From Pristiophorus japonicus (taxonomy: Eukaryota): a stretch of DNA of 64,000 bases. Numbering within the stretch: position 1 is the stretch's first letter; the number at the start of each line of letters is the position of its first letter. The DNA is taken from positions 17,422,001 through 17,486,000 of the forward strand of contig NC_091999.1 in assembly GCF_044704955.1 (NCBI RefSeq), written 5' to 3'. The notes under the pieces were generated by a model, which saw nothing but the letters and a program-made list of their open reading frames with translations, was not told the DNA's origin and made no database searches. Shown here piece after piece: positions 1 through 64,000 of the stretch. The position numbers and the translations under genes are program-made.

Positions 1-475
1 AGTTATGGGAAGTGGTCCCGATTGTCAAAGATCCCGACATGGATCTTGATAATCGAGGAGCAGTACTGTGTAGCGGGGTCGGGTTGCTGGAGAACGTTTG
101 TCATACTGATGCTTAATGAAAGGCCCACTATCTCGTATGCTCCAGTGAAATGTCAATGATGGTTTGGTGTATGGGCTCTGAATGTGCACAAATGCAAGCA
201 ACGTCTGAATACTGTAATTCAATGAAAGAGGCTGGACCTACCTTGGATCTGTACCGGAGGCGTCACAGGTTGAACAATTTCCTGCTTGTCCATTAGATTA
301 ACTACACACCAGTGGCGAGATTTTTAAAGGTGATGTGAAGCATTGCAGCGAGGAAGATTGAGAAGAGCGTCCTTGTGATGACACAGCCTTGCTTAACCTC
401 CTTCTGAACTTATATTGTGTTTGTAGTAGATCCTTTGGTGATAAATTTCAGAGGAGAACCAAATTTGAGAATGAC

Positions 476-1027
476 TGATGTGGAGTATTAAAAAAGATAC
501 TCGATACAAGTTTTTCCATGTTTCTGTTTTTATACAGTCAAAATACATACAAAATCATAAAGTTCCATGTGGAGGCTTTCCATTTGTTGTTTCCCTGCTG
601 CGTCACAAATTTTTCTCCTACCTACTACGATAACAAATATTAATTGTTTAATACAATTACTTTGAAAGCAAGCTTCGTTACGTCCTCTGTGCACTTTTTA
701 TCTGATAAGTTAAGTGTCACATCATTCTTAGCTCTTCTCCTCTTTGCCTAACTGCTTTGAATCAGGTGAGATATTCTTCAATCATCTTTTGTTTCCCGTA
801 GTCTCTTACTACCCCATGTAACGTAGCCTTGGAATGTATTTTTCTCAACTGTCTGGTTTATACTGTGATAAGATGATCTATCTTCCTGAGCGTTCTAGTT
901 CTATCATTTTCCCTATGTTCGTAGCACGTATTTTTTTCTCTTACAAACTTGCTTTTAATTTTTAGCTTTACTTAATTAGGTCCCCTTATTAACCAATTAG
1001 GTTCACGCTACATATTTTTTTTCTGCA
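476..1027. mobile_element. Probable solo LTR (552 bp) inserted in the RTE relic
   Basis: AT-rich insert starts TG (476) and ends CA (1027), flanked by direct repeat ATGAC (471-475, 1028-1032). The RTE frame LWSV|ILKFG is restored on removal. Confidence 0.65.
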
Positions 1028-1885
1028 ATGACACTCCATAATCCCTCATGGTTGACGGATTCGGAGACCTTTGTGAGAGCAAAGTAAGCGATGTACAAAG
1101 ATTGAAGTAGCTCCATACATTTTTCGTGGAATTGTCACACGGTGAATATCATGCCCATTGTGCCCCTTAGTTTGTGGAATCCGCATTTCGACTGTGGGAG
1201 GAGCTCTTCAGTCATTGGGAGGAGATAATTGAGGATGACTTGTGCGATAATTGTTCTTGCGGATTTCTGTAATTACTGCAATCGGACTTGTCACCTTTCT
1301 TGAAGATGGGCACGATTACAGCATCTTTGAGAGGCCCTGGTATGCTCTCCTCCTTCCAGTTAAGGGATATGAGGACATGAATTCGGGCCAAGTGTATTAA
1401 ACCACCATGTGTTAGTGCTTTGGTGGGGATTCCTGAGGCCTTGTTGTTCTTCAGTTGTCAGAAAGCCTTTTCACTCTCGTGCTGGGCCAGGATTTTACCG
1501 ATGTGGTGACGGGTTATATGTTGTGGGATGGGGCCAAGGACACTCACATCAAAGACAGAGGCTTGGTTGAGGTGATCCACGAAATGCTCCTTCCAGCGGC
1601 TAATGACTGCCTCTATGTCCATGATGAGCACTCCTCCATTCTAGGCTCTCAGTAGAATCGGACAGTGTGCTTGGGCCGTAGGTGATCTTGATTGTGCTAA
1701 AAAAAAATCCACGCACGTCATGATTGTCAGCTAATTGCTGGATCTCCTGCGCGTTTTCCACCCACCATCTGTTCTTATGTCACGAGTTTTTTGTTGTACC
1801 TCAGCCTTTACTTGTCTCTAGAACTGCTTGCTTTCACTCGAGTTGTGGTGTTGTTTCCAATTAAGAAATGATTTGCGTTTGCGGT

Positions 1886-2980
1886 TTGTCAGACAGGAAG
1901 CAAAGAGTAGGAGTAAATGGGGACTTTTCAGAATGGCAGGCAGTGACTCGTGGGGTACCGCAAGGTTCTGTGCTGGGGCCCCAGCTGTTTACACTGTACA
2001 TTAATGATTTAGACAAGGGGATTAAATGTAGTATCTCCAAATTTGCGGATGACACTAAGTTGGGTGGCAGTGTGAGCTGCAGGGAGGATTCTATGAGGCT
2101 GCAGAGCGACTTGGATAGGTTAGGTGAGTGGGCAAATGCATGGCAGATGAAGTATAATGTGGATAAATGTGCGTTTATCCACTTTGGTGGTAAAAACAGA
2201 GAGACAGACTATTATCTTAATGGTGACAGATTCGGAAAAGGAGAGGTGCAACGAGACCTGGGTGTCATGGTACATCAGTCATTGAAGGTTGGCATGCAGG
2301 TACAGCAGGCGGTTAAGAAAGCAAATGGCATGTTGGCCTTCATAGCGAGGAGATTTGAGTACAAGGGCAGGGAGGTGTTGCTACAATTGTACAGGACCTT
2401 GGTGAGGCCACACCTGGAGTATTGTGTACAGTTTTGGTCTCCTAACCTGAGGAAGGACATTCTTGCTATTGAGGGAGTGCAGCGAATGTTCACCAGACTG
2501 ATTCCCGGGATGGCGGGACTGACCTATCAAGAAAGACTGGATCAACTGGGCTTGTATTCACTGGAGTTCAGAAGAATGAGAGGGGATCTCATAGAAACGT
2601 TTAAAATTCTGACGGGGTTAGACAGGTTAGATGCAGGAAGAATGTTCCCAATGTTGGGGAAGTCCAGAACCAGGGGACACAGTCTAAGGATAAGGGGGAA
2701 GCCATTTAGGACTGAGATGAGGAGGAATTTCTTCACCCAGAGAGTGGTGAACCTGTGGAATTCTCTACCACAGAAAGTTGTTGAGGCCAATTCACTAAAT
2801 ATATTCAAAAAGGAGTTAGATGAAGTCCTTACTACTAGGGGAATCAAGGGGTATGGTGAGAAAGCAGGAATGGGGTACTGAAGTTGCATGTTCAGCCATG
2901 AACTCATTGAATGGCGGTGCAGGCTAGAAGGGTCGAATGGCCTACTCTTGCACCTATTTTCTATGTTTCTATGTTTCTAT
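1886..2980 (+). mobile_element. Young 5'-truncated CR1-clade LINE (RT C-terminus, 3' UTR, (TTTCTATG)n tail)
   Basis: Uninterrupted ORF 1868-2881 with GVPQGSVLGP, FADD, LEYCVQFWSP; tail TTTCTATGTTTCTATGTTTCTAT. Confidence 0.95.
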
Positions 2981-3859
2981 TAGCTCCTGGATCTCTTGGT
3001 CATTCGCATCGAACCAGTTTTGATATTTTCTGGTTTTGTAGCCAAGAGTTTATTCGCAGATGCTAATTTTAGTGGATTTAGGCAGAACAGGCACGATGGA
3101 CACTCTGCGGCTTTGGTTGATTGGAAGTCGTTCGGTAGGCTCTGAGCAGTTGGCTGATTAGGACTTTCTTTGCAGGGTCTTTGACAGCTTCAATGTTGAT
3201 TTTTTACGGCAGCATTTATGTTGCCCCTGCTGTTTTGAGGCTGTATTGATGGAGATAATAGAGCGGATTAGGCGGTGGTCAATCCAGCAGTCAGTAGCTC
3301 CTGCAATGTCATGAGTGATGCGGACATCCTTGTGGTCCCTCACTCGGATGCCAGTGCCTGGAGCGAGGGTGTTGCCATGTGGCCTTGTATTTGTCATTCT
3401 GACGAAACAAGGTGTTGGATATGACAAGACCATGTTATAAGCAATTCCTCAGGAGGAGAATCCCATTGGAGTTGGTTTTCCCTACTCCTTCCCTGGCAAT
3501 CACTCCTCTCATGAGGTCTGTGTCCTTTGCAACTCTGCCGTTAAAGTCATCAAGGAGAATCAGCGTGTTGCCTGTTGGGAGTCGGGTCAGGGATTGTTCC
3601 AGGCTGGAGTAGAATTCCTCTTTGTTCGTGTCCGTAGTATCCAGGGTTGATGCGTATGCCCCATTGAGATGGTGTTCTTCTTCTGGTGTGCCGTTTGAGA
3701 ATGTGTATCAACCACCTTGTTCCTTCAGCTGACCTTGTCCTGCCCACTGTGAGGCACAGCACAGAAGCCAAGTCGGGAAGCCAAGACAGGCAATAAAGTT
3801 GGCATCCAGGGTAGGTTCATCACAAACCAGCAGTGAGGTCGGAGTCTGAGGCCAACAGC

Positions 3860-4010
3860 AAGGTCGGTACTCGAGGAAGGTAAGGTACGGAACAACAGGG
3901 TGATCGGGACCCAGGGAAGGTACAGCACGGTCCAACAGGTAGGTTGCGACCAGGAAAGGTACAGCACGGACCAACAAGGAGATCGGGACCCAGGGAAGAT
4001 ACAGAAAATA
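3860..4010. repeat. Short imperfect direct repeats (GGTACAGCACGGWCCAACA / GATCGGGACCCAGGGAAG)
   Basis: Two to three interleaved copies visible; origin unknown. Confidence 0.5.
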
Positions 4011-4336
4011 CCAGCAGGGAGGTCGTCACATGTGGCTAGCAGCATGGCCGGGACCCGAGGCGAGCAGCGAGGTCGAGACACGAGGCCAGAATGTACGTGG
4101 TCACTAGAAAACAACCAACGACAAAAGTGTGAGCTGTTGGAGAGAGAATCGAAAAGCGCAGGAGAGTCACGTGCTGGAGCTGGTGCCGCGGTGGGGGGCG
4201 GGTGGCGGGGCACTGTGTCAGTATACTATGCACAAGTCCGCAAACTGCTCCACGATTAAGGTACTCACCTACACTGTGATCTCTGAAAACCAGGTAGAGA
4301 GGACCTGACAGAGCAGGTCAGTAGGAAGATCGAAGC

Positions 4337-6320
4337 ATAGAAACATAGAAAATAGATGCAGGAGTAGGCCATTCGGACTTTCGAGCCTGCACCACCATTA
4401 AATAAGATCATGGCTGAACATTCACCTCAATACCCATTTCCTGCCTTCTCTCCATACCCCTTGCTCCCTTTAGCCATAAGGTCCATATTCAACTCCCGCC
4501 TGAATATATCTAACGAACTGCCATCAACAACTCCCTGCGGAAAAGAATTCCACAGGAGAGCAACTCTCTGAGTGAAGCAGTTTCTCCTCATCTCGGTCCT
4601 AAATGGCTTACTCCTTAACCTTAGACTCTGATCTCTGGTTCTGAACTCCCCCAACATCGTGATCATTCTTTCTGCATTTAACCTGTCCGGTCCCGTCAGA
4701 ATTTAGTATGTTTGTAGGAGATCCCCTCTCATTCTTCTAAACTCCAGCGAAAAGAAGCCCAGTCGATCCAGTCTCTCCTCAGATGTCAGTCCTGCCATAC
4801 CGGGCATCAGTCTGGTGAACCTGCGCTGCACTCCCTCAATAGCAAGAACTTCCTTCCTCAGATTAGGGGACCAAAAGTGAACACTATATTCCAAGTGAGG
4901 CCTCACCAAGGCCCTGTAGAGCTGCAGGAAGCCTTCCCTGTTCAGCTACTCAAATCCCCTAGCTATGAACGCCAAACTGCCATTTGCCTTCTTCACCACT
5001 TGCTGCACCTGCACTTCAAGCATCAATGACTTACGTACCATGACACGCAGGTCTTGTTGCACCTCCCCTTTACATAATCTGCCACCATTCAGATAATATT
5101 CTGGCTTCACGTTTTGCCACCAAATTGGATAACCGCACATTTGTCCACATTATACTGCATCTGCGATGCATTTGCTTACTCACCTAACCTGTCCGAGTCA
5201 TCCTGCAGTCTCCTAGCATCCTCCTCACAGGTCACACCACCACCCAGCTTAGTGTCATCTGCAAGCTTGGAGATATTACTCTCAATGCCTGCATCTAAAT
5301 CATTCATGTATGTTGTAAATATCTGTGATCCCAGCACTGACCCCTGTGGCACCCCACTCGTCACTGCCTGCAATTCTGAAAAGGACACGATTAACCCAAC
5401 TCTCTGCTTACTGTCTGCTAACCATTTCTCTATCCACGTCAATACATTGCTCCCAATACCATGTGCTTTACTTTTGCACACCAATCTCTTGTGTGGGACC
5501 TTGTCAAAAGCCTTTTGAAAGTCCAAATACATCACATCCACTGGTCCTCCCTTGTCCACTCCACTAGTTACATCCTCAAAAAGTCTAAAAGATTTTTCAA
5601 GCATGATTTCCCTTTCCTAAATCCATGCTGACTTGGAGCGCACCTTTCACTGATTTCCAAATGCCACTAATTCATCTTTAACAACTGATTCCAACATTTC
5701 CCCCAATACTTATGTCAGGCTAATTGGTCTATAATTTCCCCTTTTCTCTCTCCCTCCTTTTTTAAAAAGTGGTGTTACATTAACTACCTTCCAGTCCATA
5801 GGAACTAATCCAGAGCCGATAGACTGTTGGAAAATTATCATCGATGCATCCATTATTTCTTGGGTCACTTCCGTAAGTACTCGTGGGATGCAGACTATCA
5901 GGCCCTGGGAATTTATCGGCCTTCAACCCCGTCAATTTCCCTTACACAATTTCCTGCCCAATAAGAATTTCCTTCAGGTCCTCCTTCTCGCTAGACCATC
6001 GAGAAGGAGAAACTAGTATTTCTGAAACGTTCGTTGTGTCTTCCTCAGTGAAGTCAGAACAAAAGTATTTGTTCAATTGATCTGCCATTTCTTTGTTTCC
6101 CATTATAAATTCACTTGATTCTGATTGAAAGGGCCCTACGTTTGTCTTCACTAATCTTTTCCTCCTTGCATATCTATAGAAGCTTTTGCAGTCAGTTTTT
6201 CTGTTCCCAGAAAGCTTCCTCTCTTAATCTATTTTCCCCATCCGAAATTGACCCTTTGTCCTCCTCTGCTGAATTGTAAATTTCTCCCAGTCCTCAGGTT
6301 TGCTGCTTTTTCTGGCCATG
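4337..6320 (-). mobile_element. Degenerate CR1 LINE fragment
   Basis: Reverse tail CATAGAAACATAGAAA at 4337; broken minus-strand ORFs with YLDFQKAFDKVPH, GVPQGSVLG, LADD, HLEYSVHFWSP. Confidence 0.92.
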
Positions 6321-6614
6321 TCCAACAGGCACATTCCTATTTATGTTTTTGGTGATTCCATAAGTTAGTGGAATCTCCATGATCATAACTGGGATTCACC
6401 TTTTGATTGGTCGGCCTGGCCCAATGATCCCAGGGTCACATGCTAAACGCGTGCACCCCTGGGATATGTGGACCTTTATGCATGCGTACCTGTAGAGGCC
6501 CAGGAGCGCCAGTGTTCGAACTTCCGTGACCATCAGTTAGGGTCGTATTTTCTCGTGGTTCAGAGGCATTCGACCATGGGAAAGCTCTGACCGCAAATTC
6601 AGGCCAATAATATT

Positions 6615-6900
6615 CGATAGAGACAGATCGATAGAAGGAGTGATGGAGACAGATAGATGGAGAGATAGACAGATTTAGATAGCAACATATAAATACAGTT
6701 AGAAAGAGAGATAGATAGATTATGGAGATACATAAATATGTAGATAATTGTAGAAGGATTCTGTGTGAGAGATATTAATCGATGCATCAACAGAAACGTA
6801 CATAGAAAGATGGAAAGTGGTGGATGGTTGGATAGATATGCATATGGTTAAACTGTACTTGTAGTGATACGCGGAAAGATAAATCAACAGAGAACAAATT
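6615..6900. repeat. Degenerate (GATA)n microsatellite
   Basis: Runs of GATA/GACA. Confidence 0.7.
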
Positions 6901-7174
6901 TATGAGTAAGTAACATTGATAGATAAATGTAATCATTCGTTCGTGATAGACACACAAGCTAAGTTTGGACTGATTTCACTTTAGGCAAGTTCAATCTGCT
7001 ATAATTTGTAGCATATTTGCTCAGCCGCAATTACTGGCCCAAACAGTGTTGCTCCTGATGTTCGTGTCTTCAGCACATTCTCTCCGAACTTAATGTGGAA
7101 AAGCAGATTGTAAGTTCTTACACTCTAACTCAGACCCTGCTGATGTGAGCGTGTGGGTTACTGTTCGGAGCATG

Positions 7175-10100
7175 TTACACAGTGCAGCAGCGCGATCGCC
7201 ATTCAAAGCTCTGCGACCTGAAAATGTACAGCAAGGGATTGAGGAAGGCAATGAATGAAGTGAGGGTCCAGTTGTAAAATTTACCATTGCCCCTGTAAAA
7301 AAAACTGAGAATGGATCCGCTGGATCTAGCAAATCCTTTATCTCAAAATACAATCAAAATACAATTCAGGGATGTGATAAGGGTCAAAGCAGAAAAGAAG
7401 AAACAAAATTACACGAATGTACTTCAGCACTTTCTTCTTCATCAGCTCCATAGATTCCTTCTCAGCTCCCACTTCTATCATTATTTTTGTGGTTAGGGTA
7501 TAGCAGATCAACAACATCAGGATTGGAAATAATTTAATTTAAAAAAATTGCATGAAAATTTGCCACGATAATTGCATAAAGTTGCATGAAACCTTAGCAG
7601 CTAGTTCTCATTGTGAAAAGGTTATCAGGCTCAGGGCAAAACTGCCACCCAAATTGCATAGGCTAGAATGAGGTAGCATCGAGGCCTTCTCCAGACATGA
7701 GACCTAATGTGGTGGACAAAAAAATATATTGGTCAAGGAGATGGGGTAGCGTTGCTGGTTAAAGAGGAGATTAAAGTAATAGTAAAGAAGGACATTAGCT
7801 TGGATGATGCGGAATCTGTATGGGTAGAGCTGCGGAACACCAAAGGGCAGAAAACGCTAGTGGAATTTGTGTACGGACTACCAAACAGTCATAGTGAGGT
7901 GGGGGTGGCATCAAACAGGAAATTAGAGATGCGTGCAATAAAGGTACAGCAGTTTTCATGGGTGACTTTAATTTACATATAGATTGGGCTAACCAAACTG
8001 GTAGCAATATGGTGGAGGAGGATTTCCTGGAGTGTATAAGCGATGGTTTTCTAGACCAATATGTCGAGGAATCAACTAGAGAGCTGGCCATCCTAGATTG
8101 TGTAATGAGAGAGGATTAATTAGCAATCTTGTTCTGCGAGGCCACTTGGGGAACAGTGACCTTAATTTGATATAATTCTTCATTAAGATGGAGAGTGACA
8201 CAGTTAATTCAGAGACTAGGGTCCTGAAATTAAAGAATGTTAATTTCGATGGAATGAAACGGATTGGCTAGGATAGACTGGCGAATGATACTTAAAGGGT
8301 TGACGGTGGATAGGCAATGGCAGACTTTTAAAGATCACATGGATGAACTTCAATAATTACATATCCTTGTCTGGCATAAAAATAAAACGGGGAAAGTGGC
8401 TCAACCGTGGCTATCAAGTGAAATTCGAGATTGTGTTAAATCCAAGGAAGAAGCATATAAACTGGCCAGAAAAGCAGCAAACCTGAGCACTGGGAGAAAT
8501 TTAGAATTCAGCAGAGGAGGACAAAGGATTTAATTAGGAGGGGGCAACTAGAGTATGAGAGGAAGCTTGCCGAGAACATGAAAACTGACAGCAAAGCTTC
8601 GATAGATATGTAAAGAGAAAAAAATTAGTTAGGACAAATGTAGGTCCCTTGCAGTCAGAATCAGGTGTTAGGGAAATTGATGGGATTGACGGTCGATAAA
8701 ACCCCAGGGACTGATAGTCTGCATCCCTGAGTATTTGAGGAAGTGGCCCTAGAAATAATGGATGCATTGGTGCTCATTTTCCAACATTCTATAGATTCTA
8801 GATCAGTTCCTATGGATTGGAGGATAGCTAATGTAACCCCACGTTTTAAAAAAGGTGGGAGAGAGAAAACAGGGAATTATAGACCGGTTAGCCTGACATC
8901 GGGAGTGGGGAAAATGTTGTAATCCATCATTGAAGATGTAATAGCAGCGCATTTGGAAAGCAGTGACAGGATCTGTCCAAGTCAGCATGGATTAATGAAA
9001 GGGAAATCATGTTTGCCAAATCGTCTTGAAGTTTTTTAGGATGTAACCAGTAGCGTGGACAAGGGAGAACCAGTGGTTGTGATGTATTTGGACTTTCAAA
9101 CGGCTTTTGGCCAGGTCCCACATAAGGGATTAGTGTGTAAAAATTAAAGCACATGGTATTGGGGGTAATGTATTTACGTAGATAGAGAACTGATTGGCAG
9201 ACAGGAAGCAAAGAGTAGGAATAAACGGTTCCTTTTCAGAATTGCAGACAGTGACGAGTGGGGTACCTCAAGGTTCAGTGCTGGGACCTCAGCTAGTTAC
9301 GATATACATTAATGATTTAGGCGAAGGAATTGAATGTAATATTTCCAAGTTTGCAGATGACACTAAGTTGGATGGCAGTGTGAGCTGTGAGGAAGATGGT
9401 AACAGGCTGCAGGGTGACTTGGACAGGTTAGGTGAGTGGACAAATGCATGGCAAATGCAGTATAATATAGATAAATGTGAGGTTACCCACTTTGGTGACA
9501 AAAACAGGGAAGCAAAATATTATCTGAATGGTGACAAATAAGAAAAGTGGAGGTGCAACGAGACCTGGGTGTCATGGTACATCAGTAATTGAAAGTTGGC
9601 ATGAAGTTTCAGCAAGCGGTGAATGGCATATTGGCCTTCTTCGCGAGAGTTATTGAATATAAGAGCAGGAAGGTCTTACTGAAGTTGTACAAGGGCCACA
9701 CCTTCATATTTGTGTAGAGTTTTGGTCTCCTTACCTGAGGAAGGACATTCTTGCTATTGAGGGAGTGCAGCGAAGGTTCAAAAGACAGATTCGCGGGATG
9801 GCAGAACTGACATATGAAGAAAGACTGGATCGACTAGGCTTATATTCACTGGAATTTAGAAGAATGAGAGGGGATCTCATAGAAACATGTAAAATTCTGA
9901 CGGGATTGGACTGGTTAGATGCAAGAAGCATGGTCCCGATGTTGTGGAAGTCCAGGACCATGATTCTAAGGATAAGGGATAAGCAAATTAGGACCGAGAT
10001 GAGAAGAAACCTCTTCACTAGAGAAATGTGAAGCTGTGGAATTCTCTACCACAGAAAGTTGTTGAGGCCAGTTCGTTAGATATATTCAAAAGGGAGTTAG

Positions 10101-10654
10101 ATGTGACACTTGCAGCTAAAGGGATCAAGGGGTATGGAGAGAAAGCGGGAATGGGGTAATGAAGTTGCATGATCAGCCATGATCATATTGAATGGTGGTG
10201 CAGGCTCGAAGGGCCGAATGGCCTACTTTTTCACCTATTTTCTATGTTTCTATGTAATCGCAATGCAGGTCATGAAAAGTGCGTTGCCATCAAGATTGAT
10301 TGGACGCAAGAGGGCACTGACATCACGGAATTACTCCATAATCTGCTTCCAAGGATACATTGAATATGGGAAAGTATAGAGACCAGGATAATCAAGAAGT
10401 CGGTGATCATTAAATCCAGAAGGAGGACATCACTTGCTTGTGAGACCTTCTTCATTCGTATGATGTGCCACAGTGCACTTGAGGTCCCGGTAATGCCCGA
10501 TACAAGCACTAATACAAGGAAACAGGGAAGGGCGATGATTTTGATCTGAGCCACTTCGTCATAGGCGTTGTCCATCGAGGGCCCAGTCTGATTGGATGAG
10601 TTGATCTCCGACCAGGATCTGTTGACTTGCGTTCCAACTCTCAAAACTAACCAT
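7175..10654 (-). pseudogene. Single-exon class A GPCR pseudogene (P2Y/chemoattractant/bradykinin-like group) split by a CR1 insertion
   Basis: 10654-10256: N-terminal sequons NRS/NSS/NQT, TM1 IIALPCFLVLVLVSG, TM2 LLLDLMITDF, TM3 NLDGNALFMTCIAI. 7734-7175: DQY..VHHIRSHVWRRPR, TM4 YAIWVAV, TM5 FPILMLLICY, TM6 CFDPYH, TM7 FLNPLLYIF. Several frameshifts and stops. Confidence 0.88.
7737..10255 (+). mobile_element. Degenerate CR1 LINE (endonuclease C-terminal part + RT, internal deletion) inserted in the GPCR
   Basis: GDGVALLVK..ESVWVEL, MGDFN-type motif, NYRPVSLTS, GVPQGSVLGP, FADD; tail TTTCTATGTTTCTATGT ending ~10255. Confidence 0.92.
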
Positions 10655-10819
10655 TTGATGTTGTGGCAAATAATAAAGAGCAACCAATCAAAATATGGGG
10701 TAAATTAAAGATATATTCTCCAAAAACAGTTGATACTGCCCTGTAAGGTTATTTGTTGTTGAAGTTATCAGTTGCTTCTCCACCATGTTAATCCGATCTC
10801 AGTGGGTTTGACTGGTTGA

Positions 10820-12062
10820 AGTTACCTCCTTTTTGAGGAATTAACCAGGTTGGTCGATGAGGGCCAACCATATGAAGTAATGTATATGGACTTTCGCAAA
10901 GCATTTGATAAGGTCTCACATGGCAAACTAATCACAAAAGTAAAAACTCTTGCGATACAAGGCAAAGTGGCAAGTTGGACCAAAAATTGGCTCAGAGGCA
11001 GGAAGCAATGGATAACGGTTGATGGGTGTTTTTGTTGCTGGAAAGATCTTTCCAGTGGTGTTCCACAGGGCTCAGTTCTAGATCTCAACTTTTTGTGATA
11101 TACATCAATGATCTAGACTTGAATATAGGGGGTATGATTGAGAAGTTTGCAGATGATACTAAAACTGGCTATATGGTTGATAATGAAGAGGAAAGTTGCG
11201 TAATGCAGGAAGATATGAATCAACTGGTCATGGGTGCAGAATAGTGCAAATTTGAATTGAATCCAGAGAACTGTGAGGTAATGCATTTGGGGATGGCTAT
11301 CAAGGAACGGGAATACACTTTAAATGGTTGCAACTGAGAAGTGTAGAAGAACAAAGGGACTCTGGATGTCCAAAGTGCATGTCCACAGATCCCTGAAAGT
11401 AATAGAGCAGGTAGATAAGCTGGTTAAGAAGGCATACGGAATGCTTGCCTTTATTAGGCAAGGCATAGCATACAATAAAGGTGGTTTATGTTTGAACTGT
11501 ATAAAATACTGGTTAGGCCACAGCTGTAGTACTGGTCACGACATTAAAGGAAGGGCGTGATTGCACTCGAGAGGGTATAGAGGAGATTTAGGAGGATGTT
11601 GGCAGCAGTGGAGAATATTAACTGTGAGTACAGATTGCACAGGCTAAATTTGTTTTCCTAGGAACAGACGAGGCTGAGGGGTGAACTGATTGAGGTGTAT
11701 TCATTTATGAGGGGCCAAGATAGAATAGATAGAAAGGGTCTATTTCCCATAGAAGAGGGGTCGACATACAGCGGGCATAAATTTAAAGTAATTGGTAGAA
11801 GGTTTAGAGGGCAGTTGAAGGGAATTTCTTAACGCAGAGCGTTACTGAGGTCTGGAACTCACTGGCTGAAAGGCTGGCATAGGGAGAAACCCTCACCACA
11901 TTTACAAAGTACTTGAATGTGCAGTTGAAGTATCGTAACCTGCAGGGTTACGGACCAAGGCTGGGAAGTGGGATTTGGCTGGTTTGCCTCTGATTGACTG
12001 GCATAGTCACGATGGGAGGAAATGGCCTCCTTTCGTGCTGTAAACTTTTGTGATTCTATGAT
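10820..12062 (+). mobile_element. Older CR1 subfamily 3' fragment
   Basis: YMDFRKAFDKVSH, GVPQGSVL, FADD; tail GATTCTATGAT ~12052. Confidence 0.88.
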
Positions 12063-12215
12063 GTTGCTCTCTGAAATCTTTGGAAACCAGTAGATACGAG
12101 AGATCCCTGAGGGTCCAGCATGCATAATTTCACACATCAAGGACGAAACTGCATCCTGTAAATGGACGGATATGATTAAAGTTATTGAAATACTGAAAAT
12201 AATGTCATCCTATAC

Positions 12216-12941
12216 GTGAGAAAGCGAGATATCTGTGCACTGACTAATGTCTCAGTCGCTCTCCCTCCCGATGTTAACTGTATATTTACAGATGTCTCGA
12301 TGCCCCCCACCCCTCTCGCAGGAAAACATATTTACGTTGACTGGTGTCTCCCAGTCTCTTGTCACTCAAGAAATGTTTGTACAGTGCTGGTATCTCTCAG
12401 TCCCTTCCCAACTCAGGGAGATTTCTGTAGACTGGCTGGTGTCCCTCAGTCCCTGCTCGCACAAGAGATATCTGTGCAGTGCCTGGCGTCTCAGTCTACT
12501 CTCCCTGAGGGAGATAGCTCTACACTGGCAAGTGTCTCTCCGTCCCTGTCCAGCATGGAGGTATCAATATATCGACAGTTTTCCTCATTCCCCTATCCCT
12601 CATGGCTATACCTGCATACTCAAGAAATATCTGGACACTGACGGGTGTCTCTCTGTCTCATGTCCTGAGGTGCTATCTGTACAATGGACGGTTTATCTCT
12701 GTCCCTCTCCTTCATGGATATATGAGAATATTGACTGATGTCGTTCAGTTCCACTCCACAGGGAGATATCTGTACATTGACTGATTTCTCTCACTCCTTC
12801 TCCATCAGGGAGAGATCTCGACATTGATTGGTATCCATATGACTTCCTCCCTCAGGGACATATCAGTACATCGACTGGTGTCTCAGTCTGTAACCCTCAT
12901 GGTAATAGCTGCACAGTGTCGGGTGCCTCTTAGTCCCTGCT
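12216..12941. repeat. Degenerate ~47-bp minisatellite (GGAGATATCTGTACATTGACTGGTGTCTCTCAGTCCC...), running into a gap
   Basis: Recurrent GAGATATCTGT.CA..GACTG core at ~46-47 bp spacing. Confidence 0.8.
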
Positions 12942-13151
12942 NNNNNNNNNNNNNNNNNNNNNNNNNNNNNNNNNNNNNNNNNNNNNNNNNNNNNNNNNNN
13001 NNNNNNNNNNNNNNNNNNNNNNNNNNNNNNNNNNNNNNNNNNNNNNNNNNNNNNNNNNNNNNNNNNNNNNNNNNNNNNNNNNNNNNNNNNNNNNNNNNNN
13101 NNNNNNNNNNNNNNNNNNNNNNNNNNNNNNNNNNNNNNNNNNNNNNNNNNN
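12942..13151. other. Assembly gap (210 N)
   Basis: N run. Confidence 1.
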
Positions 13152-13570
13152 GGGAGATTGAGTAGACTACTCCTATATCCTCTAGAGTTACGAAGAATAA
13201 AATGTCATATAAAAACTACAAAATTCTTCCAGGGCTTTACAGAGTAGACGCAGGCAAGATCTGGCAGGAGAGTCTAGAACTAGGCTTTCACTATCTCAGG
13301 ATAAATCAGGACTTAGATGAAGAGAAATGTCTTCACAGAGGTGGGTGATTCTTTGGAATTCTCTGCTCAAGAGGGCAGTGGAGGCATACTCGTTCAGTAA
13401 GTTCAAGGCAGATATCGATAGATTGTCGAATAATAAGTGAATCAAGGGATTCTTGATAGTGCTGGAAAGTGCAGTTGAGGTACAAGATCAGCCATTACTT
13501 TACTGAAGGGCGGAGCAGGCTCGTGGGGCCAAATGGCCTCTTACTGCTCCTATTTTTTATGTTATTATGT
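13152..13570 (+). mobile_element. Old CR1 3'-end fragment
   Basis: Similar to the 3' UTR of other CR1 copies (GGAATTCTCT..., GGCGGAGCAGGCTCG..GGCC...TTTTTATGTTATTATGT). Confidence 0.75.
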
Positions 13571-13994
13571 ATCCCTGCATTGTGCCTCACTGATTTTCAA
13601 TTGAATATGATTTCTGATGTGACTCGTAATGTACTTCCACGGTTTTAAGGACTGTTGAGATAGTGTCCACTTGATCCTGAGACATAGCGTCACATCCAGC
13701 AACAAGCAAAGGAGATGAAGGTCGGTCTGATTCAGACTGGATGGGGAAGTTGTTTACATTCTTTAATTACAGTGTGCCAAATGTACATTTATCAAGTGTC
13801 CGTACACCCTGCGGTTTCCATCTCCTGACCCTCGCCCCTCTCCTGCATTATGTTATTGCAGATCCCGCTCGCCAGTCCCACCATGCAGTGTATTACATGG
13901 CAGTACAAAATGAGATTTCCATAACTTGATTTTGAAAGTGTAACGTTTCCACACACACAAATCGAACTGCAAACAGCGCTCAACATTATATTTA

Positions 13995-14250
13995 CCGATC
14001 TACCGAGCTATCTGTCTATCCTATCAATATCTATCTTTCAATCTGTCTCTATATCTATAGATTCTTCTAGCCCTTTCTGTCTATCTGTCTAACTATCTAT
14101 CTGTTAGTCTGTCTGTCAGTCTGTCTATCAGTCTGTCTGTAGGTATATCTGTCTATCTATCTATATATTTATCAGTCGATCTATGTAACTATCAATCTAT
14201 TCGGCTGTCTGTCTATCTTTCTATCTGCCTATCTGGCAGATTATCCCTCT
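13995..14250. repeat. (CTAT/CTGT)n microsatellite
   Basis: Visible repeat runs. Confidence 0.85.
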
Positions 14251-14379
14251 NNNNNNNNNNNNNNNNNNNNNNNNNNNNNNNNNNNNNNNNNNNNNNNNNN
14301 NNNNNNNNNNNNNNNNNNNNNNNNNNNNNNNNNNNNNNNNNNNNNNNNNNNNNNNNNNNNNNNNNNNNNNNNNNNNNNN
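14251..14379. other. Assembly gap (129 N)
   Basis: N run. Confidence 1.
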
Positions 14380-14399
14380 GGAATTTATCTCTTTTTCAA

Positions 14400-14600
14400 T
14401 ATCTTGATTCGTTTATAATTGTAGCGCCCCCTACTGCTTTCTTAATTTTTTAACGCATGGAATGTCATGTTCTTTAATAATTGTTGCGCCCCCTGCTGCC
14501 CTCTGACTGATTTGCCGCAAGACAAACGACGCTCTGTACAAATTTAGCACCGCCTACTGCCATCTGACAGATTTAGTGCAAGAGAACGGACACTCTACAA
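14400..14600. repeat. ~62-bp tandem repeat carrying CTCF-like motifs; related units at 16745-16870
   Basis: TAGCGCCCCCTACTGC (14422), TTGCGCCCCCTGCTGCC (14484), TAGCACCGCCTACTGCC (14545). Confidence 0.6.
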
Positions 14601-14609
14601 ACAAAGATA

Positions 14610-16520
14610 CGAGCATACATACAATGATGGAAAGGTTAAGACCATCTGGTCCATTGAGCCTGTCCCACGCCGCCCGAAAAGATGTGATCTCCTGGAAATA
14701 GCAAAAATCTGATTAAAAACCCAGGCCAATTTTGGAGAAGAAATTTGGCAAATTCTTCTCTGATCCATCTAGGTGATCGAAACTAGTCCAAGTGATCACT
14801 CTGGCCTTGAATTTCCTGCAGTACATACCTTCTGTAACATGTGATCTCTACCGCAGCCAGAAACAAATCCAGCTTTCACTTGAGGAATTCAGTGAGTCTG
14901 CATTCATTACATGAAATGACAGATTGTACAATGGTCTACTATCTTCTGGGAAAAGATCCACCTCCTGACATCTAACCTAGATCTAGTCCAAACAACTGAA
15001 ATATGTGATACCTGGTCCTACCTAACCTATTTAATTGAAATAAACTATCGACTGGAAAACCTTCTATTTCCTTCATTATTTTAAAACCTCAATCAGATCC
15101 CCCCTAAGTCTATGCTGATCTAAGGAATTGAGTTCCAACTCTTTCAACCTATCTTGGTAATTAAAATGCTTTATACTTGGAAATAGCCGAGTGACCCTCT
15201 TGTTCTCCTTTTCAGAGCGTCAATATCACCTATCATGTGAGGAGGACAACACTGGACACAGTATTCAAAGCTCGGTCTGACTAAGGCCTTGTTCAAGGAC
15301 AAAACAGTACACGTCCTATTATAATCAAATGTCCTTTGGATACACCCCGATGCCTTATTTGCTGTAACTATCACTGCACAGCATTGCTCATGTACCTTTA
15401 AGGATGTATGTACTAGAATGCGCAATTCTATTTCTATCTGCGCCAAATTTAATACCTTTCCCTGGAGGGTGTAAGAATGTGAACATTTGCCCTACCCACA
15501 TGCATAAATATGCACTTATCTAAGTCGTACATCATTTTCCAGACTTGAGCATAATCTACCAGCACATTCAGATCTGCCTGAAGCAGTCGAGCATCTGCTA
15601 TAATTCAAAATCTCACTCAGATCTTGGTATCATCTGCAAATTTAAAAGTTTTGCGCGCAATCCCAAAATCTAGATCATTAATACAAATAGTAAAACACAA
15701 TTGTCCCAACACTGTCCGCTGCCAGACACCACGGGTGACTAGTCTACAATCAGATTCAAATCCATCAATTATTACTTTTTACCAGTGTCCTGCCAGCCAG
15801 TTCTGAATCCAACTCAATATATTTCAACGTTTACCAGAGGCTCCGATCTTATACAAAAGCCTTTTGTGCGGTACTTTTTCAAAATGTTTTGGGAAATCTG
15901 AGTGGACAATGTCTGCTGGGCTTCCCTGATCCACAAACTTCGTAACTGTTTCAAAAAATACAATTAGATTTGCGAGATATTACCTCTTTTGTATGAAGTC
16001 ATATTGGTATGCCTAAAATGTCCCTCCCTATCCAATATTCTTAAATCCCTTATGGTTGCTTCAAACATCTTACCTATTACTGATGTTAAACTGATGGGCC
16101 TATAGTTGCCCGGGTCTGTCTTGTCACCTATTTCAAAAATGGGGTCTGCATTAGTCTCCTTCCAATCTGTAGGAAACATTCAAGAGAGCAGTGAGCTATT
16201 AAAAATACAGGCCAGGAGCTCTCACAGCTCATGTCCTATCTCACAGAGGACCATCAGGCGGATATCATCCAGCACGGATGCTCTATCTATTTTCAAGTTC
16301 TTAATTATTTTTACCCTAACGTTTTTATCTTTGGTAATGCTGCTAACAAAATTAGTAGAATTAAATTCTAATATTCGAGCATCATTTTCAAGGGTGAAGA
16401 CTGATGCAAAGTACAAATGTAATATTTCCACCATTCTTAGTGAATCCTTTGCAACCTGCCCTTGAACACCCTTCAGTGGACCAATACAGTCTTTGATAAG
16501 TCTCTGATTCACCACGTAAA
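14610..16520 (-). mobile_element. Ancient CR1-like LINE fragment
   Basis: GDKTDPGNYRPISLTSVIGKMFE, FADDT and LVRPSFEYCVQ motifs on the minus strand, heavily broken. Confidence 0.8.
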
Positions 16521-16929
16521 GAAAAATGCTGATCCCATTACTGCCACAGTTGTCTACAAACCATTAGTCCATTAGTGTTTGATGATATAATAACAGCCAT
16601 CATTTTCTTTAGCTGTTTCCTGGATTCAACCCTGTTTATTTGAGTATTACATGTTTTAATTGATAATAAAAACGTTTCTGTTTACATCTTATTTGTCTGT
16701 CTAGTTTTACCATCCCGATTATTGATTTATCGGATGATGAGGGATGTGGTTTATAATATTAGCACCCCTTCTGCCGTTTGACGGTTTGCTGCAGAACAAG
16801 GGGTGCTCTGTCCAATGGTAGCACCACCTACTTCCCTATGACTGCTTTATTGCAGGATGAGAGACAAAAGTTATCATTAGATCGCAACAACTGCTTTCTC
16901 CCACTGAGATAATTTGGGTCCGATTAAGG

Positions 16930-17215
16930 AACATAACAAACATTAGAAATAGGAGCAGGAGTAGGCCCTATGCCTCTCGAGCCTGCTCTGCCATTCAATA
17001 AATTCAAGATTGATCATCGAACTCAACTACACTTTCCTGCACAATCTTCATATCCACAGATTCCCCATAGACTCCAAAAATCTATCTGCCTCAGTCTTGA
17101 ATATATTCAGAGATATGAGGCCGAGAATTCAAAAGATTCAGAACCCTCTGAGTGAAGAAATTCCTCCTCATCTCGATCCTAAATGGGCTTCCCCTTATCC
17201 TGAGACTGTGCCCCA
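16930..17215 (-). mobile_element. CR1 3' tail fragment
   Basis: GAAATAGGAGCAGGAGTAGGCC...CTCGAGCCTGCTC, the reverse of the CR1 3' end. Confidence 0.75.
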
Positions 17216-17569
17216 TAGTTCTAGAGAAAACACCAGGAATTGAACTCGGACCTCCATGCTGTGTATGGTTTTATGGCATCTTCGAATGTCCAGATGGAGA
17301 TTTTCATTTTATTTTCCTTAGAAAGATACGGAAGTCTTTTTTCCCCTTCCACATGGTGCAATATTCATTGGAAGTTATTCTAATGTAGAAAAGGTGAGCT
17401 CGAAAATGGCTGCCTTAATTTGTTTGTTTCAATGACCATAGCTAACAATAAAATTGCACAATCTGATTGGCTCACTAGGGATTAACATTCGGTATAACTA
17501 AGGGATCATTAGAATGAGCCACAACTCATGTTGGAGCTACTGTCTGCAGCAATTCTTTTCTCACTGAGA

Positions 17570-17645
17570 ATGCACGCCCCTGGAAACAGTCCAATACTTT
17601 CCATTTACTATCCGCTTCTCGCTGCTATCATTGCAAGTCATTACA
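17570..17645 (+). pseudogene. GPR139-like GPCR pseudogene, exon 1
   Basis: MHAPGNSPILSIYYPLLAAI matches the YYPxLAA start of TM1 in elasmobranch GPR139/142-like receptors; only a GC-type donor (GCAAGT, 17646) follows; ATTGG (reverse CCAAT) at ~17466. Confidence 0.7.
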
Positions 17646-18329
17646 GCAAGTCATTGGTTGTTAAGGTTTCTGCTGATATTCTGCGTCTTTACCCGTTTTG
17701 ACATTTTGTGTTTCGAGATTTTGCTTCACAGCCGCTTTGTTCATTGTGTTCTAATGAAAGATCACTGATCTGATGCATTAACTCATTTTCTCTTTCCACA
17801 GATGTTGCTTGATCTTCCAGGTTTTCTGTTCTCATTTCAAATCTCCCTGAGTCAGAGTATGTGTCTTTTGTATCCCTGTTCATTGTGAAATTTTATTGGA
17901 ATTGTAAAGTTCCCCGGTGTCCAAAGCAAAATTTATTACAACATCATTCTGCATCAGCGTGACTTCTTGTCCCAGATCTATATTCGCACTGCCTTCAGCT
18001 AACAATCTCTGTTCAAGTCCAAAAGTCGTTATTTTTAAAAAGTAAAAATCGTGTGACTAATGAAAAAATATGAAGTGAACCGATGCAACAATGATCGGTC
18101 AATAATTTGTGTCTTGATATGTATTTCCCGCCACTTTTCATCAGTGCAGTTAATTCTGGTGATCAAGCACTGGTTCACAAATGCTGTCTACGGACAAATG
18201 TCCAGAAATGATGCCTGTAAATGTTTATTAAAATGCATCTATTTCTGAATATTGCGTTGAAACGATACGAAAATCAGCTGTGTAGTTGATAATGAAGAAT
18301 AAAGGTGCGGACAGCAGGAAAATGTCTAT

Positions 18330-18488
18330 CAACGGGTCAGGTGGGCAGAACAGTGGCAAATTGAATTTAATCCAGAGGTTTGTGAGGTAATGCATTTGGG
18401 GAAGGCTGACAAGGAAAGGGAATACACATTAAATGGTAAACTGAGAAGTGTAGAGGGACAAAGAGACGTTGGAGTGCATGTCCACAGA
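18330..18488 (+). mobile_element. Old CR1 fragment, 5' part (host of the Tx1 element)
   Basis: Similar to CR1 at ~11230-11390; continues at 25664. Confidence 0.8.
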
Positions 18489-18703
18489 ACTCTTTTTTTG
18501 GGAGAAAATTAACACATGAAATCAGTAAATCGTGTCCCCCCGATCTGGGCGGCGCACCAACATTTCCAAGGCACTTTTTTTTTCGTAAGTTTTTTTTTGG
18601 GCACTAAAATCTTATTTTTTTTTCTCCAAGTGCCCCCTATAAAAGGGGAGGGGGACACTAAAAACACCGGCAATTGAAACAAATTAAACTTTAAAATATA
18701 AAA

Positions 18704-21700
18704 TCAAATTAAAATTTGGTTGCCGGGCGTGACGATGCACTCCATTCCCTCCGGCGCCCACCTCTCGTGGAAGGCCACGAGCGTACCGGTGGACATCGCA
18801 TGCTCCATCTCCAAGGACACCCTGGCACGGATGTATGCGCGGAAGAGAGGCAGGCAGTCAGGTTGTACGACCCCCTCGACCGCCCACTGCCTGGACCGGC
18901 TGATGGCACCCTTGGCCGTGCCCAGGAGCAGTCCTACGAGGAGGCCCTCGGACCTACCCGCTCCCCTCCGCACAGGGTGTCCAAGGATCAGGAGTGTGGG
19001 ACTGAAGTGCAGCCAGAATTTCAGGAGCAGCCCCTTTAAATAATAAAAAAGGGGCTGCAACCTCGCGCATTCCATAAAAACATGGAACACGGACTCTTCC
19101 AGACCGCAGAAATTGCAGGCGGACTGCGAGCCCGTGAACTGGTTTAAAAATTTATTGCACGGGACTGCTCCGTGCACCACCCTCCATGCCAAATCCCCGA
19201 TAAATACTGGAAGGACTCCCGCGTCGAGTGCCCTCTATTGGTGACCCCCGCCTCCTCCGGACGGCAAGATGGTACGCCATGGCGTGTCCGGATGGCAGAC
19301 GAGGATGGCAAAGTTGAGAGTGTGCAGGAGCAGCCCGTACAGGAAACCCCTCCGCACGGAACTGAAAGGCTCGGAGGGGATTTCCTCGAGGCGGCTCAAG
19401 TTGTGAGGCGCCGGCTCCCGAGGGAGGTTCCAGGGTTTGGCGCCGATGAGGAATTCCGTCCGGACGTGGGTCAGTTCGGACGGGATCTCCCCACGTGCTT
19501 GAGCCTCCTCGATGCATCTAATGGAGTCAGGGTCCAGAGCTGTTTTTAGCGACTCAATGGCATTGGCCGCGTGGCGGACGTTGGTGGAATTTAGGCGCCA
19601 CGCCAGCATGTCTGGCGCCATCCAGCCCGCTCCTTCGCCATCGAGCAGGTTCCTAACCCTGGTCACCTCACCAGCCACAGCTCTCTCGTCCGACCGCCAC
19701 CAAAAACCTCGGTCGTGGAGATACGGATTCCCGAGCAGCGGCTCCTGCAGGACGGCCGCCACTCCAGCCGGTGGAGAGCTGCGCTTGGTGGAGACTTTGT
19801 TCCAGACCGTGGTGAGTTCCTTGTAAAAGACAGGCATCTCCTGGAAGGCGGTCCTGACGCCCCCCAAGCTCACAAACAGGAGCTGCGTGTCGTAGTTGAG
19901 GCCGTGCTGCTGGCGGAAGAAATACGTCGCCAGAGCACGCCACCTAGGAGGGGGCTCGACGAAAAGGTATCTCTGCAGGGTCTGAAGACGGAAAGTCGCG
20001 AGCTGCGTGCTGACGCACACCAACGACTGACCGCCCTCCCCAAGCAGGAGAATCAAGACCGCGGCAGAGACACAGTGCTTCCTGTTGTTCCAGAAGAAAT
20101 CCACCAGCTTCTTCTGTATCTTGGTGACAAACGCAGGGGGAGGGGTCAAAGTGGCCAGCCGGTACCACAACATGACTAGCGCTCGACCCCTGTAGGACAG
20201 CACTCGGAGCAGTACTGTCCAGCACCCTAGGCGAGCGGCGAACTTGGCCTCCAGCTCTTGCCAGTTCGCTGGCCAGGATTCCTCGTCGGGGCTAAGGTAG
20301 ACTCCCAGATAGAGGAGATGGGTCGTGCTCCAGGCAAAAGGCCTGAGCTCCTCCGGCAGGGAGTCCACCCGCCACTGACCAACCAGGAGTCCGGAACATT
20401 TCCCCCAGTTGATGCTGGCGGAGGATGCGGCCGAGTAAATCTCCCGGCACTCACGCATCCTCCGCAGGTCAGCGGGATCCTCTACCGCGAGGAGCACGTC
20501 ATCGGCGTAAGCCGAGAGGACGACCTCCACGCCCGGCCCTTGCAGAGCCAGTCCCGTCAACCTCGTCCGCAGGAGGCGCAGGAAAGGCTCCACGCTGATG
20601 GCATATAAATGGCAGGACATGGGGCATCCCTGGCGCATCCCTCTCCCAAAGCCAAGGGGCGCCGTCAAGAACCCGTTTACCTTTATCAGACACTCTGCAG
20701 CGGCGTGCAAAAGTCGGATCCGGGCGACGAAATGCGTGCCAAACCCGAAAGCGCGCAGAGTCCCGAACAGGTAGTCGTGATCCACCCTGTCGAACGCCTT
20801 ATCTTGGTCGAGAGATAGGAAGGCGACCGACAGACCAGCCTCCTGGGAATGATGGATGAGGTCCCGGACCAGATGGATATTATCGTGAATTGTCCGGCCA
20901 GATACCGTGTAGGACTGGTCGGGGTGGATCATGAGGTCCAGCACGGCACCAAGGCGAGCAGACATCGCCCTGGCGAAGATTTTGTAGTCCGTGCTGAGGA
21001 GGGAGACTGGGCGCAAGTTCTTAAGGAGGCGGAGATCGCCCTTCTTCGGCAGCAGGACGATGACTGCCCTGCGCCAAGAGAGGGGCATCTCCCCGGTCGC
21101 CAGACTTTCCCCCAGGACCCGCGCATAGTCGCCCCCCAGGACGTCCCAGAATGCCCTGTGGAACTCCACGGTCAGCCCGTCCAGCCCCGGGGCTTTTCTC
21201 CTCGAGAGACGGGCGAGGGCGCCGGTCAGCTCCGCCAAGCTTAGCGGAGCTTCCAGATTTTCGGCGCCCTCCGGGCTGACCTTCGGCAGGTCCTCCCACA
21301 AAACTCTACGCGCTTCATCGCTGGACGGATCCGGAGAAAGCAGAGCCCCATAATATTCACGGGCCGTGTTGTTGACGCCCTCCGGATCCGAGACGAGAGA
21401 GCCGTCGTCGGCCAGCAGCGTCAAGAGCTGCTGACGGACACTCTGCTTTTTTTCCAGAGAGTAGAAGAAGGGGGAGCCACGGTCCAGATCCCGCAGGAAC
21501 CGGATCCGCGACCTCACGAACGCGCCTCGGGACCCGACGAGCTGCACGTCCTTCAGCGCGGCCTTCTTCACTTCGTACACCATCGGCAGTCCGGGTCCTC
21601 AACGACTTGACCGAGACGGGACTCCAGGTCGAGCACCTTTTTTTCTAGGCGCCCGACCCTGGCCGCCCGCCTCTAGGTCGACCCCCTTGCGTACTCTTGA

Positions 21701-22581
21701 CAGAAGACGCGTATATGAGCCTTGCCCACGTCCCACCACAGCCTCAAGGAGGGGAAGCCCCCCTGCTTCCTCCTACAGTCGGCCCAGAAACGACGGAACG
21801 AGTCCTGGAACCGCACGTCCTCCAGCAGCTGGTTGTTAAAATGCCAGTACGTGGACCCCGTCCTCGTGTGGAACGAAGCGAGCTCCGCCCACACCAAGTG
21901 TTGGTCCGAACACAGCACCGGTCGCATGGAGGCCGCCGGGACGCAGGAAACGTACGCCCGAGACACGTAAAGGCGGTCGACTCTGGACCATCCCACTCTA
22001 GGCCTCACCCAAGTAAAGGTGCTGGAGTCGGGATGGAGATTTCGCCAGACGTCCACCAAGTCGAAGGACCCGACCAGGTCCCACAACTTCTCCATCGCCG
22101 TCATGCTCTGCGGGGCACCGGAGTGGTCCCTCGCCGAGAGGGTGCAGTTAAAATCCCCCCCGAGGACAATGCAGTCACCGACGTCGACGGAGCCAAGAAG
22201 AGCGGACACCTCTTCGAAGAAGCGCGTCTGCTGCGGTCCGGGCTGAGGGGCGTACACGTTCACGAGATAGAGCGGCACGTCCCCCAGGCGAACCGTGACG
22301 TGCAGCAAGCGGCCGGACACGGGCTCCTCGACCACCAAGATCTCCGGCTGAAAATGCGGGGCCAACAAGATGGCCACCCGACAAGAAGTGGTAGTGAGGT
22401 GGCTCATGCGGACCTCTCCTTGCCATTCCAGGAGCCACGTGGCTTCGTCTCCTGGAACGGTGTGTGTTTCTTGCAGGAAGCACACCGCATATTTCCCCTC
22501 ACGCAGGAGCGAAAAATTGTTAAATCAACGGTGTGCCCCTCTGCTGCCATTGATGTTGAGGCTGGCTATGGTTATCTTCAT
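18704..22581 (-). pseudogene. Tx1 ORF2 (APE endonuclease, RT, C-terminal zinc-binding domain)
   Basis: MKITIASLNING, FLQETH, GGDFN, SRVDR, SDQH; APGLDG, DYKI, QGCP, AYADD; CNFCGLEESVFHVFMEC. A few stops and frameshifts (ORFs 21673-22485, 19235-21583, 18704-19192). Confidence 0.92.
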
Positions 22582-22649
22582 GACAAAAGCATAATGCAAC
22601 CTCTACCTAACCTATTGTGGGGGGGGTGAGTGGAGTCCTTTGTTGACCT

Positions 22650-24724
22650 TTACTCCTTCAGCAGCCCAGCGAGGAACTTTTTGAGCCGGCGCAGCTCAAG
22701 GCCTTGCGCCTTTGATAAGGGCACGCACGCGGCCATGGTTTTAGTGGCGATGCGGACGGAAGCGATGAGCAATCCCGGCTCGGACCATCTTTCCCGGGCC
22801 AGATGGGCTTGGTCGCGGCGACCCTGGCTCTGGGCCAAAAAGTCCCGGAGTTCCTCTACGGGAATGAGGGGGGACTCAGCGGCGGGCACGAGGAGATCCA
22901 CCGCCTCACTGGCGATGGACTCGAGATCTACACCCGCGTCCTCCACCGAGTCCCCGTCCCCCTCCGGGTGGTCACCGCTAGCAGCCGGCCCGTGGACCGC
23001 ACGAGGTACGGCAAACGGCCCGGCCGCTCCATCCGGCCCTGGCTCTGCTCCGATCCCACCCCCAGGATCGTCGACAGAGGAGTCTCCACTGGGCTCTGTT
23101 AAAAGTGGTGCTGGGTCAGGAAGTGACAGCGGAAGGGGATCCTCCCCCTCCCCAGGAACCGGGGAACACGGAGAGACCTGGCCAAAGTAATGTTCCAGGT
23201 CCTCCAAGTACCCCAGCTTCAAAGTCGGGGGCGAGGGTTGTTGTTCTTCCCCCTCCCCGCCGCCACCCCCCGGCCCAGCGTGTACAGATTCATAAAAATT
23301 GTTGATACTGTGTATTTCCGCCGAGTCGAGCAAGTCCCGGGGGAAGTTGGATATTGGCTGGGCGGGCTCAGGTTCGGCATTTTCGGCCCCGCCCACCTCA
23401 GTCCCCGGGACGCTCGACCCGGCGGCAATGAAATCCACCGCTGGCCCCACGCCCCCCACGACAGGCAGATCTTCCACGCCATCCCCGGGAGGCAGAGGCT
23501 GGGCAGCCTCGACTCTCTCACCCTCCCCGGGGACAGATTCCTCCTGCCTACGGCGCAGTTTGGAGGCGCTCGTGGGGGACGCGGGACACGCGGCAGGCAC
23601 CGACTCCTCCACGGAGGGATGTTGTTCCCCCTCCGCCTCATTGGAGCGGCGCCTCCTTTTGTTCCTGGGTGAGCGCGGAGGCAGGGAGACCTCCATGTCT
23701 GCCGAGGCCTCCCGCTCCACCACCCTCCTTTTTCTTTTCTTGCCCGCGCCCGAGCCCCTCTGTGATACTGGTGAAGGGCTTGGGCATGGGCTCAGGGCAC
23801 CCCGCGCTCGCCGATGTCAGGGTTGGGCTGAGCGCGGTGTTCAAGCTGTCTGGCGCACTGAGGGGACCCGCCTCGAGATGTTTTGCCTTCCTCCGCACCT
23901 TCTTTCCGATCGGACGCTCTCCCTCTCCCCCCGCTGGAGGCATTGAAAACAAAGGCCCCCGACGATGACCGCGCACCCACAGCTCCCGGCACGCGGACGC
24001 TACTAGGGGGAGTGGTGGCGGCGGCGCCAGCCTTGGCCGCCTTCGGTGGTTTGGCGGCTTTGGAGGCGGAACAGTTCTTGCGAACGTGCCCCACCTCGCT
24101 GCAGGCATGGCACCGCACGCCGTCCGACGTCCAAAAGACGCGGTAGGCTGTCCCCTCATGCACCACATTAAAATTGCCCTCCGTCGTCTCCTCCCGCGCC
24201 AGCCGGACAAAGAGCTGGCGGCGGAAGGAGAAAACGTGGCGCAGGCTGCTCTCCCTGAGGCCGAGCGGTATGGGGTTGGTCCCCGACCTTACCTCCCCCA
24301 GTTGGTGTAGGTGAGGGAGGAGGAGCTGAGCGAGAACAAAGGGCGGGACTTTTGATATGATGACCCTCTGCGCGGTGGCCTCGAGAGGGTCCACCGGCAG
24401 GAACGTCCCGCCCACCGTGAGCCCCTTTTCGAGGGCCAGGGACACCGCCCGCTCTGACCCCATGAAGAACACGGCCTTCCCAGACATCTTGGAGGCTGTG
24501 ACAATGGCCGAGGGGCCGACTACCCCAGCCATCGCCCGCACGCACTCTTCAATGCTCATTGTGGGGTGAGTGTAGCTCTTGACCCCGTGTTTTTTTGTTA
24601 TCAGAATGAATGGTGGCAGGGCAGCAGGAGGCGCAGGAGGCGCAGGAGGCACCGTGGATGTGGACGCCGCCTGCGCATATGTCCTAGCTGGCCCTGCCAC
24701 CAGCGTGGATGGGGTCGCCATCAC
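22650..24724 (-). pseudogene. Tx1 ORF1 (nucleic-acid-binding protein with CCHC knuckle and acidic/Pro-rich tail), two frameshifts
   Basis: RTYAQAAS N-terminus, CHACSEVGHVRKNC knuckle; pieces in ORFs 23792-24724, 23638-24210, 22650-23723. Confidence 0.85.
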
Positions 24725-25663
24725 GGGGTCCCTTTAAGGGCTACACCCACCCCAAAGTCACAGGCCTTAATAGTCTTTAATTGGCCTCGTTGGTGTTTTG
24801 AGCAGAGGGAGCTCTAAAAGAGTCACACCTCTCCCCTAGTTCCCGAATGGGGAGGGGCCTTGCTCTCTCTGCTCAGTTGTCTTAATTGTTTTATAATTAG
24901 GAGCAAAGGGCTCTCACAGAGAGAGGGGAGAGACAGAGAGAGAGAGAGAAAGAGCGAGGGGGGTATGAAAGAGGGTAGCTGCGAGGGCAGGTCTCCCCTC
25001 ACAGTGATGGGTGGGTGTTTCTTGGGGTACACTCCCCAGATGGCAAAAAACACAGTCTTTGTAGAATGGTCTTCGGGTGGGGGGAGAAGATGTCATCACC
25101 TGGGTTAGCTGGAGCCACCCAGGCACACACTCCCAACGATGTTTAATAGGGTAATTAGTACTACTTCAGCCAGGTAGCTCCAGCTATCCCAGGCTAGGCA
25201 ATGAGGGAGGTGTGATTCAGTGGTGTGTGGGGCCTAGCTGTAAGCAAGACCCCCACACACACTTCCACACACACACACCCGCCGCGATGTTCCGGCCCTC
25301 GAAATGTTTTCTTTCCTCCCCCCACCGATACAATAAAGTCTTTCGGGGAATGCACCAAAACACACCCACCTGTCGAAGATTGTCGAAATGGCTCTCCCTC
25401 CTTCCACACTGGATGGTGTTTTCTCAGGATGTTCTTTTCCCCCTCTCTCCAACTCTCTGTAGTAGCAATAAATGATACATTTTCTGCTCTCCTCCTCTCC
25501 CTCTGGACCTTGAATTGTAGTAAGCCAGCCCTCTCCTTCTCTTCCTGGGCTGGTCTCAGGGTTCACTCTCGGCCTTCCAGACAGGAGCTTCAGCAGGGAA
25601 TTCCTTCTCTCACAGCAGCAATGCTCCAACTGATTAGGCCACGCCTCCAAAGCTCCACCATTG

Positions 25664-26335
25664 GTCCACAGATTCCCTGAAAGTAACAGGCCAGGTGGAT
25701 AAGGTGATTAATAAGGCATAATTAAAGCTTGCATTTATTAGCCGCGGCATAAAATACAAGAGCAGGGGGGGCTTATGCTTCAACTGTATAAAACACTGGT
25801 TTGGCCACAGCTGAAGTATTGCGTGCAGTTCTGGTCACCGCATTGCAGGAAGGAGATGATTGAACTGGAGATTTACGAGCATGTTGCCGGTAGTGGGGAA
25901 TATTAGCCACGAGGACAGATTGGATAGCCTGGATTTGTTTTTCTTGGAACAGAGGGGAAACTTCATTGAGGTGTATAAAGTTATGACGGGCCGAGATATA
26001 GTGGATAGAAAGGGTCTATTGCCATTAGCAGAGGGATCAACAACTAGGATACATCAATTTAAAATAATTATTAAAAGTTTTAAAGGGGATTTGAGGGGAA
26101 TTTCTTCATGCAGTGTTGTGGTGGTCTGGAACTCACTGCCTGAAAGGATGGTGGAGGCAGAACCCCTCACCACATTTAAAAAGTACTTGGATATGCAACA
26201 TATGTGCCATAACCTGCAGGATTACAGACCTAGAGCTGGAACGTGTGATTAAGCTGGATAGCCTCTTGTTGGTCGAGGGCCTTAAATGGCCTCCTTCCGT
26301 GCTGTAAACTTCTATGACTCTATTAGTCTATATGA
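25664..26335 (+). mobile_element. Old CR1 fragment, 3' part
   Basis: Resumes CR1 sequence after the TSD; VWNSLPERMVEA motif; tail TTCTATGACTCTAT. Confidence 0.85.
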
Positions 26336-26730
26336 TCGAATTTCTGAACTGATTTAATGATTGCATGATTGACGTGTGATTTTAGCCATGCATTTAATGA
26401 AGGGATATTCTGCGTCAGTAAATGGTTGACAATCAGTGAACGATAAACAGTTTAAGTCACGAAGCTGCACCTAAAACTCCATGGCCTGTTCTCAGTGTCC
26501 TGCTCCTCATTCATTGCTTCAGTCCGCCCTCGCTCCTTCACATTCGCTGTTCCCGCTTCCCTTCCTCAAACACTATTCAAATCTTAACAGATCAATCTCT
26601 GCCGACAGGTAACTGAATAATTCCCATTGCGAGGTGAAGTATCTAAGACTGAAATATGATCAAAATAAATAAACATCAAGGAGGAGTGATACATAATGTT
26701 ACTGATTTCTTTTCTGTCTCTTTCTTGCAG

Positions 26731-27640
26731 CTAACTTGGTGACAATTGTGATCCTGTCCCGAGGAAAGTGCGGTCTTTCCAGATGTATCACTTGGTACCT
26801 GCTGTCCATGGCAGTGGCAGATCTCCTGGTCATTATCACCGCTGTGATATTAAACCGGATCAGTGGAATTTATCTTCAATTTAGTCTGCTGTCCACCACT
26901 CCAGGCTGTACTATAACATCTATCCTAATTTATGTCGCCACGGATAGTTCCGTCTGGTTAACGGTCGCTTTCACCTTCGATCGATTTGTGGCCATATGAT
27001 GCCAGAAATTGAAACAAAATATTGCACTGAGAAAAATGCGGCTCTGATTATAGTCATGGTCGGTTCCCTGAGCTGTTTAAAAAACATTCCTTCTTATCTC
27101 ACATATGGACCTATGTTCATAACTGACAATGTCCCGTGGTTATGTAACATCAAAGTAATATTTTATACTTCTCCTCTATGGATAGTATATGACTGGCTTG
27201 ACAGAATTTTAACGCCATGACTCCCCTTTCTCCTGATATTGCTGCTCAATGCTCTGACCGTCAGACATATTCTAGCGACCAGCAGAGCCCGCAGGAGGCT
27301 CCGGGCCCATAGCAGTGGAGAGAATCAAAGCGACCCAGAGATGGAGAGACGGAGAAAGTCCATCGTTTTACTCTTTACCATCTCAGGCAGATTCATCCTA
27401 TTATGGACAGTGTACGTTGTAAATTTCTTGTATGTCCGAATTACAAAGAATAATTATTTCTCAGGTTCCAATTTCAAAGACCCAAAATGTATTCTCCAAG
27501 AAACCGGAAATAGTCTTCAGCTTTTGAGTTCCTGCACAAACACGTGTATTTATGCAGTGATCCAGAGTAAATTCAGAGAGGAGTTAATGGATGCGCTGAA
27601 ATATCCAATGAATCTCTTTATAAAATTAATCAAATTATAA
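26731..27640 (+). pseudogene. GPR139-like GPCR pseudogene, exon 2
   Basis: Acceptor TTTCTTGCAG|CT; NLVTIVILSRGKCGLS, MAVADLL, SVWLTVAFTFDRFVAI, DPEMERRRKSIVLL, SSCTNTCIY. Stops at 26997 and 27218 and a 1-nt frameshift near 27012. Confidence 0.92.
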
Positions 27641-27750
27641 AAATGTATTTTCGTGTTAATTCTGCATAATATCACACCCAGTGGGCCATCCTGTCCTGTC
27701 AGTTCTGAACCAGCTTTGTCCAGCTCCATCAGCCCAAATAACATGGCCCA

Positions 27751-27840
27751 TCTCGACATCCAAGTCTGAGAAATCGAATATCTCGACATCCACATGCGCG
27801 ATATCGTATATCTTGACATCCATGTGTGAGAAATCGTACA
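27751..27840. repeat. 3 x 30-bp tandem repeat (TCTCGACATCCA...AATCGTATA)
   Basis: Exact 30-bp periodicity. Confidence 0.85.
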
Positions 27841-27989
27841 ACTGATTTGCGTGTAATTAAGATTATATTTTAATCAGAGGGCCTTATTTCAGTACTGCCG
27901 GCGGTTTGTTTCCTCAGAGTAGTATTATCATACGAATGCTAGCAAATACTTTTCCATTCTATTGAGCTCTCATGAATCACCATCGGCTC

Positions 27990-28100
27990 ACTGCATTACA
28001 ACAGTGACTACACTTTCAAAAAGTATTTCACTGGCTGTAAAGCGCATTGAGACGTTCACGCGTTGTGAAAGGTGCTATATAAATCCAGTACTTTCTTTAT
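27990..28100 (+). mobile_element. Deu-SINE (SacSINE1-like) 3' end
   Basis: CATTACAACAGTGACTACACTT...TGGCTGTAAAGCGC...GTGAAAGGTGCTATATAAAT. Confidence 0.7.
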
Positions 28101-28229
28101 TTCCTTGTTAGAGTCAGGATTATGCGACTATGTGACAACCAGTTGTTATCCTGTAGAGACCGCTCTGAATAACCTTGATTCATAACTCTCAGGAATATTG
28201 CGAGTGGTGGATCATGGCAGCAGTCTCTG

Positions 28230-29581
28230 TGATCCTGCGAAAAATAGAGACAAAATTAACAGTCACTTGGACAAGTATGGATTAATTAAAGGAAGCCAGT
28301 ATGCAGTTGTTAAAGGTAAATGGTGTTTAAATAACTTGATTGAGTATTTTTACATTGGTAACAGAGAGGGTAGATGAGGACAATGCGGTTGATGTGGTAT
28401 ACATGGACTTACAAAAGGCATTTGTCGAAGTGCCAGCTAGTACGTTTGCCTGCAAAGTAGAAGCCCATAGAGTAAAAGGGAAAGTGACAGCATGGGTACC
28501 AAATATGCTGAATTACAGGAAAGAGGGATTAGTGATGAATGGTATGTGTTTCTGGCTGGAAGCTGTTTTTCAGGTATCAGTGTTACCCAGGGGTCTTTAT
28601 CAGGAACGTTGCTTTTCTTGATATATATTGACGAATTGGACTTGGGTGTACATGTCTCAATTGCAAAATTTACAGACGACACAAAACTTAGAAGTATGCT
28701 GAACATTGACGCGGACAGTGATAGACTTCAAAAGGGGACCGCAGGCTGGCGGAATTAGCGGACCCGTGGCAGATGAAATCCAATGCAGAAAAGTGTGAAG
28801 TGTAACATTTTGGTAGGAAGAACGAGGAGAAGCAGTATAAATTAAAGGGTACAATCCTAAAGGGCGTGCATGAACAGAGAGACCTGGGATACACGTTCAC
28901 AAATCGTTGAGAGTGGCAGGTTGAGAAAGCAGTTAAAATAACAATCGCCATCCTGGGCTTCATAAATAGAGGCATAGCGTACCAAAGCATGGAAGTTAAG
29001 ATAATCCTCTATAAAACGCTCGTTCGTGCTCAACTGGAGTGTTGTATCCAATGCTGTGCATCACACTTTAGGAAGGATGTGAAGGCCTTCGAGAGAGTGC
29101 AGAAAAATTAGAAGAATGGTTCCAGGGATGAGGGATTTCATCTACGTGCATAGACTGGAGAAGCTGGAATTGTTCTCTGGAGCAGTGAACCTTGAGAGGA
29201 CATTTGATAGAGGTATTCAAAATCATGAGGGTTCTGGACAGAAAAGACAGGGTGAAACTCTTCTCATTGGCGGAAGGTTCGAGAACAAGAGGACACAGAT
29301 TTAAGTGGACTGGCAAAAGAACCAAAGGCGACTTGAGGAATAACTTTTATATGCAGCGAGTGGTTATGATCTGGAAAGCACTGCCTGAAAGGATGGTGGT
29401 GGCAAGTTCAATGGTGGTTTTCAAAAGGATGTTGGATAGCTACCTAAAGCGGAAAAATGCAGGGCTATGGGGAAAAGGTGGGGAGTGGGAATAGCTGAGG
29501 TGCTCTTGCAGAGTGCGGACAGGGGCTCCACAGGCCGAAATGTATCCATTTATGCTGTAACCCAATCTATGATTCTATGAT
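28230..29581 (+). mobile_element. Old CR1 RT/3' fragment
   Basis: VDVVYMDLQKAF, FTDDTKL, RTRGHRFK; tail CTATGATTCTATGAT. Confidence 0.85.
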
Positions 29582-31599
29582 CCTGCACCAGCCACAATAT
29601 AATGATATGATGGTACGATATGGGCGCACTTACAACGTCACCAACAACACCTTAAAATTGAAATTCTATTTCCCATTGCAAGCTGCTATACTCAGTAAAG
29701 TGAGCAACTGTTTGGCAGGGAGGTATAACAGAAAGTAAAGAAGCATTGCATGCAATTCCTTTCCTGGTAAAAGGCACCAAATTCTTTAATTGGGTAACAG
29801 CATTTGAATAGGATTGACGAATCGCCACGATGTAGTTACTCTCCTCCCTCTCATGTGAATTTGGCGCATCACTCAGAATGCCACTCAGTAACAATAAAGG
29901 AGGAGTTACACACATTTTGGAGGAGCATTGCTCTGGGTAGTATTTCTGAATGGTAATTCAAGCCTCCCTCCCAACTGCACCTCACTTGTTCAAATTAAGA
30001 AAATATTCGGGGATGCAATTTAACCATTCAACGTTATGAATATTGCAAAAGAAGAAATTGGAATCAGTAAATAGAGTGAACGAGAGAAAGTGTGAGAGAG
30101 GAGAGAAAGATTGAAATGGAGAAAGAACAAGAAGCGTAAGAGAACAAAATAAGGTAATAGTAAAAGAAAGCAAAAATGACAGAAACCAAGAAATGTTTAA
30201 CTTGGTGATTGTCCTTCTATACCCGCTGTTTCTCTTAGATGTTTGTATCTATTCTCGAGATATGGGCGTAGATGGCAAGGCCGGAATTTATTGTGCATTA
30301 CTGGCTGCCCTTGAAAAAGTGTTGGTGGGCTTTCTCCTTGCACCGCTGCAGTCCATGTGGTGAATGTGATGTCACGTAGGAAGTTCCAGTATTTCAACCC
30401 ATGGACAATAAAGTAACAACGATAAATGAAAATTCCGGATGGTGCTTGACATATAGAATCACACAATAATACAGCATTGAAGGAGGTCGTCTGACCAATC
30501 TTGTCTGTGCTCGCTCTGTGAAAGAACCTTCTCCAAACTACTCCTTCCATTAACCCCGCTGTGTTTTGGTCGACACGAATACGCTTCTTCTTATAATTTG
30601 CTGTAAAGAGACTTGCAGCATGATTCAAGGGGAATTGGAGCATTGCTGCGGGACAACGGTCCCGTACGTAGAATGATACAACACCTAAGGACGCCGTTAC
30701 GATCCTTTGTGCCTCCTCTTTGCAAGAGCTGTTCAATTAGTCCCACACCTTTGCATTCCGCCATAGAACTGTTCGTTTATTCGTTCAAGTGTTTACACAA
30801 TTCAATTTTGAACGTTGCTACTGACTCTGCTTCCTCCACCCTTTCAGGCTCTGCATTGCGGATCAAAGCAACTCGCCTGGTAAAATAATGTTTCCTCGTG
30901 TCATCTGTGGTTCCTTTCCCAATTACTTTAAATCTTTGTGCTTTGGTTACCGACCCTTCTGCTAGTGGAAACAGTTTCCCTAATTTAATCTCTCAAAACT
31001 CTTCATAATTTTGAACAACTCTATTAAATCTCTTCTTAACCTTCTCTGTTTTAATGAGATCAATGCCAGCTTCTCCAGTCCCTGCACAGAATCCCCTCAT
31101 CCCTGTTATGAAAAGAAATTCAACATGTTGTTTTAAAAGTTCCCTCAATTACAGATATTGCTTTATCGAATCGCTCGATGACAGATATCTTCTTGGTTTG
31201 GTCTGTGGTTTCCCTGGAATTTTTTACATAGTCGATCAGTTTGAAGCACCGTGATTCTCAGTCAACAGAAATAGACGGCGCTGTATTCATTTTCTGCTAC
31301 AAAAATTGACAAAGGAAAAATTAATATTCATTTAAATGACGAGCATCGAATTTTCCTCTTGCAAAATCGGCACCAATTTCCCTGGTGTTATTGCGGTATA
31401 AGGTAAACTGCGTTGCCGGGATCAGGTGCAGGCGTACTTGTAACGATCTGGATCTTCGGAACTGGTGTTGTAAGTACATTTATTTCAGCTTTATCTCCTT
31501 CATATACCGTAATCTCATATTGAGGCTGCATTACCGAACTCCATTGGATTTTACCTGTAAAACTTATTTAAATCATCATTTAATGTCCTTCTTAATTAG

Positions 31600-31808
31600 C
31601 ATAATTTAAACCAGCGCAGGGAACACTTACCACAACCTACCTGCTACCGAGATTATTCTGGTGAAATACATCGGCTATTATGAAGGTAATATATTTTGCC
31701 AGAGACGTTTCTCTGCAGATCTCTAAATTGTGACAAAGTTTACCAGTTTAACCATCTCTGGGCTGCAGATGACCGAACCTGCAATTTTTTTTAACGTGCC
31801 CTGGGGCT
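31600..31808 (+). pseudogene. Decayed T-cell receptor Vdelta/Valpha-like segment (FR2-FR3; FR1 apparently deleted)
   Basis: QRRFSADL*IVTKFTSLTISGLQMTEPAIFF then, frameshifted, (C)ALG immediately before CACAGTG; upstream YRDYSGE CDR2-like stretch; possible leader with donor GTAAGT at 31470 and AG at 31598-31599. Confidence 0.72.
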
Positions 31809-31847
31809 CACAGTGATGGAACTCAGTTCAACCCTCGTACAGAACCT
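31809..31847 (+). promoter_or_regulatory. V(D)J recombination signal sequence, 23-bp spacer
   Basis: Perfect heptamer CACAGTG (31809-31815), 23 nt, nonamer ACAGAACCT (6/9 to ACAAAAACC). Confidence 0.7.
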
Positions 31848-32519
31848 CCCGCCACTTTGTAGATCTTGGCTCCGACTGCTGAAGTCGTATATAACGGCGG
31901 GCAGATCCTGCCACATTGGTTCCTGTGAGCCGACACATACTGAGATGGACCCAAAGGACAGTCTCCTGTATGAAGGGCTCACAATAAACTGATTTCTTGA
32001 TACTCGGGGAAATGTCCTGCAGAGCCAATCAATTGGGCAGGTTGAGTATCTTAGCGACATACACGAAGCAGATGCCAACTGGTTGCAGCTAAAGTTAATT
32101 GTGAGAACAGCATGACAACATTCGCTGGCATCACCTCGGATCTAGAATCAGAATATTAAGCCTGTGCTGGCACTTTGAAAGAGCTATTGTATTAGTCCCA
32201 ATCTTTTCTGAAAGCCCTGCAATTTTCTCCCTTTAGATATTTAACTAATTCCCTTTTGAAAGTTAATATTAAGTCTTTCCCCCCACTCTTTCACGTAGTA
32301 TATTCCTGATCATAACTGCATCAATAAATTCGGCCCTTTTCACCTCAGGCTCCTTTTCCAATTTGCTTAAATCAGAAATCAAACATCAGGAAATATATGT
32401 GTCCCTGGTACTAACTTCAACTGAGTTGCGTACCTGGATTCCGTGGATGACGCCATAATCCCTCGCATACATCATAGCACAGTGATTGGCTGTTTCTTCG
32501 AAGGTTACTGCCGTATCCG

Positions 32520-32815
32520 TAGGATTTGTTCACTGATTTCACGTTGATAGTATCAGAAGGAATGGCGCAGAGCAGGAAGACAGGATCTCCAGGGTGATGT
32601 TCAGTGAGTTCGGCGAATGGTATCAAAGGGAATGAAGCAGAGCAGGGAGGCAGGATCCCTAGGAAGATGTTCAGTGAGTTCAGGGAGATGGTATCAGAAG
32701 GAATGGAGCAGAGCAGTGAGAACAAATCCGTGGTTGATGTTCAGTGAGTTAAGCGAGATGGTATCAGAGGGAATAGTGCAGAGCAGACAGAAAGGCAGTC
32801 CGGGGAAGAAGTGAC
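32520..32815. repeat. ~4 x 70-bp tandem repeat
   Basis: GATGTTCAGTGAGTT at 32596, 32666, 32736. Confidence 0.85.
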
Positions 32816-32829
32816 AGCGGGTCGTGTTT

Positions 32830-33645
32830 AATTTGAGATCATGCACTTTGGCAGAAAAAAATCAAAGAGCCAGTTATTATTTAAATGGAAAAAGATTGCA
32901 AAGTGCCACAGTTCAGCGGGACCTGGGGGTACTTGTGCATGAAACACAAAAGGATGATATGCAGGTACAGCGAGTGATCAGGAAGGCCATTGGTATCTTG
33001 GCCATTATTGTGAAGGGGATGGAGTATAAAAGCAGGGAAGTCTTGCTACAGTTATACAGGATATTGGGGAGGCCACAGCTGGAACTGTGTGCGGTTTTGG
33101 TTTACATATTTATGAAAGGATATACTTGCTTTGGAGGCAGTTCAGAGAAGGTTCACTCGGATGATTCCGGAGATGAGGGGGTTGACTTATGAGGAAAGGT
33201 TGAGTAGTTTGGGCCTCGACTCATTGGAATTCAGATCAATGAGATGTGATCTTATCGAAATGTATCAGATTATGAGGGGGCTTGACAAGGTGGATGCAGA
33301 GAGGATGTTTGCACTGATGGGGGAGATTAGAATTAGAGGGCATGATCTTAAAATATGGGGCCGCCCAATTAAAAAAGAGATGAGGAGAAATTTCCTCTCT
33401 AAGAGGGTTGTAAATCTGTGGACTTCGCTGCCTCAGAGAGCCGTGGAAGCTGGGACATTGAATAACCATATGATAGAAATAGACAGTTTTTTAAACGATA
33501 AGGGGCTATGGGGAGCATGCAGGGAAGTGGAGCTCAGGACATTATCATATCAGCCATGATATTATTGAATGGCGGAGCAGGCTCGAGATGCAGTATGGCC
33601 TACTCCTGTTCCAATTTCTTATATTCTTATGTTTTTATGTATGTT
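32830..33645 (+). mobile_element. CR1 3' fragment
   Basis: VQRDLGVLVH, VQRRFTRMIP, EMRRNFL; tail TTCTTATATTCTTATGT. Confidence 0.88.
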
Positions 33646-34074
33646 CCTCATAAAGGAGAACGGCTGGCAGTGATTACCGTACTCATTTCTGTCTGTGTGG
33701 ACCATATGCATTCAGGTCACCTTTAAAGAGTTGAATCGAAAACAAAACTTACATTCTACGAATGCCCTCCCAGAGAGGAGGATGTCAATCGTATATTTGG
33801 GCAGAACAAAACGACAATGATTTTACATCAGAAATTGATATTGCCCGTGCATCACACATTCTGTATGTAGGTGCCCAACGGGCACAAAGCTCCAAATGTA
33901 CCTGCAGATGCAGCGTGAACCCTCATCTCTCTCTGTCAAAAATAGTCTCTCCACCTGTCGTCTCTTTCTTGGCTTTCTGTATGTATATAACAGAAACATT
34001 GGAGCGCCTGTCTGTGTGTCAGTTAGGCCCCAGTCTTTGGGAATCATTCCAAGAGTTTGTGCTCCCTAGTGTGT

Positions 34075-34380
34075 CTGGAAGTGTTTGATGGGACAGTATC
34101 GAGTGAGCTTTAATCTGTATTTAACCCGTGCTGCTCCTGCCCTGGGTGTGTTTGATGGGACGGTGTAGAGGGAGATTTATTCTATATTAAACCCGTGCTG
34201 TACCTGCCCTGGGAGGGTATGGAGTGCAAGTGTAGATGGAGCTGTTCTCTGTATCTAACCCGTACTGCACCTGCCCTGGGAGTTCTGATGGGACAGTGCA
34301 GAGGGAGCTTTACTCTGTATCTAACCCGTGTTGTACCTGCCCTGAGAGTGTTTGTTCGGACAGTAGAGGGAGATTTGCTC
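34075..34380. repeat. ~67-bp minisatellite (GATGGGACAGTGTAGAGGGAGCTTTACTCTGTATCTAACCCGTGCTGTACCTGCCCTGGG), ~4.5 copies
   Basis: Periodic copies from 34084. Confidence 0.85.
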
Positions 34381-35151
34381 TGACGCATACTATACTGTAT
34401 CGGACTTTGGTGCATCAGAGGCCTGCTCTTTAATATAACCTGGCACGTGAAAGACCATAATATTAGAGGAGACCGCCTGGTCGCTGTGCAGTCATTCCGC
34501 CTCTGGTGCATGATGCAACAAGACAGGGGAAAATGTGCCTTCACTCTGATGGGACACTAGGTGGCGCAGTGGCTCCTTAACCGAAGGGACTTGGATTCAA
34601 ACACAAACAGGATAGGACGCGGGAAGAATAAATTTCATGGAAATAAAACAAATTGTGATAGGGAAATAGAACATGTGAAGGAGCCTTGGAGTAAGGAGTT
34701 CAGCAAAGTCCAATTTATTCCATTTGCCATTGCAGTTTTATTAACAATTTCACAGAGAACAATTTACAGAGAAGGTTTTCAAAAGTTCACACAAATTGAA
34801 TATAACAAATGAGCGTCACATTAATACCAGAACACAGTCGGTCTGAGCTGCCAGCTATCTGTACAACTCTAACAGACAGCAGGGAGAGAAACAGATGTTC
34901 AACACCAAGGGAAGGGAATAATTGTGAATCATGAATGATAAAATGACTTATGTACACATGAGATATTCAAACAATTGTTTAACTCCGAGATACATTTACA
35001 TTATAGCCACGGTTATCTCACACATTTCAAACAGAGAAATGAAAAAGTTGAAGGCAATTGACTCCGGGAATCACCAAGAGGACATAATTTATTTTCAAGA
35101 CACAGTTAACAACCAGAGGAGAAAAATCCACAGCGGCCGAAATTCAGTCAA

Positions 35152-35160
35152 TCACTTGAC
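35152..35160 (-). pseudogene. IGHM: IgM heavy chain TM2 exon (VK*)
   Basis: TTTAACAG|GTC AAG TGA; AATAAA on the minus strand at ~34714 and ~34737. Confidence 0.85.
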
Positions 35161-35298
35161 CTGTTAAAGAGGGATAAAAGTTTGAAGCAGCGTTTTAGTG
35201 ATTTGGCGCATTAATTTCAGGGTTGTTATCAATGAAACATTTAGAGATTTGTCAAACCTCTTCAATCAACTCGAACTGAGTGCATTGAATCTTCTCAC

Positions 35299-35426
35299 CT
35301 TCACCAGAGTGATGGCAGCGCTGTAAGAAATGCTCAGGAAGAACAAGATGATGAATGTGGAAGCGGTTGTCCAGATGTTGCTGCTCTCGTCCTCACACTC
35401 TTCACTCCAGATGTGGTCTGAGGAAT
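35299..35426 (-). pseudogene. IGHM: IgM heavy chain TM1 exon
   Basis: AG|..SSDHIWSEECEDESSNIWTTASTFIILFFLSISYSAAITLVK|GTGAGA; conserved antigen-receptor TM motif, open frame. Confidence 0.93.
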
Positions 35427-36059
35427 CTACGGGATGTAGGGAAGGAAATATATTCAGATCGTTTGTTAATCCAAGATCTCATCTTATTATTACGTATTCT
35501 ATTTTCTTTCTTTAAGGTGTTAGTTTGTTCTCTATTTTAATGTTCAATGTATGCCCTGTGTTAAGTTAATCACGCTCACTAATCTATCTGTGTTCCTAAT
35601 TCCACAGTCGTTCCTTCTTTATGATCCTTCTATAGTCGGTTTTGGAAAATATGACAGTTTTCCTTCAATGTTACAGGCTAATTGATTTTGCATCAATTCC
35701 ATAGGATTTACCATTCGGGAATAGTATGATGTAATATCGAGGGAACTATACTGAATGATATCGATTAATTTAACAATAGCTTCAGATAGCTAATTATTCG
35801 GAGGCTGTCAAAGGGACAGGGTAAGACATCAGATGTGAGTTATAATCTGGATTAATTTGTGGTAGTCAAGGTTCTGAACATAATTAATTTGCATGAGTTT
35901 CCAACTAAGAACTTTGATTCAGTTTGTGTGCAGGACCAGAATATAGGAATGTAAGATATTATGGTATCAGAAATGATTTATTTAATACAATCGTTGCAGA
36001 CTGTCTGTTCAAAGAATTTATTTTAATTCTATGTTCGTCTGTTACCTGACGTATTTTTT

Positions 36060-36700
36060 GCACTTTAGTGTTTGTGTATGTGTGTATGACGATCTCTTCT
36101 TTTGGTGTTGTCTGTGTTTGTGTGTTGATGTGTATTGATATGTAAGTTTGAATGTTTTAATGTGTCATTCCATATATGTATATTTATGTGTAAGTGTTTG
36201 TGATTTTTTGTAAGTTTGTGTATGTTTACATGTAAGCCTTTGTGTGTATATATGCAATTTTTTGTGGTTATGCTTAAATATGTGTGTTCTTTGTAAGTAC
36301 GTTCATGTATGTGTTTTAATGTGTTTGTGTATGGATATGTGTAAGTGTTGTGTATGTTTATGGGTAAGAATGTGTGCATTTATGTGTAACTGTGTATGTT
36401 CGCATGTAAATGTGTGTGTGTGTTATCTGTTAGTTAGTTTGTGTTGAATATGTGTTTATGCGAGTTTAAGTGTGTGTGTTTGTGTGTGTGTGTGTGTGTG
36501 TTCGTGCTTCTGTTTTATTAAAGGGTGTGTTTATTTTTGCTGTCATATTAATGGTGCTGTGGTTCTGACAATGACAGTGTGTATTATATTCTGGGTATGC
36601 GTAATATCTTGTGTCAGTGTGTCAATGTGTGTGTTTATGTGTAAGTCGCTGTGTGTTTATGTGTAAGTCCGTGTTGTGTTTATGTGTAAGTGTGAACTTC
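36060..36700. repeat. Degenerate (TG)n-rich simple repeat
   Basis: Visible. Confidence 0.85.
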
Positions 36701-36819
36701 CACAAAAACATACACTACTAACGTTTACACGCATTCTTCCTCGCTCTGTGTAAATGTGTTCAGTGTGAGACACAATGTGACATCAGCCGACGGAATACAA
36801 CAACTCAATCGATGAGCAT

Positions 36820-37820
36820 CTCTCTCTGGTGGCATTGAGGGGTACAATGAGTTAACAATTGCCCTTTGCCCTCTCGCTTGTGCGGAAGTCGGATACATTG
36901 GGTTAACAATTGCAGATTCCCCTCACTATGCTGGGGTAGTGGGCGGGACAGTAAGTTAACAATTGCCCTTTCCCCTCTCTCTGGTGGGGAAGAGGGTTTA
37001 CATCATCATAGGCAGTCCCTCGCAATCAAGGAAGACTACTTCCACTCTTAGCATGATTTGTTAGGTGGCTGTTCAGTCCAATAGGGAACCACAGTCTCTG
37101 TCACAGGTGGGAAAGACCGTGGTTGCGGGAAGGGGAAGATTTTACAGGTTTGCCGCACGTTCCTTCCACTGCCTGCGCTTGATGTCTGAATGCTCTTGGC
37201 GACGAGAGACGAGGGGCTCAGCGCCCTCCCGGATGTACTTCCTCCATTTAGGGCGGTCTTTGGCCAGGGACTCTCAAGTGTCAGTGGGTATGTCGCACTT
37301 TATCAGGAGGCTTTGAGGTCGCTTGTAACGTTTCCCCTGCCCACCTTTGGCTCATTTGCCATGGACGAGTTCCGAGTAGAGCGCTTGCTTTGGGAGTCTA
37401 GTGTCTGGTGTGCAGACAATGTGGCCGGCCCAGAGCAGCTGATCAAGTGTGGTCAGTGCTTCTCTGCTGGGATGTTGGCCTGGACAAGGACGCTAATGTT
37501 GGCGCGTCTGTCCTGCCAGGGAACTTGTAGAATCTTGCAGAGACGGAGTGAGGTTACAGTGGATTAACAATTGCCGTTTCCCCTCACTCTGGTGGGGCAG
37601 TGGGAAGTACAGTGGGTTCAGAATTGCCATTTCACCACTCTTTGGTACGGCAATGGCGTTACAGTGGGTGAATAATTGCCCTTTCATCTCTCTCTGGTAG
37701 TGCAGTGGGAGGTACAGTTGGTTCAGAATTGCCCTTTCACCTCTCTGGTGGGGTAGTGGGAGGTACAGGGGTATAACAATTGCGATTTCACCTCTCTCTG
37801 GTGGGGCGATGGGAGATACA
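36820..37820. repeat. ~52-bp minisatellite (GGTACAGTGGGTTAACAATTGCCCTTTC...) interrupted by an RTE fragment
   Basis: AACAATTGCC core at 36854, 36905, 36958 and again 37566-37780. Confidence 0.8.
37001..37545 (-). mobile_element. RTE-clade LINE 3' fragment
   Basis: Reverse (ATG)n tail CATCATCATAGGCAGTCCCTCG; minus-strand similarity to the RTE C-terminus; same end at 63854. Confidence 0.75.
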
Positions 37821-38249
37821 GTTCGTGTTCGTGTGTGGACCTCATTTCAGATCCCAGAGTGTGCGATGCTGCCAAATAAAACTGGCCCCAAATCTGAAGG
37901 GATGGACAACACGAGAAACAAGGGCACCGAGATATAAATGTACAGCATTTGTTTATCGGGAAATAGAACTATGCAGATTCTCCCAGTGGGACGAAAGTTG
38001 CTGAAATGACTTTGAGGTATCCTGTCATTAAAGAGCTTCTCTTTGTCTCCAACCTATATATGAGCTGAGAGCGCTGAATGTACCAGCTTTGGCCACAAGT
38101 CCGACAAATATTCTGCTTCAGATTAACAGCCCGCCGCTTGGCTAAAATAGGAAACAATATTAATTGAGCGGCTGTGTGTGTAACTCACGATTGGAAGAAA
38201 AGGCCTTTATTGTTTTTTATTTAAGAACTGAAAGGCAATCGAGAGATTC

Positions 38250-38632
38250 TCATTGATAAGAATTGATGTTGTCCATCAGAACAAGGGAAATATTCACAAA
38301 ACTGGGTTTACCTCTGGATTTATTGACGGTTCTGTTGGTGATCTTCAAGGAGATCGCTTCATGTCCAACCACACAGGAGTAAGAGGCGCCGCTGGCCCAC
38401 TCGTTGGCTGCAATGGATAGCAGGCTGTACACAAAGAATGATCTGCTGCCATTCTCCGCCATCACCTCAGTGTTCTTGTAGTTGACCGGCTTGTCCTTGA
38501 CGGTCCATTTGACGAAGATCTCTCGGGGGGAGAAACCTCTCACTAAGCAGGTGAGGCTGACCAACCTCTGAGCAGAGACTTCTTCTGCCGAGGGCAGGAG
38601 GACAGAAACGGCTGCTTCCCATGGATCTTTCG
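38250..38632 (-). pseudogene. IGHM: IgM Cmu4 exon with secretory tailpiece
   Basis: [25 protein letters not shown]...[16 protein letters not shown]...G|[19 protein letters not shown]; internal TM donor G|GTAAA at 38312/38311; AATAAA at 38206-38211. Confidence 0.95.
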
Positions 38633-39513
38633 CTGTAGAACAGTTACAATAAAGGCCAATGAACTGGACAGTTCCAGAGAAAATGGTGGGAGTTTTAATC
38701 TAATAAAACAGGCGTGTTGAGGTTGTGAGGGTGATTAAATTGGTAAAAATCGGAATCCCGACATCAACCCGACCACTCCTGGTTGCAATATTTTATTTGA
38801 ATAATATATTTATAGGAGGCTGGAATCCTCTATTTTAACCTCTATTCGGTTTTTAACTGTAGCTGGTCCGGCTTGACATACTGTGTAAATCCCAGCAGTT
38901 ACAGCTGCACCCAGGTGGTTATTGCCCTTACACCTCCCTCCTGGATCCAGGGTCCCTGCCTAACCCACCCCCCGCGATCCGAGAGCTTCTCACTCGGATT
39001 TCAATCCTCCTCTTCTCCCGGGTGGCCTGTGAGACCACCACCACCAACTCGCCTTCTCCGTTTAAATTCGCCAATGTCCCGTAGTTACACGTCAGAGAAA
39101 TATGCTCTTCGTTGACATTTAACGCTTTATTATTTCCCCTCTGGGGCCTCTCTGGTTTACCATCCCGCAGCAGAGTGAACATAATCTTTCTCTCTGAAAT
39201 CTTGAAGGGTTAGACTTGAATTTACTGCACAGATCAAGGCGATTTGGCCAACCGGTCTATGCCTGTGTTTATGCTCCATACAAGCCTCAACCTGACTCAG
39301 TTCATCTAACGCTAATAACATACCCTTCTATTCCTTTATCGCTCATGGACTTATCCAGTTTCCCCTAAAATACATAACCTCAGGTCAAAGAGTGGGATTA
39401 CCAAACTGAATGATCAGAGTAGCCATTAAGCACTTTATGTAATGAATTGGCCCTTGAACATGCACCGGAAATATTCACAGTGTCTGACTTATTGCAACAG
39501 TCTCCCCGCTCAC

Positions 39514-39811
39514 CCTTTTCCTTGTGGATAGAATCTCTGATAGGAGTCGGCATATCCTGCTGGCTCACCACGCAGTAGAACTTATCCCCACTCAGCGAGT
39601 CTTGTGTCGAGATGTTTAAGTTGCTGATCACTATGTTGGGATCCTCACCGGGTTGGACGGCAATCTCTGATTTCAAAGCCTCCTTTTCTCTGGTCCAGGT
39701 AACGGTGAGCCCATAAGGAGCGTCAGACACGACGCAGGTTAAGGTCACCGTCGCCTCCCGTAAGTCCTGTGCCAGTGACTGTGATTTTTGAATCGCTGCA
39801 TGGGACATCCA
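39514..39811 (-). pseudogene. IGHM: IgM Cmu3 exon, frameshifted
   Basis: [42 protein letters not shown]. Exon is 298 nt (not 3n); a deletion removes the LPPxxE segment, so the phase-1 frame stops early. Confidence 0.92.
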
Positions 39812-41214
39812 CTGCAAAACAGGAATGAAAGTCAGGAAAAGCTGCATCTTCAGAATCAGGACACAATATTTAGCCTTAACTCGTTCAAGGGGGCTAAATC
39901 ACTTTTGAGATAGCAACCTCTCGCTGTTGCTTTAACACCGACGTTATTGGAAGGACAATGAATTGGCAACGATTCGGGGAGATCTGTAACATTTCCTGTG
40001 TATTTGCTGCCAGAGTCACCTGTAATTGGCTGTGAAGCAAATAACCAGCGTAAAACGGGAATACATTGTGGTGCAATTGTGTTAGGCACTGAATAGCGCT
40101 CTTCCTGAAATCCCTTGCTCCTTTATACCCATCTATAGATCCTTGCATCCAAACGCATCTCCGCTGGTTGTAATAGTGAAGCCCAAATAGCCCGAAGGTC
40201 AAGAGGTCTACACCAGCATTACTCTCGTTCGAAACAAGTGTCAATTTAATTTCAGGATTTATGGGACAACAGGAAACAAAGCTAAGTTTCTGGTCACTTG
40301 CTGTGATCTTTATTGCGGTGAAAATGTGCAGGAACCAGTCACAGCCCCCGTCAGAGGAGAAGTGCAAGGTCCGGAGAATGGAGTTCCAAAGGGTCTTTTG
40401 TGGTGGGGCATCATTTTTAATGATGTGAGGTAGTTTGTTAATTTCTGTCATTACTGAACATTTATCATGTCTGGTGAGAGAGAGTCAGAGTTAAATATGA
40501 CCTCAGGGCATTAATAGCAACATAGGAACAGGAGGAGGCCATTCATCCCATCTATCCTCTCCCGCAATCCAGTTATATCAGGGCTGATCTACACTCAACA
40601 CCATCTTCACGCCTTGGTTCTGTAACCCTTGATAATCTTGCCTAACAAAAATCTATCAATCTCACTTTTCAACTTTTCAATTGAAACCAAGCTTCAGCAG
40701 CTTTTGGGGAGGGAAATCCAGACTTTCTGTGAAGAAATCCTTCCTGACATCACTTCTGCACGATCCAGCTCTAACTTTAAGATTCTGCTATTTGTACTGG
40801 ACTTTTCCAACAAAGGAAATAATTGTTCTACATCTACTTGATTAATTGTATTTATCTACTTGAACACCTCAATTGTATCACCTCTTAATATTTTCTACTC
40901 GTCTCCTCATCATTTTATTTTATTAGTCCCGGTATAATTCGGGTAAACCTGAACTTTATCGCCTCCATGACCAGTATATCCTTCCTGAGGTGCGGAGCCC
41001 AGAATTGGACTCAGCGCTCTGAATAGGGTAGATGCCCATTCCAACAGTGGGTTCCAGGACAGTTAGCAGTAAAGGGTTCCAGACTCCGACTGCCACTCCG
41101 TATATGATCAGCCAACTCAGGATAAACCTGAGAATAAGGGCACGTTACTCACTGCCTGAAATCAGAGCAGGGGGAAAGCTTCGTTGGCGAGTTTATTAAA
41201 TCCTGAACAATGAG

Positions 41215-41640
41215 GAATCCTGAACCAGAAGATCGTGGGTTGAAGTCCCACTCCAGATACTTGATCACAAAATGTAAGCTGAGATTCCCAGTGCAGTACT
41301 GGGGGCGTGGTGCACTATCGGAGGTGCCGTCTTTCGGATCACGTGTTAAACCGAGGATCCGTCTGGCCTCAGGTGGACGTAAACGTTCCCCTGGAATTAT
41401 TTCAATGAAAAGCCGAGGAGTTCTCCCTGGTGGCCTGGGAATATTTATAGCTCAAAAAACACCACTAAGCAAAATATAATCTGGTCATTATCACACTGCT
41501 GTTTGTGGGAGATTGCTGTGCACTAAATGATTGCTGCACGTTGTACATTACAACTGTGATCACATTTCACAAATTAATTCATTGGCTGGCAAGCGATTTG
41601 GTTCAGACTAAGGTAGCTGAAGGCGCTGTTTCTAGGCAAG
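41215..41640 (+). mobile_element. Near-complete Deu-SINE (SacSINE1-like)
   Basis: tRNA-like GTGGGTTGAAGTCCCACTCCAGA head, GGAGGTGCCGTCTTTCGGAT..TAAACCGAGG, GCTGTTTGTGGGA..TGCTGTGC, CATTACAAC tail. Confidence 0.75.
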
Positions 41641-41777
41641 TTTGTAATCACAATAATACACAAACTGCATGATTGGAAATTAGGAACAGTTCGGTGCTTT
41701 TTACTAATTTCAATAAAAGTCCTGACTGAGATCAACGCTCAGAATGGTCTGTAACCTCCTGGGATTGTACCTCTTAC

Positions 41778-42095
41778 CCGGAGATCTGATGAAGTTACGG
41801 CTTTGCGTGACCCCTTCATGAGTGACCTGGCAGGTGTAGACCGAGCCGGTGAACCATTCCTCGGCGGGGACTGTCAGCCGACTGGCCGCCGAGAAGTTCC
41901 CGTTCACCTCAAATACGGGAGAGGTGACGGAGCCCGAATCTAGGAGTTGTCCACTCTCCAGCCAATTCACGGTCAGTGACTTTGGCCGGAAATCGATGAT
42001 TGAACACACGGCGCTTGCATATCTGCTGCTGGTGATTTGTTCAGTAGAACTCAGCGTGAGGAGAACAGTTGGAGGGATGATGTCGCGTTCAGGAT
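41778..42095 (-). pseudogene. IGHM: IgM Cmu2 exon (open frame, 318 nt)
   Basis: [37 protein letters not shown]...[27 protein letters not shown]; intact AG and GTAAG. Confidence 0.95.
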
Positions 42096-42239
42096 CTTCA
42101 AGAGAAGACAAATTATTGACAATGCTTGCAAAATCAATCATTAAGAAATGCAAAGTGTCCTTATATTTTAACAGGTTCTTCGCTGTCAGACTAACACTAA
42201 CCTGGCATTTACAGAGAGCAGAACTGTGCATAGTCTTCT

Positions 42240-42625
42240 CAGTGTGATCTGAAGACCGGAACTGTGCATAATATTCTTAGTATGATCTGGAGACCAGAAC
42301 GTTACACGGTATTCCAAGAGTGATTAGGAGACCAAAACTGTAAACAATATTCTTAGTATGATATGGAGACCTGAACTGTGGACAGTATTCTAAATGTGAT
42401 ATGGAAACCATAACTGTGCATAATATTTTAAGTATGATAGGGAGACCAGAACTATACACAGTATTTTAATTGTGATATGGGAGACCAGAACGGTGCACAG
42501 TATTATAAGTGCGATAGGGAGACCAGAACTATACACAGTACTCTAAGTGTGATATGGAGAACAGAACTGTACACAGCATTCCAAGTGTAATATGGAGACC
42601 AGAACTGTACACAGCACTCTAAGTG
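42240..42625. repeat. ~10 x 38-bp minisatellite derived from a CR1 segment
   Basis: Unit GTGATATGGAGACCAGAACTGTACACAGTATTCTAA.. is the reverse complement of the CR1 LEYCVQFWSP codons. Confidence 0.85.
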
Positions 42626-42704
42626 TCGTCTAACCAAATTTCTGTCCAAGTTGAACATACCTTCTCATCTTATCACAGTTTGCCCTGTATCCCACATCAC
42701 TAAC

Positions 42705-42800
42705 CTAGCATTGTGATGGCCTAGAACGACACACCACGTCAAACCTCGCAGTAGATTGTGCTGCTGCACACCTCTGACTCGGTGATGGTTAACCGGCTCT
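42705..42800 (-). pseudogene. IGHM: IgM Cmu1 exon, 3' remnant only
   Basis: [35 protein letters not shown] matches the shark Cmu1 end ([22 protein letters not shown]..W); two nonsense changes; 5' two-thirds missing. Confidence 0.85.
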
Positions 42801-43469
42801 TTTTCGTTCTTCCAGGAAAGGCTGATGATTTTATCTTTCTTTCAGGAAAAGCTGGTGATTTTTGGTTAGTAGTCCATCGCCAAACAGCGGAAGCAGTTTC
42901 TCCCTACTCAGCGCACTGTGATCTGGGCTCTATTCCATTCTATTGAATGGACGTTTCTTGAGTTTCCTCCTTCCTCCCACTCAATAAATAATTCGAATTA
43001 AATACCATTCCAAAATCCGGTTAATTGGAAGTTTCTCCTTAAAACGGCCCATTTCAATTCCCATTGTAGTACTTGTTATATAACAATGACCTGGACTTGG
43101 TTATAGAGAATCCATCTTGAAGTCCGAAGATGAAGCAAAACATGGCTACGTAGCCAATAGTGAGCATGATAGTAACAGACTTGAAGAGGAATCAGAGAGA
43201 CGAGTGAAATGGGCAGGGACATGGCAGGTGCAATTTAATGCGGATAATTGAGAAGCGGTGCACTTTGGGTGGAACATGGAGAGGCAGTATCATCTAAATA
43301 GTATTGTTTTGAGGGGATACAAAAACAAAAATATCTGGATATTGCACCCGTGTCAATATTACTAAAAATGTTCGGAAATGCTCACTGAAAGCCGAATTGT
43401 ATGCGTTTGTATGTGGGGTTGGGGTTGAAGCCCAGATTCTCAACGAGACAGAATCCAGACTCTCACAGG

Positions 43470-43551
43470 ACCAGGATAGCCGAATGGTTGAGGCGTTGGC
43501 CTTAAAATTCAATGGGTTTTTCCCGCGTGGGTTCGTACCCAACTCCTGGTA
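43470..43551 (+). tRNA. tRNA-Leu(TAA) pseudogene
   Basis: ACCAGGATAGCCGAATGG...CTTAAAA...GTTCGTACC..CCTGGTA; multiple mismatches to vertebrate Leu-TAA. Confidence 0.8.
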
Positions 43552-44276
43552 TCTCTTTAATTTAACACGGATTTCCTACCATTCTGATCAGTGAGACCGG
43601 ATTTTCATCGGTTGAATCAGCAAATTTCTGTAACAATGTGACACTCTGAACCGATAATGAAATGAAATTGTGAAATGTATCTGTGTCGCTCGGTCTCTGC
43701 CTCTCTCTCTCTCTTCAGAGTGTTGTGCATATGTTTGAGTCTTTGTCTCTCTCTGTCTGTCCCTGTTTCTCTGTTTATCTCTGTCTCTCAATCTGTCTCT
43801 TTCTCACGGTGCCACGTCTGTTCCAATGGGATTCTCTCAGACTCTTTGCCTGACTGGCTCTCTCTTTCCCATCATTTCGGTCTGTCCATGTCTTTGCCTG
43901 TCTCTGTTAGTCCCTGCCTGTAAGCTGAGAAGTATTTCCATCATTTTCTGTTTTAGTCTCTATCGCTCTCTCTCAATCTGTCTCTCTCCTTGTCACTGTC
44001 TTTATCATTGTCTTTCTCTCATTCTTTCCCTCTCTCTCTTAATAGATCACACACACACATCTCTGTATATGTATATGTTTGAGTCTTTTTCTCACTCAGT
44101 CTGCCTCTCCTTCTCAGTCTCACACTTTCTGTCTCTCGTTGTCTCTATCTCGCTGTCCGTCTCTCCCTGTTTGTCGGTTTGTCTCTGTCTCTCAATGTGT
44201 CTGTCGACTTCTCATGGTGTCCAATTCTGTTCACACTGGCTCGATTCCTGCTCTGACAAAACTGGCACTCGACAGT

Positions 44277-44348
44277 TCCTCGTTAGTATAGTGGTGAGTA
44301 ACCCCGCCTGTCACGCGAGAGACCGGCGTTCAATTCCCCGACGGAGAG
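44277..44348 (+). tRNA. tRNA-Asp(GTC), best-preserved copy, probably pseudogene
   Basis: TCCTCGTTAGTATAGTGGTGAGTAACCCCGCCTGTCACGCGAGAGACCGGCGTTCAATTCCCCGACGGAGAG; about 5 differences from vertebrate Asp-GTC, some breaking stems. Confidence 0.88.
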
Positions 44349-44542
44349 GCAGTTGTTTCAAAATATAGAATTTTACTTCTGTTTCTTGGTAGAGATTCAT
44401 ATTAAAAAGTTCCAGAGCAAGAAAGAACTGTAAAGGTACATGTAGAAGATAGAGCCTCTTCCAGATTTTTAGCAAACGGAGACTTTTTCACGATTCTTTG
44501 GCCGTCTGCTGCACAGAGATGGATGACTGAGTTTTTTCTGAG

Positions 44543-45548
44543 TGTTGTTTACATTGTACATTAATGATTTAGACGAGGGGATTAAATGCAGTATCTCCAA
44601 ATTTGTGGATGACACTAAGTTGGGTGGCAGTGTGAGCTGCGAGGAGGATGCTATGAGGCTGCAGAGTGACTTGGATAGGTTAGGTGAGTGGGCAAATGCA
44701 TGGCAGATGAAGTATAATGTGGGTAAATGTGAGGTTATCCACTTTGGTGGTAAAAACAGAGAGACAGACTATTATCTGAATGGTGACAGATTAGGAAAAG
44801 GAAGGTGCAACGAGACCTGGGTGTCATGGTACATCAGTCATTGAAGGTTAGCATGCAGGTACAGCAGGCGGTTAAGAAAGCAAATGGCATGTTGGCCTTT
44901 GTAGCGAGGGGATTTTAATACAGGGGCAGGGAGGTGTTGCTACAGTTGTACAGGGCCTTGGTGAGGCCACACCTGGAGTATTGTGTACAGTTTTGGTCTC
45001 CTAACTTGAGCAAGGACATTCTTGCTATTGAGGGAGTGCAGCGAAGATTCACCAGACTGATTCCCGGGATGGCGGGATTGACCTATCAAGAAAGACTGGA
45101 TCAACTGGGCTTGTATTCACTGGAGTTCAGAAGAATGAGAGGGGACCTCATGGAAACGTTTAAAATTCTGACGGGTTTAGACAGGTTAGATGCAGAAAGA
45201 ATGTTCCAAATGTTGGGGAAGTCCAGAACCAGGGGTCACAGTCTGAGGATAAGGGGTAAGCCATTTAGGATCGAGATGAGGAGAAACTTCTTCACCCAGA
45301 GAGTGGTGAACCTGTGGAATTCTCAACCACAGAAAGTAGTTGAGGCCAATTCACTAAATATATACAAAAGGGAGTTAGATGAAGTCCTTACTACTCGGGG
45401 GATCAAGGGTTATGATGAGAATGCAGGAAGGGGGTACTGAAGTTTCATGTTCAGCCATGAACTCATTGAATGGTGGTGCAGGCTAGAAGGGCTGAATGGC
45501 CTGCTCCTGCACCTATTTTCTTTGTTTCTATGTTTCTATGTTTCTATG
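44543..45548 (+). mobile_element. Young 5'-truncated CR1
   Basis: Near-identical to 1886-2980; one frameshift; (TTTCTATG)n tail. Confidence 0.95.
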
Positions 45549-45582
45549 AATCTCTACCTTGTACTCACAAGGTTTGCACAGG

Positions 45583-45665
45583 ACTAGGGTAGCCGAGTGG
45601 TTAAGGCGTTGTCCTTAAAATTGAATGGGGCTTTTCCCGCGTGGGTTCGTGCCCTACTCCTGGTA
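45583..45665 (+). tRNA. tRNA-Leu(TAA) pseudogene
   Basis: GCCGAGTGGTTAAGGCGTTG.CCTTAAAA...GGGTTCGTGCC..CTCCTGGTA. Confidence 0.8.
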
Positions 45666-45906
45666 TCTCTTCAATTTGACACGGATTTCCTCCCATTCTG
45701 ATCAATAAAACCGAATTTTCATCGGTTGAATCAGCAATTTTCTGTAACAATGTGACACTCTGAACCGATAATAAAATTAAATTATGAAATGCATTTGTGT
45801 CGCTCGGTCTCTGCCTCTCTCTCTTCAGAGAACTGTGCATGCGTTGGGATGTTTGAGTCTTTGTCTCTCTCAGTCTGACTCACTCTGTCTGTCCATGAAA
45901 GACACA

Positions 45907-45986
45907 GTACTCGTGGCCGAGTGGTTAACGCGACGGAAGAGAAATCCATTGGGTTATCCCGCCAGGTTCGAATCCTGCCAACAACG
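45907..45986 (+). tRNA. tRNA-Ser(AGA) pseudogene
   Basis: GTACTCGTGGCCGAGTGGTTAA...AGAAATCCATTGGG...GGTTCGAATCCTGCC; damaged anticodon arm. Confidence 0.8.
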
Positions 45987-46282
45987 ATTCTCAGCATTTT
46001 TCATTCTATTTCACAATTTAACCGGTTCTCTGGCAAACTGATCCTGAGATAAATGGAATAACGTCCCACACCTTTCAACACTGACAGTTTATTCTCATTT
46101 TTATTAATCTGCAATATTCACGATACATCCGTTTCAAAAATCGCAAACATCAGTCAAAGTTGCGACAGTGATTCAGCCTGTATATCCCTCGAGATGTCTA
46201 AGGCATCTGTGCATGCCCGTTGGTGCGTGCAAATTTTTGGTTATGTGTGTGTGTGTCTCTGTGTCTCTCTATCTCTATATAT

Positions 46283-46930
46283 GGCATGTTCGCCTTCATA
46301 GCTGGGTGATTTGAGTATAGGAGCAGGGATGTCTTACTGCAGTTGTACAGGGCCTTGGTGAGGCCATACCTGGAATGTTGTGTTCAGTTTTGGTCCCCGA
46401 ATCTGAGAAAGGACGTACTTGCTATTGAGGGATTACAGCGAAGGTTCACCAGCATGATTCCCGGGATGGCAGGATTGACATCTGAGGAGAGACTGGATCA
46501 ACTGGACTGGTATCCACTGGAGTTTAGAAGAATGAGAGGGGATCACACAGAAACATATAAAATTCTGACGAGATTGGACAACTTAGAGACTGGAAGAATG
46601 TTCTCGTTGCTGGGGTGTTTGAGACCAAGGATTAAATTCTAAAAATAAGGGGTAAGCCATTTATGACCGAGATGAGGAGAAACTTCTTCACTCAGAGAGT
46701 GGTTAACCTGTGAAATTTTCTACCGCAGAAAGTCGTTGAGGCCAGTTCGTTAGATATAATCAAAAGGGAGTTAGATATGGCCCTTATGGCTAAAGAGATC
46801 AAGGGGCATGGAGAGAAAGCAGGAAATGGGTACAGAGGTTGAATGATGAGCCATGATCTTATTGAATGGTGGTGCAGGTTCGAAGGGCCGAATGTCATAT
46901 TCCTGCACCTAATTTCTATGTTTCTATGTT
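46283..46930 (+). mobile_element. CR1 3' fragment co-amplified in tDNA unit 1 (paralogues ~49628-50335, ~53750-54478)
   Basis: Same CR1 segment with the same downstream flank (TTGATGCGTGTATAT) in each unit. Confidence 0.88.
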
Positions 46931-47451
46931 GATGCGTGTATATTTTTGCTTATTGTGTGTGCGTGTATCTGTGTATGTCTATCTGTATGTATGTATCTGT
47001 GTATGTGCAAATGTCTGTGGAAATCATCACCATGAATTTGGTACGTCCTGGAACTTTTAAAAAAACTTGGGGAAATAATACGGTTGTGAACTTTGGTTCA
47101 GTGGCTCCATTCTCGACTGAAGCAGGAGGTTGTGTGTGTAAGTCCCACTCCTGAGACTTGAAAACATCATCTTGGATGACAGTCAAATGCATTATTTGGG
47201 GAATGTTGCATTGTTGAAGCTGTTGACCATCGGCTGAAATTTTAAATTGAAGCTCCATCTGCCCCCTCGGGTGTATGTGAAAGTTCCCAGAGCCTTAGTC
47301 GAAAAAGAATCGGAGAGCTGCACCCGTGTCAATATTACGAAAAATGTTCGTAAATGCTCCCTGAAATCCAATGTGTCTGTGTGTCACTGTGGGGGTGGAG
47401 CTGAAGCCCAGATTCTCACCGAGGTAGAGACCAACCACTGACATGATCACG

Positions 47452-47534
47452 ACCAGGATGGCCGAGGGGTAAAGGCGTTAGACTTAAGATGTAATGGGTT
47501 TATACCCACGTGGGTTCAACCCCGCCTTCTGGTA
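47452..47534 (+). tRNA. tRNA-Leu(TAA) pseudogene
   Basis: ACCAGGATGGCCGAG..GACTTAAGAT...TGGTA. Confidence 0.82.
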
Positions 47535-48718
47535 ATTCCTTAATTAAACAGAGATTTTTCCCATCCTGCTCAGTGATACCCGATTTTCATCTGCTGAATC
47601 ACCAATTTTCTGTAACTATGTGACACTCTGAGCCGAAAAAGAAATGAAATTTTGAAATGTATCTGTGTCACTCTCTCTCTTTAGAGAGCTGTGTTTGTGT
47701 TTTCGTGTTTGAGTCTTTGTCTCTCTCTCTGTCTACCTCTCTCTGACCCACTCTGTTTGTCCCTGTTTCTCTGTTTGTCTCTGTCTCTCAATCTGTCTCT
47801 TTCTCACGGTGTCTAGTTCTGTTGCCATGGGATTCTCTCAGACTCTCTGTCTGACTGTCTCTTTCTGTCCCGTTATCTCTGTCTGTCCATGTCTTTGCCT
47901 GTCTCTGTTAGTCCCTGTCTCTAACCTGATAAGTATTTCCATTATTTTCTGTTTTTATCTCTATGTCTCTCTCTCTCTATCTGTCTTTCCCTCGATCTGT
48001 CGCCCTCTTTGTCTCTCTTTTTGTCCCTCTTTTTCTCTGTCATTCCATAACTATCTGCCTCCCTCTCTTTATGGAGCATGCAAATACATCTCTGTGCACG
48101 TCTGTGTTTGAGTCTTTTTCTCATTCAGTCTGATCCTCCCTTTCAGTCTCAAACTTTATTTCTCTCTTTGTCTCTACCTCGCTATCTGTCTCTCCTCGTT
48201 TCCCTGTTTGTCTCTGGTTCTCAATGTGTCTGTCACTTTCTCACGGTGTCCAGTTCTGTTCGAATGAGATTCTCTCAGTCTCTCTGTCTGACTGTCTCAC
48301 TCTTTCCCATCATCTCTGTCTGTCTATCTTTTCTGCCTATCTGTCTCTCTTTGCCTGTCGCTGGTAGTTCCTGTCTCTAACCTGCTGAGTATTTCCATCA
48401 TTTTCTGTTTATATCTTTGCCTCTCTCCCAATCTGTCGCTGTCTCTCTATCTGTCTCTCTCCTTGTCACTCTCTTTATCATTGTCTTTCTTTCACTTTTT
48501 CCCTCTCTCTCTTTATTGATCACACACACACATCTCTTTATATGTAGGTGTTTGAGTCTTTTTCTCAGAGTCTGCTTGACTTTTCAGTCTCACCCTTTCT
48601 GTCTCTCGTTGTCTCTCTCTCGCTATCTGTCTCTCCCTGTTTGTCGGTTTGTCTCTGTCTCTCAAAGTGTCTGTCGACTTCTGTTCACAGCTCGATAACT
48701 GCTTTGCCACAACCCGTA

Positions 48719-48790
48719 TTCTCGTCCGCATAGTGGTGAGTATCCCCGCCTGTTACGTTGAAGAACCGGGTTCAATTCCCCAATGAAAAA
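48719..48790 (+). tRNA. tRNA-Asp pseudogene (anticodon mutated to GTT)
   Basis: TAGTGGTGAGTATCCCCGCCTGTTACG..GGGTTCAATTCCCC; broken acceptor stem. Confidence 0.75.
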
Positions 48791-49009
48791 GCAGCTTTTT
48801 CAAAATGTCGAATTTTACTTCTGTTTCTTGGAAAAGATTCGTATTAAAAAGTTTCAGAGCAATATGGAACAGTAAAGATACAGCAAGAGGAGATTGACTC
48901 TTCCAGATTTTTTGCAAACGGAGACTTTTTCAGGATTTTGTGGCCGTCTGCTGCACAGAGATGGATGACTGAGTTTTTTCTGAGTAACGTTTAAAGTGCC
49001 AGAGACGCA

Positions 49010-49091
49010 GTAGTTGTGGCTGAGTGGTTAACGCGATTTTCTAGAAATCCTTTGGGTTTACCCCGCGCAGGAACGAATCCTGCCGGCTCTG
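49010..49091 (+). tRNA. tRNA-Ser(AGA) pseudogene
   Basis: GTAGTTGTGGCTGAGTGGTTAA..CTAGAAATCC..CCCCGCGCAGG; B-box damaged. Confidence 0.78.
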
Positions 49092-50871
49092 ATTCTCAGC
49101 ATTTTTCATTCCATTTTATAATTTAACCAGGTTTTTGCAAAACCGTTCCTAAGATAGGCGGAAGAACGTCCCACACCTTTCAACACTGAAATCTATTTCT
49201 CATTGTTATGCAATATCTCAATATCTGCAATATTCAGGATGCATACAGATAGAAAAACGCAAAAATCAGCCAAAGTAGCGAAAGTGATTCAGCCTGTCTA
49301 TCCCTCCATATGTATAAGGCATCTGTGCATGTCCGTTGGTGCATGTATATTTTTGTTTATGTGTGTGTGTGTGTGTCTCTGTGTCTGTCTATCTGTATCT
49401 ATGTCTCTGTGTATGTGCAACTGTCTGTGGAAATCATCACCATGAATTTGGTATGTTCTGGAACTTTTAAAAAAGACTTGGGGAAAATAATACGGTTGTG
49501 AACTTTGGTATTGGCTTTCGTTCAGTGGCAGCATCCTTGACTGAAAAACGCAAAAGCCAGCCAAAGTAGCGACAGTGACGCTGCCTGTCTATCCATCTAT
49601 TTGTCTAAGGCAACCTATGTATATCTTGATCTGGGTGTCATGGTACATCAGTCATTGATTGTTGGTATGCAGGTGCAGAAGGCGGTAAAAAAGCCAAATG
49701 GCATGTTCGCCTTCATAGCGAGGGGATTTGAGTATAGTTGCAGGGAGGTCTTACTGCAATTGTACAGGGCCTTGGTGAGGCCACACGTTAAATACTGCGT
49801 TCAGTTTTGGTCTCCAAATCTGAGGAAGGACGTCCTTGCTATTGAGGGAACACAGCGAAGGTTCACCAGCATGATTCCCGGAATGGCAGGGCTGACATAT
49901 GAGGAGAGACTGGATCAACTGGGCTGGTATCCACTGGAGTTTAGAAGAATGAGTGGGGATCTCATAGAAACATATAAAATTCTGACGAGATTGGACAGCT
50001 TCGAGGCTGGAAGAATGTTCTCGTTGCTGGGGTGTTCAAGACCAAGGATGACAGTCTAAGAATAAGGTGTAAGCAATTTAGGACCGAGATGAGGAGAAAC
50101 TTTTTCATTCAGAGCGTGGTTAACCTGTGAAATTTTCCACCGCAGAATGACGTTGAGGCCAGTTCGTTAGATATATTCAAAAGGGCCCTTACGGCTAAAG
50201 GGATCAAGGGGTATGGAGAGAAAGTAGGAATGGGGTACTGAGGTTGAATGATGAGCCATGATCTTATTGAATGGTGGTGCAGGCTCGAAGGGCCGAATGG
50301 CATATTCCTGCACCTAATTTCTATGTTTCTATGTTGATGCGTGTATATCTTTGGTTATTGTGTTTGTATGTGTCTGTGTATGTCTATCTGTATGTATGTC
50401 TCTGTGTACGTGCAACTCTTTGTGGAAATCATCACCATGAATTTAGTACGTCCTGGAACTTTTAAAAAAACTTGCGGAAAATAATACGGTTGTGATCTCT
50501 GATATCGGTTTTGGTTCAGTGGCTCCATTCTCGACTGAATCAGGAGGTTGTGTGTGTAAGTCCCACTTCTGAGACTTGAACACATCATCTTGGCTGACAC
50601 TCAAATGCAGTACTTGGGGAATGTTGCATTGTTGAAGCTGTTGACCATCGGCTGAAATTTTAAATTGAAGCTCCATCTGCACCATCGGGTGGATGTGAAA
50701 GTTCCCAGAGCTTTAGTCGAAAAAGAATAGGAGAGTTGCGCCCGTGTCAATATGACGAAAAATGTTCATAAATGCTCCCTGAAATCCTATGTGTCTATGT
50801 GTCGCTGTGGGCGTGGAGCTGAAGCTCAGATTTCTCACAGAGGCAGAGTCCAACCACTGACAGGATCAGGA

Positions 50872-50954
50872 CCCAGGATGGCCGAGTGGTAAATGTGTTG
50901 GACTTAAGATCTAATGGGTTTATACCCGCGTGGGTTTGAACCCCAGTCCTGGTA
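50872..50954 (+). tRNA. tRNA-Leu(TAA) pseudogene
   Basis: CCAGGATGGCCGAGTGG...GGACTTAAGATC...CCTGGTA. Confidence 0.82.
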
Positions 50955-51839
50955 ATTCCTTAATTAAACATAGATTTTTCCAATCCTGCTCAGTGATACA
51001 CGATTCTCAAATGCTGAATCTCCAATTTTCTGTAACGATATGACACTCTGAGCCGATAATGAAATGAAATTGTGAAATGTATCTGTGTCGCTCGGTCTCT
51101 GCCGCTCTCTCTCTTTAGAGAGCTGTGTTTGTGTTTGTGTGTTTGAGTCTTTGTCTCTCTCAGTCTGCCTCTCTCTGACACACTCTGTCTGTCCCTGTTT
51201 CTCTGTTTGTCTCTGTCTCTCAATCTGTCTCTTTCTCACGGTGTCTAGTTCTGTTGCAAAGGGATTTTCTCAGACTCTCTGTCTGACTGTCTCTCTCTGT
51301 CCCATTATTTCTGTCTGTCCATGTCTTTGCCTGTCGCTGTTAGTCCCTGACTCTAACCTGATAAGTATTTCCATTATTTTCTGTTTTTGTCTCTATGACT
51401 CTTCTCCCTCTCTCTCTCTCTGTCTTTCTCTCTATTTGTCTCCCTCTTTGTCTCTCTCTTTGTCCCTGTCCTTTTCTCTGTCATTCCATCGCTATTTGCC
51501 ACCCTCTCTTTATGGAGCACGCAAATACATCTCTGTGTATGTATGTGTTTGAGTATTTTTCACATTCAGTCTGATCCTCCCTTTCAGACTCAAAGTTTAT
51601 GTCTCTCTTTGTCTCTATCTCACTGTCTGTCTATCCCTGTTTCCCTGTTTCACACACGCATCTGTAGGTGTTTGAGTCTTTTTCTCGCTGACTCTGACTG
51701 TCTTTTCAGTCTCACCCTTTCTGTCTCTCGTTGTCTCTCTCTCGTTGTCTGCCTATCCCTGTTTATCGGTTTGTCTCTGTCGATCAATGTTTCTGTCGAC
51801 TTCTGTTCACAGCTCGATTACTGCTCTGACGCAACCCGT

Positions 51840-51913
51840 TCCCTCGTCCATCTCGTGCCGATTATGCCCCCCTTTTACGCGGGAGAATCAGGTTCAATTC
51901 CCCGATGGAAAAG
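51840..51913 (+). tRNA. Highly decayed tRNA-Asp pseudogene
   Basis: Positional paralogue of 48719; retains ACGCGGGAGA..GGTTCAATTCCCCGA. Confidence 0.6.
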
Positions 51914-52862
51914 CAGCTTTTTCAAAATGTCGAATTTTACTTCTGTTTCTTGGTTTGGATTCATATTAAAAAGTTCCACAGCAATATAGAACAGTAAAAA
52001 TACAGCAAGAGGAGATTGCCTCTTACAGATCTTTTGCAAACGGAGACTTTTTCTGGACTCTGTGGCCGTCTGTTGCACAGAGATGGATGACTGAGTATTT
52101 TCTGTTTTTGTCTCTATGTCTCTCTCTCTCTTTCTGTCTTTCTCTCTATCTGTCTCCCTCTTTTTCTCTATCTTTGTCCCTGTCCTTTTCTCTGTCATTC
52201 CATCGCTAATTGCCTCCCTCTCTTTTTGGAGCACGCAAATACATCTCTGTGTATGTATGTGTTTGAGTCTTTTTCTCATTCAGTCTGATCCTCCCTTTCA
52301 GTCTCAAACTTTCTGTCTCTCTTTGTCTCTATCTCACTGTCTGTCTCTCCATGTTTCCCTGTTTGTCTCTGGTTCTGAATGTGTCTGTCTCTTTCTCACG
52401 GTGCCCAGTTCTGATCGAAAGGGATTCACTCAGTCTCTCTGTCTGACTGTCTCACTCTTTTCCATCATCTCTGTCACTCTATGTTTCTGCCTGTCTGTCT
52501 CTCTTTGCCTGTCGCTGGTAGTTTCTACCTCTAACCTGCTGAGTATTTCCATCATTTTCTGTTTATATCTGTCTCTCTCTCTATCTGTCGCTCTCTCTCT
52601 ATCTGTCTCTCTACTTGTCACTGTCTTTCTCTCACTCTTTCCCTCTCTCTATATATAGATCACACACACATATCTCTGTATATGTAGGTGTTTGAGTCTT
52701 TTTCTCACTGAGTCTGCCTCACTTTTCAGTCTCACCCTTTCTGTCTCGCGTTGTCTCTCTCTCTCGATGTCTGTCTATCCCTGTTTGTCGGTTTTTCTCT
52801 GTCGATCAATGTTTCTGTCGACTTCTGTTCACAGCTGGATTACTGCACTAACGCAACCCATA

Positions 52863-52934
52863 CCCTCGTCCGTATAGTGGTGATTATCCCCGCTAGTTAT
52901 GCGGGAGAACAGGGTTCAATTTCCCGACGGCGCA
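52863..52934 (+). tRNA. tRNA-Asp pseudogene
   Basis: CCTCGTCCGTATAGTGGTGATTATCCCCGC...GGGTTCAATTTCCCGACGG. Confidence 0.72.
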
Positions 52935-53152
52935 GTAGTTTTTTCAAAATGTCGAATTTTACTTCAGTTTCTTGGTATAGATTTTATTAAAATGTTCCAG
53001 AGCAATATAGAACAGTAAAAATACAGCAAGAGGAGATTGCCTCTTCCAGATTTTTTGCAAACGGAGACTTTTTCAGGATTCTGTGGCCGTCTGCTGCACA
53101 GAGATGGACGACTGAGTTTTTTCTGAGTAACATTTAATGTGCCAGAGACGCA

Positions 53153-53234
53153 GTAATTGTGGCAGAGTGGTTAAAGCGATGGACTAGAAACACTTTGGGT
53201 TTTCTGCGCGTAGGTTAGAATCCTGCCGACTACG
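53153..53234 (+). tRNA. tRNA-Ser(AGA) pseudogene
   Basis: GTAATTGTGGCAGAGTGGTTAAAGCGATGGACTAGAAA...AATCCTGCCGACTACG. Confidence 0.82.
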
Positions 53235-55708
53235 ATTGTCAACATTTTTCATTCCATTTTACAATTTAACCAGGTTTTGGCAAAACGGATCCTGAGATAG
53301 ATGGAATAACGTCCCACACCTTTCAACACTGACATTTTTTTCACATTTCTATTAGTCTGCAATATTCACGATACATACGGATAGAAAAATGCAAAAATCA
53401 GCCAAAGTCGTGATTCAGCCTGTCTATCCCTCGATATGTCTAAGGCATCTGTGTCTGTCCGTTGGTGCATGTATATTTTTGGTTATGTGTGTGTGTGTGT
53501 CTCTGTGTCTGTCTATCTGTATATATGTCTCTGTGTATGTGCAACTGTCTGTGGAAATCATCACCATGAATTTGGTATGTCCTGGAACTTTTTCAAAAGA
53601 CTTGGACAAAATAATACGTTTGTGAACTTTTGCATTGGCTTTGGTTCAGTGGCAGCATTCTCGAAGGAAAAACGCAAAGGCCAGCCAAAGTAGCGACAGT
53701 GACCCTGCCTGTCTATCCGTCTATTTGTCTAAGGCACTCTGTGTATATCTTGATCTGGGTGTCATGCTACATCTGTCATTGAAAGTGGGCATGCAAGTGC
53801 AACAGGCGGTGAAGAAGGCAAATGGCATGTTCCCCTTCATAGCTAGGTGCTTTGAATATAGGAGCAGGGAAGTCTTCCTGCAGTTGTACAGGGCCTTGGT
53901 GAAGCCACACGTTAAATATTCCGTTAGTTTTGGTCTCCAAATCTGAGGAAGGACGTCCTTGCTATGGATGGAGCACAGGGATGGTTCGCCAGCTTGATTC
54001 CAGGGAGGGCAGGACTAACATATGAGGCTAGACTGGATCAACTCTGCTGGTATCCACTGGAGTTTAGAAGAATGAGAGGGGATCTCATAGAAACATATAA
54101 AATTCTGACGAGATTGGACAAGTGAGAGGCAGGAAGAATGTTTCTGTTGCTGGGGAGTTCGAGAACCAGGGGTCACAGTCTAAGAATAAGGGGTAAGCCA
54201 TTTAGGACCAAGATGAGGAGAAACAGCTTCATTCAGAGAGTGGTTAACCTGTGGAATTCTCTACCGCAGTAAGTTGTTGAAGCCAGTTCGTTAGATATAT
54301 TGAAGAGGGAGTCAGATATGGCCCTTACGGCTCAAGGGATCAAGGGATATGGAGAGAAAGGAGGATATAGGTACTGAGGTTGAATGATCAGCCATGATCT
54401 TATTGAATGGTGGTGCAGGCTCGAAGGGCCAACGGCCTACTCCTGCAACTAATTTCTATGTTTCTATGTTTCTATGTTGATGCGTGTATATTTTTGGTTA
54501 TTTTATGTGTGTGTGTGTCTGTGTATGTCTATCTTTTTGTATGTCTCTGTGTATGTGCAACTGTCGATGGAAATCATCACCAAGAATTTGGTATGTCCTG
54601 GAACTTTTTAAAAAACTTGTGGAAAATAATACGGTTGTGATCTTTGGTATCGGCTTTGTTTCAGTGGCTCCATTCAAAAGGTCGTGTGTGTAAATCCCTC
54701 TCCTGAGACTTGAGCGCATCATCTTGGCTGACACTCAAATGCAGTACTTAGGGAATTTTGCACCTCTTTTATGTCTTTCTCTCTCTATATGTCTATAAAT
54801 GTCTTAATCTTACTCCCTCGATTCAAATCTAGATCATTGATATATACCACAAAAATCAAGGGACCCATGACTGAGCCCTGCAGAACCCCACTGGAAACAT
54901 CCTTCCAGTCAAAAAACATCCATCATTCATTAGCCTTTGCTTCCTACCTCAAAGGCAATTTTGGATCCAACTTGCTACTTTGCTCTGGATCCCATGGGCT
55001 TTAACCTTCGTGACCGGTCTACCATGTGGGATCTTATCAAAAGCTTTGCTAAAGGCCAAATACACTACATTGTATGCAGTACCCTCATCGACCCTCTTGG
55101 TTGAATTTTGTGAGGAGGTAATCAGGTTAGTGAAACACGATCTTCCCTTTACAAATCTCTGCTGACTGTCCCTAATTAGTCCTTGCCTTTCTAAATGTAG
55201 ATTTATCCTCCAATAATTTTCAAATAATTTCCCACCACTGAGGTTAGGCTGACAGGCCTGTAATTACTCGGCCGATTCCTTTCTCCCTTCTTAAACAAGG
55301 GTACCACATTAGCAGTCCTCTGGCACCATGCCCAAATCCAAATAGGACTGGAAAATGATGGTCAAGGGATCTGCTATTTCCTCTTTTACTTCACTCAACA
55401 GCCTGGGATGCATTTCATCTGGGCCTGGGGAATTTTCTACTTCCAAAGCTGCTAAACCCCTTAATAATCCTCTCTCACTGTTTATTTCATCCAGAATTTC
55501 AAACTCCTCCTCGATAACAGTATCTGCATTGCCTCTTTCCTTTGTGAAAACAAGATGCAAAGTATTCATTAAGAATCATAACAACATCTTCCGCCTCCAC
55601 ACAAAGATTACCTTCATGGTCTCTAATAGGCCCTACCCTTTCTTTAGTTATCCTCTTGCTCTTAATATATTTATCGAATTTCTTTGGGCTTTCCTTAAGT
55701 TTACTAAC

Positions 55709-55974
55709 TGTTAAGTCCTGACTCTAATGTACTGATTTACACAAGACACATGCTGAAGTCAAGGTCACTCAGGACCTGCACCTTTAATTCCAGGTCTCCA
55801 GTGCTGCACTTGCCTGAGATCTCCCTTTATATACCTCAGTGGGACAGGTATGGAATGTCTCCTGCAAGTGCACCCCTGGTGGTAAGGTATGCTTATTGTT
55901 ACAGGTCATATCCAGTTACAGTCATGTATAGCATGGTAAGATATAGTTATACACAGTAATGTGAGATACATGCA
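55709..55974 (-). repeat. Gypsy 3' LTR with adjacent polypurine tract (GGGGGAGGGTGA on minus strand, 55975-55986)
   Basis: TG...CA ends; matches 61272-61538. Confidence 0.93.
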
Positions 55975-56322
55975 TCACCCTCCCCCAAGGTCTTATTGCC
56001 TTTATAGATTCAGTCTCTCGGGTGGTCTGCGCTCTCTCGTGGAGCGGCTTTGTAGTGGTTCAGTTGTTTGCCTTGGTGCCTGTTTTTCGTTCGGTGTGAT
56101 TCATGGTATCTCGCCTGGGCTGTCTGTTGAGACTGCCCTTTCTTCAGGTTGTTCCACCTGTCTGTCCACCAGGTGTGGTGTGAGTTCCATTTGATAGTCT
56201 GCCTCTGGTTCTTCAGTGTTATCAGTGAATCTACTTTTTACTTGGTCTACATGCCTCCACCAGGTTTGGCCATTGTCCATTTGTACAACCAGTAGCCTGT
56301 TTCCCTCTTTGTCTGTTACTGT

Positions 56323-57439
56323 TAAGGTGCTGACATGGATTGAGATCTGGTTGTCAGACAGGAAGCAAAGAGTAGGGGTAAATGGGGACTTTTCAGAATG
56401 GCAGGCAGTGACTAGTGGGGTACCGCAAGGTTCTGTGCTGGGGTCCCAGCTGTTTACACTGTACATTAATGATTTAGACGAGGGGATTAAATGTCGTATC
56501 TCCAAATTTGCGGATGACACTAAGTTGGGTGGCAGTGTGAGCTGCGAGGAGGATGCTATGAGGCTGCAGAGCGACTTGGATAGGTTAGGTGAGTGGGCAA
56601 ATGCATGGCAGATGAAGTATAATGTGGATAAATGTGAGGTTATCCACTTTGGTGGTAAAAACAGAGAGACAGACTATTATCTGAATAGTGACAGATTAGG
56701 AAAAGGGGAGGTGCAAAGAGACCTGAGTGTCATGGTACATCAGTCATTGAAGGTTGGCATGCAGGTACAGCAGGCGGTTAAGAAAGCAAATGGCATGTTG
56801 GCCTTTATAGCGAGGGGATTTGAGTACAGGGGCAGGGAGGTGTTGCTACAATTGTACAGGGTCTTGGTGAGGCCACACCTGGAGCATTGTGTACAGTTTT
56901 GGTCTCCTAACCTGAGGAAGGACATTCTTGCTATAGAGGGAGTGCAGCAAAGGTTCACCAGACTGATTCCCGGGATGGAGGGACTGACCTATCAAGAAAG
57001 ATTGGATCAACTGGGCTTGTATTCACTGGAGTTCAGAAGAATGATAGGGGACATCATAGAAACGTTTAAAATTCTGACGGGGTTAGACAGGTTAGATGCA
57101 GGAAGAATGTTTCTAATGTTGGGGAAATCCATAACCAGGGGACACAGTCTAAGGATAAGGGGGAAGCCATTTAGGACCGAGATGAGGAGGAATTTCTTCA
57201 CCCAGATAGTGGTGAACCAGTGGAATTCTCTACCACAGAAAGTTGTTGAGGCCAATTCACTAATTATATTCAAAAAGGAGTTGGACGAAGTCCTTACTAC
57301 TAGGGGAATCAAGGGGTATGGTGAGCAAGCAGGAATGGGGTACTGAAGTTGCATGTTCAGCCATGAACTCATTGAATGGCGGTGCAGGCTAGAAGGGCCG
57401 AATGGCCCACTCCTGCACCTATTTTCTATGTTTCTATGT
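56323..57439 (+). mobile_element. Young 5'-truncated CR1 inserted in the Gypsy integrase C-terminus
   Basis: Open RT frame to 57346; Gypsy frame WLAGT|VTDKEG restored on removal; TGT shared at both junctions. Confidence 0.95.
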
Positions 57440-60400
57440 CCCTGCAAGCCATTTGGGACCCCGGCCATAGTTTAGCACAAACACTTTGTCCCCTATTTCA
57501 TTCCACCTCCCCTTCGAATTTCGGTCATGGTACTCAGTTACCTTTTGCCGCATAGCCTCAATAATTTCATGCATGTCTGGGAGCTCTTTAAGGTTCGTTT
57601 CATCAATAGTTGCATGGGGGGAACCCCAGTCAACGAATGCGGACAAGATCTGTATGCCAGCAGCAGTTGTGACAGGCGGCTCTACAGCGTGGGAACTTGG
57701 ATTATGAGCATGCCTTGTTTAATGATCTGCACTGCACGCTCTGCCTGGCCATTGGAGGCCGGCTTGAAAGGTGCCGTCGTGAAAGGTGCCGTCGTAACGT
57801 GATTTATACCGTGGTCAACTATAAAATTGTGAAATTCTGCGCTAGTGAAGCACGAACCATTATCACTGACCAATATATCAGGAATGCCGTGCGTTGCAAA
57901 CATGGTTCTAAGGCTCTCCACAGTGGTGGAGGTGGTGCTCGATTTTAAAATGGTGCACTCGATCCATTTTGAAAATGTATCAACGACTGCAAGGAACATT
58001 TTGCCCATGAATGGGCCTGTATACTCTACATGTACCCGCGACCACAGTTTGGTGGGCCAGGGGCTTAGGGGGGCCTTCCTGGGAGCATTACTAAGTTGGG
58101 CACAAATGGAGCACCGACGGATGCAGAGCTCCAAGTCCGCATCAATGCCAGGCCACCAGACATGAGATCTGGCTTTGGCCTTCATAAGGACGATCCCCGG
58201 GTGCTCGCGATGGAGCTCCTGGACAAACGCCTCCCTGCCTCATAAAGGCATAACTACTCGGCTGCTCCACATCAGGCAGTCTGCCTCTAGTGAGAGTTCA
58301 TGCATGCGCCTACGGAAGTGTTTGACCACCTCGGGGCAGGCATCGTGAGCCTCTGCCCAGTCATCGGTTAAAATGCATCTTTTAACTAGAGATAACGTGG
58401 GGTCGCTGGTCGTGCAGGCTCTGATTTGGCGAGCCGTAATGGGCGAACCTGTGGATTCAAAGGCATTGATTGACATGACCATCTCACAGTCCTGTTTGTC
58501 GTACCCTTCTGTGGTCGCCGGGGTAGCCTGCTAACCATGTCGGCACAGTTGTCTGTGCCTGGTCTGTGCCTTATCGTGTAGTCGTAAGCCACTGAATGCG
58601 CCCCGAGGTGTTGCCGTTGATCGCCTTGCACTCGGATAGTAGGGACGTGAGAGGTTTGTGGTCAGTTTCTAATGCAAACTTTGCCTCGGAAAGGTATTGG
58701 TGCATCTTTTTGACACCGTACATGTACGCGGGCGCCTCCTTCTCAAGCATACCGTACGTGCGCTCCGCCCGCGAAAATGACCTGGAGGCATAAGCAGCGC
58801 GCTGCAATTTACCCACATCATTGACATGCTGTAAAACGCACCCGATCACATATGCTGATGCATCACACGTAAGGACTAACTTTTTACATGTGTCAAAAAA
58901 GGCTAAAACACTCTTGGAACATACAGTTGCGTGCCTTATTGAAGCGTCTTGGGCGTCTCCGCAAAACCAATTGCACCCCTTTCTGAGTTGCACATGGAGA
59001 GGCTCCAGCAGCGTGCTCAATTTCTGCATAAAGTTCCCAAAGTAATTGAGTAGCCCGAGAAAGGCACGCAGTTTCGAGACATTCCGGGGCCTGGGTGCCA
59101 GGCGAATCGCTTCGGTTTTGGATTCGGTTGGGCAGATTCCATCAGCGGCAATCCTTCTGCCCAAAAATTCAACCTCAGGCGTGAAAAACAGACACTTGGA
59201 TTTCTTAACTCTTAGGCCTACCCGATCCAATCGAGTTAGTACTTCCTCAAAATTGCGGAGGTGAGGGTAGGTGTCCCTGGTCGTGATGAGTATGTAATCT
59301 TGAAACACAACCATCCCCGGGATGGACTTGAGCAGACTTTCCATGTTGCACTGGAATATAGCAGCTGCCGACCTGATGTCGAAGGAGCATCGATTGCACA
59401 CAAAAAGGCCTCGATGTGTGTTGATGGTGGTGAGTAGCTTAGACTCTTCCGTCAGTTCTTGCGTCATATAAGCAGATGTGAGGTCAAGTTTCGAAAAAAG
59501 TTTTCCTCCAGCCAACGTGGCAAATAGGTCCTCGGCTCTGGGCAGCGGGTATTGGTCCTGTAGGGAGACTCTGTTTATGGCAGACTTGTAATCCCCACAG
59601 ATTCGCACGGATCCATCAGGCTTCATGATGGGGATGATGGGGCTTGCCCAGTCACTGAATTCCACGGGAGAAATTATGCCTTCCCGCAGAAGCCGGTCCA
59701 GTTCTTTTTCAATCTTTTCCCTCATCACATAAGGCACAGCTCTAGCCTTGTGATGGACCGGTCTGGCATTCTGTGTGATGTAGAATCTAACTTTAGCCCC
59801 TTTGAAGGTGCCCACACCTGGCTGAAAGAGATGTTCAAAACGGCTTAGAACTGTTGAGCAGGAGGTCCATTCCTCTGACGACATGGCGTGAACATCATCC
59901 CATTTTCAATTAAGTTCTGCTAGCCAACTTCTCCCCAACAGGTCTGGGAGATCCCCGGGGACAATCCACAGGGAAAGTTGGTGCACCATCCCTTTGTGTG
60001 TGACTGAGAGCCTGGCGCTGCCAAGGACTGGGACGATTTCTTTAGTATAGGTCCTTAGTTTGGTGTCGATCTTTGTGAGTTTTGGTCTGTTACTTTTGTG
60101 CAGCCACAGCTGTTCAAATTGTTGAACGCTTATGAGGGATTGACTGGCCCCCGTGTCCAGTTCCATGTTGATGGGTATCCCGTTGAGTAGAACCCTCATC
60201 ATAATTGGAGGCGTCTTGGTGTAAGAACAGTGGACGTTGATCATGTTAACCCCCTGTACCTCGGCGTCCCGTGCACTGTTCCAACCGTTTTCTGGTCCGC
60301 TTTCCGACCTTTCCGATTCGTATACAAGCCGAGCTGCTGTTTTTCTGCACATGCGAGACAGATGCCCTGTGTAGTTGCAGTTTCTGCAAACGGCATGCTG

Positions 60401-61252
60401 AAATCGACACCCCCTGGTTGAGTGCCTGCCCCCACATCTCCAACACAGACCGTTTCCATTGTTTCTGAAGGATGAGCTGCATCTGGCTGATCTCCCTTGA
60501 GCTTCTCTCAATCTGTTGTTGATTGCTCGCATTGTGGGTTGATGAGGTGTGATTGGCCGTTCATGTGGCCCTTGATTTTGATGGCTTCTGGCGCCACTGT
60601 CTGCTGTTGAAAGCCTGCTCTCCTGCCTTTGTCTGTATGTGGGGGTAGCGATTTGTTTCACAATTTGAACCCCTTGTTCTGATGCCTCATTGGTTGTCGT
60701 ACCTGAATTATAGATCAGCCTCCTTTCTTCTTCGCCTGCCAAGAACGTCTGTGCGACCAGTGCTGCTGCCTCTAGAGTCAAGTTATTAGTCTCTATAAAC
60801 TTTTGGAATATGCCTGCGTGGCCTATTCCTTCAATAAATAAGTCTCTCAGTACTTCTCTCCTTAGTTTATCGGGGAACTCACATGAATTAGCCAGCCTCT
60901 GAAGTTCCGCCACAAAGTCGGGTATTCTTTGGCGCACACAGCGTCTGTATTTGTAGAACCTATGTCTGGCCATGTGTAGGCTGCTCGCTGGCTTCAGATG
61001 GTCTCTCACCAGTGTGCTCAACTCCTCAAACGACTTGCTTGCCGGTTTCTCGGGTGCAGGTCTTTTATTAAAGCGCATGTTTTCGAGCCACAGCTGGTCA
61101 AGAGATGGGCTCTTCTCTTGTATGCCTTATCGTCGCCCAACCAGTCTTTGGTCACAAAGCTTTGCTGGAGCCTTTCTATAAAGTCATCCCAATTGTCTCC
61201 AGCATTGTATTTCTCATTTGAGCTGTTGGTAGCCATTCTGTGGATTCTGTGA

Positions 61253-61270
61253 TCCTGTAACTCATCGCCA
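61253..61270 (-). promoter_or_regulatory. Primer-binding site, tRNA-Ser(GCT)-type
   Basis: TGGCGATGAG just inside the 5' LTR; 9/10 to TGGCGACGAG, the complement of the tRNA-Ser(GCT) 3' end plus CCA. Confidence 0.7.
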
Positions 61271-61271
61271 C

Positions 61272-61538
61272 TGTTAAGTCCTGACTCTAATGTACTGACT
61301 TACACGAGACACAGGCTGAAGTCAAGGTCACTCAGGACCTGCACCTTTAATTCCAGCTCTCCAGTGCTGCACTTGCCTGAGACCTCCCTTTATATACCAC
61401 AGTGGGACAGGTATGGAGTGTCTCCTGCAAGTGCACTCCTGGTTGTAAGGTATGCTTTTTGTTACCGGTCATATCCAATTACTGTCATGTATAGCATGGT
61501 AAGATACAGCTATATACAGTAATGTGAGATACATGACA
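61272..61538 (-). repeat. Gypsy 5' LTR (267 bp)
   Basis: Minus-strand TATATAAA and ATTAAA signals; about 16 substitutions and 1 indel versus the 3' LTR by eye. Confidence 0.93.
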
Positions 61539-63584
61539 CTAACCAAGTATTTTTCATGCTCTGTCTTAACATTCCTAATATCCTTTTTAATTTTACCTCT
61601 TAATTTTCTATATTCCGCCAAAGATTCGACAGTATTTAGCCATTGGTGTATGACATAAGCTTCCCGTTTTTTCTTTACCCTCGCCTGTAAGTCCCTAGAC
61701 ATCCAGCGGGTTCTAGAATTGTTATTCCACCCTTTTTCTTTAAAGTCACATGTTTGGCCTGAGTCTTCCAGACCTCCTCCTTGAATGTTTCCAACTGTTC
61801 CGACACTGATTTACCTACAAGTAGCAGTTTCCAGTCCACTGTGGCCAAATCACTCCTCAACTTAGCTTTTCCCCAATTTGGGACATTTATTCGAGGCCTA
61901 TCCTTGTCCTTATCCATAACTAACTTGAATCTGACTGAATTATGGTCACTGGCACCCAAGTGCTCTCCCACGAATACACCTTCAACCTGCCCAGCTTCAT
62001 TCCCCAAAACTAAATCCAAAACCGCCCCCTCTCGTGTTGGGCTTGTTACATACTGACTAAAAACGTTCTCTTGAATGCAGTTGAAGAATTCCGTACCCTC
62101 TATACCCTTCGCACTATATTTGTCCCAATTAATATTAGGATAGTTAAAATCCCCTACTATTAGTGCCCTAAGGTTTTTGGACTTCACAGCAATTTGCCGA
62201 TATATTTGTTCCTCTATCTCCCTCTATCTCCCTCCCACTGTTTGAGGGTCTATAATACACGGCCAGCAGTGTGATCACCCATTTTTTATTTTTAAATTCG
62301 ATCCATGTGGCCTCATTTGATGATCTCTCTTAACTATCCCTCCTCACCGCTGTAATAAATTCTTTAATCGATACCGCGAAATTCTTTTTACCCCCCTCTC
62401 TCTCTTGTCTAAAAATCCTGTAACCAGGAGTATTGATCTGCCAAATCTGCCCCTCTTTCAGCCATGCCTCTGTAATGGCTATAATATAATCCTCCCAAGT
62501 ATCTACCTGTACTCTTTGCTCATCTGCCTTACTCGCTATACTCCTTGCATTAAAGTATATACCATTTAGCACAGGAACCCCTCCTTGATTGCTACTTACT
62601 AACCCTTGTTTCCTCTGTTTTACAGATTCGATTTCTAAATTCTTGCTATCCAATTTCTGCTTTACTTCCTTCCCTATTGAATGTTTTCTCAGGTTCCAAT
62701 CCCCCTGCCAAGCTAGTTTAAACTCTCCCCAACAGCACTAGCAAAGCTCCCTGCGAGGATATTGGTCCCGGCACTGTTGAGGTGCAACCCGTCCTGTTTG
62801 TACAGGTCCCATCTCCCCCAGAAAAGGTCCCAATCCCTCAGTAATTTAAAGCCCTCCCTCCGACACCAATCCTTCAGCCACGCGTTCATTCTCTCGCTCC
62901 TTCTATTCTTGTGCTCATTAGCACGTGGCACTGGTAGTAATCCAGAGATTACTACCTTTGAGGTCCTACTCATTAATTTTCTTCCTAGCTCCCCAAATTC
63001 TGCCTGTAGGACCTCATCCCTGTTTCTACTTATGGTGCTGGTGCTGATATGGACCATGACCTCTAGCTGTTTACCCTCTTTCCCTCCCCCAGAATTCCCT
63101 GCGTCTGCTCTGTCACATCCCTGACCCTGGCACCACGGAGGCACCATACCATTCTGGAGTCACGTCTGCGGCCACAGAAACGCCTCTCTGCTCCCCTAAC
63201 TATAGAATCTCCAATCACGACAGCTCTTTTATTCTTCGTGTTTCTCCCCTGTGCAGCTGAGCCACCCATGGTGCCTTGGAATTGGCTCGAGCTGCACACC
63301 CCAGAGGCACCATTGCCCTCACCGATGCTCAGAAGTGAATATCGGTTTGAAAGAGAGGTGGACTCACGGGGGCACTCCTGCACTACCTGCCGAGCGTTCT
63401 TACTCTGTCTGGTGGTCACCCACTTCCCCGCTGCCTGCACGCTTTTAATCTGTGGGGTGACCATCTCCTAAAAGGTGCTATCCACGGAGCTCTCAGCCTC
63501 GCGGATGCACCGTATTGAGTCCAGCCGCCGCTCATGCTCCGAAACATGGAGCTCGAGTAGTTGAAGCTGGAGACTCCTCCTACA

Positions 63585-63852
63585 CAGTCACTGACACCAA
63601 TTTCATCCTGTCTGATAATAAAACCACCCCACAGTAACTGACACCAATCCCCTGCTGTCTGATATGAACCCACCCCACAGTTACTGACACCAATCCCCTC
63701 CTGTCTGATATAAACCCACCACACAGTCACTGACACCAATCCCCTCCTGTCTGAAATAAACCAAATCCACAGTCACTGACACCAATCCCCTCCTGTCTGA
63801 AATAAACCCACCCCACAGTAACTGACACCAATCCCCTCCTGTCTGATATAAA
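63585..63852. repeat. 6 x 46-bp minisatellite
   Basis: CTGACACCAA at 63591, 63638, 63684, 63730, 63776, 63822. Confidence 0.9.
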
Positions 63853-63853
63853 C

Positions 63854-64000
63854 CATCATCATCAAAGGCAGTCCCTTGGAGTCGAGGATGACTTGCTTCC
63901 ACATTACAAATGAGGTCTCAGATGTCTGTTAAGTCCAATGCGGGAGCTACAGTCTCTGTCGCAGGTTGGACAGACGGTGGTTGAAAGTACGTTGGTTGAA
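63854..64000 (-). mobile_element. RTE-clade LINE 3' end, running out of the window
   Basis: CATCATCATCAAAGGCAGTCCCTT..GAGGATGACTTGCTTCCAC, as at 37001. Confidence 0.7.

What the first reader, a model, noticed from the sequence alone, without database searches (positions are those of the whole stretch)
31415..42800. TCR Vdelta-like segment with 23-RSS facing a V-less IgM constant locus
Seen: a V segment missed by the ORF track (RFSADL*IVTKFTSLTISGLQMT..AI..(C)ALG + CACAGTG-23-ACAGAACCT) on the + strand, ~3.3 kb beyond the TM2 exon of a minus-strand Cmu1-TM2 cassette. The FR3 signature is TCR delta/alpha-like, not VH-like. Knowledge: cartilaginous fish mix Ig and TCR parts (IgHV-TCRdelta rearrangements, NAR-TCR, Ig-like V segments in the TCRalpha/delta locus), and inverted V segments 3' of C can rearrange by inversion. 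Inference: a relic of an IgH cluster embedded in or co-duplicated with TCRdelta V segments; an intact paralogue could make the reciprocal TCRV-IgM chimera. This copy is non-functional and no D or J is visible.
Basis: partly seen in the sequence, partly recalled or inferred. Interest (0 to 1): 0.75.

Follow-up and report, generated by a model that had tools for sequence, protein, structure and literature searches.

The report
Dead TCR V pair beside IgM
Two broken T-cell-receptor V genes sit back to back 3.3 kb past a broken shark IgM gene that has no V in view, likely ordinary leftovers of the already described shark region where T-cell-receptor and antibody genes are interleaved rather than a hybrid receptor.

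Summary
The + strand relic (31628/31694-31808, RSS 31809-31847) belongs to a shark TCR Vdelta family, not VH. It has no FR1, one stop and a frameshift. The IgM cassette (CH1-CH4, secretory tail, TM1, TM2) is real. CH1 carries 4 stops, CH3 is frameshifted, and no VH, JH or Jdelta was found in the window. A 2025 paper (PMC12227049) already reports TCR alpha/delta V exons between shark IgH clusters; its table S1 lists V-less IgM and TCR V pseudogenes interleaved. Best reading: birth-and-death debris of that antigen-receptor complex (0.75). New here: the tight 3' spacing (3.3 kb, against 28 kb or more for 9 of 9 white-shark IgM rows) and the fused V pair. The geometry would allow a TRDV-D-J-Cmu inversion in an intact paralogue, but nothing here shows one. 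No contig spans V to TM2, so the join is not independently confirmed.

The parts
31628..31808 (+). 5'-truncated TCR Vdelta-family pseudogene: FR3 secure from 31694, FR2/CDR2 tentative from 31628; stop near 31724, frameshift before the second Cys; no FR1 or leader
   Evidence: (30 of 58 identical to horn-shark P0003, E 3e-10 within the window)
31809..31847 (+). 23-RSS: perfect heptamer, 23-nt spacer, nonamer with 3 mismatches; points toward Cmu
   Evidence: alignment across it to the read-through of P0003
   Evidence: PDB TRDV3, E 0.006; profile positions 1-92, score 46.5, above all 95 shuffles; Trp codon in a second copy
31216..31253 (-). decayed RSS of the - strand V: heptamer CACGGTG, spacer 21-22, nonamer with 3 mismatches; points away from Cmu
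31555..31630 (-). 76-nt leader intron of the - strand V (GTAAGT ... TTTTACAG)
   Evidence: sequence
31631..31671 (-). ambiguous overlap: 41-nt ATG-initiated leader-like exon on - (wrong phase), or FR2/CDR2 of the + V; the fusion point of the two V genes lies at about 31625-31693
   Evidence: 186 of 2000 shuffles; 11 and 19 of 400 shuffles
32830..33640 (.). LINE-like repeat fragment between the V pair and TM2
   Evidence: self-BLAST to other copies in the window, very high read depth; the LINE label rests on recalled similarity of the translations
35152..35160 (-). IgM TM2 exon (VK, stop)
35297..35427 (-). IgM TM1 exon, open
   Evidence: (67-69% to P0015, P0016)
38250..38633 (-). Cmu4 with secretory tail, open, 3-residue deletion
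   Evidence: 110 of 130 to P0014
39512..39812 (-). Cmu3, frameshifting deletion near 39778
41778..42096 (-). Cmu2, open
42709..42904 (-). Cmu1 remnant: first 20-26 residues absent, internal deletion, frameshift, 30-nt duplication, 4 stops in 53 codons
43470..50954 (+). tRNA-like repeat array (5 matches) starting 0.6 kb upstream of Cmu1, where the J-C intron and V-D-D-J would be expected

Best explanation
This is a pair of broken TCR alpha/delta V genes lying back to back 3.3 kb beyond a broken IgM constant cassette with no V, D or J in the window, likely dead duplicates from the shark antigen-receptor complex, where TCR V segments are scattered among IgM miniclusters. SHOWN: both V relics are TCR-type, both are disabled, Cmu1 and Cmu3 are disabled, and no VH or J is present. 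INFERRED: the V segments were once ordinary members of the dispersed V pool that joined by their 23-RSS to 12-RSS D-delta or J-alpha segments of the distant TCR locus, by deletion or inversion according to strand. A deletion of the shared 5' region fused two head-to-head V genes and removed the 5' half of the + V. Separately, the IgM cluster lost its V-D-D-J end. Further deletions, or a copied piece of the complex, left the relics adjacent. The locus is predicted to make no receptor.
For: V identity; 21 of 22 weak PDB hits (E 0.13-0.89) are TCR alpha/delta chains, 1 a light chain, 0 VH; a whale-shark member of the same V family is spliced to a C region that best matches human TCR delta over full length. 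Second V; a second copy in runs X1/X3 has the canonical Trp codon and keeps Cys23 through a silent change. Lesions; one contig spans 31003-31407 without gaps, so the 3' frameshift of the - V is shared and not an assembly slip. No VH or J. Precedent: PMC12227049 states that TCR alpha/delta V exons lie between IgH clusters; table S1 lists 'IgM (missing V)', 'IgM pseudo?' and 'TCRadV pseudo' interleaved in white shark, V genes on both strands, and one minus-then-plus V pair 451 bp apart.
Against: [quoted passage not shown] Spacing is tighter than in print: in white-shark table S1 the nearest TCR-type V model is 28-203 kb from each of 9 of 9 IgM rows and on the 5' side in 8 of 9, although gene models miss relics like these. 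Decay is uneven: 4 stops in 53 CH1 codons against 0 in 377 codons of CH2-TM1 (P 2e-4, post hoc), which simple neutral decay does not predict. No contig spans V to TM2. The fusion point is ambiguous. The - V profile score (46.5) exceeds the shuffle maximum (43.9) only narrowly.
Confidence: 0.75

Rival explanations
1. Relic of a purpose-built unit in which an inverted TCR Vdelta 3' of Cmu joins the cluster's D segment by inversion and gives a TRDV-D-JH-Cmu chain, the reverse of the known IgHV-TCRdelta chimeras.
For: The + V is inverted relative to Cmu and its 23-RSS faces the cluster, the geometry of the inverted V after C that PMC12227049 mentions for TCR beta and delta. A 12-RSS on the 5' side of shark IgH D segments is recalled, not tested. 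Spacing is unusually tight. Transfer of a NAR-TCR V onto an IgW cluster is the published proposal for the origin of IgNAR.
Against: No D, J or credible 12-RSS in the window. The + V lacks FR1 and a leader. Its partner V points away from Cmu. The V pair looks low-copy while IgM TM looks multi-copy (rough). A review states that Ig cluster segments tend to share orientation and rearrange by deletion (PMC5192425 section 6.1). No passage I saw reports TCR V on Cmu; eight searches raised none by title or abstract start, but the two most relevant papers were not held.
Confidence: 0.06
2. The V pair and the IgM cassette are each real, but their adjacency is an assembly join across the LINE and tandem repeats at 32.5-34.4 kb.
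For: No listed contig piece spans the 4.9 kb laid; pieces break at repeats (31838-32611, 33745-34109, 34982-35332). IgM 3' ends are multi-copy and so prone to mis-joins.
Against: No N gap between 14379 and the window end. All 30 of 30 bins have depth in X1 and X3, and the non-repeat pieces on both sides of the LINE have similar depth (72 and 62 in X1). The juxtaposition fits the published layout.
Confidence: 0.07
3. The V pair is debris, but the Cmu cassette stayed useful after losing V and CH1, as a short CH2-CH4-tail/TM acceptor for inter-cluster switching or as a V-less transcript.
For: All 4 stops fall in CH1; CH2, CH4, tail, TM1, TM2 and their splice sites look intact and are as similar to intact IgM as intact IgMs are to each other. 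A sawshark gene model also runs VH-J-CH2-CH4 without CH1 and CH3 (P0017). Inter-cluster switching and V-less IgW transcripts are reported.
Against: CH3 is frameshifted and CH4 lacks 3 residues. Gene conversion among many IgM copies, or an earlier lesion in the parent cluster, would also explain uneven decay. P0017 is a predicted model and is no closer to the window than P0014 in CH4 (92 of 106 against 110 of 127).
Confidence: 0.08

Closest known systems
Elasmobranch antigen-receptor complex (AgRC), Flajnik et al. 2025, PMC12227049
   Same: TCR alpha/delta V exons, including pseudogenes and both strands, interleaved with IgM clusters, including V-less and pseudo IgM (text and table S1).
   Different: Here the V is 3.3 kb 3' of TM2, against 28-203 kb and mostly 5' in the 9 white-shark IgM rows. 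Two V relics are fused head to head. Linkage to TCR C and PSMB5 is not shown for this window.
Shark TCR Vdelta family of P0003 (Heterodontus XP_067869908.1) and P0007 (Rhincodon XP_048475117.1)
   Same: FR3, RSS spacer and 3' flank align; P0007 joins this V type to a delta-like C.
   Different: The window copy lacks leader, FR1 and CDR1 and has a stop and a frameshift. Automatic database names for the family are mixed (TCR alpha-like, iota-like).
Human TRDV3 (PDB 7lli, 1tvd)
   Same: Best and only PDB matches to the FR2-FR3 piece of the - strand V (E 0.006 and 0.016). That TRDV3 lies inverted 3' of Cdelta is recalled.
   Different: A 26-residue match does not show orthology. The TRDV3-like relic here is on the same strand as Cmu; the inverted one is the other V.
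IgHV-TCRdelta trans-rearrangements, TAILV and NAR-TCR
   Same: Same genomic neighbourhood mixing Ig and TCR parts.
   Different: These put Ig-type V on TCR delta C. The window V relics are not VH-type and no reverse chimera is shown.
Shark IgM minicluster pseudogene
   Same: CH1-CH4, secretory tail, TM1 and TM2 in order, 72-85% identical to P0014 in CH2-CH4.
   Different: No V-D-D-J in the 21 kb upstream; a tRNA-like array begins 0.6 kb from CH1.

Membership tests
TCR alpha/delta V segment (+ strand relic) | Sequence closer to TCR alpha/delta V than to VH | tested here: met
TCR alpha/delta V segment (+ strand relic) | 23-RSS directly after the V exon | tested here: met
   31809-31847; position, not pattern alone, is significant
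TCR alpha/delta V segment (+ strand relic) | V family seen joined to TCR delta C | tested here: met
   P0007 matches human TCR delta best over full length; shared alpha/delta use not excluded
Functional TCR V gene (+ strand relic) | Split leader, FR1 with Cys23, open frame through Cys104 | tested here: not met
   no FR1; stop and frameshift
TCR alpha/delta V segment (- strand relic) | Full V exon with Cys23, Trp41, Cys104, TCR-type sequence | tested here: met
   profile positions 1-92; FR1/CDR1 alone 2 of 1000 shuffles; Trp41 is Lys in the window but Trp in the X1/X3 copy
TCR alpha/delta V segment (- strand relic) | 23-RSS | tested here: inconclusive
   heptamer with 1 mismatch, spacer 21-22, weak nonamer
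Functional TCR V gene (- strand relic) | Open reading frame from leader to RSS | tested here: not met
   about three frameshifts and stops
Antigen-receptor complex (AgRC) | Physical linkage to TCR alpha/delta C, IgW/IgNAR and PSMB5 | not testable with these tools
   no whole genome held
IgM minicluster | Four Cmu exons, secretory tail, TM1 and TM2 | tested here: met
   CH1 and CH3 broken
IgM minicluster | [quoted passage not shown] | tested here: not met
   no VH or JH hit in the window; only 21 kb upstream is visible
TAILV / IgH-like V in the TCR delta locus | VH-type sequence | tested here: not met
   scores 28-41 to VH-type domains; the horn-shark VH scores (28, 38) do not exceed the shuffle minimum of 38
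NAR-TCR supporting Vdelta | Leaderless Vdelta with an extra CDR1 Cys behind a NAR V-D-J unit (features recalled) | not tested
   the + V has lost that half; no NAR V query was run
TRDV-Cmu chimeric receptor locus (hypothetical) | Intact inverted TRDV plus D and J with compatible RSS in one Cmu cluster, and chimeric transcripts | tested here: not met
   this copy has neither D nor J nor an intact V; paralogues and transcripts could not be examined

The most novel reading that the evidence does not exclude
In this shark lineage some IgM clusters carry an inverted TCR Vdelta a few kb past TM2, and in an intact paralogue RAG inverts it onto the cluster's D-JH to make a TCR Vdelta-IgM heavy chain: the missing reciprocal of the IgHV-TCRdelta chimeras and a living model of the V swap proposed for IgNAR. 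The early loss of CH1 here would fit a light-chain-free intermediate.
Probability: 0.06. Interest if true: 0.78.

Novelty: new member of a known kind. Interest (0 to 1): 0.24.

Why it matters
As it stands, it adds one base-level example to a layout so far described from gene-model tables: TCR V pseudogenes can lie within 3.3 kb of an IgM 3' end, in the orientation that inversion would need, and automatic annotation misses them. That makes the question of why shark Ig-TCR chimeras are described only as Ig V on TCR C easy to test by a genome survey and Cmu 5' RACE. If the reciprocal chimera exists, it would be a new antigen-receptor chain and would bear on the origin of IgNAR. Without it, this is ordinary birth-and-death debris.

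Tried and rejected
No whole genome is held, so mapping and a paralogue survey could not be done. A word-index search with the + V relic found nothing (6 candidates, none at E <= 1). Pfam gave no family for the + V relic or for two pieces of the - V. PDB gave nothing for the FR1 piece of the - V. Of 3 hits in the HMMER library search, 2 were rejected as repeat-driven (a mollusc titin-like protein and an unnamed repeat protein). A leader-like reading on + at 31430-31475 was rejected: it is the antisense of the - V. The best JH-like hit (+, near 41326, score 35.0) equals the top of 30 shuffles and was rejected. A 12-RSS-like site at 35101-35128 (+) is at chance level (2 matches, 10 of 100 shuffles reach 2). 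The VH profile's best score of 41.0 lies inside the shuffle range. No RNA holder listed; X5 and X6 have no cover over the V pair and are of unknown kind: neither says anything on expression. 4 of the 7 listed runs were laid, on 30800-35700 only, and most variant rows were cut from the output (625 not shown). One row (position 31511) was read in the wrong frame and is not used. No ESM Atlas comparison is available for the - V. The scan's earlier notes returned nothing. A paper search on shark GPR139 expansion gave nothing relevant by listing. PMC7909615 and PMC7039070 were not held.
Full report
1. Setting. The window is repeat-rich vertebrate DNA; its nearest named protein matches are from sharks and rays, so I treat it as elasmobranch (inferred). 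No whole genome is held. The only N gaps are at 12942-13151 and 14251-14379.

2. The RSS pattern alone is expected 0.77 times by chance in this window, so it counts only by its position. Read with X at its stop, the relic found 3 hits among 1.84 billion proteins. Two were repeat-driven; the third, P0003 (E 5.7e-5, 55%), is a horn-shark V-set gene model. P0003 brought in 8 more relatives (9 of 15 candidates including itself). They align to 31628-31792, and P0003 also aligns across the RSS and flank. One relative, P0007, is joined to a C region whose best full-length PDB matches are human TCR delta chains. A frameshift-aware profile of 9 TCR V domains scores the relic 81.7 against a shuffle maximum of 43.9 in 95 shuffles; a 3-sequence VH-type profile and a full horn-shark VH find nothing above shuffles anywhere in the window. 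In PDB, 21 of 22 weak hits are TCR alpha/delta chains and none is VH. The relic has no FR1 or CDR1 on + (542 of 1000 shuffles score as high).

3. A motif scan showed an FR3 end on the - strand. Reading it out gave an acceptor at 31554, FR1, Cys23, CDR1, FR2, FR3, Cys104 and a CACGGTG heptamer at 31253. It spans profile positions 1-92 with score 46.5, narrowly above all 95 shuffles; its FR1/CDR1 alone is reached by 2 of 1000 shuffles. A stop-free 29-residue piece hits only human TRDV3 in PDB (2 hits, E 0.006 and 0.016). Pairwise scores are 44-86 to 9 TCR V and 34-41 to 3 VH-type domains. Independent support comes from runs X1 and X3 (one sample), whose contigs differ from the window by about 3% and carry the canonical Trp codon at 31437-31439 and a silent change in Cys23. 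A contig over 31003-31407 has no gaps, so the 3' frameshift is shared. The two V genes are back to back. The stretch 31628-31693 can be read as FR2/CDR2 of the + V (186 of 2000 shuffles unanchored; 11 and 19 of 400 anchored) or as an out-of-phase leader exon of the - V with a perfect donor; I cannot decide between them. Either way one gene lost its 5' half at this junction.

4. The IgM cassette. CH2, CH3 and CH4 are C1-set domains, 72-85% identical to a secreted shark IgM, P0014, with tail, TM1 and TM2 in place. CH1 lacks its first 20-26 residues and has a frameshift and an internal deletion; CH3 has a frameshifting deletion near 39778; CH4 lacks 3 residues. All 4 stops fall in the 53 CH1 codons and none in 377 codons of CH2-TM1 (P 2e-4, post hoc). 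No VH, JH or Jdelta was found, and 12-RSS matches are at chance level. A tRNA-like array starts at 43470, 0.6 kb upstream of CH1. Only 21 kb upstream is visible.

5. Is the neighbourhood real and repeated? Four of 7 listed runs were laid on 30800-35700. X1 and X3 have depth in 30 of 30 bins, but no piece spans the stretch; pieces break at the LINE-like repeat (32830-33640) and a tandem array (34075-34382). The join is therefore plausible but unconfirmed. Listed variants are carried by 1-8 contigs over the V pair and 15-19 over TM1. The tool warns that depth is no copy number, so this is only a hint that the V pair is not a standard companion of IgM 3' ends. No RNA holder was listed, which says nothing on expression.

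6. What is known. [quoted passage not shown] Its white-shark sheet interleaves 'IgM (missing V)', 'IgM pseudo?' and 'TCRadV pseudo'. From those coordinates, the nearest TCR-type V model is 28-203 kb from each of 9 of 9 IgM rows, on the 5' side in 8 of 9; of 7 minus-then-plus V neighbours one pair is 451 bp apart, its second member labelled TCRbV (left out: UrIg2, IgL, PSMB5, IgW, the two VH-only rows and the TCRa VVC row). PMC5931798 (passages) describes chimeras as IgM or IgW V on TCR D-J-C. PMC4279169 (passages) gives inter-cluster switching and the proposed invasion of an IgW cluster by a NAR-TCR V. PMC5192425 (passages and section 6.1) says cluster segments tend to share orientation and rearrange by deletion. 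PMC3964593 (passages) notes Ig-TCR linkage in elephant shark; its supplementary note XI was not read and may bear on this. PMC7909615 and PMC7039070 were not held, and Criscitiello 2010 was seen only as a reference. I met no report of TCR V on Cmu in searches (listings only, apart from the papers above), which is a weak negative given those gaps.

7. Mechanism. Most likely (0.75) these are dead duplicates from the interleaved complex: dispersed TCR V genes that once served the distant D-delta/J-alpha segments (inferred), fused by a deletion (inferred), next to an IgM cluster that lost its V-D-D-J end (shown within the window). But this copy lacks every other part, and no intact paralogue or transcript is shown (0.06). 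An assembly join (0.07) and a CH1-less cassette that stayed in use for a time (0.08) remain open.

8. Verdict. Real, partly mis-delimited, and a new instance of a published arrangement. Interest 0.24. The reciprocal TRDV-IgM chimera is not excluded (probability 0.06, interest 0.78 if true) and can be tested directly by a genome survey and Cmu 5' RACE.

Noticed in passing
window 31254-31671 (-): Second TCR alpha/delta-type V pseudogene, TRDV3-like by PDB, back to back with the reported V; a second copy in runs X1/X3 keeps Trp41.
   Followed up: yes
window 42709-42904 against 35297-42096 (-): Uneven decay of the Cmu cassette: 4 stops in 53 CH1 codons, 0 in 377 codons of CH2-TM1. A sawshark gene model (P0017) also lacks CH1 and CH3 and reads the same intron ORF before CH2.
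   Followed up: partly
window 26706-27640 (+): Intronless rhodopsin-family GPCR pseudogene in three frames (7tm_1, E 3.5e-9 and 1.8e-5), 3.6 kb from the V pair. A resemblance to the GPR139-like genes of shark annotations is recalled, not tested.
   Followed up: partly
window 10270-10704 (-): ORF that looks by eye like a GPCR first helix, but no Pfam hit and no tblastn match to the other GPCR relic.
   Followed up: partly
window 43470-50954 (+): Repeated block with tRNA-Leu-like and tRNA-Asp-like genes and CT-rich spacers, duplicated at 76-87% identity, directly upstream of Cmu1; may mark the break that removed V-D-D-J.
   Followed up: partly
window 18704-24733 (-): Young-looking GC-rich non-LTR retrotransposon with ORF1, endonuclease-like and reverse-transcriptase-like frames; Tx1/L1-like by recall.
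   Followed up: no
window 57682-61299 (-): Decayed LTR retrotransposon with gag-, protease-, RT- and integrase-like frames; Gypsy-like by recall.
   Followed up: no
window 35101-35128 (+) and 38885 (-): RSS-like sites (12-spacer after TM2; 22-spacer in the CH3-CH4 intron) with no coding segment beside them; chance level.
   Followed up: yes
window 42214-42626: 38-nt tandem array (10.8 copies) in the CH1-CH2 intron, derived from a LINE-like fragment.
   Followed up: no
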